NCBI GenBank assembly: GCA_046350815.1 | Contig: JAXLZO010000001.1 | Coordinates: 270,001 to 302,000 of the forward strand | Reading direction: 5' to 3' | Length of the DNA stretch: 32,000 bases | Origin: Candidatus Saccharimonadota bacterium | Lineage (GTDB): Bacteria > Patescibacteriota > Gracilibacteria > BD1-5 > UBA2023 | In this document: in pieces, positions 1 to 32,000 of the stretch | Position numbering within the stretch: the stretch's first letter is position 1 | Layout: each line of letters starts with the position of its first letter | Made by a program: the position numbers and the translations under genes | Notes under the pieces: generated by a model | What the model saw: only the letters and a program-made list of their open reading frames with translations | What the model was told of the DNA's origin: nothing | Databases searched by the model: none

Positions 1-33
1 TGGAATATTCCACGGAGATTTTTATTGAATCGA

Positions 34-573
34 TTACTCGTCCATTCCCACAACCACTTTTGCATGTCGTACGACATGCTCACCCATCATAAACCCTGAC
101 TCAAAGTCAGCAATGATTTTGCCTTGTGGTCCAGGACCTTGACTCATAACATCATGTCGAGCTGGATCCACATCTTGACCAACACTGTCGAATTTATTCA
201 CTCCAACAGAAGTTAAACCTTTTTCGAAAATATCCTTAGCACTCTTGATACCAGCAAGAAGCGTCTCCGCAGAAGTAGACTCATTCGACTGATCAGCAAT
301 GCGTGCTATATTGTCATAGGCAGGAAGTATTTTTCCAACAATATTCGCAGTGAAAAATGTTTTCATCTCTTCTCGCTCACGAGCATGACGCTTGACGAGA
401 TTGTCATAGTCAGCTTTGAGCCGCTGAATGATGACAATTTGATCATCATCTGATGAAGAAGTCTGAGACGAAGATTCATCTTCTTGACTCACAGCTTCTT
501 CAGAAATATTCTCTGTGACAATATTCTCATCATCGAGTTTTTCTTCATTGTGAGTTTGATTCTCTTGTGTCAT
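34..573 (-). CDS. grpE: GrpE nucleotide exchange factor
   Basis: 179-aa ORF with TAA stop. Acidic N-terminus, then a GrpE-like helical and beta C-terminal half (ILPAYDNIARI, GFMMGEHVVRHAKVVV). Same orientation as groEL upstream. Confidence 0.88.
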   Translation of the reverse strand: MTQENQTHNEEKLDDENIVTENISEEAVSQEDESSSQTSSSDDDQIVIIQRLKADYDNLVKRHAREREEMKTFFTANIVGKILPAYDNIARIADQSNESTSAETLLAGIKSAKDIFEKGLTSVGVNKFDSVGQDVDPARHDVMSQGPGPQGKIIADFESGFMMGEHVVRHAKVVVGMDE

Positions 574-608
574 AAATTTGTATTAAAAGTTAAAAGAAAT
601 ATTAAGGA

Positions 609-1109
609 CTAACGTTTAAGTTTATTCTTGACTTCTGCTGCTTTTGATTCAATGCGATACCGAGTATCCTCAAATATATCACGAATGCTTGATTCGAGAA
701 TCTGGTATGCATGATTTCCATCTCGTTTCAATTTCTCAATAATCACATCTGCTTCCGACTTAATCGTGTTAATATGCTCTTCGCGACGTGAGTAAACATC
801 TTCAATTTTTGATCGAATATCATCGAGATTTGGGGCTCCAATTTCTTTAAGACGGGCGATTTCCTGAGAAAAATCCTCCTCCATATACGCAATTTCTTCT
901 TTGAGACGATTGCGTATGCTGGTGAGCTGAGTGCGAACTTCATCACTTAATTCAAGCTCATTGATACGATTCCAGATATCTTTATGAAGATTGACAAACT
1001 CATCACGAAATTCAGAAAAACTCGATGGGAACTTGTCATTTTTTGTAACTATTGCAGCCGCTACACCAGCAATATAGCCAAAGCCAAGCCAAAGAAGTGA
1101 TTTTTTCAT
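609..1109 (-). CDS. membrane-anchored coiled-coil protein (YtxH-like architecture), function unknown
   Basis: 166 aa. N-terminal TM helix LLWLGFGYIAGVAAAIV followed by a long charged helical region. Lies between groEL and grpE. Confidence 0.6.
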   Translation of the reverse strand: MKKSLLWLGFGYIAGVAAAIVTKNDKFPSSFSEFRDEFVNLHKDIWNRINELELSDEVRTQLTSIRNRLKEEIAYMEEDFSQEIARLKEIGAPNLDDIRSKIEDVYSRREEHINTIKSEADVIIEKLKRDGNHAYQILESSIRDIFEDTRYRIESKAAEVKNKLKR

Positions 1110-1164
1110 ATGGAAGAATTAAAAGAGAAGAGAGTATAGAACATATACTCTCTTTTTGCAAATA

Positions 1165-2805
1165 TTAATACATACCGCCCATACCTCCTCACATACCGCC
1201 ACCATGATTATGTTCTGGAGCTTCTGGCTTTGGAACATCAACAATGACTGATTCCGTCGTGAGGAACATACCAGCTACTGAAATAGCATTTAGAAGTGCA
1301 AGACGCTCAACTTTGGTAGGGTCAATGATTCCTGCTTCGAGCATATCAACATAGGTATCAGTTGCTGCGTCATAACCATATGCAGCGTCAGTATTCTTAG
1401 CGACATTATCAACAATAACCGCACCTTCCTTACCAGCATTTTCAGCAATTTTTCGAAGTGGATAAGAGAGGGCTCGGGCAACGATATTGAGTCCGACTTG
1501 CTGATCGCTTGTCAATCCTGATACGTTTTCAAGCGATTTTGCTGCCTTGAGGAGCGCTACTCATCCTCCAGCTACGATACCTTCATCAACTGCTGCTTTT
1601 GTAGCATTCAGTGCATCTTCGATACGGAGTTTTTTTTCTTTCATCTCGACTTCCGTCGCAGCCCCTACACGGATCACTGCGATACCACCAGAGAGTTTTG
1701 CTACACGCTCAGCAAGCTTTTCTTTATCATAATCAGAGTTACTTGCACGGATTTGTGCCTCGATCTCAGCTACACGTCCATCGATCATGTATTTCTCACC
1801 CTGTCCGCCAATGACAACAGTAGAATCCTTCTTTGCAACGATAGCTTTTGCACGACCAAAATGATCAACAGTGACGTGTTCAAGTTTAAATCCAAGCTCT
1901 TCTGTAATAAGAGTTGCACCAGTGAGGATTGCAATATCCTTGAGCATCTCTTTCTTACGATCACCAAATCCTGGAGCCTTGATAGCGAGGACATTCAGTG
2001 CACCTTTGAGTTTATTGAGGATAATACCGGTGAGAGCATCACCATCGAGATCATCAGCAATGATTACAAGATCTCTCTTGCCGGTTGCGAGGAGTGATTC
2101 AAGTGCCGGCATGAGATCCTTGAGAGCAGAGATTTTTTTATCAGTGATGAGAATATATGCATCCTCAATACGGCCTTCCATCTTCTCTGGATCACTCACC
2201 ATATAAGGGGAGACGAATCCAGAATCGAACTTCATACCCTCCGTAATCTCCACAGAGAGCCCAAAGGTCTTACCTTCTTCAACGGTAATCACACCACTTT
2301 GACCCACCTTCTCCATCGCATCCGCAATGATAGCTCCAACTTCTGCATCCTGCGCAGAAATAGTCGCTACCTGAGTGATTTCATCCTTACCAGAGAGAAT
2401 CTTTGATTGTTTTTCAAGAGATGCAGTGACGAGATCACCTGCCTTTTTCATACCATTCTTAAGCTCGATGGCGTTGATGCCGGATCGGATCTCACGAAGA
2501 CCTTCCTTCATAAGTGCATATGCAAGAAGGGTAGCAGTGGTTGTACCATCACCAGCCGCATCATTGGTCTTAGATGCAGCTTCTTTTATAAGCTCAGCAC
2601 CCATATTCTCGATTTTATCCTCGAGTTCGATCTCTTTTGCGATCGTCACTCCATCATTGGTTACCTGAGGAGCTCCATATGATTTTGAAAATGCAACATT
2701 TCGTCCTTTTGGACCCATGGTTGCTGTGACTGCTTTCGCTACTTTCTCAACTCCAGCAAACATTGCGAGCCGAGCCTCATCACCAAAATGAATAGTTTTT
2801 GCCAT
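1165..2805 (-). CDS. groEL: chaperonin GroEL (546 aa) with two in-frame TGA=Gly codons
   Basis: Track fragments 1561-2805 and 1189-1515 share one frame. TGA at 1558-1560 falls in IVAGG-G-VALLKA. TGA at 1189-1191 falls inside the GGM tail (GGGM-G-GGMGGMY). True stop is TAA at 1165-1167. Confidence 0.97.
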
Positions 2806-2940
2806 ATGTATTATAAATTGAATAATTATTTATACTTTTTTATAGTCAACTCGAGGAACGAGAGACCCCTTATAATTAAGGTTCAATTATAAACTTCAGT
2901 GTAAGGGATTTCTCATATTCGTTCGAAATAATAAAAGTCC

Positions 2941-2966
2941 GTCATCCTGAACTTCGATTCAGGATC
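2941..2966 (+). repeat. GTCAT-hairpin-ATC dispersed repeat, copy 1
   Basis: gtcatCCTGAActtcgaTTCAGGatc; 8-bp stem. Lies 8 nt downstream of the groES stop, in the groES-groEL spacer. Confidence 0.75.
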
Positions 2967-2973
2967 TACCACT

Positions 2974-3264
2974 CTATCCAACCTTCGCAAGAAGGTACTC
3001 AAAGGCAACAACTTTGAATTTATCACCATCGAGATCGACCTCATCACCAGAATATTGTCCGCAGAGTACTCGATCACCAATACTCACAGGTGACTCGATC
3101 ATATCACCATTACGATCTTTTTTACCAGGACCGACAGCAACCACTTCATAGATAAATGGTTTTTCTTTCTTCGCAGTTTCAGGAATATAGATTCCCGATT
3201 TTGTAATATTATCCGCCTCAACAGGCTTGAGGATTACGCGATCCAAAAGTGGAGTTAATGCCAT
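2974..3264 (-). CDS. groES: co-chaperonin GroES
   Basis: 96 aa. LKPLxDRVLxK-type start (LTPLLDRVILKPVE), mobile loop region, VGPG motif. Directly upstream of groEL. Confidence 0.95.
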   Translation of the reverse strand: MALTPLLDRVILKPVEADNITKSGIYIPETAKKEKPFIYEVVAVGPGKKDRNGDMIESPVSIGDRVLCGQYSGDEVDLDGDKFKVVAFEYLLAKVG

Positions 3265-3318
3265 AGCACAAAAATACAGGAAATAAAAATAATTGAATAC
3301 TAAATACTTGTTTGAGAT

Positions 3319-3345
3319 TTAGCACCGAGATTATATACGTGATAA
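3319..3345. promoter_or_regulatory. CIRCE-like inverted repeat (possible HrcA operator)
   Basis: TTAGCAC-N13-GTGATAA versus CIRCE TTAGCAC(TC-N9-GA)GTGCTAA. Same arm spacing, one mismatch in the outer arm, inner dinucleotides not conserved. Lies 55-80 nt upstream of the groES ATG. Confidence 0.45.
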
Positions 3346-3447
3346 ATATTGTGTCAACTGAACTGAGAAATATTTTGGTAAAATTTTTGCAGTTCTCTTG
3401 AAAAACCAGTATTATGCTGAAGTTTTATCATTTTTAACGAAATCTAT

Positions 3448-3957
3448 ATGACAGAAAATTCATTAATCCATGCTTCAACAGAAAAACTCAGTATAGCTGA
3501 TAAATATTTTTCACTCAAGAAAGAGCAAAGAATAAATCGTATGCAGTTTTTTGTGCGAAATATACTGATTTTAGTAACTTTTTTGATTTCATTCATACTT
3601 GGTGGTATAATTATTCCAGTATCATTACTTATGGTGCCAACAATGATATATGTCGTATGTATAACCGTAAATAAAAGAGCTAATGACTTTAATTATAACG
3701 GTCTATATTACGCCATAGTGTACTTTATTTGTGTCTGCATCTCTTTTATTACACCTTTCTTCTTGACGGCATATATATTCATGCACAGTTGGGGATGAGA
3801 TTTTAACAAAAATGATCCTATACTGCATAGAATAGGCATGCTAACATTTATCTCTATGTTCACATTGATAATTCTATGGGGTATTCTTCAACTCCGAAAA
3901 TGAAATCCCGGAAATAATCAGTATGGTCCAGCACCTACTGGAAACCCCCTTGTATAG
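3448..3957 (+). CDS. DUF805-family inner membrane protein
   Basis: 169 aa after reading TGA at 3796 and 3901 as Gly. RINRMQFF start, TM helices, and the characteristic C-terminal G-NPGNNQYGPAP tail. TAG stop at 3955-3957. Confidence 0.72.
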
Positions 3958-4037
3958 AAATATTATCTCACCAAAAATTGACTTTTTCAGCTCCCTCTAT
4001 ACAATACCGCGGTTAAACGATATTTCACATCATTTTT

Positions 4038-4277
4038 ATGATCGCAAAACTCAAAAAACGTAAGCGTCTTCGTTGCCATGGATTCCTTGCTCGTACAACA
4101 TCTATCGGTGGTCGCAAGGTTCTTGCTGCACGTCGCAGAAAGGGTCGTCATATCCTTACAGTATCCTACCCAAATCGTGTAAAACTCACGAACGGGAAAT
4201 CAAAGATGCATATCATCGCAGGTGGAACAGCTCGTGTTGTTCGTCTTCCTGGATCGAATGAAAAAATTCGTGGCTAG
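4038..4277 (+). CDS. rpmH: ribosomal protein L34 with a ~35-aa C-terminal extension
   Basis: [36 protein letters not shown] matches the L34 core. The ORF continues 35 codons further to TAG. Sits upstream of rnpA as in most bacteria. Confidence 0.8.
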
Positions 4278-4283
4278 TTAGCT

Positions 4284-4712
4284 ATGCTCGCAAAAGAGTA
4301 CCGTCTCTGCGAAAAACAAGTCAAAAAGGCGCTGCAATTCCGCAAGCCTTTTTTTGGTGAAATGTGAGTAATGCATGTACTTCCTGCAACAAAATGAATG
4401 AGTGGGGGATTTGCTATAATTTTATCTGGAAAACAAACCAGATGAAGTGTGAACCGTAACTTCTTCCGAAGAAGATTCTACGATCACATACAACAACATC
4501 ATAGTGATCTCCTCGATGGCAAGTACATGATCGTGATGGGCTTCAAGAAAGGAACACTCTTTTCCAGTAAAGAAGAGGTAAGTATCGCGCTCTTTGATAA
4601 AAGCGTTGCTGATTGCATCACAAAGTTCCGAAAAAATCCACCAGAAATTCAAAAATTCTCATCATGAATCAAAAGGAATATCTCGCCATCGACTACGGCA
4701 CACACAAAGTAG
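4284..4712 (+). CDS. rnpA: RNase P protein component
   Basis: MLAKEYRL...NRNFFRRRFYDHI... basic RnpA-like sequence. Four in-frame TGA codons. Same frame as track ORF 4449-4667. With TGA=Gly it runs on to TAG at 4710-4712. Confidence 0.72.
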
Positions 4713-5056
4713 GATTTGCACACAGTATCATGGGGGTCGTGCTGCCAATAGGAATCTCGTATTCCCGAGAGGCACTCACGGATGCAAGATCATATCTCAC
4801 GAGTAATAAATACAGTCATGTGATATACGGACTTCCACTCGATCAGAGTGGTAATAACACTCCTCTCTGCAAAAAGGTGGAAGAATTCATCGAGCTTATC
4901 AAAAAAACTCATCCTCATATTATCTATATTGCTGAGGATGAACGATATACGAGTCAATTTGCACATATCAGCATGAACGAACACGATATTGGTGGGGAAA
5001 TAGATGACATTGCAGCAAGCATTCTTCTCGAAAATTATCTTTCTCGTAATAAATAA
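4664..5056 (+). CDS. ruvX: YqgF/RuvX-family putative pre-16S rRNA nuclease / Holliday junction resolvase-like protein
   Basis: MNQKEYLAIDYGTHKVGFA matches the LGxDxGxxRxGxA start. DERYTS motif. 130 aa. ATG at 4664 lies inside an ATGA overlap with rnpA. Confidence 0.85.
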   Translation: MNQKEYLAIDYGTHKVGFAHSIMGVVLPIGISYSREALTDARSYLTSNKYSHVIYGLPLDQSGNNTPLCKKVEEFIELIKKTHPHIIYIAEDERYTSQFAHISMNEHDIGGEIDDIAASILLENYLSRNK

Positions 5057-5058
5057 TT

Positions 5059-5733
5059 ATGCACATAGGTTTTATCATGGATGGTAATCGTCGTTGGGCA
5101 AAAAACAATATGCTCAAATCACTCGATGGACATAGACGAGGTCTCGGACAATTTGAAACGATAGTACAAGATTGTATCGATCGTGATGTCCAATTTGCAA
5201 GTTTCTGGGCTCTCGCAAAGAAAAACATTCTTGAACGATCTGAAGAAGAGCTCAATTATCTCTACAAGCTTATCGAAGAAATGATTGAGAATTTCAGAGT
5301 CAAAGCACATGAAAAAGACCTCAGGTTTGTATGGATCGGTAATCCAAAACTCCTTCCAGAAAGTATTGTCAAACTTGTGAACGACTGCCAAGAAGAGACA
5401 AAAAATCACCAAGGAATGACCGTAATTGTCGCTATTGGATACGGTGGGCAAGATGAAATCATAGAGTGAGTCAAATCCTGCCTAGAACAATGAGTGGATC
5501 CAACAACACTCGATGAAGCATGATTCTCAAAATTCCTTCCATCAGGAAAATTTCCTTCGCCGGATCTTATCATAAGAACAGGTGGTACCATGAGAACAAG
5601 TGGCTACTGGCTCTATGGTAGCGAATACAGCGAGTGGTACTTTAGTGACAAATACTGGCCGGAATTTGATGCTCACGAACTCGATAAAGCATTAGAGAAA
5701 TTCTGAGGAACCATACGAAATTTTGGAAAGTAA
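5059..5733 (+). CDS. uppS: undecaprenyl diphosphate synthase (isoprenyl transferase)
   Basis: HIGFIMDGNRRWAK, IGYGGQDEI and DLIIRTGG..R.S..W motifs. Four TGA codons read through. TAA stop at 5731-5733. Confidence 0.92.
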
Positions 5734-5757
5734 AAACCCGCCTCAGCGGGTTTTTGT
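5734..5757 (+). terminator. intrinsic terminator after uppS
   Basis: aaacccgc-ctca-gcgggttt hairpin followed by TTTTTG. Confidence 0.8.
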
Positions 5758-5773
5758 GTGATAATTGCTACAA

Positions 5774-6094
5774 CTATACGGACTTGATCACTACCACAGG
5801 GGCAATATCGTGTGATAAATCATACTCACCACATAATGCTATAATATAAGCTATAACATATGTTGTGAGAGATAGATCATTTGGTAACAAATTTTGTTGC
5901 CAGCGCTGCACTTCAGGAGCAGCTCGTATTGTGGGTAATAAAAAGTCATGTATATCACGGAAATAAACCATAGATTTTTGTTCTTTTTTTCCTGATACCC
6001 AGGACATAGTTGCGCCTTGTGCAAGAGCATGCACTCTTGATGGAAGATATTTCGAAGTAACCATAATCCCTAAACTCCTCAAATGGGGTTGCAT
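5774..6094 (-). CDS. hypothetical protein (106 aa)
   Basis: ORF with TAG stop and no recognisable motif. Lies 27 nt downstream of ftsX on the same strand. Confidence 0.4.
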   Translation of the reverse strand: MQPHLRSLGIMVTSKYLPSRVHALAQGATMSWVSGKKEQKSMVYFRDIHDFLLPTIRAAPEVQRWQQNLLPNDLSLTTYVIAYIIALCGEYDLSHDIAPVVVIKSV

Positions 6095-6121
6095 TCTAAA
6101 AGAATAAGAAGAAATAGCAAA

Positions 6122-7111
6122 TTAACGAGTATTATTACGTATAAGACGGAGTGCATGTGCAACAGAAACATATCCGCCGATGGCACCAACAAACAAAAAT
6201 ACTGAGAATATAACTATCATTTCTCATCAACGCGTTGCATAAAATGTATTCACAAAGTCCGGATATCCAGCAAGTATTGATATACTGAGTGCCTGAAGTG
6301 TTGTAAAGAAAAGTGCACTTGATATCCCGAATGCTACAAGAATGTAAATAATAGACTGGAGTATGAATGGTGTGTAGAGATAGTAGTTCGAACCACCAAC
6401 CAGGCCAATAATATTCACTTCTTCACGGGAATAGAAGACCATATTTCCGATACTACTATAGATCATTGCTGTTGCTGAGAAGATTACCAAACTCAAGATA
6501 GCAAAAGCACCACGAGAAATCATCTCAAATATATTAACAAGTCGTGCAACACTTTCATATTGGGAGCGATAATCAACGAGGGATTTATGAAGACTATCTT
6601 GATCGTTGTAGAGAAGAATTGATTGATTTTTCTCTACAACACTATTAATCCCCTCATAAATTATAGGGAGTTTTTTAGCTTGCCGGTCACTTTTAATCTG
6701 AACAAATACCTTTCCTGGAAGCGTATTATCCTCCTTGTTCTCAATAATACTCGTGAGTTCATCTCAGAATTTATTTTGAAAATCAGATAGAGCATCCTCG
6801 CTTGATCTATATTCCACTTCTATCGATGGATCAATACTACGAAGCTCTCTCATAAATACCTGAAGTTGACCACTTTCTTGGACAATTTCTTTCTTAAGAT
6901 AGACCGAAAGTGACAATCTCTCACTCACACGTTCAATCAGAACATTTGTTGTATGTTCGACAAGAAGAAGTATGCTTGCAAAAAAAGTGACAAGAACAAG
7001 AACAAGAAGTGTTGAAAAAGAAAGAAATGGATTTCTCCAGATATTTCGAAAAGCGTAGATAAGTACCCGCATACAAAATTGAAAACAAAGCAGAGTAATC
7101 ATTGTTTTCAA
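6122..7111 (-). CDS. ftsX: cell division permease FtsX-like protein
   Basis: Track fragments 6764-7111 and 6227-6523 share one frame once TGA at 6764 and the double TGA at 6227/6224 are read as Gly. FRNIWRNPFLSFSTLLV start, periplasmic domain, C-terminal TM bundle. TAA at 6122-6124. Confidence 0.85.
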
Positions 7112-7147
7112 TTGAGAGGAAAAGTCAAAATGAAATAACTATAGGAT

Positions 7148-7609
7148 CTACAAAAAGTACCTCATTAACATATCTTGTAGATACATACTGTGTGGAAATA
7201 CAAAGACATGAATTATAAGCCATACGGCAGATGCGATACGAGCTGGAAGCACCAAAATTGGATGTTTCTTCGCAATTAAATACCCAATTACAAACATCAG
7301 CGGATCAGCAATGATACGATTTCCCCAGAATTCGACCCCCTGAAACCAAAACTCCACTCAGGATCACAGCAGACCTGTCTCCATATAGTGCTCAATAGTT
7401 TCCCAGATATAGGCAATGAGTAAAACTCCAACAACATCAAAATATCTTGTCCTTACATGAAATCCATCAAGATTGAGTTTTATTCGAAACATTCGATGAT
7501 TTGTTTTTCGGACGGCATGACCAGCAGAAATACCACTCAGGATGTGTTCAATAGACCAAATATCAAAAAATGCTTGTGTTTTGAGTCCAACAAGAAGCTC
7601 TAAAATCAT
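7148..7609 (-). CDS. integral membrane protein, function unknown
   Basis: Fragments 7364-7609 and 7148-7357 are one frame joined by TGA at 7364 and 7358 (..METGLL-G-S-G-VEFWFQG..). 153 aa, several TM helices, TAG stop. Confidence 0.6.
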
Positions 7610-7632
7610 ATGTGTATGTATAGGTTACAAGG

Positions 7633-7662
7633 AGTATACCCCCCCCCGCTGCCAAAAAACAA
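7633..7662 (-). promoter_or_regulatory. putative promoter TTGTTT-18-TATACT with a G9 homopolymer filling the spacer
   Basis: The minus strand reads ttgttt-tttggcagc-ggggggggg-TATACT, 23 nt before the ATG at 7609. The C9 run on the plus strand is at 7639-7647. Confidence 0.35.
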
Positions 7663-7708
7663 GTCGATTTTCTAAATTCTTATTTGCGATTTATATCAAT
7701 TGCAAAAA

Positions 7709-7736
7709 CTTGCATTTGCAAGAATTATCATATGAT
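7709..7736. promoter_or_regulatory. two short palindromes upstream of and overlapping the Fur-family gene start (candidate operator)
   Basis: CTTGCA-tt-TGCAAG (7709-7722) and ATCATATGAT (7727-7736, containing the ATG at 7732). AT-rich and Fur-box-like in style only. Confidence 0.3.
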
Positions 7737-8136
7737 GAATTCAAATTATGAAATTGCTATGTTCGAAAGACTAAAGCAACACTGACTCAAGACTACTCCG
7801 ATTCGTCGAGCTATTCTTGATAAACTCTCGGTGGGATGATGTGATGGCAGTGATCTTATCGCAAAGCTAAAATGAGAACTTATTGCGAATGAGGCAACGA
7901 TTTATCGGGCTATCCATGATTTATCAAGAGTAAACATCCTCCATTCAATCATGTGGCAATGACAACCCATATATTATCTTTGCTCTCTAGAAGGACACGA
8001 ACATGTAACAGTGAGTTACTGCATATGATGTCAGGAAATCAAAGAAATCAATAATCAATGTAGCCAGAATCATCAGAATCTTCTCTCAGATCGAAGAGAA
8101 ATCATTGTCGATCATTGTCAAAGTTGTCAATCATAA
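7732..8136 (+). CDS. Fur-family metalloregulator (Zur-like by context)
   Basis: 134 aa with 5 TGA=Gly. GLKTTPIRRAILDKL, ATIYRAIHDL (winged helix), HEH, CIGC and HCQSC metal-site motifs. Immediately upstream of the ZIP transporter gene. Confidence 0.8.
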
Positions 8137-8160
8137 GCTATTTTTTCTATATCAAATCAT

Positions 8161-8910
8161 ATGAATCATATTTTCATTGTCAGCAGTCTATTTATCTCTG
8201 GTATCATCGGATGAGTTGTTTTTTTCAAAAAATCCCTCAGTGATGCTATTCGCAATACACTCCTCGCTATTGGTGCATGATCTATGGTCAGTGTTGCATT
8301 AGTGCATATCCTTCCAGAAGCACTTGAGATGAACGAGTATGCTTCATTTGCATTTCTCTCTGGCTTCTTGGGACTCTATATCATTGAGGAACTTCTGACA
8401 CCATCACATACACATGAAAACTGTCATGGGAACCATCATGATGAATCACCAAAAGATCATACCAAACATATTACATGGGTAGGGTTCTGAGCTATTTCAC
8501 TACACACCATATTCGATGGCGTTCTTATTGCGTGAGTATCAAACCTTGAAAATAGTGTTATTTTGAGTGCTCTCCTCGGTGTTATCCTTCACCAAATACC
8601 ACTTTCCTTTGCACTCGCAAGCTTACTCAAGACAGGCAATCAAAAGAAAAAATGGCAATATACACTTCTATGTATCTTTTCAATGAGCGCTATTATTGGC
8701 TACTGTCTCACGATAATTGGAATTGATATTTTTGCACCAAATAACGATACCATTATCCTACTCAGCGCGGTTGCTGGGGGTTCACTGCTCTATGTGGCAA
8801 CTTCGGATATATTACCACTTATACACCGAAGCACGATAAAAAGAGGGCTGGGAATAACTTTATTTGCCCTCTCAAGTATAGCTGTAGCACTTACTCATTT
8901 TCTCGAATAA
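8161..8910 (+). CDS. zupT: ZIP-family divalent metal (zinc) transporter
   Basis: 249 aa, one frame joining 8284-8490 and 8563-8910 through TGA codons. HILPEALE, His-rich loop HTHENCHGNHHDE, HTIFDGVLIAG and ILHQIPLSFA signatures. Confidence 0.86.
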
Positions 8911-8913
8911 TCC

Positions 8914-9435
8914 ATGAAGTATAGAGTAACACCAAAGCATATATTTGTTTCTGACAATAGTATTGAAAATGATATTTTTGAAATAAGTATTCGAAGAAGA
9001 TGAGAACTTGAAATACAAATAGTTCAAACTGAAGAAGCATATTTTTCTCTTTTGGAAGAAAACAAAGGTCTATATGATAGCGAAACACGTCGATATCATC
9101 CTATCAAACCATACGGTGTCTATGCGTATGATCTTCTTTATTCACAAAAGCATAAAAACCAACTTCCATTTCCACACCATAGAGGAAGAGGGCTCATTGG
9201 ACAACAACTCAGCAAACAGATTACGACTCTTGTAAAAAATGGAATGGTGAAAACTATTCTTTTCCCATCGGATAACCAACAAAAAAAACACCTCGCTGAA
9301 GAACTTATTTACAATGAAATACTTTCAATACAAGATATTGCTCTCTTTGGTGTTAGTGAAGATAATACTGAATGTACTCTATATTTAGAGTTACATCCAT
9401 TTAGGACGGACGACTTCGTATTGCTCGGGCGATAA
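8914..9435 (+). CDS. hypothetical protein (173 aa)
   Basis: ATG at 8914 is in frame with track ORF 9052-9435 through one TGA. HHRGRGLIGQQL is weakly reminiscent of an acetyltransferase motif A but is not diagnostic. Confidence 0.45.
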
Positions 9436-9679
9436 TAGCTTCTGACATTTCTTTTTCAAGCTCATCTTCAAGATCTTTCATAATAATGAGTGATTTAAGT
9501 GTTTTCTTTTTATTCATCTTCGTCATTTCTTCAACTTTCTGTTCACGATAGAGAAAAAACCGAGATATTCCGATAATCCCCACGACAATAAGAACTACTG
9601 GGATCATAGCATAGAGTGCATCAGTAGGATTCATATGAATAACATCGTACGGAGTTGGATCATAGAGAAATGGTGACAT
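9401..9679 (-). CDS. small single-pass membrane protein
   Basis: MSPFLYDP..., TM helix AMIPVVLIVVGIIGISRFFLY, then a charged tail. The ATG starts 2 nt after the sortase stop. Confidence 0.45.
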   Translation of the reverse strand: MSPFLYDPTPYDVIHMNPTDALYAMIPVVLIVVGIIGISRFFLYREQKVEEMTKMNKKKTLKSLIIMKDLEDELEKEMSEAIIARAIRSRPS

Positions 9680-9680
9680 A

Positions 9681-10670
9681 CTATTGAAGTTCAGTAAATA
9701 CAAGCAAACGGTTATAGGTAGTGCCCACAGGCCAACAAGTCATAAGCGATAATTCTTTTTTATGTGGATCTCGCTCAGATAATGCCTTTACATCACCTGG
9801 TCGTACGACCTTTTTTTCTGTTACCTTGTAAACATACTTTTTTTGCTGGTAATAGACAATAATATCATCACCTGGATCAAGCTTATCAAGAAGTGCAAAT
9901 ATTTCATTATAATCACCCTTGATCCAAGGATAATTTGATGAGTGACCAAAAATAAACGAATTTCCATCTTCTCATGGTGCTGCAGTGCCAGGATATCGTA
10001 CAACCCCGTTCTCAAGTTCCTGCATGAAGATATTCTCCATATGATCGAAATCAACATCATGGGAAATATTGACATCAACGAGAGGAATATTTTTACCAAT
10101 TTTTGGAATAATAATTCGATTTTCATAGGGCGTAACATCAAAATCTACCTTTATGGGTGCTGGTGCTGTGTCAAATTTTGCTGGATTGATGCGTCGAAGT
10201 GGATCAATTTCTACCCCACGTGACTCAAGTTTGTCTTTGATCTCATCAGCTTTCCGTTGTATCAGTGCATCGTTCTCTCACAATGACTGTATGTTATAGC
10301 CCGCATGTACGGTCGTGAGAGCACTAATATTCGCACTTTCAAGAGCACTAAAAAGTGAGGCCTGTGACTGCGAAAGTCTCTCTGGAGAAAGTATCGATCC
10401 AACCATCTGAGAATAAGCAGAAAAATTCGTTATCAACATGAGAATCACGAAGAGTGCAGCAGACGTAGTGAAATATCTTCATAAAAATCAAAGAGTGCTT
10501 CTTTTTGTTTGCGGCTTTAGTGGTTGATGAGCAGCTTGTGAAAGGGTATCTTTCTGTTCTTCTCATATATTTGCTTCAGGAGAAGAAACAGTGAAAGATT
10601 GGAGCGGATCAAAAATTTCTGGAGATGAAGGAATCATTGGTATTGATATGTACTTCCTCCATCATTCCAT
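9681..10670 (-). CDS. sortase-family transpeptidase
   Basis: This frame is missed by the track because of 5 in-frame TGA codons. N-terminal TM (FTTSAALFVILMLITNF), RIIIPKIGKNIPLV, catalytic His in FIFGHSS, Cys in LSLMTCWP, Arg in YNRLLVF. TAG stop at 9681-9683. Confidence 0.85.
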
Positions 10671-10738
10671 ACTTTTCTCAGGAACGCAACAAACCTTATA
10701 GACAGTATCACTATTTAATGCATTTTATAATTCTTCTA

Positions 10739-11209
10739 TTAGATATCACCATGATGATATTTTGATCACTTTTGTATCTCATGAGCACGATAGAGTTGCT
10801 CCAGCGTCATAAGAATCGCAAGAGAATGTGGGAATGTGAGTCGACTCAACGACCATTGCTCATCAAAGAATGAATTTACAAATTCCTTTGGCAATCCATA
10901 TGCACCTCAAATGATATAATAAATATGCGTAGAATATTGAAATAGCTTTTCTTGACGAGCAGCGAGCTCTTCACTGGAATAGGTAATTGCGTCAATATTG
11001 AGATATATCTTCTGACCTCGGGGCATCGCTGTATTCTTGAAGAATTTATCAATTTTTTTTGCCTCATCTTCGGCTATTTCTGGAGGATTTTTCAATTTTG
11101 ATGGTGTAATAGCATGAAAACGAAGAAAAGATTGAGTTCGCTTTATATATTCTTGGATCGGAATCTGAAAATGATGAAAATTATCAGCCAACACAACAAC
11201 GTGAATCAT
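10739..11209 (-). CDS. rlmH: 23S rRNA (pseudouridine1915-N3)-methyltransferase RlmH
   Basis: EYIKR, IIGGAYGL (first Gly is TGA at 10907), LSLSRLTFPHSLAILMTLEQLYRA..GSKYH. Start chosen at the internal MIHVVVL. TAA at 10739-10741. Confidence 0.86.
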
Positions 11210-11301
11210 ATGAGAAAAGAAAGGAATTTTGAGAAAAACTGGAGAAAAAACAAAAAATACTATACTAGAGAGACTTTTTTTAATTATGGTTTTCAACCAG
11301 T

Positions 11302-11691
11302 ATGAAGCGAATCTATATATTCACGTTCTGTACATTTGTGATAGCGAGTATGTACATCGTGTTTCTCATACTGCAAGATCGGTACAAAGATTACCAGATT
11401 ACCACCTATATTGCAAATCTCGAGAAACAAACATCAACCATATCAGAAAGGATTCAGACAAAAGAACACGAGCTCGCATATACAACAACCCCCAGCTTTG
11501 TTGATCAAATAGCAAAATCCTCACAAAATCTCAGTAATCCATGAGAAGAAACATTTATTATTATTCGACCAGAAGAAGACAATACTATTAAAGAGGCAGT
11601 GCGAGTCAGTGGTCAATGGAATGATCACAACAAGAATCAAGTGAAAACTTGGAAATACTATCTTCTTGAAATCAAACATACACAAAAATAA
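11302..11691 (+). CDS. septum formation initiator (FtsB/DivIC-like) protein
   Basis: 129 aa. N-terminal TM, a coiled coil, then the PSFVDQIAKSSQNLSNP-G-EETFII motif typical of the family (G is TGA). Confidence 0.62.
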
Positions 11692-11715
11692 CACCCTCTC
11701 GGAGTGTTATTTTTG
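11684..11715. terminator. bidirectional intrinsic terminator between the ftsB-like gene and ssb
   Basis: ataacac-cctctcgga-gtgttat hairpin with an A-run on the left and a T-run on the right. Confidence 0.7.
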
Positions 11716-11732
11716 TGTATTACAAATGAATA

Positions 11733-12182
11733 CTAAAACGGAATATCATCAATATGAATCTCTTCTTCGATCTTTGGATTGGATCGTTGAGTATACGCAG
11801 CACTACCATCCGAAGGAGATCATGAGCTTTCATATCCTTCAGTCTTCTCACCACCTGATGAAAGAAGTATGAGAGATTCGCACACAATCTCTGTTTTGTA
11901 CTTCTTCTGTCCAGCTTGATCTTCCCAAGAACGCGTCTGGAGACGCCCTTCCGCATAAATTTTCTTTCCTTTTGTTACATAAGATTCAACAATTCAAGCA
12001 AGATTGCCCCATACAACAATATTGTGGTACTCAGCTTGATCTTGTTTCGCTCCTGTTGCATCTTTCCAGCTTCGATTCGTTGCAAGACTGAATGTTGCAA
12101 CTTTTTGTCCACTTGGTGTTTCGCGAATTTCCGGTACAGCCGTTACATTTCCGATCAGCTGAACCTTATTGAGAGAATTCAT
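11733..12182 (-). CDS. ssb: single-stranded DNA-binding protein
   Basis: OB-fold N-terminus (NKVQLIGNVTAVPEIRETPSG), two TGA=Gly codons, and the canonical acidic tail EEEIHIDDIPF. TAG stop at 11733-11735. Confidence 0.92.
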
Positions 12183-12375
12183 AATTCATAGTAATAGAAC
12201 GCGATTGATGCTATCGATTTTTTAAAAGAGTGCAACTACAAAAATTACTCGTTCCAATATTTTCATTTAAAATCAGGAAAATAATATACTTTCTGAAAAA
12301 ACAGGAGTCAAAAAATTGACTTTCAATAATATTTGGATATACAACATACAGATATAAAGCAACCAAATATCTTCT

Positions 12376-13434
12376 ATGCAAACTACTCTTGATACTCCAG
12401 CTATCAACCGCAATTTTACTGCAATACTCGATAGTCTTTCAGAAAAGGAATCTATTGTGATATCCAGACGTATGGGTCTTCATTGAGACAAATCAACACT
12501 TCAATCTATTGGAGATGAATTTCAGATCACTCGTGAACGTGTACGACAAATAGAAGAAACTGCTATTCGCAAAATCGGACGCGTTACCCGTAGTAACAAT
12601 CTGTTTGCTATTCAAGAGCTTGCAAACAATATTCTCGCTAAAGCGGGTGGTATCATGATTCGTGATGATCTCGTATCGATGGTAGCAAAGGAAATAGCAG
12701 CAAAAGATGCTTCACTCCTAGCCATCATAGAAGTACTTATCCAATCTGACTTCAATATTGAAAAAAGTAAGCCTCAACTTGGAGCTCGCATGTACTTTGC
12801 ACTTCCAAATGTACATAAAAAACATGTTGATGCTATTCACAAAGAAGCCGTTAAGATTCTCAAGAAGCGCGCAAATATTATCGAGCAAGATAAACTCTAC
12901 GAGATTATCAAAATGAATCTTTTTGCTACATTTGGCAAGCTTGAAAGTTCTTTCATCAATCGTGTGATGGACGTTTTTCTCGACATTGTAAAAGGCGAGG
13001 AGATATTCATTGGTCTTGCATCTTGGAAGATTCTCAATCCAAGTACCCTCAAAGATAAGGCGCTCTATATCTTCAAGAAGCAAAAAGAGCCGATGCATTT
13101 TGTAGCTCTCACCAATGCTATTGCACAGCAATTTCATGAGAGTGTAAAAACAGCAACTATTCACAATGAGTTGATTCGAAATGAGGAATTTGTACTCATT
13201 GGACGCGGTATCTATGTACTCAAAGAGTGGGGATATGAAGATGGAACAGTTCTTGATGTTGTGCGCAAAGTTCTCAAAAAAGCAGGTGGACCACTCTCAA
13301 CCGATGAGATTATTGCTGGCGTACTCGAAACTCGCAAGGTAAAAGCATCGACTGTTTATATGAATCTTCAAAACAAAAAAGTAATACAAAGAGTTGGTCG
13401 TAATTTATATCAACTTAAAGGCGACGAGGCTTAA
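12376..13434 (+). CDS. sigma-70 region-4 HTH fused to two HARE-HTH (RpoE/delta-like) domains
   Basis: N-terminus LSEKESIVISRRMGL-G-DKSTLQSIGDEFQITRERVRQIEETAIRKI matches region 4.2. Two units follow, of the type PMHFVALTNAI...TIHNELIRNEEFVLIGRGIYVLKEWG and PLSTDEIIAGVL...VYMNLQNKKVIQRVGRNLYQLK. Confidence 0.75.
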
Positions 13435-13489
13435 AAAGAAAAAACATTTGACACATCGAGGGCTTTTTATAAAATGCCCTCGCAATCAA

Positions 13490-13565
13490 GCCACTTTAGC
13501 TCAGTTGGTAGAGCTCCTGTCTTGTAAACAGGTGGTCGTCGGTTCAAGTCCGACAAGTGGCTCCA
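13490..13565 (+). tRNA. tRNA-Thr (anticodon UGU), CCA encoded
   Basis: Cloverleaf folded by hand: acceptor gccactt/aagtggc, anticodon stem cctgt/acagg with loop cTTGTAa, T-loop ttcaagt. Confidence 0.9.
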
Positions 13566-13585
13566 TTTTTTTGTAGAAATCCTTC

Positions 13586-13670
13586 GGGTCGGTTCCAGAG
13601 CGGTCAAATGGGGCGGACTGTAAATCCGTTAGCTTTGCTTTCGCTGGTTCGAATCCAGCCCGGCCCACCA
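13586..13670 (+). tRNA. tRNA-Tyr (anticodon GUA), long variable arm, CCA encoded
   Basis: Acceptor gggtcgg/ccggccc (one G-U pair), anticodon loop cTGTAaa, T-arm gctgg-ttcgaat-ccagc. Confidence 0.88.
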
Positions 13671-13723
13671 TATGTTTCCCAAGTAATAGAAGATACATGC
13701 TACGATAGTTTCAAAACCAATTT

Positions 13724-13807
13724 GCCGGGATGGTGGAATTGGTAGACACGCGGGTCTTAGAAGCCCGTACCAGTGGTGTGAGGGTTCAAGTCCCTCTTCC
13801 GGCACCA
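13724..13807 (+). tRNA. tRNA-Leu (anticodon UAG), type II, CCA encoded
   Basis: Acceptor gccggga/ttccggc, D-loop gaattggtaga, anticodon loop cTTAGaa, long variable arm, T-arm gaggg-ttcaagt-ccctc. Confidence 0.86.
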
Positions 13808-13872
13808 GTTCAAAAACAATTATATCCTTATGAGTTGGTTCGTATCAAGCGATCGCAACGATTATTCTCTCT

Positions 13873-14091
13873 ATGAAAAAAAATATTCATCCAAAAGTTC
13901 TTGAGCTCAAAGTTTCATGCTCATGTGGTAACACTTTTACTACATCATCAACTATCGCAAGTGGTGAGCTCAAAGTAGAAACCTGCAGTAAATGTCATCC
14001 GTTCTATACTGGAGAACAGAAACTCCTCAAAACTTCAGCACTCGATAAATTCTACTCTCGCCAAGCAAAAGCTGAATCACTCAAAAAATAA
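13873..14091 (+). CDS. rpmE: ribosomal protein L31
   Basis: MKKNIHPK start, CSCG...[10 protein letters not shown] zinc-ribbon motifs, 72 aa. Confidence 0.93.
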
Positions 14092-14118
14092 AAACTCCAT
14101 ATGGAGTTTTTATTTTTT
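14091..14118. terminator. bidirectional intrinsic terminator (rpmE / TrbC-like gene)
   Basis: aaaactcc-atat-ggagtttt palindrome followed by tatttttt. Confidence 0.8.
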
Positions 14119-14128
14119 GTACCTCACA

Positions 14129-15100
14129 TTAAGAAAGTATCACCCCATTGAGAATCAATTGAAGCAAAAGATAACTTCCCATAAGGAGGATGCAACCGAT
14201 AACAATATACATAAGGATGGCCTTTGCTTTCTTCACACCTTCTTCTTGTCCACTACTGACCGCGAGAAGATAACCAGCATAAATAATCAAGAGGACGATG
14301 GCAATTCAAAGAAAGCTGCTCACATATTCAAGGATTTTAACAAGAGTTCCGCTTAATTCACTCAATCTTCCAAGATTTAATTTAATCTCACTACCCGATA
14401 CATCCGGATTTGTCACATCTCCATAGAATACTCGGACCAATACCTTTGGTATTTGTAAAAGTAAAAATCCAATAATAGCTGCTGTGACCATTGATTTTGC
14501 TTGTTTGATTTTCTCATCATTCCCAAGTGCTGTTGTAAGTTTGAACGCAGCCCATGTGCCCATAAAGAGAAACGTAATCTGTCAAAATGTAAGTAAAAAG
14601 TTTGTCAAAGGCAAGAGGATGCCACGATTGATATCAAGAGCGAGACTTCCATTTACCGCGTTTGCATTGGTAAAAAACATCACAAGACTATAAGCAGTCT
14701 GCATAAGAAATATACCAAGACCAACACTCACAATTCCTGACTTGAGACGTTTAACTTCTTCTTCCGTCGATCCAGCACCAAGTAACTTGATGACCATAAA
14801 GAGGAGTACTACGGAAGCAAGAATGATAATGACATTTTTTACGCTCTTTACAATATTCCATCCGGCTTGTCGAGCTCAAGCAAGATTGGTCACCTCGCTA
14901 TCATAGACCAGTTGCCCTGACCCAATACCAAGAATTTTTTTGGTTTCTAAATTAGGATCTGAACCTCGAAGTACCCCTCCAACTCATGAATCTTTTGTAT
15001 CCACATTAAAATCACTGTAATTCGTAGTTACGGCAAATACAGATGTGCCAAATCCAAAAAAAGTAAGAAGAGTGAAAATGGTAAGAAGAATTTTTTTCAT
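14129..15100 (-). CDS. polytopic membrane protein made of three TrbC/VirB2-pilin-like hairpin repeats
   Basis: 323 aa, one frame across 14582-14797 and 14306-14563 plus TGA read-through. Signal peptide MKKILLTIFTLLTFFGFGTSVFA. Three units of TM-G-x-[ED]E-x2-K-x-[AL]K-x-TM: LLGAGSTEEEVKRLKSGIVSVGLGIF, LGNDEKIKQAKSMVTAAIIGFLLL, SSGQEEGVKKAKAILMYIVIGCILL. Confidence 0.68.
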
Positions 15101-15108
15101 ATACAAAA

Positions 15109-18100
15109 CTAAGATGATGTATTTGTTTGTCCAAGTCCAAGACGTGCCTCGATTTCCATATCAACATATTCTTTCTTGCGTCCGTAAGTTTTACGAGAAT
15201 ATTCACGTATGATTTTTGCTACCTCATCGTTGCGATAAGTACTATCCCAAAGGGTCTTAAGATCAAATGGACGGCTCGATGCATTGTCGATATTGAGCTT
15301 ACAGTACGTCGTAAAGTTGGCGATACCAATAATGTCTTGTTGTGAGAGTACTGGGGCATACTCCTTCTCAAGGTACTCTGCATCATCCGCACCCACCTTG
15401 AACGACATAATCGTACCAGCATTCCCGAATACTGCATCCTTGATAGATGGTTTACCACCCTTTCCATTCTTATCTCATGATCCTCCAATCTGAGCAATAA
15501 ACTGATGTGCCATAATAAGAGCGAGACGATATTTACGAGCTTCTGAGAGAATCTCACCAAATGTATCTGTTGCAAAGTTTTGAAACTCATCAACATAAAG
15601 AAAGAAATCCTTACGTTCGCTCTCAGGAATATTCGCACGGCTCATAGCAGCCATATTGATCTTCGAAACCATGATAAGACCAAGAAGCTGGGCATTAAGG
15701 TCACCAATCGTACCTTTTGAAAGATTTACCATGAGAACCTTTTGGTCATCCATAACACGACGAAAGTTGAACGCTGATTTCGTCTGACCAATGATATTAC
15801 GAATGATGGTATTAGTAATGAATGGACCAAATTTCGCTGAAAAATATGGAATCATTTCTTGCTTCTCACGATCACCAGTTGAAGCATATTCATGTTCCCA
15901 AAAGGCTTTTACAACAGGATTCTTTACCTTTGAAACCTTATACTTCATAAAGGCATCATCCACAAAGAGACGTGGCACATCGATGAGTGTTCCGCCCTCT
16001 TCATCATCCTCCATAAGCGTGAGGGCACCATTGCGGAAATAGTGTTGAATACGAGGACCGAATACCTCATCGCCAAATATCTTAATGAATATTGCTGTGG
16101 CATCGAGTGCTGCACGATCTTTTTCCATCGCTCTCAAGGTAGAGTCTTCACTGATGACCTCAAGGATATTCATGCCCATAGGTCGCTCCCAATCACCAGG
16201 ATCGAAGATAATCATATCTTTTGCGCGAGATTTCGGAGTATATGCGATAACATCTTCTACAAGATCACCATGTGGATCAATAACGCAGAGACCATCTCCA
16301 CACCAGAGATCCTGGCGCGCCATATATCCTACAAATACTGATTTACCTCAACCTGACTTCCCAATAATATAATGATGACGACCTCGATCTTTTTTGCTAA
16401 AGTAAATCGGCGTTTTTTGATTGCGGTATTCATTCCAACCCATAAGAGCTGCATCACGGTAGAGAGGGAATCCACCAAGAGTTCGATGCACATCTTGTGC
16501 AATAGGATTTTTTCCAGGATCTATCGGCTTACCAGTGTTTTCACCCTCTGATACAACTGGAACCACTTCACCTGTAATGAGTTGTAATGATCGATCAGCT
16601 GCTCGTACGAGATTCTTATTCTTATCTACAAGCAGGATAGAACCATCTTCCGTATAAATATTTCCTTTTTTATCACGTTTGTAATCACTCATGATAAGTG
16701 GATCCTTTGGTGTTCTGAGGTTTGGAGGTGGTGCAATCATCTTGTACGAAAGCCACTTGATAATTGGTGATAGGTTATACTTGATATCAGGGAAATGATA
16801 CATAGTTGAGAGTTCATCCGTCGAATACACACTCGTTGTCTGAATGAGTGAAAGAAGACGACATTGAAAAGCAAAATATCGAACTGGGACGAATACGACT
16901 TTGAAAAGATCTTCAAACTGATGATTATCAAGAGAATTGTTGTATTCATCACTAAAACTCGATGTTACTGCAACGAGACTCTGAAGTCCAACATCCGCGG
17001 ATTCTGGAGTGTCGGATGCAACCAGAAATCGTATACTCGCTCGGAAAGCAAGTTGGCTCGCAGCTTCACCTACACGTTTTTGAGCTTCTGTCTCGGCTTG
17101 GTTGAATATCTTGTATGAATCACCACTCGAAGCACCAGGAGCATTCGATCCGCTGGTATCATTTTGCACAAAAAGATCAACAAACCATGATATTGGCTTC
17201 AGAAAGACACTCACCATATGAAAAAAGAAATTTCCAGAGTACCAACTCGTATAGGTACCTTTTGCAATGAGTCCAGCTGCTTTTTTTGCCTGTTTATTCC
17301 ACCCTTTTCATACTGGTTTCATAGTGAGTTGCATAACGGCAATGTCGGTTTTTTTGAGTGATCCAAATGAATTGGTAAGACTTGAGAGTGGATCATCCTC
17401 AAAAACTTTATATGGCTTGATAGGGTAAACATTATCCTTGGATTTAAAGATCGACGACACACGGAGAGTATATCACTGTGGCTTGGTCTCTGGGTAGTCC
17501 TCATTCTTAATGATAGCAACTTCGGCGTCAGGATAGAGTGCTGTAATTTGCTGAGAAACCACTTTTACATCCTCTGCATACGTTACGACAAAAAAGTACA
17601 CTTCGCCGTGATCGTAGACAAGTTCCAGTGAAATTTTGGTACGATTGAGGATCCAATTGCGCATCGTGTCCCAGAATTGAATATTCCCGAGCTTATGAAT
17701 AGAATTATAAAACACCGTCATAGAAGATATTTTTTCCTTGAAATCCTTGCGTGTTTCGCGTTCTTTATCTAGTTTTGAATCCGCTCTCGGGAGCATAACA
17801 CGTATGTATACCAAATTTTTCGCATGAAATACCTCATACATCAAGCGAATAATATGAAGCATTAAAATGCTGACAACGATAATAGCAAGAAGTGAGATGA
17901 TAAACTGAAATATTTTTGAGAAAATATTCGTATCATCCGTTTGTGTCTGTTGTGCACACGCTTTTGAATTACCTGAATTACAGAGGGCTTTCGTTTCAAC
18001 GGTGGATGGTTTTCCTGCTGCTGGTGTTGCACGATTCGCATTATCGATCAGTGCGGCGGAAGCATTCGGAATATGAACCGTCACCGTCAGAATACAGAGC

Positions 18101-18171
18101 GAAGAAAGCACAAAAACTATCAATCACAACAAAGATAGAAGAGGGCGATTTGATCGAGAAAATGGGAACAT
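15109..18171 (-). CDS. membrane-anchored FtsK/HerA-superfamily ATPase, TraG/TraD/VirD4-like (paralog A, 1020 aa)
   Basis: Four track fragments share one frame through 5 TGA codons. Signal/TM N-terminus, second TM FQFIISLLAIIVVSILMLHII. Walker A GKSG-G-GKS (16339-16362), VIDPHGD, Walker B FFLYVDEFQNF, ARKYRLALIMAHQFIAQI. Stop is 8 nt before the TrbC-like gene. Confidence 0.8.
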
Positions 18172-18267
18172 AGTTGGTATATACCCCTCAAGAGTAACAC
18201 ACATTCTCTCAATCGTCCAAATACTCATCTTTGCAAGTCAAAAAAATTGAGTATTATAACGAAAAAC

Positions 18268-19797
18268 GTGATTATACTTCTTCATTCCGTGTGCCTCTCT
18301 GGGCTCGAAGCACACTTGGTAACTCTCGAAATCGACGTATCAAATGGCATGCCGGCTTTTAATGTTGTCTGACTCACTGATACAGCCATTCAAGAAAGCA
18401 AAGAACGAGTACGAGCAGCTATCAAGAATAGCGAGTATAAATTCCCACAAACTCGCATCACTGTGAATCTTGCACCAGCGGATCTTCGGAAAAAATGACC
18501 GCTCTATGATCTTCCAATTGCACTTGGAATTATTTCATGAGAATGTTGATTCGATGAGGCACTTTTAAAAGAATCACTCTTTGTTGGAGAATGCAGCCTC
18601 GACGGAAGTATTCGATGAGTTCATGGAATCCTGCCTGCAGCTCTTTTTGCACGATCGATCGGAAAAAAATACCTCTTTGTTCCGGAAGAAAATGCAAAAG
18701 AGGCATCCATGGTTCCTGATATATCTGTGATTGCCATATCAAATCTGAAACAAGCAGTATCCTATCTTACAAAAGAGAAAGCATTGGAATTTGTACTCCC
18801 AGTAAATATTTTTGAGATTATCAAGAAAGATAAAGAGAAAATGGATCGATACGATCTCTCACACATCATCGGACAGGATCATGCAAAACGTGCCCTCACC
18901 ATAGCTGCGGCCGGTGGACACAATATTTTACTCGAATGACCCCCTGGATCTGGCAAAACACTCCTTGCAAAATCATTTGAAACACTCCTTCCAGATCTCA
19001 ATTTTGATGAAATGATTGAAGTATCTAAGATCTATTCAGTCGCCGGAAAATTAGAAAAAGGATCATCCCTCGTGACAACTCGGCCGATGCGAACCATTCA
19101 CCACTCAGCGAGCACCGTATCAGTGATCGGTGGTGGCCGAGATTCTCGTCCGGGAGAAATATCCCTCGCTCACAAATGAGTGCTTTTCCTGGATGAATTC
19201 CTCGAATTTGACTCCAATCTCCTCGAAACTCTCAGGCAACCACTCGAAGATGGAGAAATCACCATCAATCGTATCAATGCGAGCTACACCTATCCAGCAA
19301 AATTTGTACTCATAGGAGCGATGAATCCTTGTCCATGTGGGTATCTCTGAGACCGAAGCAAACAATGTGTCTGTAGTCCAACAACCATTGAAAGATATCG
19401 TAAAAAACTCTCCTGACCTATTATGGATCGTATAGATCTCATGATTCGAGTGCCACGTGTCCTCGAGAGTGACCTACAAAGCAAGAGCGAGTGAAGAAAG
19501 ACATCTGAAGAATATCGTCGAGAAATCGACAAAGCACGAGAACGACAACTCAAACGATTTAGCGGTACAAAAAAGACATTCAACAGCGAAATGGAGAACA
19601 AAGATCTTGAAACAATACTCAATATCCACCCAGATGCCGAGGCATTCCTCCTATCGGCTGTGACTCGACTTGATCTCTCGACACGTGTCTATTATCGACT
19701 GAAGAAACTCTCTCGAACCATAGCTGATCTCGCAGATTCAGATCAGATACTCCTCCCTCACGTGGCTGAAGCACTCTCCTACCGAGTATCCAACTAA
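18268..19797 (+). CDS. comM: Mg-chelatase-like AAA+ protein ComM/YifB
   Basis: [65 protein letters not shown]; each -G- is TGA. Start is GTG at 18268, or TTG at 18247. Confidence 0.92.
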
Positions 19798-19806
19798 ACT
19801 CAGAAT

Positions 19807-20913
19807 ATGTACAAATTCTCCCACCGCTCTGGCATGACGCTCATCGAAATTATGCTCGCTATCACCGTGCTCTCATCCATCATGATTGTCACGCTCGAGG
19901 CTATCAGCGGAACGCTCGCCTTCCGCAAACAAGCCACTGATGAACTCGATCTCTCAACCCAGAGTTATCTCGCTCTCGAAGTACTCACCCGAACGATCAA
20001 AGATGGATGATCGATCGACTACGAAGAATATTGGAATCGATCACGAGTGGGAACTGGGGTAGAATTTTGAGTCTATAGTGGCGCAACAGGATTTGGGAAT
20101 TATGGATACAATGCGGGGGCTATTAATAATACGAACACGAACTTTTGATCTGGAAAATACGTATGTGCTTATCAAAGCGGATCAGTAACTAATGCTTGTG
20201 ATAGTAATGAAAATTCATTCAATGGAGAAGCATGAGGAGCAACAGATACCTCAACGAAACCTCAACGCTTTGGTCAGTATGCTGCAAATTTTTACACATA
20301 CAAAACTGATGCAGATGGTGTCAATGGTATTATAGGTGACTATGATGATGAAGATCCAGGACTAGGTCCAGTAGCCATTCCTGACAATGGAAAACCAAAA
20401 GAGCTCTATCTCATCAAACGCACTAGCTCTGGAGTCGAGCGACTGATTATACGAAATTTTAAAATAAACGATTGATGAGTGTGTAATGATGCGACATGAG
20501 TAAATTGTCGATGACAGCTTGAGATTCTCAAGCTCAAAGGAAGTGATGAAGGACTAGATCATGATAGTACCAATTCTGATAAATCAGGGGAATACGATGG
20601 TATTATCGACACATGGCGCTGTCATCCAGATTATAGCTGTGCTTGACCTAATAATCTCCCACTTGGAACAGGATCAGAATTTGTACCACTCCTCCCACCT
20701 ACCATCAGCGTTCTGAACTGGCAGCTCGATGTAGCGCCGATCAAGGATGGTAACCGTAGCTGGCGAGAGCGTCAGTATTCACAGGCTCAGAGTGTGAGAC
20801 TCACCGTAACGCTCTGATGGAGCAATGTCCACAAGCAGACACTTAAAAATGGTAAAGAAAAAACTATCACTCTTTCAACACTCATTAATCTCGACAATGT
20901 ATGAAAACAATAA
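19807..20913 (+). CDS. type IV pilus minor pilin / pseudopilin-like protein (prepilin-type N-terminal methylation motif)
   Basis: HRSG-MTLIEIMLAITVLSSIMIV matches G/(F,M)TLIE plus a hydrophobic helix. 368 aa with 11 in-frame TGA and no TAA/TAG until 20911-20913. Confidence 0.75.
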
Positions 20914-21827
20914 CATCTTTTGCTCGGGACAAACGCTGAGTTGGTCTCATCTTCGCACTCGTATCAGTCGTGCTCCTCTCGATGATCATGACGGTATTCT
21001 ATGAGATCGTCATTCCACGTGCTCGTAATGTCAAAGGGATCGAGCAGAGTAATGTAGCAGCCTACAACGCTGAGAGTGGTATCGAGGCAAGTTTGAATAG
21101 CTTCAGTGGAAGCAATCCCGTTGCAGACGTAGACACCGGTTCAATTGGTATTTACAGTGTAAGTGGATCGATTAAACGTGAATGCACTAGTGGGCCATGC
21201 GTATTTCCTGAACCATGAAAATGAAATAGTCCAACTGACTCAAATTATAATATCATTCGACCTGGATCACCAATTCAAATACCAATTACAAATGGAACTA
21301 TAACTTCAGGTTTTAGTGTAAAGTTTCATATGCCTGAAGCTTTTAGTGGTGGCGTATTAAGTAGAAAATTAAAAGATGATGCAAAGCCCTACTTTATATG
21401 GACTTTTACAACAAATCCAGCAGCTCCATGAACAGCAAAGAGTATTACATCTCAGAGTGGTGCTCTTCTGCAATTTAATAATCTAACATCAATATTTGCA
21501 GTTGAAGGGAATAATTGAGAGAAGTGAATTAAAAATGATGGGACAAAAGATAATTGATTATGAGGATTTATCTCATCAAATGCATCAGATTGCACTTGAT
21601 ACAAATGCACACTCAAAATCTCACTCATTCGAGATTTAGAAACTGATGATGGAAAAAGAATTCCTTATCTTGAATATCAAATTACTACAACTGGGAATCT
21701 CACCATTCCTCTCCAATACGCAACGCTTACCTCTACCGGAACTCAAGGACCATTCTCAAAGACGGTCACTCGAGAGGTAGAACGATTCACCACCAACGAG
21801 GCCTTTGATTTTACGGTATTGCAATAA
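20901..21827 (+). CDS. PilX-like minor pilin candidate
   Basis: N-terminus FARDKR-G-VGLIFALVSVVLLSMIM is PilX_N-like. 308 aa with 9 in-frame TGA. Overlaps the preceding pilin gene by 13 nt. TAA at 21825-21827. Confidence 0.55.
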
Positions 21828-21836
21828 TATAAAACT

Positions 21837-21861
21837 GTCATCCTGAACTTGATTCAGGATC
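21837..21861 (+). repeat. GTCAT-hairpin-ATC dispersed repeat, copy 2
   Basis: gtcatCCTGAActtgaTTCAGGatc, 10 nt after the PilX-like stop. Confidence 0.75.
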
Positions 21862-21929
21862 TACTTCTTTAGTATTTTTCAAGTTATTCATCATTTAAAA
21901 ACAAAAAACTTACCCTTCAACTCATATCA

Positions 21930-22952
21930 ATGCCCAGAATCACTTACGAAATCAACGAAAACGACAGCAATCAACGCCTCGATAAATTTGCAAAGAAACT
22001 TCTCATAGATACTCCTCTCGCGGGTATTTATAAGATGATACGCTCAAAAGATATCGTTGTGAATGGAAAAAAGAGTGAACAAGACTATGTATTGCAGCAA
22101 GGTGATAGTGTCCGGATATTCCATCGAGAGGATCCTACATCGACAATGATAGACAACGGTCGACATAACAATGTCGAAGATAGAAAACCTGATTCTGAAA
22201 GGAAGAATTATAGCTTTCGTAGTATGATCATCTACGAAGATGACGACTTTGTATGCATCAATAAGCCGCCTCATCTGAACGTACATCCATGAGATCATAA
22301 GACGAAAGAAGTCTCACTCATAGAACTCGCCCTCGATTATTACCAAGGAAAATACAATTCTCTCACCTTCAAGCCATCACTCGTTCATCGTATCGATCGA
22401 CAGACAACTGGTTGTGTACTGATAGCTAAGAACAAACCAACCCTTGATGCACTCCTCGCACTACTCCAATCACAACAAATTGAGAAGACCTATCATACTA
22501 TCACCATTGAGAACTCTACGGTAAAATCACGAGATACTATACGATCGAAACTTGAGAGATATGATGCAGGCGGTGGAAGCAAGGTTCGTGTAAGTGAAGT
22601 ATGAGAACCGAGTGTTACTCACTATTCTACTCTCAAGAATCTCTCGAATAAATACAGACTTATCGAGTGTCGATTGGAGACAGGACGAATGCACCAGATT
22701 CGCGTACATCTCTCAAGCATCGGACTCCCAATCGTAGGAGATGGGTACTATGGAGAAAAATGAGAGAACAGCTTTGCAAAGCGAACTTATGGTATCGACC
22801 ATCAACTTCTTCATGCTTATAGATTGAGCTTCGAGCACCCGAGAACCCGCAAACAACTCAATATCATCGCTGCGTACCCAAAAGACTTTGAAGAATTTAT
22901 CCTATCAGTAAGATGTGATCACTATTCTGAAAGCATTTCAAGATCTAACTAG
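21930..22952 (+). CDS. RluA-family (RluC/RluD-type) pseudouridine synthase with N-terminal S4 domain
   Basis: S4-like QRLDKFAKKLL...VVNGKK, NVHP-G-D, catalytic HRIDRQTTGCVLIAK, GRMHQIRVH. TAG at 22950-22952. Confidence 0.9.
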
Positions 22953-22977
22953 GTCATCCTGAACTTGATTCAGGATC
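22953..22977 (+). repeat. GTCAT-hairpin-ATC dispersed repeat, copy 3
   Basis: Identical to copy 2. Starts 1 nt after the RluA-family stop codon. Confidence 0.75.
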
Positions 22978-23042
22978 TTCCGTTTCTCTACTAGTACTTC
23001 TCTCTTTGCATAGGAATAACAGGAATAATTGATACAATATTC

Positions 23043-23077
23043 AAAAAACAGCTCCTTGTCTAACGACCGGGAGCTGT
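23043..23077 (-). terminator. intrinsic terminator of the paralog-B operon
   Basis: The minus strand reads acagctcc-(14 nt loop containing the TAG stop)-ggagctgt followed by TTTTTT. Confidence 0.65.
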
Positions 23078-24034
23078 TACATTATGAGCTTTGTATATAA
23101 ATTGGCTAAACGGAGCCAGAGCATCATCCAGACGCTGACGCATGACAATATAACTATCTCGAATAAGCAAGAGATAAATATGAAGCTCATAAGCACTTTC
23201 AAAACTGAGATAGGAATCAAATGTTGAAGATATGGTTTGAGTAGCGAGGCTTGGAGCTGCAGCAATGCGGCTTTCAAGTATTTGTCGAGTACTCACGAGA
23301 TCATTCGTATTGCGAGCACCATCAAGGATAGCTCACTCTTGTTCTGCTACATTCTTGACGTAACGCGTATAAGCAAGATAACGACAAGTGAGATAGGATG
23401 ATGTATTGATAAGTCGTTCCGACATTACCTTTCGTTTGAGAGGCTCATTATTTGACTGTGTGCCAAGTGCCCGACATTTATAAAGAGTCGCATCTTCATT
23501 ATTCTTTTGTTTGAGGGGTGGGAGATAATCTTTGAGAGATGATTCTTGAAGAAATCGAAATCCGCCGTTTGACTTTGCAGCTTCGATATCATTGTATATT
23601 TGAGCTTTTGAATTCACAAGAGCGCAGGCAAAGAGATTGTTCAATACAGCATTATAGAGTTCGGTATTTGCTTCAAAGTAGTCGAGCATCTTCGGTGAGC
23701 TTACTGTCGGGGTATCTTCGCCAAGATCCCCACCCATATTTGGAACATTTCCTCCAAAATCACCAATCATTTTTCACACCGATTGAAGTGCTGCCTCATC
23801 GCCCATGGGAGCAAATTTGAGATCTTTTATCTTGAGAAAAGTATCAGTATCACCAGCTGACCAGGGGTTTGGGGCGCCACAAGTTGAGAGTCAGCTTGAG
23901 AGAGTTGAGTTATCACCCAAATATGTATCGTATATCGATTGATTCGTTGCACTCACCTGAGCAAAAACCTCGGAAGAAAATCCAAGGCACACAAAACCAA
24001 ATATCAAGAACGAACTAAAAATCTTTTGTAGCAT
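23060..24034 (-). CDS. secreted protein of unknown function (324 aa)
   Basis: Signal peptide MLQKIFSSFLIFGFVCLGFSSEVFA. Fragments 23333-23770 and 23060-23296 are joined by TGA. Its ATG overlaps the TAA of the upstream ATPase gene (TAATG). Confidence 0.6.
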
Positions 24035-26442
24035 TACCCGCCTATTCTATACGAAAGTTCTTTTTCGACAAATACTCGATCGCGTCCATATTTGAGACGA
24101 GAAAGTTCCGTGTAGATATGAGCATATTTTTTATCTCATTCTTCAAGATATGGATTGAGCGGAATAATCGAAAATGAAGGTGTTGGTTGACTATCAACAA
24201 GAGGTCGAATAACAGCTCGGAATTTATCCATATTCACGAGATCAAAGTCCGAGAAATTCGGCTTCATAATCTCTGATATTGCCTCTCCATCATCACTACC
24301 AATACGGTATGACATAACCGTACCAACGTTACCAAAAATAGCATCTTTAAGATTGAGGTTTGATTTTGTAAGTGAGTCTGATTTTTGAAGCTGTGCAATA
24401 TACTGATGTGCCACATTGAGAGAGAGTCGATACTTACGAGCTTCTGAGAGGATAGATTCGATTGATTCTGTAATATAGTTCTGAAACTCATCAATATAGA
24501 GAAAGAAATCACGTCGATCTTCCTTTGCTATAGACTGACGACGCATAGCCGCAATTTGCATCTTGGACACGAGTATGAGACCCAGCAGATTGGAATTAAA
24601 ATCACCGAGCAAACCTTTTGAAAGATTGATCAAGAGTATCTTTCCTGATTGCATACTATCATAAACATCGAATGAGCTGGTTGTTTGACCGATAATATTA
24701 CGCATCATTCGATTCGTAATGAATCCACCAAATTTTGCTTGAAAATATGGGATAATCTCGGCCTTTTCGCGGTCTCATTGTTTGGAATACACACCCTGCC
24801 ACCATTGTTTTACTGCTGGATCTTTGACAGTCTGACGCCGCGCCATCTGAAAATTATCATCCGTAAAGAGGCGTACTATGTCTGTGATTGCACCGCCTTC
24901 TGGATAGTCCATAAGCGTAATCGCACCATTTCGAAAATAATCCTGAATGCGAGGCCCAAATATCTCAGCACCAAAGAGTCGAATCATGATAGAAAGTGCA
25001 TCTTGTACCACCATTTGTTTTTCATCCTCAGTGCTGTATTCCAGCATATTCAGTCCCATCGGACGCTCAAGATCTGCGGGATTAAAATAAATCACATCTT
25101 CTGCGCGCTCTCTTGGGATAAATGGCAAGAGATCATGTGCAAAATCTCCATGCGGATCCATCACAGCGAGACCTTCTCCTGCACGGATATCCTGACGAGC
25201 CATGGAAGTTAATACTGTCGTTTTACCAGTACCAGTCTGCCCAATCACATAAAAATGACGAAAACGATCTTCTCTCTTGAGTCGAATTTCCCGACGAGTT
25301 CCACGATATTCGTTATGACCAATGAGAATTCCTTCTTTTGGCATATCTGGTGGTGCTCCAACAATCTTGAATCGTTGCCATTTGATCTCATGAACACGGT
25401 TATATTTGGAATGAGGGAAGTGATAGAGCGAAGCTATCTCCTCAAGACTCAAAATCGAGGGTGAGAGGAGGCTGCTCTGAGGAAAACGAAGAACAAACTT
25501 CTGAAAAAATCCTACCGATTCAATATATTTTGATGCCTTAAATCGATTGTACCCCGGAGATGCAAACTGACCAAAAGCTGCTTTGAGATGTTCAATCTCC
25601 GTCAGAACAAGCGAACGGTCATCACCCGTAACAAGGAGGCGTATAGCTACAGAATAACCAGATTTTTTGGCTTTTTCAGCAATATGTTCAGCGTCAGCGT
25701 TCTTATGATCGTCTTGGGGGGATTCTTTGTCTTGAGATGCATTTTCAGGCGACCAAAAAACAGAGAGAAGATGAGAGAGAAATCATGGATGATGCTTTCA
25801 TTTTTTCGAGAGTTTTTTCTCATAGCGTTGAGCGTTGTCTTGCCAAGTGTCTGGATAGGACTTCAGTACAATCTGAACGATCGCTCGTTCATGCTCTGCG
25901 AGTTTTGCGAGACTCGAGAGAATCGGATTCATAGGATCAGATTCTAGTTCCTTGTAGGATTTGATAGGGATAAAATAACTCTTATCAAGCTTAATATTCA
26001 CACCAACCGCGTGCGCATTAGATGAAAAAAGTTGTGGTTCTTCGATCTCCTCGAGGATAATATCACTATAGATAGCAGCAAGTTGTTTCTCTACGAATAC
26101 ACGATATTTCTTGTGCACAGCAATAACAAACGTGATCTCTCCTTCGCGTGCATGATATTCGAATGAAAGAAAATCACCCCGAAAAAATTGAGAGACAATA
26201 TTGCTTTTCTCAAACTGCTTAAAACTGGTGAGAAATTGCTCCATCAGACTAACGTGTTCTCGAAAATCTTTGATTGTGTCTTTGCGTTCATCAGCATCAC
26301 TATCCTTGCGGGTCATGAGCACTCGGATAAAAACAAGTTGTCTCGAATACCAAAGCTTCAGAAAAAATCTCAGAACAAAGAGAAAAATAAGAAATCAGAG
26401 AACGGCAAATGCAATGAGCGGACTCATTAAAGTAATATCCAT
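24034..26442 (-). CDS. membrane-anchored TraG/TraD/VirD4-like ATPase (paralog B, 802 aa)
   Basis: Fragments 25798-26322, 24775-25452 and 24136-24708 share one frame via TGA. N-terminal TM, Walker A GQTGTGKT, VMDPHGD, FFLYIDEFQNY, ARKYRLSLNVAHQYIAQL. Colinear with paralog A from the LV(Y/F)IRV segment to the C-terminus. Confidence 0.8.
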
Positions 26443-26558
26443 AGAGTGAATTGATATTACTATATCGTATTTATTGAAAAATTACGAAAAAAATGATCAT
26501 TTTTTATAATAGTTGGCTTGACGATAGTATTTTGTAATGATTGATGATTTTTTACAAC

Positions 26559-26585
26559 AAATCCCCACTATGATAGTGGGGATTT
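26559..26585. terminator. 12-bp perfect hairpin after the small secreted-protein gene (weak or bidirectional terminator)
   Basis: aaatccccacta-tga-tagtggggattt. Only a short T-run on either side. Confidence 0.45.
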
Positions 26586-26614
26586 TACGTTCGATAAGAC
26601 AAAATTGCCTCCGT

Positions 26615-26923
26615 TTAGTTTTTTGTGAGTTTTTGCACTTGCCGTGTACAGGGAACATCCAACTGATACAGTTCATCTGGATTATCTGGATTTTCAACCA
26701 GTATAACACAACTGTATAATGTAGTACTGTATTGGAATTTCATTACTTTTGGTTTCCCGCAAGTATGTTGTTCCACGACATCAAACGGAATAGGAGCATT
26801 TACCCCTTGGATCCGCACACCTGTGCGTGTATCAACTGCACACCATTTGTCCGTTCCCGCAAAGACTTGCATAGAAGAAAGGCAAGCGAGAACTCCTCCG
26901 ATTATCAACATACCCATTTTCAT
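26615..26923 (-). CDS. small secreted cysteine-containing protein (102 aa), unknown function
   Basis: Signal peptide MKMGMLIIGGVLACLSSMQVFA, four further Cys, TAA stop. AGGAG lies 6 nt before the ATG. Confidence 0.6.
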   Translation of the reverse strand: MKMGMLIIGGVLACLSSMQVFAGTDKWCAVDTRTGVRIQGVNAPIPFDVVEQHTCGKPKVMKFQYSTTLYSCVILVENPDNPDELYQLDVPCTRQVQKLTKN

Positions 26924-26967
26924 GACATTCTCCTATATTTGTTGTTCTTGAAAAGAGGGATTGGAGG

Positions 26968-26994
26968 ATTATAGACTAAAAAATTAAAAGTCAA
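26968..26994 (-). promoter_or_regulatory. near-consensus sigma-70-type promoter TTGACT-15-TATAAT
   Basis: The minus strand reads ttgact-15 nt-tataat, about 45 nt upstream of the ATG at 26923. Confidence 0.5.
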
Positions 26995-27026
26995 ATATCC
27001 ATATATAAAGCCTAGACTCAGGATGC

Positions 27027-27054
27027 TTGTTATTTTTTGATGGTTTCATATACT
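27027..27054 (+). promoter_or_regulatory. promoter P+1: TTGTTA-16-TATACT (module 1 small-ORF transcript)
   Basis: The -10 hexamer lies inside the 44-nt repeat. The predicted +1 (about 27061) is the base of the CTCCCA/TGGGAG hairpin. Confidence 0.5.
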
Positions 27055-27085
27055 CTCGTCGCTCCCATTCCGTTGGGAGTGGGAG
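27042..27085 (+). repeat. 44-nt exact repeat, copy 1 (-10 box plus 5-prime hairpin)
   Basis: ggtttcatatactctcgtcgctcccattccgttgggagtgggag. Identical to 27360-27403. Confidence 0.95.
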
Positions 27086-27111
27086 GTTTATTTTGGTAAA
27101 CTTCTTACTGT

Positions 27112-27222
27112 ATGAAATTCTTTCGAGAATTTTGGATCAAGATGTGGTGTCTCAGTATTGAGATACAGCTTGATAAGAAGCGAAGAATGAAGGTCTATGA
27201 CGATAGTTCTGAGCAAAAATAA
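27112..27222 (+). CDS. small ORF 1 (36 aa) of the type-I-TA-like module; coding status unproven
   Basis: MKFFREFWIKMWCLSIEIQLDKKRRMKVYDDSSEQK. The ATG is embedded in direct repeat DRb, and TAA abuts terminator T1. Confidence 0.35.
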   Translation: MKFFREFWIKMWCLSIEIQLDKKRRMKVYDDSSEQK

Positions 27223-27297
27223 AAGACCCGCGTCAACGGGTCTTTTATTTTGGGAGGCTTATTTCCCTTCTTACAGTATGAGGCCTCCGAAGAGGTC
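27214..27297 (-). ncRNA. predicted antisense sRNA 1 (~84 nt)
   Basis: Own promoter (27304-27331). The 5-prime end folds as GACCUC-UUCG-GAGGCC. The body is complementary to the ORF1 leader and start codon. Ends at T1. Confidence 0.5.
27221..27251. terminator. bidirectional intrinsic terminator T1
   Basis: aaaagacccg-cgtcaa-cgggtctttt with T-runs on both strands. Confidence 0.8.
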
Positions 27298-27303
27298 AAT
27301 ACA

Positions 27304-27331
27304 AGTATAGCAGATGACTCTAGAAATGCAA
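27304..27331 (-). promoter_or_regulatory. promoter P-1: TTGCAT-16-TATACT (sRNA 1)
   Basis: Minus-strand hexamers at 27331-27326 and 27309-27304. Hexamers and spacing are identical in the second copy (27613-27640). Confidence 0.55.
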
Positions 27332-27344
27332 ATATTTTGGATTC

Positions 27345-27372
27345 TTGCTTTTGGAATTGGGTTTCATATACT
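27345..27372 (+). promoter_or_regulatory. promoter P+2: TTGCTT-16-TATACT (module 2 small-ORF transcript)
   Basis: Same geometry as P+1. The -10 box lies inside repeat copy 2. Confidence 0.5.
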
Positions 27373-27403
27373 CTCGTCGCTCCCATTCCGTTGGGAGTGG
27401 GAG
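27360..27403 (+). repeat. 44-nt exact repeat, copy 2
   Basis: Identical to 27042-27085, with a 318-nt period. Confidence 0.95.
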
Positions 27404-27428
27404 ATTTTTATCTCTTTACTGCGATTTT

Positions 27429-27533
27429 ATGAGGAATTTCCTCAAATATCTCACAGCTCTTCTGGGCTATGAGATTCATCGAGTGGGTGGAAGAGCTCGA
27501 AAGATGCTGATCCGCAAGCTCCGATGAAAATAA
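27429..27533 (+). CDS. small ORF 2 (34 aa) of the type-I-TA-like module; coding status unproven
   Basis: MRNFLKYLTALLGYEIHRVGGRARKMLIRKLR-G-K (one TGA). The ATG is 2 nt after DRb. TAA abuts T2. Confidence 0.35.
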
Positions 27534-27606
27534 TAAAACCCCCGGCAAGGGGTTTTATTATTTGGGAGATTTCTCTTCCTTACTGCGATTGGTCTCTTGC
27601 GAGATC
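27526..27606 (-). ncRNA. predicted antisense sRNA 2 (~81 nt)
   Basis: Promoter at 27613-27640. The 5-prime end folds as GAUCUC-GCAA-GAGACC. The body is complementary to the ORF2 leader. Ends at T2. Confidence 0.5.
27535..27563. terminator. bidirectional intrinsic terminator T2
   Basis: aaaacccc-cggcaa-ggggtttt with flanking T-runs on both strands. Confidence 0.8.
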
Positions 27607-27612
27607 AGAGTA

Positions 27613-27640
27613 AGTATAGCAGATGGCACAGGAAATGCAA
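27613..27640 (-). promoter_or_regulatory. promoter P-2: TTGCAT-16-TATACT (sRNA 2)
   Basis: Minus-strand hexamers at 27640-27635 and 27618-27613. Confidence 0.55.
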
Positions 27641-27653
27641 ATATTTTGAAATC

Positions 27654-27747
27654 TCCGACTCGCGATGACTATATCGCTCCCTGGACTGTTGAAACTTGTC
27701 CGACTCGCGATGACTATATCGCTCCCTGGACTGTTGAAACTTGTCCG
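27654..27747 (+). repeat. perfect 45-bp tandem duplication (2.1 copies)
   Basis: tccgactcgcgatgactatatcgctccctggactgttgaaacttg at 27654-27698 and 27699-27743, then tccg. Confidence 0.95.
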
Positions 27748-27796
27748 CCTATCAGAGCACACTTCTTGATGAATGTAAGATATATAAAAAGAAGAA

Positions 27797-27822
27797 GATC
27801 CTGAATCAAAGTTCAGGATGAC
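27797..27822 (-). repeat. GTCAT-hairpin-ATC dispersed repeat, copy 4 (inverted orientation)
   Basis: The reverse complement reads gtcatCCTGAActttgaTTCAGGatc. Lies 77 nt downstream of the S-layer-like gene stop. Confidence 0.75.
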
Positions 27823-27898
27823 GAATTGAATAAGAAAAACAGACAACAAAAAACTCCCACCCGTGAGGGAAGGAGTAATTTTGTATCTAACGATCAGA

Positions 27899-30800
27899 CT
27901 AGTAAGTACCAGCAGAGCGAGAGAATGAAGTAGAAGCTGGAAGACCAGTTCCGTTGTAAGACTTGATAGAAGTGATCGCTGAAGTAGCGTAGTCACCTTG
28001 CTCTTTGTCGAAGTAAGCAACATCATTAACTGAAGTGTTAATAGTGTTGTTATCACCAGTAGCAGTACCATCGAAGTCAGCAAGAATCGTAACAGTTTGA
28101 CCTGCGAGGATTTCAAGCTTTGTTGATTGTCCATTAACAGGAATAGCAAGACCATTTGTAGCACTTACAGCACCTGAAGAGATCATCTCAGATGTAGAAG
28201 CTGTTTCACCCTTATAGAGAGTTACAGTTCCAGTTGAAGAAGAAACGAAGAGATCTTTTACCATTACTGCGTCAGTACCATTGTTAGTAATAGTGAATTT
28301 CACCTTACCTGCACCAGCATCAGAGATAGAGATGCCAGCAGCAGCAACAACGAGCTTACCAGCAGTAATAAGATCAGCCTTAGTAAGAGTACCAGTTGAA
28401 GCAACACGTCAGCATCAGTAAGAACTATCAATTGAACCTTCAAGACGAGATCGCATTGATCTGCAAAACCATTTACATTTCCACCTTGAGCATCACGTCA
28501 CATCAACACCATTAGCATACACCAGCATTCAAGCTTAACATCTTAAGACCAGAATCACCAACACCAAGTTTTGCAATAGAAGCCTTAACAGAAAGCTCTG
28601 CATCAGTATTGCGAGCAACAATATATGAAGAATCAACGAAGTTGTTAAACTTAACGTTAATAGCAACTCCATTTGTTGTAAATAACTGTACCATAAGCAA
28701 CAACCTTACCAGCAGCATCTACGAGAGTAGGAGACTTGAATAAGACGAGCAAGCTGATTTATCAGCTTGCAGAACCACTCAGTGAACCACCTTAATTGAG
28801 CAAGAGAAAGATAGAGCTCCTTAACATAGAGAGATCATCATTTGTTGCACGAACACGAATTTACCAAGTTCAATAGAACATTTTGAGCATTACAAGAAGA
28901 TATCAGCAGCATCATCAGTAGAAACAGCAATATCAAGCTGCAGCATTTGATAGTGAGACCGTAGCCAGCAATAGTTGCATTTGAAACAACAACATTGTTA
29001 CCATTTACATCAGATACATTTGATCAGTCTTGCGAGTCAACAGTTGTAATCTTTCACCATTTGCAAATCGAGGAAGAGCAGTCTTGAGCTCGATAGTTGC
29101 AGCCTTGAAGACTTTTCTACCTTGAATGTAGAGAATGAGCAACAGTTCCAGTATCAGCATCTACCTACAGTAGAAGCTTGGCAACAGAAGCAACCTACGA
29201 GAGTACCATTGATGTAGAGAGCAACCGTGAAGATCCTTAAGTTTATCTGCAGTACCAGAAGCAGTTCAACTGAAGTTGCAGCAAATCGACTCAGAAGTAA
29301 CAGTAATGTCAGAAACATCATTGTTATTGAGAGTATACTTGAGGAAGAGAGATTCTTCGCACCACCTACTACTTTGAAGCAACTGGAGATTGTTTGAAAT
29401 AGTAACACCTGCACCCTTAACAGTTACCTTAATAGGAGAGAGATCCACTTGCATCAGTTCAACCTTACGATCTGAAGAAGTATAACGAATATCGTTACCT
29501 AATGCTGCATTACCAGTTGCAAGAGATACAGTCAGCAAGTTGGAATGAACCAGAAGCAGCATCAGCACGAACATCAGCAGTAACAGTGAAGTCACTTGTA
29601 CCAGCATCAACAACAAATGATTGCGTTGATAGTATAACTCAAGAGGTGACACCAGCTGTAAATTGAGCTTGAACCATCAACACTAATTGATTGACCAGCA
29701 ATATTTACACGAATACTTGTCTGCATCAAGTTTTGCAAGAGCACCTGTAGTAAGAAGGTTCAAATGAGAGTAAGATCACGAAGCTTAACACCTTCCTTAG
29801 CAGTGATAGTACCCTTAGCAAGAATTACATCATTCTGACCAGCAGCAACATCAACATTAGCAGTATTTCCAACGTAGTGAGAGAGAAAGAGAACCAGCCT
29901 CTACTTAATGAATAGAAGATTTTCTTGCATCAACGTTGTAGTTGAAGCTTGTAGCAGCACGGTATCCAGTAGCAACTTCCTCAGCAATTACATGTTCTCA
30001 TTCGATTATCAAAATGAGAATTGAAGAGACATCATTTGTCTTTATCAATACCAGTAATATCACCCTTAAGTTGGTAATTTCGAGATGAGTTTGTGTAAGC
30101 AATAGTGTCATTCAACACGAATGTAAATATTACGACCATCAACAACAACATCAGAAGAAACCTTAGCACCAGTTACCTTAGAGTAGATTGCAAGATTTGC
30201 AAGGTACTTAACATCGAGGTTTTTTTCGTTGTAGAAGAGTAACATTCTTAAGAAGAACATCACGGCTACCAGAAGTTTTACACGGAATTCACCGAGAATA
30301 ACATCCTTTTCACCAGCCTTAACATCTTTTGAGTAGGTGCACTTACAGATTCAAAATCTACCTTGAGTAGTAGTATAGTTTGTAGTAACAAGAGTATTTG
30401 ATACAAGAGGGAATGCTGCAGTAAGAGTAGAAGCAGTAGAACAATATCCTTAGCAGCTACGATTGCAAAATTGTGTTGTGCACCAGATACACCAGGAGAT
30501 CGAAGCTTAACAATAAGATCGAGGGTTCCAGTTGTACCAGCCATAATCTTCCAAGCTGGAGTGAATGAAAGAGTAACAGTTTCATCTGAGTTTACAGAAG
30601 CTTGTGTAGTAACACGCTTACCGTTGTACTCGAACCAAACTGAATCAATTCCATCACGTTGACCAAGACCACCACGCTTCATCTTGATAGACTTGAGAGT
30701 CACATCAGAAGATGCAGCAGCAAATGAGTATTTACCAGCCTTGATTGTACCAACCTTTGGAACATATTGCATTCCCATAGCGTCGTTGCTGATAGTAAGA

Positions 30801-31483
30801 CCACCAGCAGTAACAACACCAGTTGATGTAGTTCCAGTAGAAGTAGTAGGAGGAGTTGTAGTTCCAGTTCCGTTTGTAGGAGGAGTTGTAGGTTCTACAG
30901 AATCCATAACAACAGACGATACCTTAAATGCTTCACCACGAGTAGCGTTTGCATTAGGGCGGAAATACTCACCATCCTTGATCGCACCGATCTCAACACC
31001 AGCGTTGATATAACCAGCAAGATCACCGATTGATGCAATATCCTTGAAGCTTGATGCCTTGTCAGAAGACTCAACACCGTTTGCAGCAAGAAGCATCTTA
31101 ACCATTTCAGCACGAGTTACCTTGTCAGTAGGACGGAATTTGTCAGCGTTAGCATTGACAAAACCTTCTGCTGCTGCAGTTTCGATAGCTGAACAAAGAT
31201 CACCGAGAGAAGGACCAACATCAGAGAATACATCTCCAACACAGTCGTACATCTCTACACCACTGAGCTTGACTGCAATTTTTGCAACCTCAGCACGAGT
31301 GATATTGTCACCAAGACGGTAGCCAGCTTCAGTCTGAGAGTTGATAACTCCAGCCTTCGCAAGCATATCCGCATATGTGAGGAACTCGCTTGCAGCACTA
31401 ACAGATGCAGTAGCACCCATTGCAGATGCAGCAATAGCAAGAACACTCACTGTAGAAGTAACTTTCTTGAAAAGATTACTCAT
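27899..31483 (-). pseudogene. SLH-domain S-layer-like surface protein gene with a frameshift-dense central region
   Basis: Signal peptide MSNLFKKVTSTVSVLAIAASAMGATASVSA. Three SLH-type units (..FRPTDKVTRAEMVKMLL.., ..YFRPNANATRGEAFKV..). Thr/Pro linker, then Ig-like repeat sequence. The frame is intact from 31483 to about 30441 and from about 28330 to 27899 (same phase at both ends). In between, sensible peptide keeps switching among all three frames. Confidence 0.6.
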
Positions 31484-31638
31484 AAAATGAGAACAGAAAA
31501 AAAAATAAAACACCTTTATCGAGAAGCTAGGCTTGTTGAAAAGCAGGCCCAAGAAGATAAAGTGCCGATTTGAACTTCGGCGAAGTTAAAGCTTTAACCT
31601 CTGTTTTGTTTTGTTACAAACAAAGCAAGAGGATACAA

Positions 31639-31666
31639 AGTATATTTCATAACTATTTTTTGTCAG
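31639..31666 (-). promoter_or_regulatory. putative promoter CTGACA-16-TATACT of the S-layer-like gene (~150-nt leader)
   Basis: Minus-strand hexamers at 31666-31661 and 31644-31639. The leader contains palindromes gttaaagctttaac and aacttcgccgaagtt. Confidence 0.4.
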
Positions 31667-31677
31667 AGTTCCAAACT

Positions 31678-31701
31678 GTCATTCCCGTGCAGACGGGAAT
31701 C
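31678..31701 (+). repeat. GTCAT-hairpin-ATC repeat, variant stem (copy 5)
   Basis: gtcatTCCCGtgcagaCGGGAatc. Same flanks, different compensated stem. Confidence 0.65.
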
Positions 31702-31717
31702 TTTGTAATGGATGGTA

Positions 31718-31741
31718 GATCCCCGCCTTCGCGAGGATGAC
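31718..31741 (-). repeat. GTCAT-hairpin-ATC repeat, variant stem (copy 6, inverted)
   Basis: The reverse complement reads gtcatCCTCGCgaagGCGGGGatc, with one imperfect pair. Confidence 0.6.
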
Positions 31742-32000
31742 AAATAATATTGAATAACCTTTATATCCTCTCGCCTCGTTGTATCAATAGAAACAGTGGG
31801 CAAAAGCAAAAGAAGTACAAAAAGTACCAAAAATCGAAATTTTCGTCGATGTTAAAGAACTAATTCTGTGGCTTCTTTTGCCTCAAAATGCCCCGCTATT
31901 ATATCCAAAGCGCCTTATCGTCAAATGATTTGTGAGTCTCTTCACTCTATATTCACATATTTTCTCCAGATTGTAGTCAAGTTTTGGCTAGTAGATGCTC

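Follow-up and report, generated by a model that had tools for sequence, protein, structure and literature searches.

On the minus strand of a 32-kb window (the whole stretch of DNA analysed, from a Gracilibacteria chromosome) lies a two-gene operon, A1–P1. Because UGA encodes glycine in this lineage, we translated with genetic code 25.

14083..14111, minus strand: terminator-like AT-rich stem-loop (AAAAACTCCATATGGAGTTTTT) plus T-run, 18 nt past the P1 stop (sequence reading)
14129..15100, minus strand: P1 gene, 323 aa, 4 in-frame TGA codons; secreted/membrane protein
15109..18171, minus strand: A1 ATPase gene, 1020 aa in table-25 translation, 5 in-frame TGA codons (UGA=Gly)

Open reading frames of at least 100 aa summed to 21,603 aa under table 25 versus 6,081 aa under table 11. 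Codon 608 of A1 is an in-frame TGA that supplies residue five of the Walker A motif GKSGGGKS, and the positions of the P1 TGA codons are occupied in homologs by Gly, or by Trp in genes called under code 4; UGA is therefore read as glycine. Gene calls under code 11 or code 4 fragment or mistranslate these proteins, so that surveys of pilin arrays may miscount in code-25 lineages. The TAG stop of A1 (15109-15111) is followed by 8 nt (TTTTGTAT) and then by the P1 ATG at 15100, the same 8-nt spacing between two minus-strand genes that had been reported in the sequence-only reading, an earlier model-made interpretation of this DNA. The A1 start is uncertain by 19 aa, because an in-frame ATG at 18228 would lengthen the protein. 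The AT-rich stem-loop and T-run directly past the P1 stop close the operon, facing the convergent rpmE; a consensus terminator scan did not include this site because its stem is AT-rich.

The ATPase and the triple-hairpin protein

A1 combines an N-terminal membrane region with a CPR-specific domain and an ATPase domain whose catalytic motifs are intact. All four motifs listed in the sequence-only reading were found.

15112..16455, minus strand: A1 ATPase domain with helical insertion (motif positions); 47% identical to the paralog A2
15490-15510, minus strand: AHQFIAQ, A1 aa 888
15574-15591, minus strand: Walker B DEFQNF, A1 aa 861
16264-16278, minus strand: DPHGD, A1 aa 632
16339-16362, minus strand: Walker A GKSGGGKS, A1 aa 604
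16456..16689, minus strand: A1-type-specific beta-rich insert, aa ~495-572; A2 lacks it (gap when the two are aligned by BLASTP)
16690..17823, minus strand: DUF8128 domain, aa ~117-494, predicted cytoplasmic alpha/beta, CPR-specific; 25% identical to A2 aa 9-374
17824..18150, minus strand: N-terminal membrane region (hydropathy scan); same layout in the orthologs of L007, L008 and L012

Hydropathy resolved the proposed signal/TM N-terminus into two hydrophobic segments, a signal-peptide-like one (aa 8-37) and a TM helix (aa 81-116), separated by a Cys-containing, predicted outside loop of ~45 aa. PF02534 (T4SS-DNA_transf) matched A1 with 41.1 bits and A2 with 36.9 bits (cut-off 20.1). For structure comparison we used the model of an ortholog (P0006, pLDDT 86) that is 87% identical to A1 and is not the window protein itself. 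Foldseek matched its ATPase half to TrwB (E 2.8e-12, TM 0.58-0.63 on target, ~425 columns) and to Cagβ (E 3e-11). The top matches were TrwK/VirB4 chains spanning ~970-1010 columns (E 1.5e-13), with a TM of only 0.25-0.31 and an rmsd of ~15 A. T4SS ATPases ranked first in both Pfam and Foldseek, and A1 belongs to the VirD4/TraG/TrwB coupling-protein superfamily, as the assignment to VirD4/TraG-like ATPases had it.

Curated NCBIfam models scored far lower, with the P-loop alone aligning: TraD reached 32.6 bits against a cut-off of 366, and CD1115-type VirD4 26.1 against 250. The CedD model NF053655 (cut-off 600) gave 36.1 bits for A2 and 12.5 bits for A1, again over the P-loop only. Among VirB4 models, TIGR00929 gave 14.4 bits against 643 for A2, and PF03135 (CagE_TrbE_VirB) had no match. 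Weak or partial NCBIfam matches fell to ICE and conjugation families, and no FtsK-specific feature was detected in the ATPase.

The stretch of ~550 aa described earlier as an unrecognised domain corresponds to a named Pfam family, DUF8128 (PF26449), plus the ~80-aa A1-type insert, whose beta-rich character is based on strands that the ortholog model shows at residues 416-515. The PF26449 assignment comes from precomputed annotation on A1 homologs, of which more than 400 are 60-87% identical to A1; nearly all carry PF26449 and most carry PF02534. The DUF8128 domain is present on essentially every homolog among the matches listed. Its profile found no relative among PDB sequences and no family in the Pfam copy searched.

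By hydropathy, P1 begins with a segment resembling a signal peptide, followed by six more hydrophobic segments that form three hairpins.

14147..14365, minus strand: P1 hairpin 3, aa 246-318, loop SSGQEEGVKKAKA (hairpin HMM; best PF18895 match)
14420..14644, minus strand: P1 hairpin 2, aa 153-227, loop ALGNDEKIKQAKS (hairpin HMM)
14666..14890, minus strand: P1 hairpin 1, aa 71-145, loop GAGSTEEEVKRLKSG (hairpin HMM)
15029..15100, minus strand: P1 signal peptide, aa 1-24, ending ...SVFA before V (hydropathy, sequence reading)

PF18895 (T4SS_pilin) matched P1 in three separate stretches (E 3.7e-14, 53 bits, cut-off 26.6) and matched 7/7 P1 orthologs (best E 5.3e-23), bearing out the three fused pilin-type hairpins seen earlier. 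The TrbC/VirB2 model PF04956 matched two of the seven orthologs, with E down to 3.6e-8, and did not match P1 itself. NF045849 (Mbov_0395 pilin-like) gave P1 38.5 bits in two stretches, just below its cut-off of 40. With six TM helices in 323 aa, encoded 8 nt from an ATPase gene, P1 bears only a resemblance to a polytopic channel; VirB6/TrbL/CedA-type channel models (e.g. PF04610) had no match in P1 or its orthologs, and none was found among PDB sequences. A proxy model for P1 showed three helix-loop-helix units at pLDDT 47, and Foldseek with it returned no meaningful match.

Alignment placed the three hairpins in register across orthologs from six other genomes, so the fusion is neither an assembly artefact nor a chance match. 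Orthologous hairpins share 37% identity, against 21% between hairpins within one protein, which indicates that the triplication is old and that each hairpin is individually maintained. P1 orthologs are 29-51% identical and evolve much faster than the ATPase. A triplicated pilin-like protein had been called unusual, but the databases hold at least 118 triple-hairpin cluster representatives. Database-wide, fused-hairpin proteins carry 2-8 copies each, and all are unnamed; precomputed Pfam matches to PF04956 are weak for the 7-hairpin relative and faint for the 8-hairpin relative. This 2-to-8 series provides direct material on how T4SS pilins and channels evolved from each other. Our search found no published description of a fused pilin or of its pairing with an ATPase.

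The second module and the distribution of the pairing

The remainder of the window holds the following genes of interest.

18247..19797, plus strand: ComM/YifB-like Mg-chelatase-family ATPase, divergent from A1, start uncertain; ChlI/Mg_chelatase/Mg_chelatase_C at the orthologous positions of L001 and L002
19807-20913, plus strand: first type IV prepilin-like gene; sub-threshold N_methyl match, 19.3 bits (cut-off 21.2)
20901-21827, plus strand: second type IV prepilin-like gene, with a similar hydrophobic N-terminus; no Pfam match
23060..24034, minus strand: P2, 324-aa secreted protein, translationally coupled to A2 by a TAATG overlap
24034..26442, minus strand: A2, paralogous ATPase, 802 aa, one TM + DUF8128 + T4CP-type NBD (PF02534, table-25 translation)

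The A2–P2 module lies 6 kb from A1–P1 and was missed in the sequence-only reading. A2, whose hydrophobic segment spans aa 1-33, has 3,700 homologs. P2 had no Pfam or NCBIfam match, and its homologs directly follow A2-type genes in L002 and L064. Profile searches confirmed that VirB4, VirB6, VirB8-10 and relaxase genes are absent from the 32-kb window, and the gene lists of five related loci that we inspected showed neither VirB4 nor an evident further T4SS part. G+C was uniform across the window.

Far from being peculiar to this locus, the ATPase is strongly conserved and almost universal in CPR. GTDB species genomes contain at least 597 loci, usually with two paralogs per genome, and identities of 60-87% across Gracilibacteria and 44-55% across CPR classes. 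Pairing with P1 is specific to the code-25 lineage: of 14 code-25 A1-type places, made up of the window plus 13 loci, 7 have it, as against none of the 66 code-11 loci. The pairing is kept in the window, L001, L002, L006, L007, L008 and L012; among these the ATPases share just 59-82% identity. At four loci the module is larger, with ATPase, triple, triple and single hairpin, and in L064 a triple-hairpin gene abuts the A2–P2 pair. In L003-L005 the place of P1 is taken by a different downstream gene, which from its motifs we take to be a PP2C/SpoIIE-type phosphatase. At the 66 code-11 loci the ATPase stands among housekeeping genes, with no pilin nearby; these neighbours include dnaX and cysS, assigned from sequence motifs.

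Taken together, the two-gene module of ATPase and triple-hairpin protein held under code 25. The assignment to a T4SS-family ATPase and the fused hairpins stood, whereas the ideas of an unknown domain and of a special ATPase did not. We found neither placement in an unrelated HerA/FtsK clade, nor lack of a VirB2-like fold, nor an unconserved pairing, the three outcomes named beforehand as telling against the module. The ATPase family was already known across CPR: Quinonero-Coronel et al. (2025) counted 5,713 T4CP homologs, most of them distant from virB4, and found them in 2,918 of 3,035 genomes, versus 2,417 of 3,035 for VirB4 (PMC12102498).

Possible functions of the A1–P1 pair

Patescibacteria need other cells in order to grow; in the cultivated model strain, S. 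epibionticum, epibiotic growth requires the T4SS and its pilins. In patescibacterial T4SSs, VirB2-like pilins are essential and relaxases absent (PMC10633639; PMC12102498); in Gracilibacteria the T4SS parts are scattered and VirB6 is undetectable (PMC12102498). The t4cp homolog of S. epibionticum is not essential (PMC12102498). Our leading, tentative reading, to which we give slightly less than an even chance, is that A1–P1 forms the membrane ATPase and the channel or pilus-base part of a dispersed, non-conjugative patescibacterial T4SS. In its favour are the family assignments, the operon structure, the conserved pairing and its enlarged form at four loci, the arrangement in L064, the age of the triplication and the literature just cited. 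The operon would then be a concrete candidate for the machine's membrane core in a lineage apparently without a VirB6 channel.

Gene structure, family membership, intact catalytic motifs and the conserved pairing are direct observations; for topology, physical interaction, substrate and transport direction, we infer the following arrangement. A1 would act as a membrane-anchored ATPase of the coupling-protein lineage (VirD4/TrwB) with a CPR-specific cytoplasmic N-domain, DUF8128. P1 would be exported by Sec, and its six TM helices would insert as three covalently linked VirB2-type hairpins, with the charged G-x-E-E-x-x-K-x-x-K loops toward the cytoplasm and the linkers outward. The ATPase, presumably a hexamer by analogy, may dock beneath this hairpin bundle and use ATP either to push a substrate through P1 or to supply a surface filament with hairpin subunits. 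Genes for the remaining parts (VirB4, VirB3-like, TrsD-like) would lie at other places in the genome, the usual situation in Gracilibacteria; the scattered T4SS genes reported in the literature favour this over a pared-down device. Half of the code-25 A1-type loci have no pilin partner, an observation that we counted against assigning the pair to a T4SS. On the same side we placed the lack of VirB4 and further T4SS parts in the window and in the five inspected gene lists, the wider spread of the ATPase than of VirB4 in CPR, the pilin-free code-11 loci, the dispensable t4cp homolog of S. epibionticum, and the low-confidence P1 model, which gave no confirmation of the fold.

The same ATPase could be a core CPR housekeeping translocase (e.g. 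an FtsK-like DNA or protein pump), with P1 a co-transcribed neighbouring envelope gene in one lineage. Its strong conservation within Gracilibacteria and across CPR classes, the motif-identified housekeeping neighbours at code-11 loci, the much faster evolution of P1 and the replacement of the pilin partner in L003-L005 are consistent with that view. The ATPase is also near-universal in CPR, with at least 500 genomes in which it occurs and VirB4 was not detected (PMC12102498). The 66 code-11 loci, with housekeeping neighbours and no pilin, suggest that the core role of the ATPase may be pilin-independent. However, the 8-nt spacing and the pairing in seven genomes, with extra pilin-like genes, argue for a functional link between A1 and P1; the L064 hairpin gene is wedged against the other ATPase paralog; no FtsK-specific feature was detected; and T4SS ATPases lead both Pfam and Foldseek. 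We consider a pure housekeeping role unlikely. T4CP-like and pilin-like genes are also typical of conjugative elements, and the weak NCBIfam matches include ICE and conjugation families. Descent from an integrated conjugative element is nevertheless effectively refuted and highly improbable: the window showed no relaxase, integrase, VirB4 or boundary of an element, G+C is uniform, the housekeeping context is syntenic and kept between genomes, and the ATPase is vertically conserved over a phylum-level radiation.

A serious though unlikely alternative, on a par with the pure housekeeping role, is that A1 and A2 power a self-sufficient Ced/Ted-type translocon through a six-TM P1 in the VirB6/CedA role, with type IV pili giving cell contact, host DNA as a possible substrate and ComM acting downstream. 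The parts list of Ced does match: two paralogous TM-NTD-ATPases, a 5-7 TM channel, hairpin pilins and type IV pili (PMC11868833; PMC9905601). The N-termini of CedA and VirB6 are homologous to the pilin hairpin (PMC9905601), from which Beltran et al. (2023) inferred a pilin-to-channel transition and which makes a hairpin-built channel plausible. VirB6 is undetectable in Gracilibacteria (PMC12102498), the top Foldseek matches run along the full A1 length on VirB4, and the fuller modules combine the ATPase with two six-TM proteins and a single-hairpin pilin. ComM and A1 are divergently oriented in the window, L001 and L002, type IV prepilin-like genes adjoin ComM in the window, and in L008 PilB/PilC-like genes, assigned from sequence motifs only, lie directly upstream of A1. 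Against this, the CedD model reaches only 36 bits of its 600-bit cut-off over the P-loop, DUF8128 is at best tentatively similar to the N-domain of VirB4 (TM 0.25-0.31, rmsd ~15 A, no profile match), and the adjacency of ComM and PilB/C is not general. S. epibionticum takes up DNA via ComEC, and its viability is unaffected by loss of natural transformation (PMC12857230). A bolder version, which we hold to be quite doubtful, is that P1-type poly-hairpin proteins are the missing Gracilibacteria VirB6/CedA-like channel, built from concatenated VirB2 hairpins and forming a VirB4-independent minimal translocon with A1 and A2, the bacterial counterpart of CedB/CedD. If so, they would be present-day intermediates in the passage from pilin to channel, and host-dependent, ultrasmall code-25 bacteria would use the translocon to move DNA or proteins across the envelope.

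Comparison with known systems

A1 shares with type IV coupling proteins (VirD4/TrwB/TraD/Cagβ; PF02534, PF10412, PF12696) an N-terminal anchor, a RecA-type NBD, Walker A and B motifs and a helical insertion; at domain level its best match in structure is TrwB. In those proteins the NBD directly follows the anchor, whereas A1 has the ~380-aa DUF8128 between the two. A1 is also chromosomal, vertically inherited, strongly conserved and duplicated (A1/A2), has no relaxase or adjacent VirB4, and scores far under the TraD/VirD4 equivalog cut-offs.

With the patescibacterial T4SS (Wang et al. 2023, PMC10633639; PMC12102498) the locus shares VirD4-type T4CP homologs, PF18895 pilins, a non-conjugative, chromosomal setting and side-by-side divergent hairpins. 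There, pilins are encoded singly in clusters with virB4, generally without linkage to the T4CP gene; here, the neighbour of the three-hairpin polypeptide is a T4CP paralog instead of VirB4.

Archaeal Ced/Ted systems (CedA/CedE channel, CedA1 pilin, CedB/CedD ATPases, Ups pili) likewise have paired TM + N-domain + ATPase paralogs, a 5-7 TM pilin-related protein, hairpin pilins, and ties to genes for type IV pili and to recombination functions. The present locus has a bacterial host, no significant sequence relation to Ced/Ted, and A1/A2 NBDs nearer to T4CP than to HerA/VirB4. P1 shares the signal peptide, the hydrophobic helix-loop-helix and the charged loop with VirB2/TrbC/TraA pilins (PF04956) and with Mbov_0395 of the Mycoplasma ICE (NF045849). 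By contrast, canonical pilins are single hairpins of ~70-130 aa, whereas P1 joins three in a single chain, and each of them is conserved as a distinct unit.

Gene structure and genetic code of the A1-P1 operon

The operon comprises two minus-strand genes, both complete open reading frames (ORFs) in translation table 25:

15109-18171, minus strand: A1, membrane ATPase of the T4CP family (1020 aa)
14129-15100, minus strand: P1, downstream pilin-like protein with three hairpins (323 aa)

The TAG stop codon of A1 is separated by 8 nt from the ATG of P1, and an AT-rich stem-loop followed by a T-run lies 3' of the P1 stop codon at the operon end. An in-frame ATG at 18228 is an alternative start for A1 and would add 19 aa. 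A1 has two hydrophobic segments near its N-terminus and carries, all intact, the four ATPase motifs listed in an earlier sequence-only reading (GKSGGGKS at aa 604, DPHGD at aa 632, DEFQNF at aa 861 and AHQFIAQ at aa 888). P1 has six hydrophobic helices beyond a signal-peptide-like N-terminus. The two-gene arrangement described in that reading was confirmed by the gene models, the 8-nt gap, the motifs and the matches of P1 to PF18895 (T4SS_pilin).

The summed length of ORFs of at least 100 aa in the window was 21,603 aa with table 25, compared with 6,081 aa with table 11. In A1, an in-frame TGA at 16348-16350 (minus strand) encodes the fifth residue of the Walker A motif GKSGGGKS, at which homologs carry Gly. 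UGA is therefore read as glycine (code 25), neither as a stop nor as Trp, and this codon is a clean internal proof of code 25. At the TGA sites of P1, homologs have Gly, or Trp where the database gene was called with code 4. We rejected the idea that P1 represents three separate genes fused by misreading of UGA: the UGA codons sit inside the hairpin helices, and homologs have Gly at those aligned sites that we examined, one in hairpin 2 and one in the A1 Walker A motif. For the code-25 genomes with P1 homologs such as P0001 and P0003, public gene calls often use code 4, with Trp at UGA, or code 11, which fragments genes, as in the related loci L001 and L002. In Gracilibacteria, pilin arrays and T4SS parts may therefore be miscounted in surveys.

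Families and predicted folds of A1 and P1

A1 had been described as VirD4/TraG-like. When we scanned its table-25 translation against Pfam, it passed the T4SS-DNA_transf model (41.1 bits; gathering score, 20.1), with TrwB_AAD_bind and TraG-D_C both sub-threshold; the NCBIfam TraD and VirD4 models gave only partial P-loop matches, far under their cut-offs. As a structural proxy, we used the database ortholog P0006 (87% identical to A1), whose model had a pLDDT of 86.3 and a pTM of 0.80 from a 114-sequence alignment. Two classes were among the top Foldseek matches of this model in the PDB. TrwK/VirB4 chains aligned over about 970-1010 columns (E 1.5e-13), but with a TM score of only 0.25-0.31 and an rmsd of about 15 Å. 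Among coupling proteins, both TrwB and Cagβ matched the ATPase half, TrwB at E 2.8e-12 over about 425 columns with a target TM score of about 0.6. On these matches, the C-terminal half is a bona fide T4CP/VirB4-superfamily NBD.

The roughly 550 aa previously read as having no motif turned out to be DUF8128 (PF26449), the N-domain of this ATPase family, plus a beta-rich insertion of some 80 aa, which A2, the paralogous second ATPase of the window, lacks. PF26449 is annotated on essentially every homolog among the matches listed. A DUF8128-only profile retrieved no relative, either from the local copy of Pfam or among PDB sequences, and no papers on "DUF8128" turned up in the literature.

For P1, Pfam reported three PF18895 stretches (E 3.7e-14), and all three hairpins align in register across P1 orthologs, bearing out the three tandem pilin-like hairpins noted earlier. 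PF18895 matched 7 out of 7 orthologs, and the classical TrbC/VirB2 family PF04956 matched 2 out of 7 (E down to 3.6e-8); an NCBIfam pilin-like family of Mycoplasma ICEs scored 38.5 bits on P1 against a cut-off of 40. Identity was 37% between orthologous hairpins versus 21% between hairpins within one protein, indicating that the triplication is old, each hairpin having a distinct identity of its own. The structural proxy for P1, P0001 (94% identical, called with code 4), gave a poor model (pLDDT 47, five-sequence alignment), in which the secondary structure consists, at that pLDDT, of exactly three helix-loop-helix units. Its Foldseek matches were uninformative, comprising only 14-3-3 proteins and designed helical repeats (E ≥0.1). 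Profiles of a single hairpin and of the full triple protein retrieved only designed helical proteins from PDB sequences; VirB2, TraA, CedA1 and VirB6 were all absent.

A word-indexed homolog search with P1 found only five proteins, and it was an exhaustive HMMER search that revealed the family, with 25,778 cluster representatives at E ≤1e-3, 1,069 at 1e-10 and 69 at 1e-30. We counted hairpins in 153 proteins, namely the top 149 new matches and four earlier homologs.

Hairpins per protein among the 153 proteins counted
2 hairpins: 6 proteins
3 hairpins: 118 proteins
4 hairpins: 19 proteins
5-8 hairpins: 10 proteins

Examples of poly-hairpin proteins from public metagenomes
L083, 8001-10463
L084, 4904-6655
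Representatives P0246-P0394

Those with names carry the label "hypothetical protein", with Gracilibacteria or "uncultured bacterium (gcode 4)" given as the source. Code-11 contigs encode the 7- and 8-hairpin proteins, and no ATPase gene lies beside either; the 8-hairpin protein adjoins single pilins and PKD-repeat surface proteins. With counts running from 2 to 8 across the database, the covalent joining of VirB2-like hairpins into one chain therefore recurs and is no one-off; as far as our searches show, it is undescribed.

Conservation of the pairing and its genomic context

Homologs number more than 400 for A1, at 60-87% identity, and 3,700 for A2. Scanning GTDB species genomes, we found at least 597 loci of the ATPase family (44-70% identity), spanning Gracilibacteria, Absconditabacterales, Peregrini/Peribacteria and Doudna-, Magasanik-, Uhr-, Moran-, Staskawicz- and Saccharibacteria; the A1/A2 split reaches code-11 Peregrinibacteria. 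A triple-hairpin gene lies directly downstream of the ATPase in 7 out of 14 code-25 A1-type places (the window and 13 loci): the window, L001, L002, L006, L007, L008 and L012. In the last four, the module reads ATPase, triple, triple and single hairpin, and L012 has three additional single-hairpin genes. In L064, a triple-hairpin gene abuts a pair of the type formed by A2 and its partner gene P2. Other genes follow the ATPase in L011, L023 and L054, which are more distant. In the Gracilibacteria loci L003-L005, where the A1 orthologs are about 70% identical, the triple-hairpin gene is replaced by a gene for a membrane protein of about 400 aa, which by its motifs looks like a PP2C/SpoIIE-type phosphatase:

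L003, 10869-12098
L004, 3331-4539
L005, 10936-12138

As a code-11 control, we extended the hairpin HMM by adding 503 hairpins taken from the representatives. The extended model recovered the single pilins that Pfam annotates in the code-11 locus L083 and found no hairpin gene within 8 kb of the ATPase at code-11 loci (0/66). At the code-11 loci (L013-L082), two small genes, conserved but uncharacterised, flank the ATPase, one of about 180 aa at -1 and one of about 200 aa with a 'VPANYASKSKLVEGD' motif at +1; dnaX and cysS, both recognised by their sequence motifs, lie close by as well. Such a conserved gene context might show what the core function of the DUF8128 ATPase family is.

The window holds a second module (23060-26442), unmentioned in the sequence-only reading, and the same pair occurs in L002 and L064:

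24034-26442, minus strand: A2, 802 aa, one TM segment, DUF8128 and a T4CP-type NBD
23060-24034, minus strand: P2, 324-aa secreted protein, its start overlapping A2 in TAATG (stop/start)

A2 is 47% identical to A1 in the NBD and 25% in DUF8128; P2 had no family match. Between the modules lie ComM, two type IV prepilin-like genes and an RluD-type pseudouridine synthase, ComM and RluD being assigned from Pfam domains at syntenic positions in L001 and L002. ComM is divergent from A1 and is followed by the two prepilin-like genes (18247-21827, plus strand), the first of which scored 19.3 bits for N_methyl, below the Pfam cut-off of 21.2, and the second of which had no Pfam match. There are hints that type IV pilus genes are recurrently linked with the A1-type module. 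In L008, genes that are PilB- and PilC-like by sequence motif (5294-7747) lie directly upstream of the A1-type ATPase.

The window otherwise holds ordinary chromosomal genes (GrpE, GroEL, RNase P protein, RuvX, UppS, FtsX, Fur, ZIP, RlmH, SSB, a sortase, a sigma-like regulator, tRNAs, L31 and an SLH surface protein), GroEL and L31 being recognised by sequence alone. An ORF-poor stretch at 26950-27900 contains a unit of about 310 nt twice (27042-27345 and 27360-27654), the copies sharing a 48-nt block that is 98% identical, followed by a perfect 45-nt tandem duplication at 27654-27743. We considered a CRISPR or known RNA in this repeat region (26.9-27.9 kb), and it had no Rfam match. The gene for the large S-layer-like SLH-domain protein (27900-31585, minus strand) appears split over several reading frames, apparently through frameshifts, pseudogenisation or assembly errors; its L002 homolog has been called as one 1,179-aa protein running past the locus end.

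Possible roles and comparison with known secretion systems

We tentatively favour, at somewhat under even odds, a reading in which A1-P1 is an inner-membrane ATPase plus hairpin-bundle unit (a channel or pilus base) of a dispersed, non-conjugative patescibacterial T4SS, with the operon fixed in a subset of code-25 Gracilibacteria. The analysis establishes the gene models, family membership, intact motifs, conservation and lineage specificity of the pair; we infer the A1-P1 interaction and the topology, substrate and transport direction of such a unit. As the sequence-only reading stated, the 32-kb window contains no VirB4, VirB6, VirB8-10 or relaxase. In Patescibacteria, VirB4 occurs in 2,417 out of 3,035 genomes, only 148 of 5,713 VirD4-type T4CPs (in 2,918 genomes) lie near virB4, VirB2-like genes (PF18895/PF04956) often form arrays of 2-11 separate genes, and relaxases are nearly absent (Quinonero-Coronel et al. 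2025, PMC12102498). According to the same study, VirB6 is undetectable in Gracilibacteria and VirB3/TrsD are unlinked from virB4 there, and the t4cp homolog of S. epibionticum was non-essential. That A1-P1 is the remnant of a conjugative element is very improbable, and we rejected it on the uniform G+C along the window, the syntenic housekeeping context and the lack of a relaxase or integrase.

A1 might alternatively be a housekeeping translocase with an incidental link to P1, which we consider unlikely. It also seems improbable, to much the same degree, that the pair is an autonomous, Ced/Ted-like minimal translocon in which P1 takes the place of VirB6. Should P1 turn out to be a VirB6-type channel assembled from pilin hairpins, the operon would gain much in interest.

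The earlier interpretation, that this may be a pared-down CPR-specific translocation device or that other components lie elsewhere, is supported in part: its family assignments hold. The ATPase family is already known and ubiquitous in CPR. The triple-hairpin protein, the series of 2-8 hairpins and the operonic coupling to one T4CP paralog vary a kind of system that is already known. Fused pilins, an operon pairing a T4CP with a pilin, and DUF8128 go unmentioned both in PMC12102498 and in Wang et al. 2023 (PMC10633639), who report that epibiotic growth depends on the T4SS with its series of pilins. Among known systems, the pilin hairpin has homologs in the N-termini of CedA/VirB6 channels (Beltran et al. 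2023, PMC9905601), and Ced has two paralogous ATPases, CedB and CedD, each combining a TM anchor and an ATPase domain with an N-domain similar to a portion of the VirB4 NTD (PMC11868833).

What the first reader, a model, noticed from the sequence alone, without database searches (positions are those of the whole stretch)
23060..26923. Second, paralogous VirD4/TraG-like ATPase with different partners: two secreted proteins of unknown function
Paralog B (24034-26442) aligns with paralog A by eye from the juxtamembrane LV(F/Y)IRV..R.DS...ER.. segment through SLYHFP/TMYHFP, the Walker A motif, (V/I)(M/I)DPHGD, RPMG(L/M)N(M/I)LE, FGPRIQ(D/H)YFRNGA(I/L)TLM, DEFQN and ARKYRL..AHQ. It lacks the long insert of A, and its C-terminus differs. 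Instead of the pilin-repeat protein, it is translationally coupled (TAATG at 24032-24036) to a 324-aa signal-peptide protein. It is preceded by a 102-aa Cys-containing secreted protein that has a near-consensus promoter and one of the few clear AGGAG ribosome-binding sites in the window. Two diverged copies of the motor with different extracytoplasmic partners suggest functional specialisation, for example different cargo or different surface structures.
Basis: partly seen in the sequence, partly recalled or inferred. Interest (0 to 1): 0.65.

Follow-up and report, generated by a model that had tools for sequence, protein, structure and literature searches.

The report
Second secretion-type ATPase with secreted partner
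A tiny symbiotic-type bacterium that reads the TGA stop codon as glycine carries a second, anciently diverged copy of a membrane-anchored secretion ATPase. That copy is coupled to a previously unnamed secreted helical protein that keeps this position in several distant relatives, which gives a testable lead on what these "orphan" ATPases do.

Summary

- **Gene B** (24034-26442, minus strand, 802 aa) is a true paralogue of A (15109-18285). They share 47% identity over the ATPase and 25% over the N-terminal domain.
- **Family.** Both are DUF8128 plus VirD4/TrwB-type coupling-protein ATPases, a family common in Patescibacteria and usually found far from virB4.
- **Age of the split.** A and B fall in separate clades that predate the Gracilibacteria-Peregrinibacteria split, so they are not recent duplicates.
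- **The 324-aa partner.** B overlaps its start (TAATG). This protein founds an unannotated family of at least 85 cluster representatives. They have a signal peptide, four conserved cysteines and an all-helical confident model, with no Pfam, PDB or Foldseek match.
- **Linkage.** The family sits directly after a B-type ATPase in six lineages, at only 22-24% identity to p324. In low-GC relatives it instead sits beside a T2SSE pilus ATPase.
- **The 102-aa protein.** It is real but genus-restricted, very fast-evolving and has its own promoter-like site, AGGAG and terminator. It is not a conserved partner.

Function is inferred: probably a surface component of a pilus or secretion apparatus that B powers. 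The interest is moderate. B is a known kind of ATPase, while the partner family is new.

The parts
24034..26442 (-). Gene B: 802-aa DUF8128 plus T4CP (VirD4/TrwB-type) ATPase with 5 in-frame TGA (Gly) codons
   Evidence: Code-25 translation. Pfam PF02534 at 36.9 bits and PF10412 at 33.6 bits, both above their cut-offs. Orthologues of about 55% identity carry PF26449. A 100%-identical copy in L097 has its N-terminal fragment annotated PF26449.
26356..26424 (-). Single N-terminal transmembrane helix of B (about residues 7-29); basic residues follow it, so the rest of the protein is predicted to be cytoplasmic
   Evidence: Hydropathy scan. The AF2 model of the orthologue has helix 3-34. The topology is inferred from the positive-inside rule.
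25219..25242 (-). Walker A motif GQTGTGKT (residues 401-408)
   Evidence: Sequence; invariant columns G401-K407 in alignment A4.
24478..24492 (-). Walker B region DEFQN (residues 651-655)
   Evidence: Invariant columns D651-N655.
24032..24036 (-). TAATG overlap: the stop codon of B and the start codon of p324 share a base
   Evidence: Read directly. The same overlap occurs in L001 and L002, and gaps of 2-14 nt occur in L006, L085 and L094.
23060..24034 (-). p324: 324-aa exported all-helical protein, founding member of an unannotated family; 3 TGA (Gly) codons
   Evidence: Family of 85 cluster representatives. The alignment has four conserved Cys plus H285, R299, Q311, Y314 and K315. AF2 pLDDT is 85.8 and pTM 0.80. 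There are no Pfam, NCBIfam, PDB or Foldseek matches.
23960..24034 (-). Predicted Sec signal peptide of p324 (residues 1-25, ...EVFA|QV)
   Evidence: Hydropathy: 58 of 64 full-length family members have an N-terminal hydrophobic segment and none has a later TM-like segment. A25 is nearly invariant. The cleavage site is inferred.
23042..23077 (-). Terminator-like hairpin (8-bp GC-rich stem) followed by U6, ending the B-p324 unit; the p324 stop codon lies in the loop
   Evidence: RNA fold of -21.2 kcal/mol with z -5.0; sequence.
26615..26923 (-). p102: 102-aa small secreted protein with a signal peptide and four Cys in the mature part; genus-restricted and fast-evolving
   Evidence: Cluster of 8 sequences at 90% identity or more. 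A diverged copy at 40% identity with conserved Cys lies upstream of the B orthologue in L089/L090. dN is 0.57 against 0.037 for B. No family hits.
26930..26994 (-). p102 expression signals: TTGACT (26994-26989), 15-nt spacer, TATAAT (26973-26968), AGGAG (26934-26930)
   Evidence: Read. It is the only AGGAG among 23 gene starts. The consensus scan did not call it because the spacer is 15 nt.
26559..26585 (-). Terminator-like hairpin (12-bp stem) between p102 and B, which makes p102 a separate transcript
   Evidence: RNA fold of -22.6 kcal/mol with z -4.7.
15109..18285 (-). Paralogue A (1058 aa), given for comparison: two TM helices, about 77-aa insert, A-type clade
14129..15100 (-). A's downstream partner: 323-aa protein with three T4SS_pilin (PF18895) repeats
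   Evidence: Pfam E 3.7e-14 with 3 stretches. A homologue lies upstream of the B-type ATPase in L006.

Best explanation
**Shown**
- B is the B-type member of an ancient pair of DUF8128 plus coupling-protein (VirD4/TrwB-type) ATPases that belong to the chromosome of Gracilibacteria-class Patescibacteria.
- It has one N-terminal membrane helix, then an alpha/beta DUF8128 domain of about 310 aa, then a TrwB-fold P-loop ATPase with an all-helical insert.
- B and p324 form a two-gene unit: the stop and start codons overlap and a terminator follows p324.
- p324 belongs to a previously unannotated family of exported proteins. They have four conserved cysteines, a variable N-terminal half, a strongly conserved C-terminal long helix and an NPxxQxxYK end motif.
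- In six lineages this family lies directly downstream of a B-type ATPase. In another clade it lies next to a T2SSE pilus or secretion ATPase.

**Inferred**
- p324 is a cell-surface structural or adaptor component of a filament or secretion apparatus. Candidates are the Patescibacterial T4SS-like system with VirB2-like pilins, or type IV pili.
- Its assembly or use is powered from the cytoplasmic side by the B hexamer, acting through membrane parts encoded elsewhere.
- Its variable half faces the host or environment.
- A does the equivalent job with the VirB2-like pilin-repeat protein.
- p102 is a separate, lineage-specific, rapidly evolving small secreted protein that happens to lie upstream. 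It is not part of the conserved module.
For: - **Paralogy and family.**. A model of a 58%-identical orthologue matches TrwB with E 3e-13 and target-normalised TM-score (TMt) 0.64. Plasmid relatives are annotated as T4SS DNA-binding, TraM-recognition or DUF87 proteins, never as VirB4.
- **Ancient split.** A's ATPase domain is 64-67% identical to the clade L036/39/40/42/43/46/48/49/50/62 but 47% to B. B is 53-56% identical to L003-L010.
- **Operon structure.**
- **Partner family and export.**
- **Linkage.** A p324-family gene lies directly after the ATPase in the window, L001, L002, L003, L006, L085/86, L087, L089/90, L094, L095 and L096. This includes every locus recovered by searching with p324 alone that has upstream DNA.
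- **Link to T4SS pilin.** L006 has pilin-repeat, then ATPase, then p324-like.
- **Exported partner as a theme.** The sister clade has a secreted 3D-domain plus PG_binding_1 protein downstream of the B-type ATPase in 11 loci.
- **Surface-like evolution.** dN of p324 is 3.3 times that of B and RluD, with change concentrated in the N-terminal half.
- **Literature.** 5,713 VirD4-like T4CPs were found in 2,918 Patescibacteria genomes, mostly far from virB4 and possibly exapted (PMC12102498).
Against: - No physical or functional link between B and p324 was tested. Adjacency could be inherited synteny, because the whole block ComM, pseudopilins, RluD, p324, B is syntenic in the window, L001/2 and L085.
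- B exposes only about 6 residues outside the membrane, so it cannot touch p324 directly.
- Canonical coupling proteins recruit cytoplasmic substrates, not Sec-exported ones.
- B-type orthologues in low-GC Gracilibacteria and in other Patescibacteria lack the partner.
- The p324 family also occurs without any T4CP neighbour.
- No VirB4, VirB6 or relaxase gene lies in the window.
- The t4cp gene was not essential for epibiotic growth in the one Patescibacterium tested (PMC12102498).
Confidence: 0.5

Rival explanations
1. The adjacency has no shared mechanism. p324 belongs functionally to the type IV pilus or pseudopilus system or to the general envelope. It merely sits at the edge of a conserved chromosomal block next to B.
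For: - In the low-GC clade the family lies after a 187-aa gene, divergent from a T2SSE ATPase and convergent with a LysM/CHAP gene, with no T4CP nearby.
- In the window, L001/2 and L085 the pair lies next to RluD, two pseudopilin-like genes and ComM.
- B orthologues in many lineages lack it.
Against: - Overlapping or near-overlapping stop and start codons occur in several lineages.
- In L006, L094 and L096 the pair is kept while tblastn finds no RluD, pseudopilin or ComM homologue in the DNA held downstream (L096 holds under 0.5 kb there).
- The pairing persists at 22-24% p324 identity, a depth at which neutral synteny usually decays.
Confidence: 0.22
2. B is functionally a VirB4-like assembly ATPase rather than a substrate-coupling protein. 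The order pilin, ATPase, p324 would then mirror virB2, (virB3-)virB4, virB5, with p324 as a VirB5-like tip or stalk protein.
For: - The full-length model of the B orthologue has TrwK/VirB4 as its top Foldseek hits (E 2e-15 over 850-900 columns).
- B has VirB4-like length and an N-terminal domain plus C-terminal ATPase layout, with an N-terminal TM helix as in VirB3-VirB4 fusions.
- The L006 gene order fits.
- p324 is a Sec-exported helical protein, as VirB5 is.
Against: - TM-scores to VirB4 are only 0.30-0.33 with rmsd about 15 A, no better than TrwB alone at a query-normalised TM-score (TMq) of 0.36.
- No VirB4 Pfam family matches, and TIGR00929 scores 14 bits against a cut-off of 643.
- A DUF8128 profile finds no VirB4 in PDB or Pfam.
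- p324 has no Foldseek or Pfam match to VirB5/TraC.
- Patescibacteria have separate bona fide VirB4 genes (PMC12102498).
Confidence: 0.13
3. B is a DNA translocase used in DNA uptake or transfer together with the neighbouring ComM helicase and type IV pseudopilins. p324 would be an extracellular DNA- or pilus-binding receptor.
For: - B has the TrwB/HerA/FtsK-type fold with an all-alpha domain.
- NCBIfam gives weak hits to TraD and to the archaeal DNA-importing CedD.
- ComM and two pseudopilin-like genes lie within 5 kb in the window, L001/2, L085 and L089.
- DNA uptake is a proposed nutrient route in this group (PMC8080830).
Against: - The ComM and pseudopilin neighbourhood is absent from L006 and L094.
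- All NCBIfam scores are far below their cut-offs.
- Nothing in p324 resembles known DNA-binding folds.
- No ComEC or ComEA gene lies in the window.
Confidence: 0.1
4. p102 is the functional extracytoplasmic partner or cargo of B.
For: - It lies directly upstream of B on the same strand in the window, L097/98 and L089/90.
- It has a signal peptide and conserved cysteines.
Against: - It has its own promoter-like site, SD and terminator.
- No homologue occurs in L003, L006, L085, L094 or L095, where other genes occupy the position.
- Its dN is 15 times that of B.
Confidence: 0.05

Closest known systems
Type IV coupling proteins (VirD4 / TraG / TrwB; Pfam PF02534, PF10412)
   Same: - P-loop ATPase with Walker A and B motifs.
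- TrwB-like fold with an inserted all-helical domain.
- N-terminal membrane anchor.
- Pfam scores above the gathering thresholds.
   Different: - An extra DUF8128 domain of about 310 aa lies between the anchor and the ATPase.
- B has one TM helix rather than two.
- It is chromosomal, with no VirB4, relaxase or other T4SS gene nearby.
- It is paired with a Sec-exported protein.
- Sequence similarity to characterised T4CPs is remote. NCBIfam scores reach at most 41 bits against cut-offs of 250 or more, and TrwB matches by sequence only around Walker A.
Patescibacterial orphan T4CP homologues (DUF8128, PF26449), described in bulk in PMC12102498
   Same: - B and A are members. There are about two copies per genome, mostly far from virB4, and the function is unknown.
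- Orthologues occur from Gracilibacteria to Saccharibacteria, Uhrbacteria and Doudnabacteria.
   Different: The library searched holds no paper that mentions DUF8128. The T4SS survey read here treats these T4CPs only in bulk, without an A-type/B-type split or partner families.
VirB4 (TrwK) ATPases of type IV secretion systems
   Same: - Similar size and two-domain layout.
- They are the best Foldseek E-values for the full-length orthologue model.
   Different: - TM-scores are low.
- There is no VirB4 sequence signature.
- Plasmid relatives are annotated as T4CP or DUF87 proteins.
VirB5 / TraC minor pilins, as an analogy for p324
   Same: - Sec signal peptide.
- All-helical with long helices.
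- Encoded just after the big ATPase, and in L006 in the same cluster as a VirB2-like pilin.
   Different: - No detectable sequence or structure similarity.
- p324 is about 100 aa longer and has four conserved cysteines.
- It also occurs next to T2SSE ATPases.

Membership tests
T4CP (VirD4/TraG/TrwB) | P-loop ATPase with Walker A and Walker B motifs | tested here: met
   GQTGTGKT at residues 401-408 and DEFQN at 651-655, invariant among 22 and 52 orthologues.
T4CP (VirD4/TraG/TrwB) | Match to the family's curated profiles above threshold | tested here: met
   PF02534 scores 36.9 bits (cut-off 20.1) over residues 388-723. PF10412 scores 33.6 bits (cut-off 20.5). All NCBIfam T4CP equivalogs are far below their cut-offs.
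T4CP (VirD4/TraG/TrwB) | TrwB-type fold: RecA-like core with an inserted all-alpha domain | tested here: met
   Tested on orthologue P0006 (58% identical), not on B itself. TrwB matches with E 3e-13, TMt 0.64-0.66 and rmsd 5-6 A. A helical block at 472-598 lies between core strands.
T4CP (VirD4/TraG/TrwB) | N-terminal transmembrane anchor | tested here: met
   One hydrophobic 19-mer in B and two in A; model helix 3-34. This rests on a heuristic, not a dedicated predictor.
T4CP (VirD4/TraG/TrwB) | Genetic context with a T4SS (VirB4, VirB6) and/or a relaxase | tested here: not met
   None is present in the 32-kb window or in the flanks of the orthologous loci inspected. The rest of the genome was not available.
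T4CP (VirD4/TraG/TrwB) | Couples cytoplasmic substrates (DNA-relaxase or effectors) to a secretion channel | not testable with these tools
   This needs biochemistry or genetics.
DUF8128 (PF26449)-T4CP proteins of Patescibacteria | PF26449 domain N-terminal to the ATPase, total length about 800 aa | tested here: met
   115 of the 120 listed homologues carry PF26449; the other 5 are shorter proteins of 444-788 aa or have no domain record. The N-terminal fragment of the 100%-identical gene in L097 is annotated PF26449. The local Pfam copy gave no PF26449 hit for B, so it probably lacks this model.
VirB4 | VirB4 sequence signatures (PF03135, TIGR00929) and VirB4 N-terminal domain | tested here: not met
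   There is no PF03135 hit, and TIGR00929 scores 14.4 bits against a cut-off of 643. The DUF8128 profile finds no VirB4. Foldseek full-length hits to TrwK have TM 0.30-0.33, so they are inconclusive for the N-terminal domain.
VirB5/TraC-type minor pilin (for p324) | Sequence or fold similarity to VirB5/TraC | tested here: not met
   There is no Pfam family among 66 members. There is no PDB sequence hit. No Foldseek hit has E below 0.5 in PDB or BFVD.
VirB2-like T4SS pilin PF18895 (for p324 and p102) | PF18895 match | tested here: not met
   Only A's partner matches (E 3.7e-14). p324 and p102 have no hit.
Anti-phage defence ATPases (HerA-type) | Match to a PADLOC system protein together with its partner genes | tested here: not met
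   There are only weak hits confined to the P-loop ATPase domain (mad8 43 bits, HerA 19 bits or less). The partners have no hits.

The most novel reading that the evidence does not exclude
DUF8128-T4CP ATPases are not substrate couplers. They are the motors of small, lineage-variable surface modules in host-dependent Patescibacteria. In Gracilibacteria, the set of VirB2-like pilin, B-type ATPase and p324 would form a minimal virB2/virB4/virB5-like pilus. p324, with a new fold, would be its disulfide-locked tip or stalk protein, and its fast-evolving half would contact the host cell.
Probability: 0.13. Interest if true: 0.75.

Novelty: new variant of a known kind. Interest (0 to 1): 0.45.

Why it matters
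Almost every Patescibacterium carries about two orphan coupling-protein-like ATPases whose role is unknown, and which were not needed for epibiotic growth in the one species tested (PMC12102498). This work adds three things:

- The two copies in this class are ancient, separately conserved lineages.
- One lineage carries a tightly coupled, exported partner family that is so far unnamed.
- The partner of the B-type ATPase is an exported envelope protein in two different clades: the p324 family in one, and a 3D-domain cell-wall protein in the other.

Together these give concrete handles (p324, its conserved C-terminal helix, its cysteines) for asking whether these ATPases build host-contact structures. 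If they do, it would bear on how these ultra-small bacteria attach to and exploit their hosts.

Tried and rejected
- **Standard-code ORF calling** gave only fragments, so all proteins were re-translated with code 25 in Python.
- **Rejected job.** The 99%-identical database protein P0001 was used instead.
- **Word-index homology search** with p324 found only 3 close relatives. With the family profile it found only 9. The full HMMER scan was needed.
- **Metagenome scan.** The 66-sequence family alignment had no stretch conserved enough for the scan, so a subfamily alignment was used.
- **p324 against known families:** Pfam, NCBIfam, PADLOC, PHROGs, PDB by profile, and Foldseek against PDB and BFVD. 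All were negative.
- **p102:** no family hit, and no homologue beyond the genus in 100 loci. No structure was predicted because it has no diverse alignment.
- **DUF8128-only profile** against PDB and Pfam found nothing.
- **Mobile-element or phage origin was rejected.** The neighbours are housekeeping genes, only 3 partial matches exist in 2.9 million viral contigs, and synteny is conserved. The full-length match to phrog_5156 remains unexplained.
- **Defence-system reading was rejected**.
- **Large genes upstream of B orthologues** in Peregrinibacteria are DnaE-like (PHP-domain N-terminus) and AspRS-like by their sequences. This rests on recognition from the sequence, not on a tool result. 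They are therefore unrelated neighbours.

Full report
**Genetic code and gene models.** The table-11 ORF list shows the region as fragments. With TGA read as sense, the summed length of ORFs of 150 aa or more rises from 12.6 kb to 54 kb, and four clean minus-strand genes appear:
- p102, 26615-26923
- B, 24034-26442 (802 aa, 5 TGA codons)
- p324, 23060-24034 (3 TGA codons)
- A, 15109-18285 (1058 aa), further on

TGA stands for glycine. One GroEL TGA codon aligns with a Gly of the E. coli AGGGVAL motif. B's TGA codons at residues 220, 556 and 769 fall in Gly-dominated columns of standard-code homologues. Trp does not appear among the commonest residues in any of these columns. TGA and GGN also swap between p324 homologues. 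The window therefore comes from a code-25 organism. The nearest homologues are labelled Candidatus Gracilibacteria.

**The observation.** A and B are paralogues. They share 47% identity over 442 aa of the ATPase (E 4e-136) and 25% over 406 aa of the N-terminal domain (E 8e-31). A has an insert of about 77 aa and a second N-terminal membrane helix. The TAATG overlap between B and p324 is real.

p102 has these signals:
- TTGACT, a 15-nt spacer and TATAAT
- an AGGAG six nt before its ATG, the only such site among 23 gene starts in the window
- a 12-bp hairpin before B (-22.6 kcal/mol, z -4.7)

A second hairpin followed by U6 comes after p324 (-21.2 kcal/mol, z -5.0). The transcription units predicted from the sequence are therefore p102 alone and B with p324.

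**What B is.**
- Pfam places the C-terminal half in the coupling-protein families. PF02534 scores 36.9 bits and PF10412 scores 33.6 bits, both above threshold.
- More than 3,600 homologues exist. The closest are about 800-aa proteins, 52-58% identical, and they carry PF26449 (DUF8128) at the N-terminus. A 100%-identical copy in L097 is annotated the same way.
- An AlphaFold model of a 58%-identical orthologue (pLDDT 78.5) has one long N-terminal helix, an alpha/beta domain of about 310 residues, and an ATPase with a helical insert.
- Foldseek matches the ATPase half to TrwB (E 3e-13, target-normalised TM-score 0.64). It also hits HerA and DotL.
- The best E-values (2e-15) go to full-length TrwK/VirB4, but with TM 0.30-0.33 and rmsd about 15 A.
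- A DUF8128-only profile finds nothing in PDB or Pfam. VirB4 profiles do not match. Plasmid-encoded relatives are annotated as T4SS DNA-binding, TraM-recognition or DUF87 proteins.

I file B as a DUF8128-T4CP. The VirB4-like overall layout stays an open point. The published survey of Patescibacterial T4SS counted 5,713 VirD4-like T4CPs in 2,918 genomes. Only 148 were near virB4, and the gene was non-essential in the one species tested (PMC12102498). A and B fit that picture.

**Age of the duplication.** I took 74 homologues from one-genome-per-species loci.
- A's ATPase domain is 64-67% identical to the group L036/39/40/42/43/46/48/49/50/62.
- B is 53-56% identical over its full length to L003-L010, and 43-47% to a Peregrinibacteria/Peribacteria group.
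- A neighbour-joining tree puts A and B in these separate clades.

They are old paralogues, not recent duplicates. The tree is simple NJ, but the identity pattern agrees with it.

**The 324-aa partner.** The word-based search found only three close relatives, all with the same synteny. A full HMMER scan with their profile found 85 cluster representatives, mostly 260-350 aa. The family has these features:
- an N-terminal hydrophobic segment in 58 of 64 full-length members, and no later membrane segment
- four conserved cysteines
- an invariant or near-invariant H285, R299, P308, Q311, Y314 and K315 near the C-terminus
- a confident all-helical model (pLDDT 85.8, pTM 0.80) ending in a 78-residue helix

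It has no match in Pfam, NCBIfam, PADLOC, PHROGs, PDB sequences, or Foldseek against PDB and BFVD.

**Is the pairing conserved?** A p324-family gene lies directly after the B-type ATPase in all of the following:
- the window's own genus: L001, L002, L087-L093, L097
- L003 and L095 (standard code)
- L006 (recoded)
- L085 and L086 (60% GC, standard code)
- L094
- L096

Across lineages p324 identity is only 22-24%, while the ATPase stays at about 55%. The metagenome search used only a p324 motif. Even so, every recovered locus with enough upstream DNA to test had the ATPase. L088 holds only the last 32 codons of the B orthologue. Gaps are -1 to 14 nt in five lineages and about 50 to 190 nt in the remaining loci (L003, L095, L096).

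The link is not universal. Six low-GC Gracilibacteria with B orthologues lack it. In that clade a second subfamily sits after a 187-aa gene, divergent from a T2SSE ATPase and convergent with a LysM/CHAP gene, in four contigs. The family therefore always neighbours a secretion- or pilus-type ATPase gene, of one of two kinds.

**Other partners.**
- In L006 the B-type ATPase has a homologue of A's pilin-repeat protein immediately upstream (E 3e-36) and the p324-like gene downstream. The pilin and p324 are therefore not exclusive to different paralogues.
- In a Peregrinibacteria-type subclade the B-type ATPase is followed, in 11 loci, by a secreted 3D-domain plus PG_binding_1 protein, a likely cell-wall-lytic enzyme.
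- Four A-type orthologues are followed by a DsbA-like gene: Pfam confirms two, and the other two show the same APVTIVEFS..CP.C thioredoxin motif. Only two have a pilin-repeat gene within 8 kb.

**Rates of change.** I compared the window with a congener (L089, dS about 1).

| Gene | dN |
|---|---|
| B | 0.037 |
| RluD | 0.033 |
| ComM | 0.039 |
| p324 | 0.122 |
| pp308 (pseudopilin-like, 20901-21827) | 0.157 |
| p102 | 0.574 |

In p324 the change is concentrated in the N-terminal half, while the last 120 residues are almost invariant. That pattern fits surface-exposed proteins with a conserved docking end.

**p102.** It is a real gene. There are eight variants at 90% identity or more. A 40%-identical copy keeps all four cysteines, upstream of B in L089/L090. 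No homologue appears in any other lineage. In L085 the slot is filled by an unrelated 379-aa secreted protein. With its own signals, p102 is best seen as a lineage-specific small secreted protein, not as part of the module.

**Mechanism.** Shown are the family assignment, the ancient split, the operon layout, the exported nature of p324 and the conservation of the pairing. The rest is inferred:
- B is a cytoplasmic hexameric motor held at the membrane by one helix.
- p324 is a disulfide-stabilised extracellular component of a filament or secretion machine.
- That machine is the T4SS-like system with VirB2-like pilins, or type IV pili.
- p324's use depends on B through membrane parts encoded elsewhere.

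I give this 0.5. The main rivals are synteny without shared function (0.22), a virB2/B4/B5-like minimal pilus (0.13) and a DNA-uptake translocase acting with ComM and pseudopilins (0.10).

**Verdict.** The finding is real and was carefully observed. B belongs to a known kind of ATPase that already has a Pfam domain and has been surveyed in bulk. The new elements are the A/B clade structure, the unnamed p324 family and its conserved coupling. No function is demonstrated, so the interest is moderate (0.45).

Noticed in passing
whole window; e.g. 1165-2805 (GroEL), 24034-26442: TGA is a sense codon read as glycine (code 25). Standard-code tools split nearly every gene, and public databases hold these proteins with W at those positions or as fragments.
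   Followed up: yes
window 27900-31483, minus strand: An SLH-domain S-layer-like gene starts at 31483. After about 350 codons it continues in shifting reading frames down to about 27900, with Ala/Thr/Val-rich repeats. The orthologue in L085 (2608-6102) is an intact 1164-aa protein upstream of the B orthologue. This could reflect frameshifts, assembly error or a pseudogene.
   Followed up: partly
window 27042-27743: The intergenic region upstream of p102 holds repeated modules. A 48-nt element with a GC hairpin occurs twice, 318 nt apart (27042-27089 and 27360-27407, 98% identical). A 54-nt repeat lies at 27292-27345 and 27601-27654. A perfect 45-nt tandem pair lies at 27654-27743. A similar PFRWEWE-coding hairpin motif lies upstream of p102 in L089.
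   Followed up: no
window 26930-26934: p102 is the only one of 23 genes in the window with an AGGAG Shine-Dalgarno site; only A has a 4-nt partial match (GAGG) and the rest have none. This may mark high expression or foreign origin.
   Followed up: partly
L006 902-8871: In one recoded Gracilibacterium the order is VirB2-like pilin-repeat gene, B-type ATPase, p324-like gene, then a 1189-aa secreted protein with no Pfam match. This is the only locus that joins pilin and p324 around one ATPase.
   Followed up: partly
L083 1244-5262; L084 5500-9360; L099; L100: A second p324 subfamily (C-terminus ...NPINQVVYKISNAMKK) in low-GC Gracilibacteria lies after a 187-aa membrane-anchored protein. It is divergent from a 400-430-aa T2SSE ATPase and convergent with a LysM/CHAP cell-wall hydrolase.
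   Followed up: partly
L011, L013-L017, L019-L021, L024, L032 (downstream of the ATPase match): In Peregrinibacteria/Peribacteria-type genomes the B-type ATPase is followed by a secreted 3D-domain plus PG_binding_1 protein, a probable peptidoglycan-lytic enzyme.
   Followed up: partly
L039 3771-4376; L043 12703-13500; L045 4787-5524; L050 12575-13303: Four A-type orthologues are followed by a DsbA-like thiol-disulfide oxidoreductase: Pfam confirms L039 and L043, and L045 and L050 show the same thioredoxin motif by eye. This fits the cysteine-bearing exported proteins around these ATPases.
   Followed up: partly
model of orthologue P0006 (stands for window 24034-26442): The best Foldseek E-values for the full-length protein go to TrwK/VirB4 rather than TrwB, although the TM-scores are low. 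Whether DUF8128 is a VirB4-type N-terminal domain is unresolved.
   Followed up: partly
window 24034-26442: B matches PHROG family phrog_5156 (unknown function) over its full length (E 5e-82). Yet only 3 partial homologues were found in 2.9 million IMG/VR contigs. The origin of that phage family entry is unclear.
   Followed up: partly
window 18349-22952: Between A and p324 lie ComM (Mg-chelatase-like), two pseudopilin-like genes (one with an N_methyl motif) and an RluD-type pseudouridine synthase. This block is syntenic in L001, L002, L085 and L089. The pseudopilin-like genes evolve faster than their neighbours.
   Followed up: partly
window 9681-10670, minus strand: A sortase-domain protein (329 aa) is encoded 4.5 kb from the pilin-repeat gene. 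No LPXTG substrates were looked for.
   Followed up: no

What the first reader, a model, noticed from the sequence alone, without database searches (positions are those of the whole stretch)
27027..27640. Two tandem small-ORF / convergent antisense-sRNA modules built like par(Fst) type I toxin-antitoxin loci
Seen directly: the 0.6 kb contains two copies of one layout.
(1) A plus-strand promoter TTGnTn-16-TATACT.
(2) A hairpin CTCCCA-ttccgt-TGGGAG starting at the predicted +1.
(3) A 34-36 codon ORF.
(4) A bidirectional intrinsic terminator.
(5) On the far side of the terminator, a minus-strand promoter TTGCAT-16-TATACT firing back toward it.
Each predicted minus-strand RNA starts exactly at a 16-nt hairpin: GACCUC-UUCG-GAGGCC in module 1 and GAUCUC-GCAA-GAGACC in module 2. 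The loops are a UUCG and a GNRA tetraloop only on this strand, and stem pair 3:14 covaries (C-G to U-A).
Two direct-repeat blocks sit both in the ORF leader and beyond the terminator. In module 1, 27080-27093 matches 27251-27264 (13/14; the difference gives a G-U pair) and 27101-27115 matches 27267-27281 (14/15; this block covers the ATG). In module 2, 27398-27407 matches 27563-27572 (10/10) and 27416-27426 matches 27580-27590 (11/11; it ends 2 nt before the ATG).
Because the two RNAs run in opposite directions, these direct repeats become sRNA-mRNA complementarity over the start-codon region. The repeat sequences differ between modules but match within each module.
Established knowledge: this is the defining architecture of the Enterococcus pAD1 par locus (RNA I/Fst and RNA II converging on a shared terminator, with DRa/DRb repeats).
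Inference: the two peptides are unrelated to each other and are amphipathic and basic rather than clearly transmembrane, so toxin function is unproven. I am not aware of type I TA loci described in UGA-recoded CPR lineages.
Basis: partly seen in the sequence, partly recalled or inferred. Interest (0 to 1): 0.85.

Follow-up and report, generated by a model that had tools for sequence, protein, structure and literature searches.

The report
Par-like antisense-guarded peptide cassettes, Gracilibacteria
Two adjacent copies of a tiny gene cassette each pair a 31-36-residue, strongly positively charged peptide gene with a small antisense RNA matching its start region; they belong to an undescribed family in UGA-recoded candidate-phyla bacteria that is wired like the classic par type I toxin-antitoxin locus, a system type not reported from this branch of bacteria.

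Summary
Window 27027-27654 holds two tandem modules. Each has a plus promoter, a 5' hairpin at +1, a 34-36 codon ORF, a perfect bidirectional terminator, a direct repeat of the ORF leader, and a convergent minus promoter whose RNA starts with a tetraloop hairpin.

The layout is a real, conserved family. One genome contig (L010) and about 20 metagenome contigs yielded 21 distinct modules plus one unit that has only the antisense RNA. All sit in UGA=Gly (code 25) genomes.

The 11-16 nt block just 5' of the AUG differs in nearly every module (34-45% identity). It always reappears after that module's own terminator: 16 of 16 specificity classes, 0 of 100,000 permutations. This is covariation for mRNA/antisense-RNA pairing.

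ORF B is under purifying selection (pN/pS 0.36 in frame, about 1 off frame). The peptides carry net +8/+9, have no transmembrane segment, and match no known family.

The wiring is par-like, but this is not an Fst/Ldr family member. Toxicity and transcripts are untested.

The parts
27027..27054 (+). Promoter of mRNA 1 (TTGTTA-16-TATACT)
   Evidence: The position is conserved across the family.
27061..27254 (+). Predicted mRNA 1, about 194 nt, from +1 (G27061) to the terminator U-tract
   Evidence: +1 is inferred from the -10 spacing. The fold has z = -7.2.
27062..27085 (+). 5' hairpin of mRNA 1: 10-bp stem CUCCCAUUCC-GUUG-GGAGUGGGAG, burying both GGGAG motifs
   Evidence: Across 11 B-type mRNAs only wobble changes occur.
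27080..27093 (+). DR1 of module 1, in the mRNA leader (TGGGAGGTTTATTT)
   Evidence: 13/14 identity to 27251-27264.
27101..27115 (+). DR2 of module 1, the hypervariable 'address' covering the AUG
   Evidence: 14/15 identity to 27267-27281.
27112..27222 (+). ORF A: 36 aa, MKFFREFWIKMWCLSIEIQLDKKRRMKVYDDSSEQK. The tail is frameshifted relative to the family.
27216..27251 (.). Bidirectional intrinsic terminator 1 (15-nt perfect arms)
   Evidence: I1. Compensatory changes occur in 5 stem pairs.
27251..27281 (-). DR1' and DR2' of module 1. On the minus strand this is the antisense target-recognition region of sRNA 1.
27213..27297 (-). Predicted antisense sRNA 1, about 85 nt. The 5' hairpin GACCUC-UUCG-GAGGCC lies at 27282-27297.
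   Evidence: The covariance model scores 80.6 bits on the minus strand.
27304..27332 (-). Promoter of sRNA 1 (TTTGCA-17-TATACT, TG extended -10)
27345..27372 (+). Promoter of mRNA 2 (TTGCTT-16-TATACT)
   Evidence: Read. The -10 and leader are identical to module 1 (D2).
27379..27566 (+). Predicted mRNA 2, about 188 nt
   Evidence: The fold has z = -7.6.
27380..27403 (+). 5' hairpin of mRNA 2 (same 10-bp stem as in mRNA 1)
27398..27407 (+). DR1 of module 2
   Evidence: 10/10 identity to 27563-27572.
27416..27426 (+). DR2 of module 2, ending 2 nt before the AUG
   Evidence: 11/11 identity to 27580-27590. This region is 82% unpaired in the ensemble.
27429..27533 (+). ORF B: 34 aa, MRNFLKYLTALLGYEIHRVGGRARKMLIRKLR-G(UGA)-K
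   Evidence: Purifying selection in the family is shown. The alignment is A2.
27528..27563 (.). Bidirectional intrinsic terminator 2
   Evidence: (I2).
27563..27590 (-). DR1' and DR2' of module 2 (the recognition region of sRNA 2)
27526..27606 (-). Predicted antisense sRNA 2, about 81 nt. The 5' hairpin GAUCUC-GCAA-GAGACC lies at 27591-27606.
   Evidence: The covariance model scores 81.6 bits.
27613..27641 (-). Promoter of sRNA 2 (TTTGCA-17-TATACT, TG extended -10)

Best explanation
Each module is a self-contained sense/antisense cassette.

- A sigma-70-type promoter makes a roughly 190-nt, very tightly folded mRNA for a 31-36-residue cationic amphipathic peptide.
- A convergent promoter makes a roughly 80-nt antisense RNA. 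Both transcripts stop at one bidirectional terminator.
- The single-stranded stretch of the sRNA just after its 5' tetraloop hairpin pairs with the accessible, A/U-rich linker that abuts or covers the AUG (DR2). Pairing then extends to the GGGAG-containing DR1.
- This pairing occludes the only unstructured ribosome landing site and blocks translation. The fully complementary terminator hairpins add a third contact.
- Opening DR1 is possible because the 5' CUCCCA of the mRNA can shift from the second UGGGAG to the first. The mRNA therefore keeps a protective 5' hairpin in both states.
- DR2 is a module-specific address that keeps paralogous cassettes orthogonal.

The most likely biological role is a type I toxin-antitoxin pair with a new, non-transmembrane, arginine/lysine-rich toxin.

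Shown here: the anatomy, family conservation, pairing covariation, and coding constraint on ORF B.
Inferred: the transcripts themselves, translation block as the mode of repression, the hairpin toggle, and toxicity.
For: Anatomy: verified.

Family: there are 21 distinct modules in code-25 contigs.

Pairing covariation:
- There are 16 non-redundant DR2 classes. The cognate downstream copy is the best match in 16 of 16, and 0 of 100,000 permutations reach the observed sum.
- Within ORF groups, DR2 is 34-45% identical while the ORF is 73-91% and the leader 77-86%.
- RNAduplex gives about -38 kcal/mol for cognate pairs against a mean of about -25 for non-cognate pairs.
- In the window, the cofold gain is -27/-28 for cognate pairs against -7/-13 for crossed pairs.

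Accessibility: DR2 in the mRNA is 0.55 unpaired, against 0.21 for the 5' hairpin. sRNA nt 17-30 are 0.69 unpaired.

Strand of the sRNA:
- The loops are UNCG or GNRA only on the minus strand, and pair 3:14 covaries (10 U-A, 8 C-G).
- The covariance model scores 72-83 bits on that strand against 35-41 on the other.

Coding: ORF B has pN/pS of 0.36 in frame against 0.89/1.30 off frame. Variable third positions number 27 of 35, against 18 and 12 for positions 1 and 2.

TA-like population behaviour:
- Arrays hold 1-5 copies, with changing order, at one syntenic site in relatives that are 80-90% identical.
- The only incomplete unit not cut by a contig end has the sRNA alone.
- The two modules whose DR2 no longer matches their own sRNA both carry a 45-nt insertion in the ORF.

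The wiring equals the published par features (PMC7472228).
Against: - There is no transcript, translation or toxicity evidence.
- The peptides lack the hydrophobic helix of almost all known type I toxins (max KD(15) of 0.5-1.1 against 1.8-3.2).
- The coding signal for ORF A is inconclusive (pN/pS 0.61, the same as off frame).
- The window's ORF A has a frameshifted tail, and one relative (L038) lacks its stop codon.
- The mRNA is already so closed that an antisense repressor might seem redundant. Its AUG sits in a conserved hairpin.
- The family, as found with an exact leader pattern, is narrow. Most members come from one set of assemblies.
Confidence: 0.6

Rival explanations
1. The same sense/antisense cassette, but the peptide is not a self-directed toxin. 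It could be a tightly gated small protein with another role. One example is a cationic, antimicrobial-peptide-like effector used against the host cell of this epibiotic lineage. Another is an arginine-rich RNA-binding peptide that acts on the module's own invariant hairpins.
For: - The peptides carry net +8/+9, are aromatic- and arginine-rich, and have no transmembrane segment.
- In the window the array sits between type IV secretion system (T4SS) genes and an S-layer-homology (SLH) surface-protein gene.
- The hairpin sequences CUC-GNRA-GAG and CUCCCA/UGGGAG are invariant rather than covarying, as expected for a binding site.
Against: - Other family members lie at unrelated chromosomal sites, for example next to a gene whose N-terminus looks UvrA-like and one that looks IlvE-like. 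This was judged by eye with no family search.
- There is no signal peptide.
- The orphan sRNA, the tandem paralogue arrays and the decay of pairing in ORF-disrupted copies fit addiction-type modules better.
Confidence: 0.25
2. The plus-strand transcripts are non-coding structured RNAs. The sense/antisense pair regulates something else, and the ORFs are incidental.
For: - The mRNAs fold exceptionally well (z = -7.2 and -7.6).
- ORF A shows no frame-specific constraint.
- The C-terminal frame differs between the window copy and its relatives.
- There is no properly spaced SD.
Against: - ORF B shows three-periodic variation and pN/pS of 0.36 only in the ORF frame.
- The ORFs are intact in 18 of 21 modules. 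L018:608-265 keeps an open frame through its in-frame insertion, so about 19 remain open; L037:4018-3673 is frameshifted and L038 lacks its stop.
- The antisense target sits exactly on the start codon region.
- The genome hardly uses SD at all (1 of 24 genes), so its absence carries no weight.
Confidence: 0.08
3. A repeat or mobile-element remnant, or an assembly artefact. The direct repeats would be target-site duplications or recombination scars with no RNA-pairing role.
For: - Short-read contigs of the same organism break inside the repeated leader at 27071.
- Copy number and order vary between relatives.
- A 45-nt dispersed repeat accompanies the arrays.
Against: - The repeats lie inside conserved module sequence: leader hairpin on one side, sRNA hairpin and promoter on the other. 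They are not at element ends.
- There are no terminal inverted repeats.
- 16 independent repeat sequences stay matched, with DR1 and DR2 spaced differently in the two copies.
- Independent assemblies recover tandem arrays.
- Tetraloop and stem covariation is strand-specific.
Confidence: 0.03

Closest known systems
par locus of Enterococcus faecalis pAD1 (RNA I/Fst with RNA II) and its chromosomal homologues (PMC7472228)
   Same: - Convergent promoters and one shared bidirectional intrinsic terminator.
- Two direct DNA repeats transcribed in opposite directions, giving complementarity at the translation-initiation region.
- A 5' intramolecular structure at the extreme 5' end of the toxin mRNA.
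- A peptide of about 33 aa, an mRNA of about 190-230 nt and a short sRNA.
   Different: - The peptide has no hydrophobic transmembrane helix, no conserved Trp and no PXXXG signature. It carries net +8/+9 instead of an acidic or mixed charged tail.
- There is no sequence or Rfam similarity for either RNA.
- The sRNA is about 80 nt and carries a 5' tetraloop hairpin.
- The proximal repeat is hypervariable between paralogues.
- The host is a code-25 CPR bacterium that hardly uses SD.
Multi-copy type I families with discriminating antisense RNAs (Ibs/Sib, Ldr/Rdl in E. coli; AapA/IsoA in Helicobacter), from my own knowledge
   Same: - Several paralogous cassettes per genome, some in tandem.
- Each sRNA is specific for its own mRNA through variable recognition sequences.
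- The toxin mRNAs are strongly folded and translationally inert.
- AapA1 is likewise a cationic peptide.
   Different: - Those sRNAs are encoded directly opposite the toxin gene or its 5' UTR, not convergently across a shared terminator with direct repeats.
- Their toxins are membrane peptides.
msoT1/msoA1 of Microcystis aeruginosa (PMC12390103)
   Same: It is a candidate type I system proposed outside the three phyla (Proteobacteria, Firmicutes, Tenericutes) in which type I systems were known.
   Different: - The sequences and the layout are unrelated.
- msoT1 has toxicity data from E. coli. The present family has only comparative evidence, but much stronger covariation support for the RNA pairing.

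Membership tests
par / Fst-RNA II (Fst/Ldr superfamily type I TA) | Convergent toxin and antitoxin promoters sharing one bidirectional factor-independent terminator | tested here: met
   Sequence-level prediction only. Promoters are and perfect 15-nt arms. The layout is kept in 21 modules.
par / Fst-RNA II (Fst/Ldr superfamily type I TA) | Two direct repeats (DRa, DRb) transcribed in both directions, giving complementarity over the toxin translation-initiation region | tested here: met
   Cognate-only matching holds in 16 of 16 classes, with 0 of 100,000 permutations.
par / Fst-RNA II (Fst/Ldr superfamily type I TA) | Intramolecular structures in the toxin mRNA that sequester its 5' end and its SD | tested here: inconclusive
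   A conserved 10-bp hairpin starts at +2, so the 5' end is sequestered. It buries GGGAG, but that motif lies 23-27 nt from the AUG and the genome hardly uses SD (1 of 24 genes). SD sequestration therefore cannot be asserted. The AUG itself lies in a conserved hairpin.
par / Fst-RNA II (Fst/Ldr superfamily type I TA) | Toxin with a hydrophobic transmembrane helix, a conserved Trp and a charged C-terminus (the Fst/Ldr signature) | tested here: not met
   No Pfam or NCBIfam hit at E <= 10. Max KD(15) is 0.5-1.1 and the longest apolar run is 6-8 residues.
par / Fst-RNA II (Fst/Ldr superfamily type I TA) | Antitoxin or toxin RNA homologous to a curated RNA family | tested here: not met
   No Rfam 15 match at gathering score. 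At a relaxed threshold only terminator-driven chance hits appear, with E >= 0.15.
Type I toxin-antitoxin systems in general | Small protein (<60 aa) whose translation is repressed by a base-pairing antisense RNA | tested here: inconclusive
   The ORFs are 31-36 aa and ORF B is under purifying selection. Pairing is supported by covariation. Repression itself is inferred.
Type I toxin-antitoxin systems in general | The protein is toxic to the producing cell and the sRNA neutralises it | not testable with these tools
   Only indirect hints exist: an orphan sRNA unit but no orphan ORF unit, and loss of cognate matching only in ORF-disrupted copies.
Type I toxin-antitoxin systems in general | Both RNAs are actually transcribed | not testable with these tools
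   No transcriptome data were reachable. The promoters, the +1 positions and the strand-specific tetraloops are predictions.

The most novel reading that the evidence does not exclude
One conserved RNA scaffold (promoters, 5' toggle hairpin, sRNA body, terminator) carries interchangeable, very basic, non-membrane peptides of types A, B and the L010 type. These would form a new class of type I toxin that acts on nucleic acids or the ribosome, or would be a gated weapon of an epibiotic CPR bacterium against its host. The hypervariable 11-16-nt antisense address lets many orthogonal copies coexist in a genome of about 1 Mb.
Probability: 0.2. Interest if true: 0.85.

Novelty: new variant of a known kind. 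Interest (0 to 1): 0.72.

Why it matters
- Phylogenetic reach. Type I TA systems are regarded as phylogenetically narrow: Proteobacteria, Firmicutes and Tenericutes, plus one recent cyanobacterial candidate (PMC12390103). That narrowness is suspected to be a detection artefact. This case was found from architecture alone, in a UGA=Gly-recoded CPR lineage with minimal genomes, and it has unusually clean natural compensatory evidence for the RNA-RNA interaction.
- New peptide type. If toxic, the peptides would add a non-membrane, arginine-rich toxin type.
- Natural specificity set. The 16 natural address variants are a ready-made orthogonality set for testing how antisense specificity evolves.
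- Annotation. Small RNA regulators are hardly described in these bacteria. No gene with these peptide sequences is on record in the protein collections searched.

Tried and rejected
- Rfam: nothing at gathering score and nothing credible at E <= 10.
- Pfam and NCBIfam on five peptides at E <= 10: no hit.
- phmmer of ORF B against 1.84 billion representatives: 0 hits.
- Exact-sequence look-ups of both peptides: not on record.
- Viral contigs: 0 hits with two leader patterns and with the ORF B profile.
- Phage and plasmid collections by blastn: no match.
- hhalign of the type A profile against the type B profile: no similarity, despite an in-frame resemblance seen by eye.
- AlphaFold2 on ORF B alone: one long helix, pLDDT 83.5. 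This is uninformative for function.
- The idea that GGGAG is a sequestered Shine-Dalgarno site was dropped. Only 1 of 24 long genes in the window has an SD core at normal spacing.
- Target-site-duplication / mobile-element reading: rejected, because the repeats lie inside conserved module sequence and there are no terminal inverted repeats.
- A U-turn (YUNR) motif in the terminator loops, as in par: I checked the two window modules by eye and found it in one of the two loops; the rest of the family was not checked and this was not pursued.
- An excess of G-U-compatible mismatches in the repeats: too few mismatches to test.
- Of the pattern hits, 5 of the 6 genome-scan hits and 9 of the 28 metagenome-scan hits were chance or contaminant matches. 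These were WEWE-coding stretches and one sequence that recurred identically in three genome records and two metagenome contigs.
Full report
**1. The observation**

Reading 26700-28000 and running the mechanical scans confirm every element.
- The plus promoter TTGTTA-16-TATACT lies at 27027-27054.
- Both minus promoters are TTTGCA-17-TATACT with a TG extended -10. They lie at 27332-27304 and 27641-27613.
- The second plus promoter (TTGCTT-16-TATACT, 27345-27372) is visible in the sequence, but its -35 is too weak for the scan.
- Promoter plus leader (27042-27089 and 27360-27407) are 98% identical. The antisense-promoter blocks (27292-27345 and 27601-27654) are 80% identical.
- Each conserved motif occurs exactly twice in the 32-kb window, against 0.00 expected.
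- The terminators have perfect 15-nt arms that include the A- and T-runs, so they can act in both directions (I1 and I2).
The single DR1 mismatch gives a G-U pair.
- Spacing from the -10 boxes puts the +1 positions at G27061 and G27379 on the plus strand, and at 27297 and 27606 on the minus strand.

**2. The genome**
- Long ORFs appear only if TGA is read through.
- Against orthologous contigs that are about 82% identical, in-frame TGA is replaced by GGN in 24 of 41 substitutions and never by TGG. The code is therefore 25 (UGA = Gly), as in Gracilibacteria and Absconditabacteria.
- The neighbours are a T4SS pilin gene, two DUF8128/VirD4-like ATPase genes, a small secreted protein gene and an SLH-domain surface-protein gene.

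**3. It is a family**
- An exact-pattern scan with GCTCCCA-N6-TGGGAGTGGGAG found one true relative among 185,579 species genomes. This is L010, titled Peribacteria, but it carries in-frame TGA in real-looking ORFs.
- The same scan found about 20 metagenome contigs.
- An nhmmer profile then recovered copies whose leaders differ from the pattern. The total is 21 distinct full modules, plus one unit that has only the terminator and the sRNA half.
- All 21 modules have the same order of parts.
- Nothing similar exists in viral contigs, phage records or plasmid records.

**4. The decisive evidence: covariation of the repeats**
- The block just 5' of the AUG (DR2) is different in nearly every module. 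It reappears after that module's own terminator, abutting the minus-strand hairpin.
- After collapsing related copies there are 16 specificity classes. Best ungapped matches were scored for all mRNA x downstream combinations. The cognate partner ranks first in 16 of 16, with a mean score of 11.6 against 4.8. None of 100,000 permutations reaches the observed sum.
- Within groups that share an ORF type, DR2 is only 34-45% identical, while the ORF is 73-91% and the promoter/leader 77-86%. DR2 therefore evolves fast but in step with its partner.
- RNAduplex gives about -38 kcal/mol for cognate pairs and a mean of about -25 for non-cognate pairs.
- In the window, full-length cofolding gains -27.9 and -27.1 kcal/mol for cognate pairs, against -12.7 and -7.0 for crossed pairs.
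- DR2 in the mRNA and nt 17-30 of the sRNA are the most accessible parts of each RNA: 0.55 and 0.69 unpaired, against 0.21 for the 5' hairpin and 0.18 for the terminator.
- Two modules are exceptions (L018:608-265 and L037:4018-3673). Their DR2 matches another module's sRNA rather than their own. Both carry a 45-nt insertion in the ORF: in L018:608-265 it is in frame and the ORF stays open, while in L037:4018-3673 the reading frame is lost after it.

**5. The antisense RNA**
- In 18 aligned sRNAs the 5' hairpin pair 3:14 is U-A in 10 and C-G in 8, and is never broken.
- The loops are UUCG, GCAA, GUAA or GAAA. These are stable tetraloop classes only when read on the minus strand.
- Five terminator pairs show compensatory changes.
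- A covariance model scores 72-83 bits on the predicted strand and 35-41 bits on the other. It finds no further copies in the window. That model was built on the predicted strand, so the loop argument is the independent one.

**6. The mRNA**
- Both window mRNAs fold far better than shuffles (z = -7.2 and -7.6).
- The 5' hairpin is a 10-bp stem, CUCCCAUUCC-GUUG-GGAGUGGGAG (-19.1 kcal/mol). Across the family this stem changes only through wobble pairs.
- The U and G of the AUG sit in a conserved hairpin, UGAGGAAUUUCCUCA, which has one compensatory change.
- GGGAG lies 23-27 nt from the AUG. Only 1 of 24 long genes in the window has an SD core at normal spacing. I therefore do not call GGGAG an SD.
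- I infer that the duplicated UGGGAG allows a toggle. When the CUCCCA of the sRNA takes the second copy (DR1), the 5' CUCCCA of the mRNA can re-pair with the first copy and keep a 5' hairpin.

**7. The peptides**
- Type B has 11 distinct sequences. Its consensus is MRNFLRYLxALLGYEIxxxRVxGRxRKKLLRxLRK.
- In the long type B subgroup, 27 of 35 third positions vary, against 18 and 12 for positions 1 and 2. pN/pS is 0.36 in frame, against 0.89 and 1.30 off frame. Type B is therefore a real coding gene.
- Type A (MKFFREFWIKMWCLSIEIRLDHKRRIKRRGR) is conserved, but it varies too little for a frame test (0.61 in all frames).
- The window copy of type A has a 1-nt deletion that gives an acidic tail.
- The peptides carry net +8/+9, have a high helical moment (0.69-0.73) and have no hydrophobic stretch.
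- No family or homologue was found.
- AlphaFold2 gives a single helix.

**8. Population behaviour**
- In relatives that are 80-90% identical the array occupies the same site, but its content differs:
  - window: A-B;
  - L036: B-A;
  - L029: B only;
  - L018: A-B-A followed by two insertion-bearing B copies, the last cut by the contig end;
  - L014: A-B plus a further A.
- More distant members lie at unrelated chromosomal sites.
- Short-read contigs of the same organism end at 27071, inside the repeated leader.

**9. Comparison with known systems**
- The published par features are convergent promoters, a bidirectional terminator, DRa/DRb over the initiation region, and 5' structures in RNA I (PMC7472228). 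These are matched at the level of wiring.
- The Fst/Ldr toxin signature is not met, and no RNA family matches. This locus works like par but is not a family member.
- The library holds no paper that combines type I TA with the Candidate Phyla Radiation.
- A 2025 paper states that type I systems were known only from Proteobacteria, Firmicutes and Tenericutes (PMC12390103).

**10. Verdict**
- My confidence is about 0.85 that this is an antisense-RNA-controlled small-peptide cassette.
- My confidence is about 0.6 that it is a true toxin-antitoxin pair.
- It is a new variant of a known kind: par-like wiring, a new peptide type and a new lineage.

Noticed in passing
window 27654-27743: There is a perfect 45-nt tandem repeat (two copies) directly after module 2. 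Relatives of this 45-mer are dispersed in related contigs and often flank module arrays. In L018 (87-131, 442-486) and L037 (3851-3895) they are inserted inside ORF B. The element contains a small inverted repeat (GCGAC..GTCGC) and looks like a REP- or MITE-like mini-element.
   Followed up: partly
window 27902-31483, minus strand: This is an SLH-domain surface-protein gene. Its ortholog in L013 is one 1179-aa ORF. In the window the match changes frame (-2, -1, -2), and the middle part is only 33% identical. This could be frameshifts, a hypervariable middle region, or an assembly error.
   Followed up: partly
whole window (24 long ORFs): Only 1 of 24 long genes has a GGAG/GAGG/AGGA core 3-12 nt before its first ATG. 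Upstream regions are A/T-rich. This organism seems to initiate translation largely without Shine-Dalgarno pairing.
   Followed up: partly
window 14129-18450 and 24034-26442, minus strand: Type IV secretion genes are present: a T4SS_pilin protein (14129-15106) and two paralogous DUF8128/VirD4-like ATPases of 1113 and 802 aa.
   Followed up: partly
L012 616-722 (same as L013 7657-7763 and L020 8611-8717): This unit has only a terminator, DR1'/DR2', the sRNA hairpin and the minus promoter, with no ORF half. It is an orphan antisense RNA lying between two complete modules.
   Followed up: partly
L010 (CAYSEP010000079.1): The record is titled Candidatus Peribacteria. Its real-looking ORFs, for example one that looks HAD-hydrolase-like by eye, contain in-frame TGA at positions where Gly fits. 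The organism therefore probably uses code 25 and may be misclassified.
   Followed up: partly
window 27071 (ends of L001 and L002): Independent short-read contigs of the same organism stop inside the duplicated 44-nt leader. Repeat-induced assembly breaks will hide these arrays in most MAGs.
   Followed up: yes
window 13490-13807: There is a cluster of tRNA-Thr(TGT), tRNA-Tyr(GTA) and tRNA-Leu(TAG) genes.
   Followed up: no
L005, L007, L009, L011, L024: An identical GC-rich sequence turned up in five records: three MAGs of unrelated phyla (Paceibacterota, Proteiniphilum, Coriobacteriia) and two metagenome contigs (L011, L024). It was picked up by chance by the leader pattern. It is probably a shared contaminant or a mobile sequence.
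   Followed up: no
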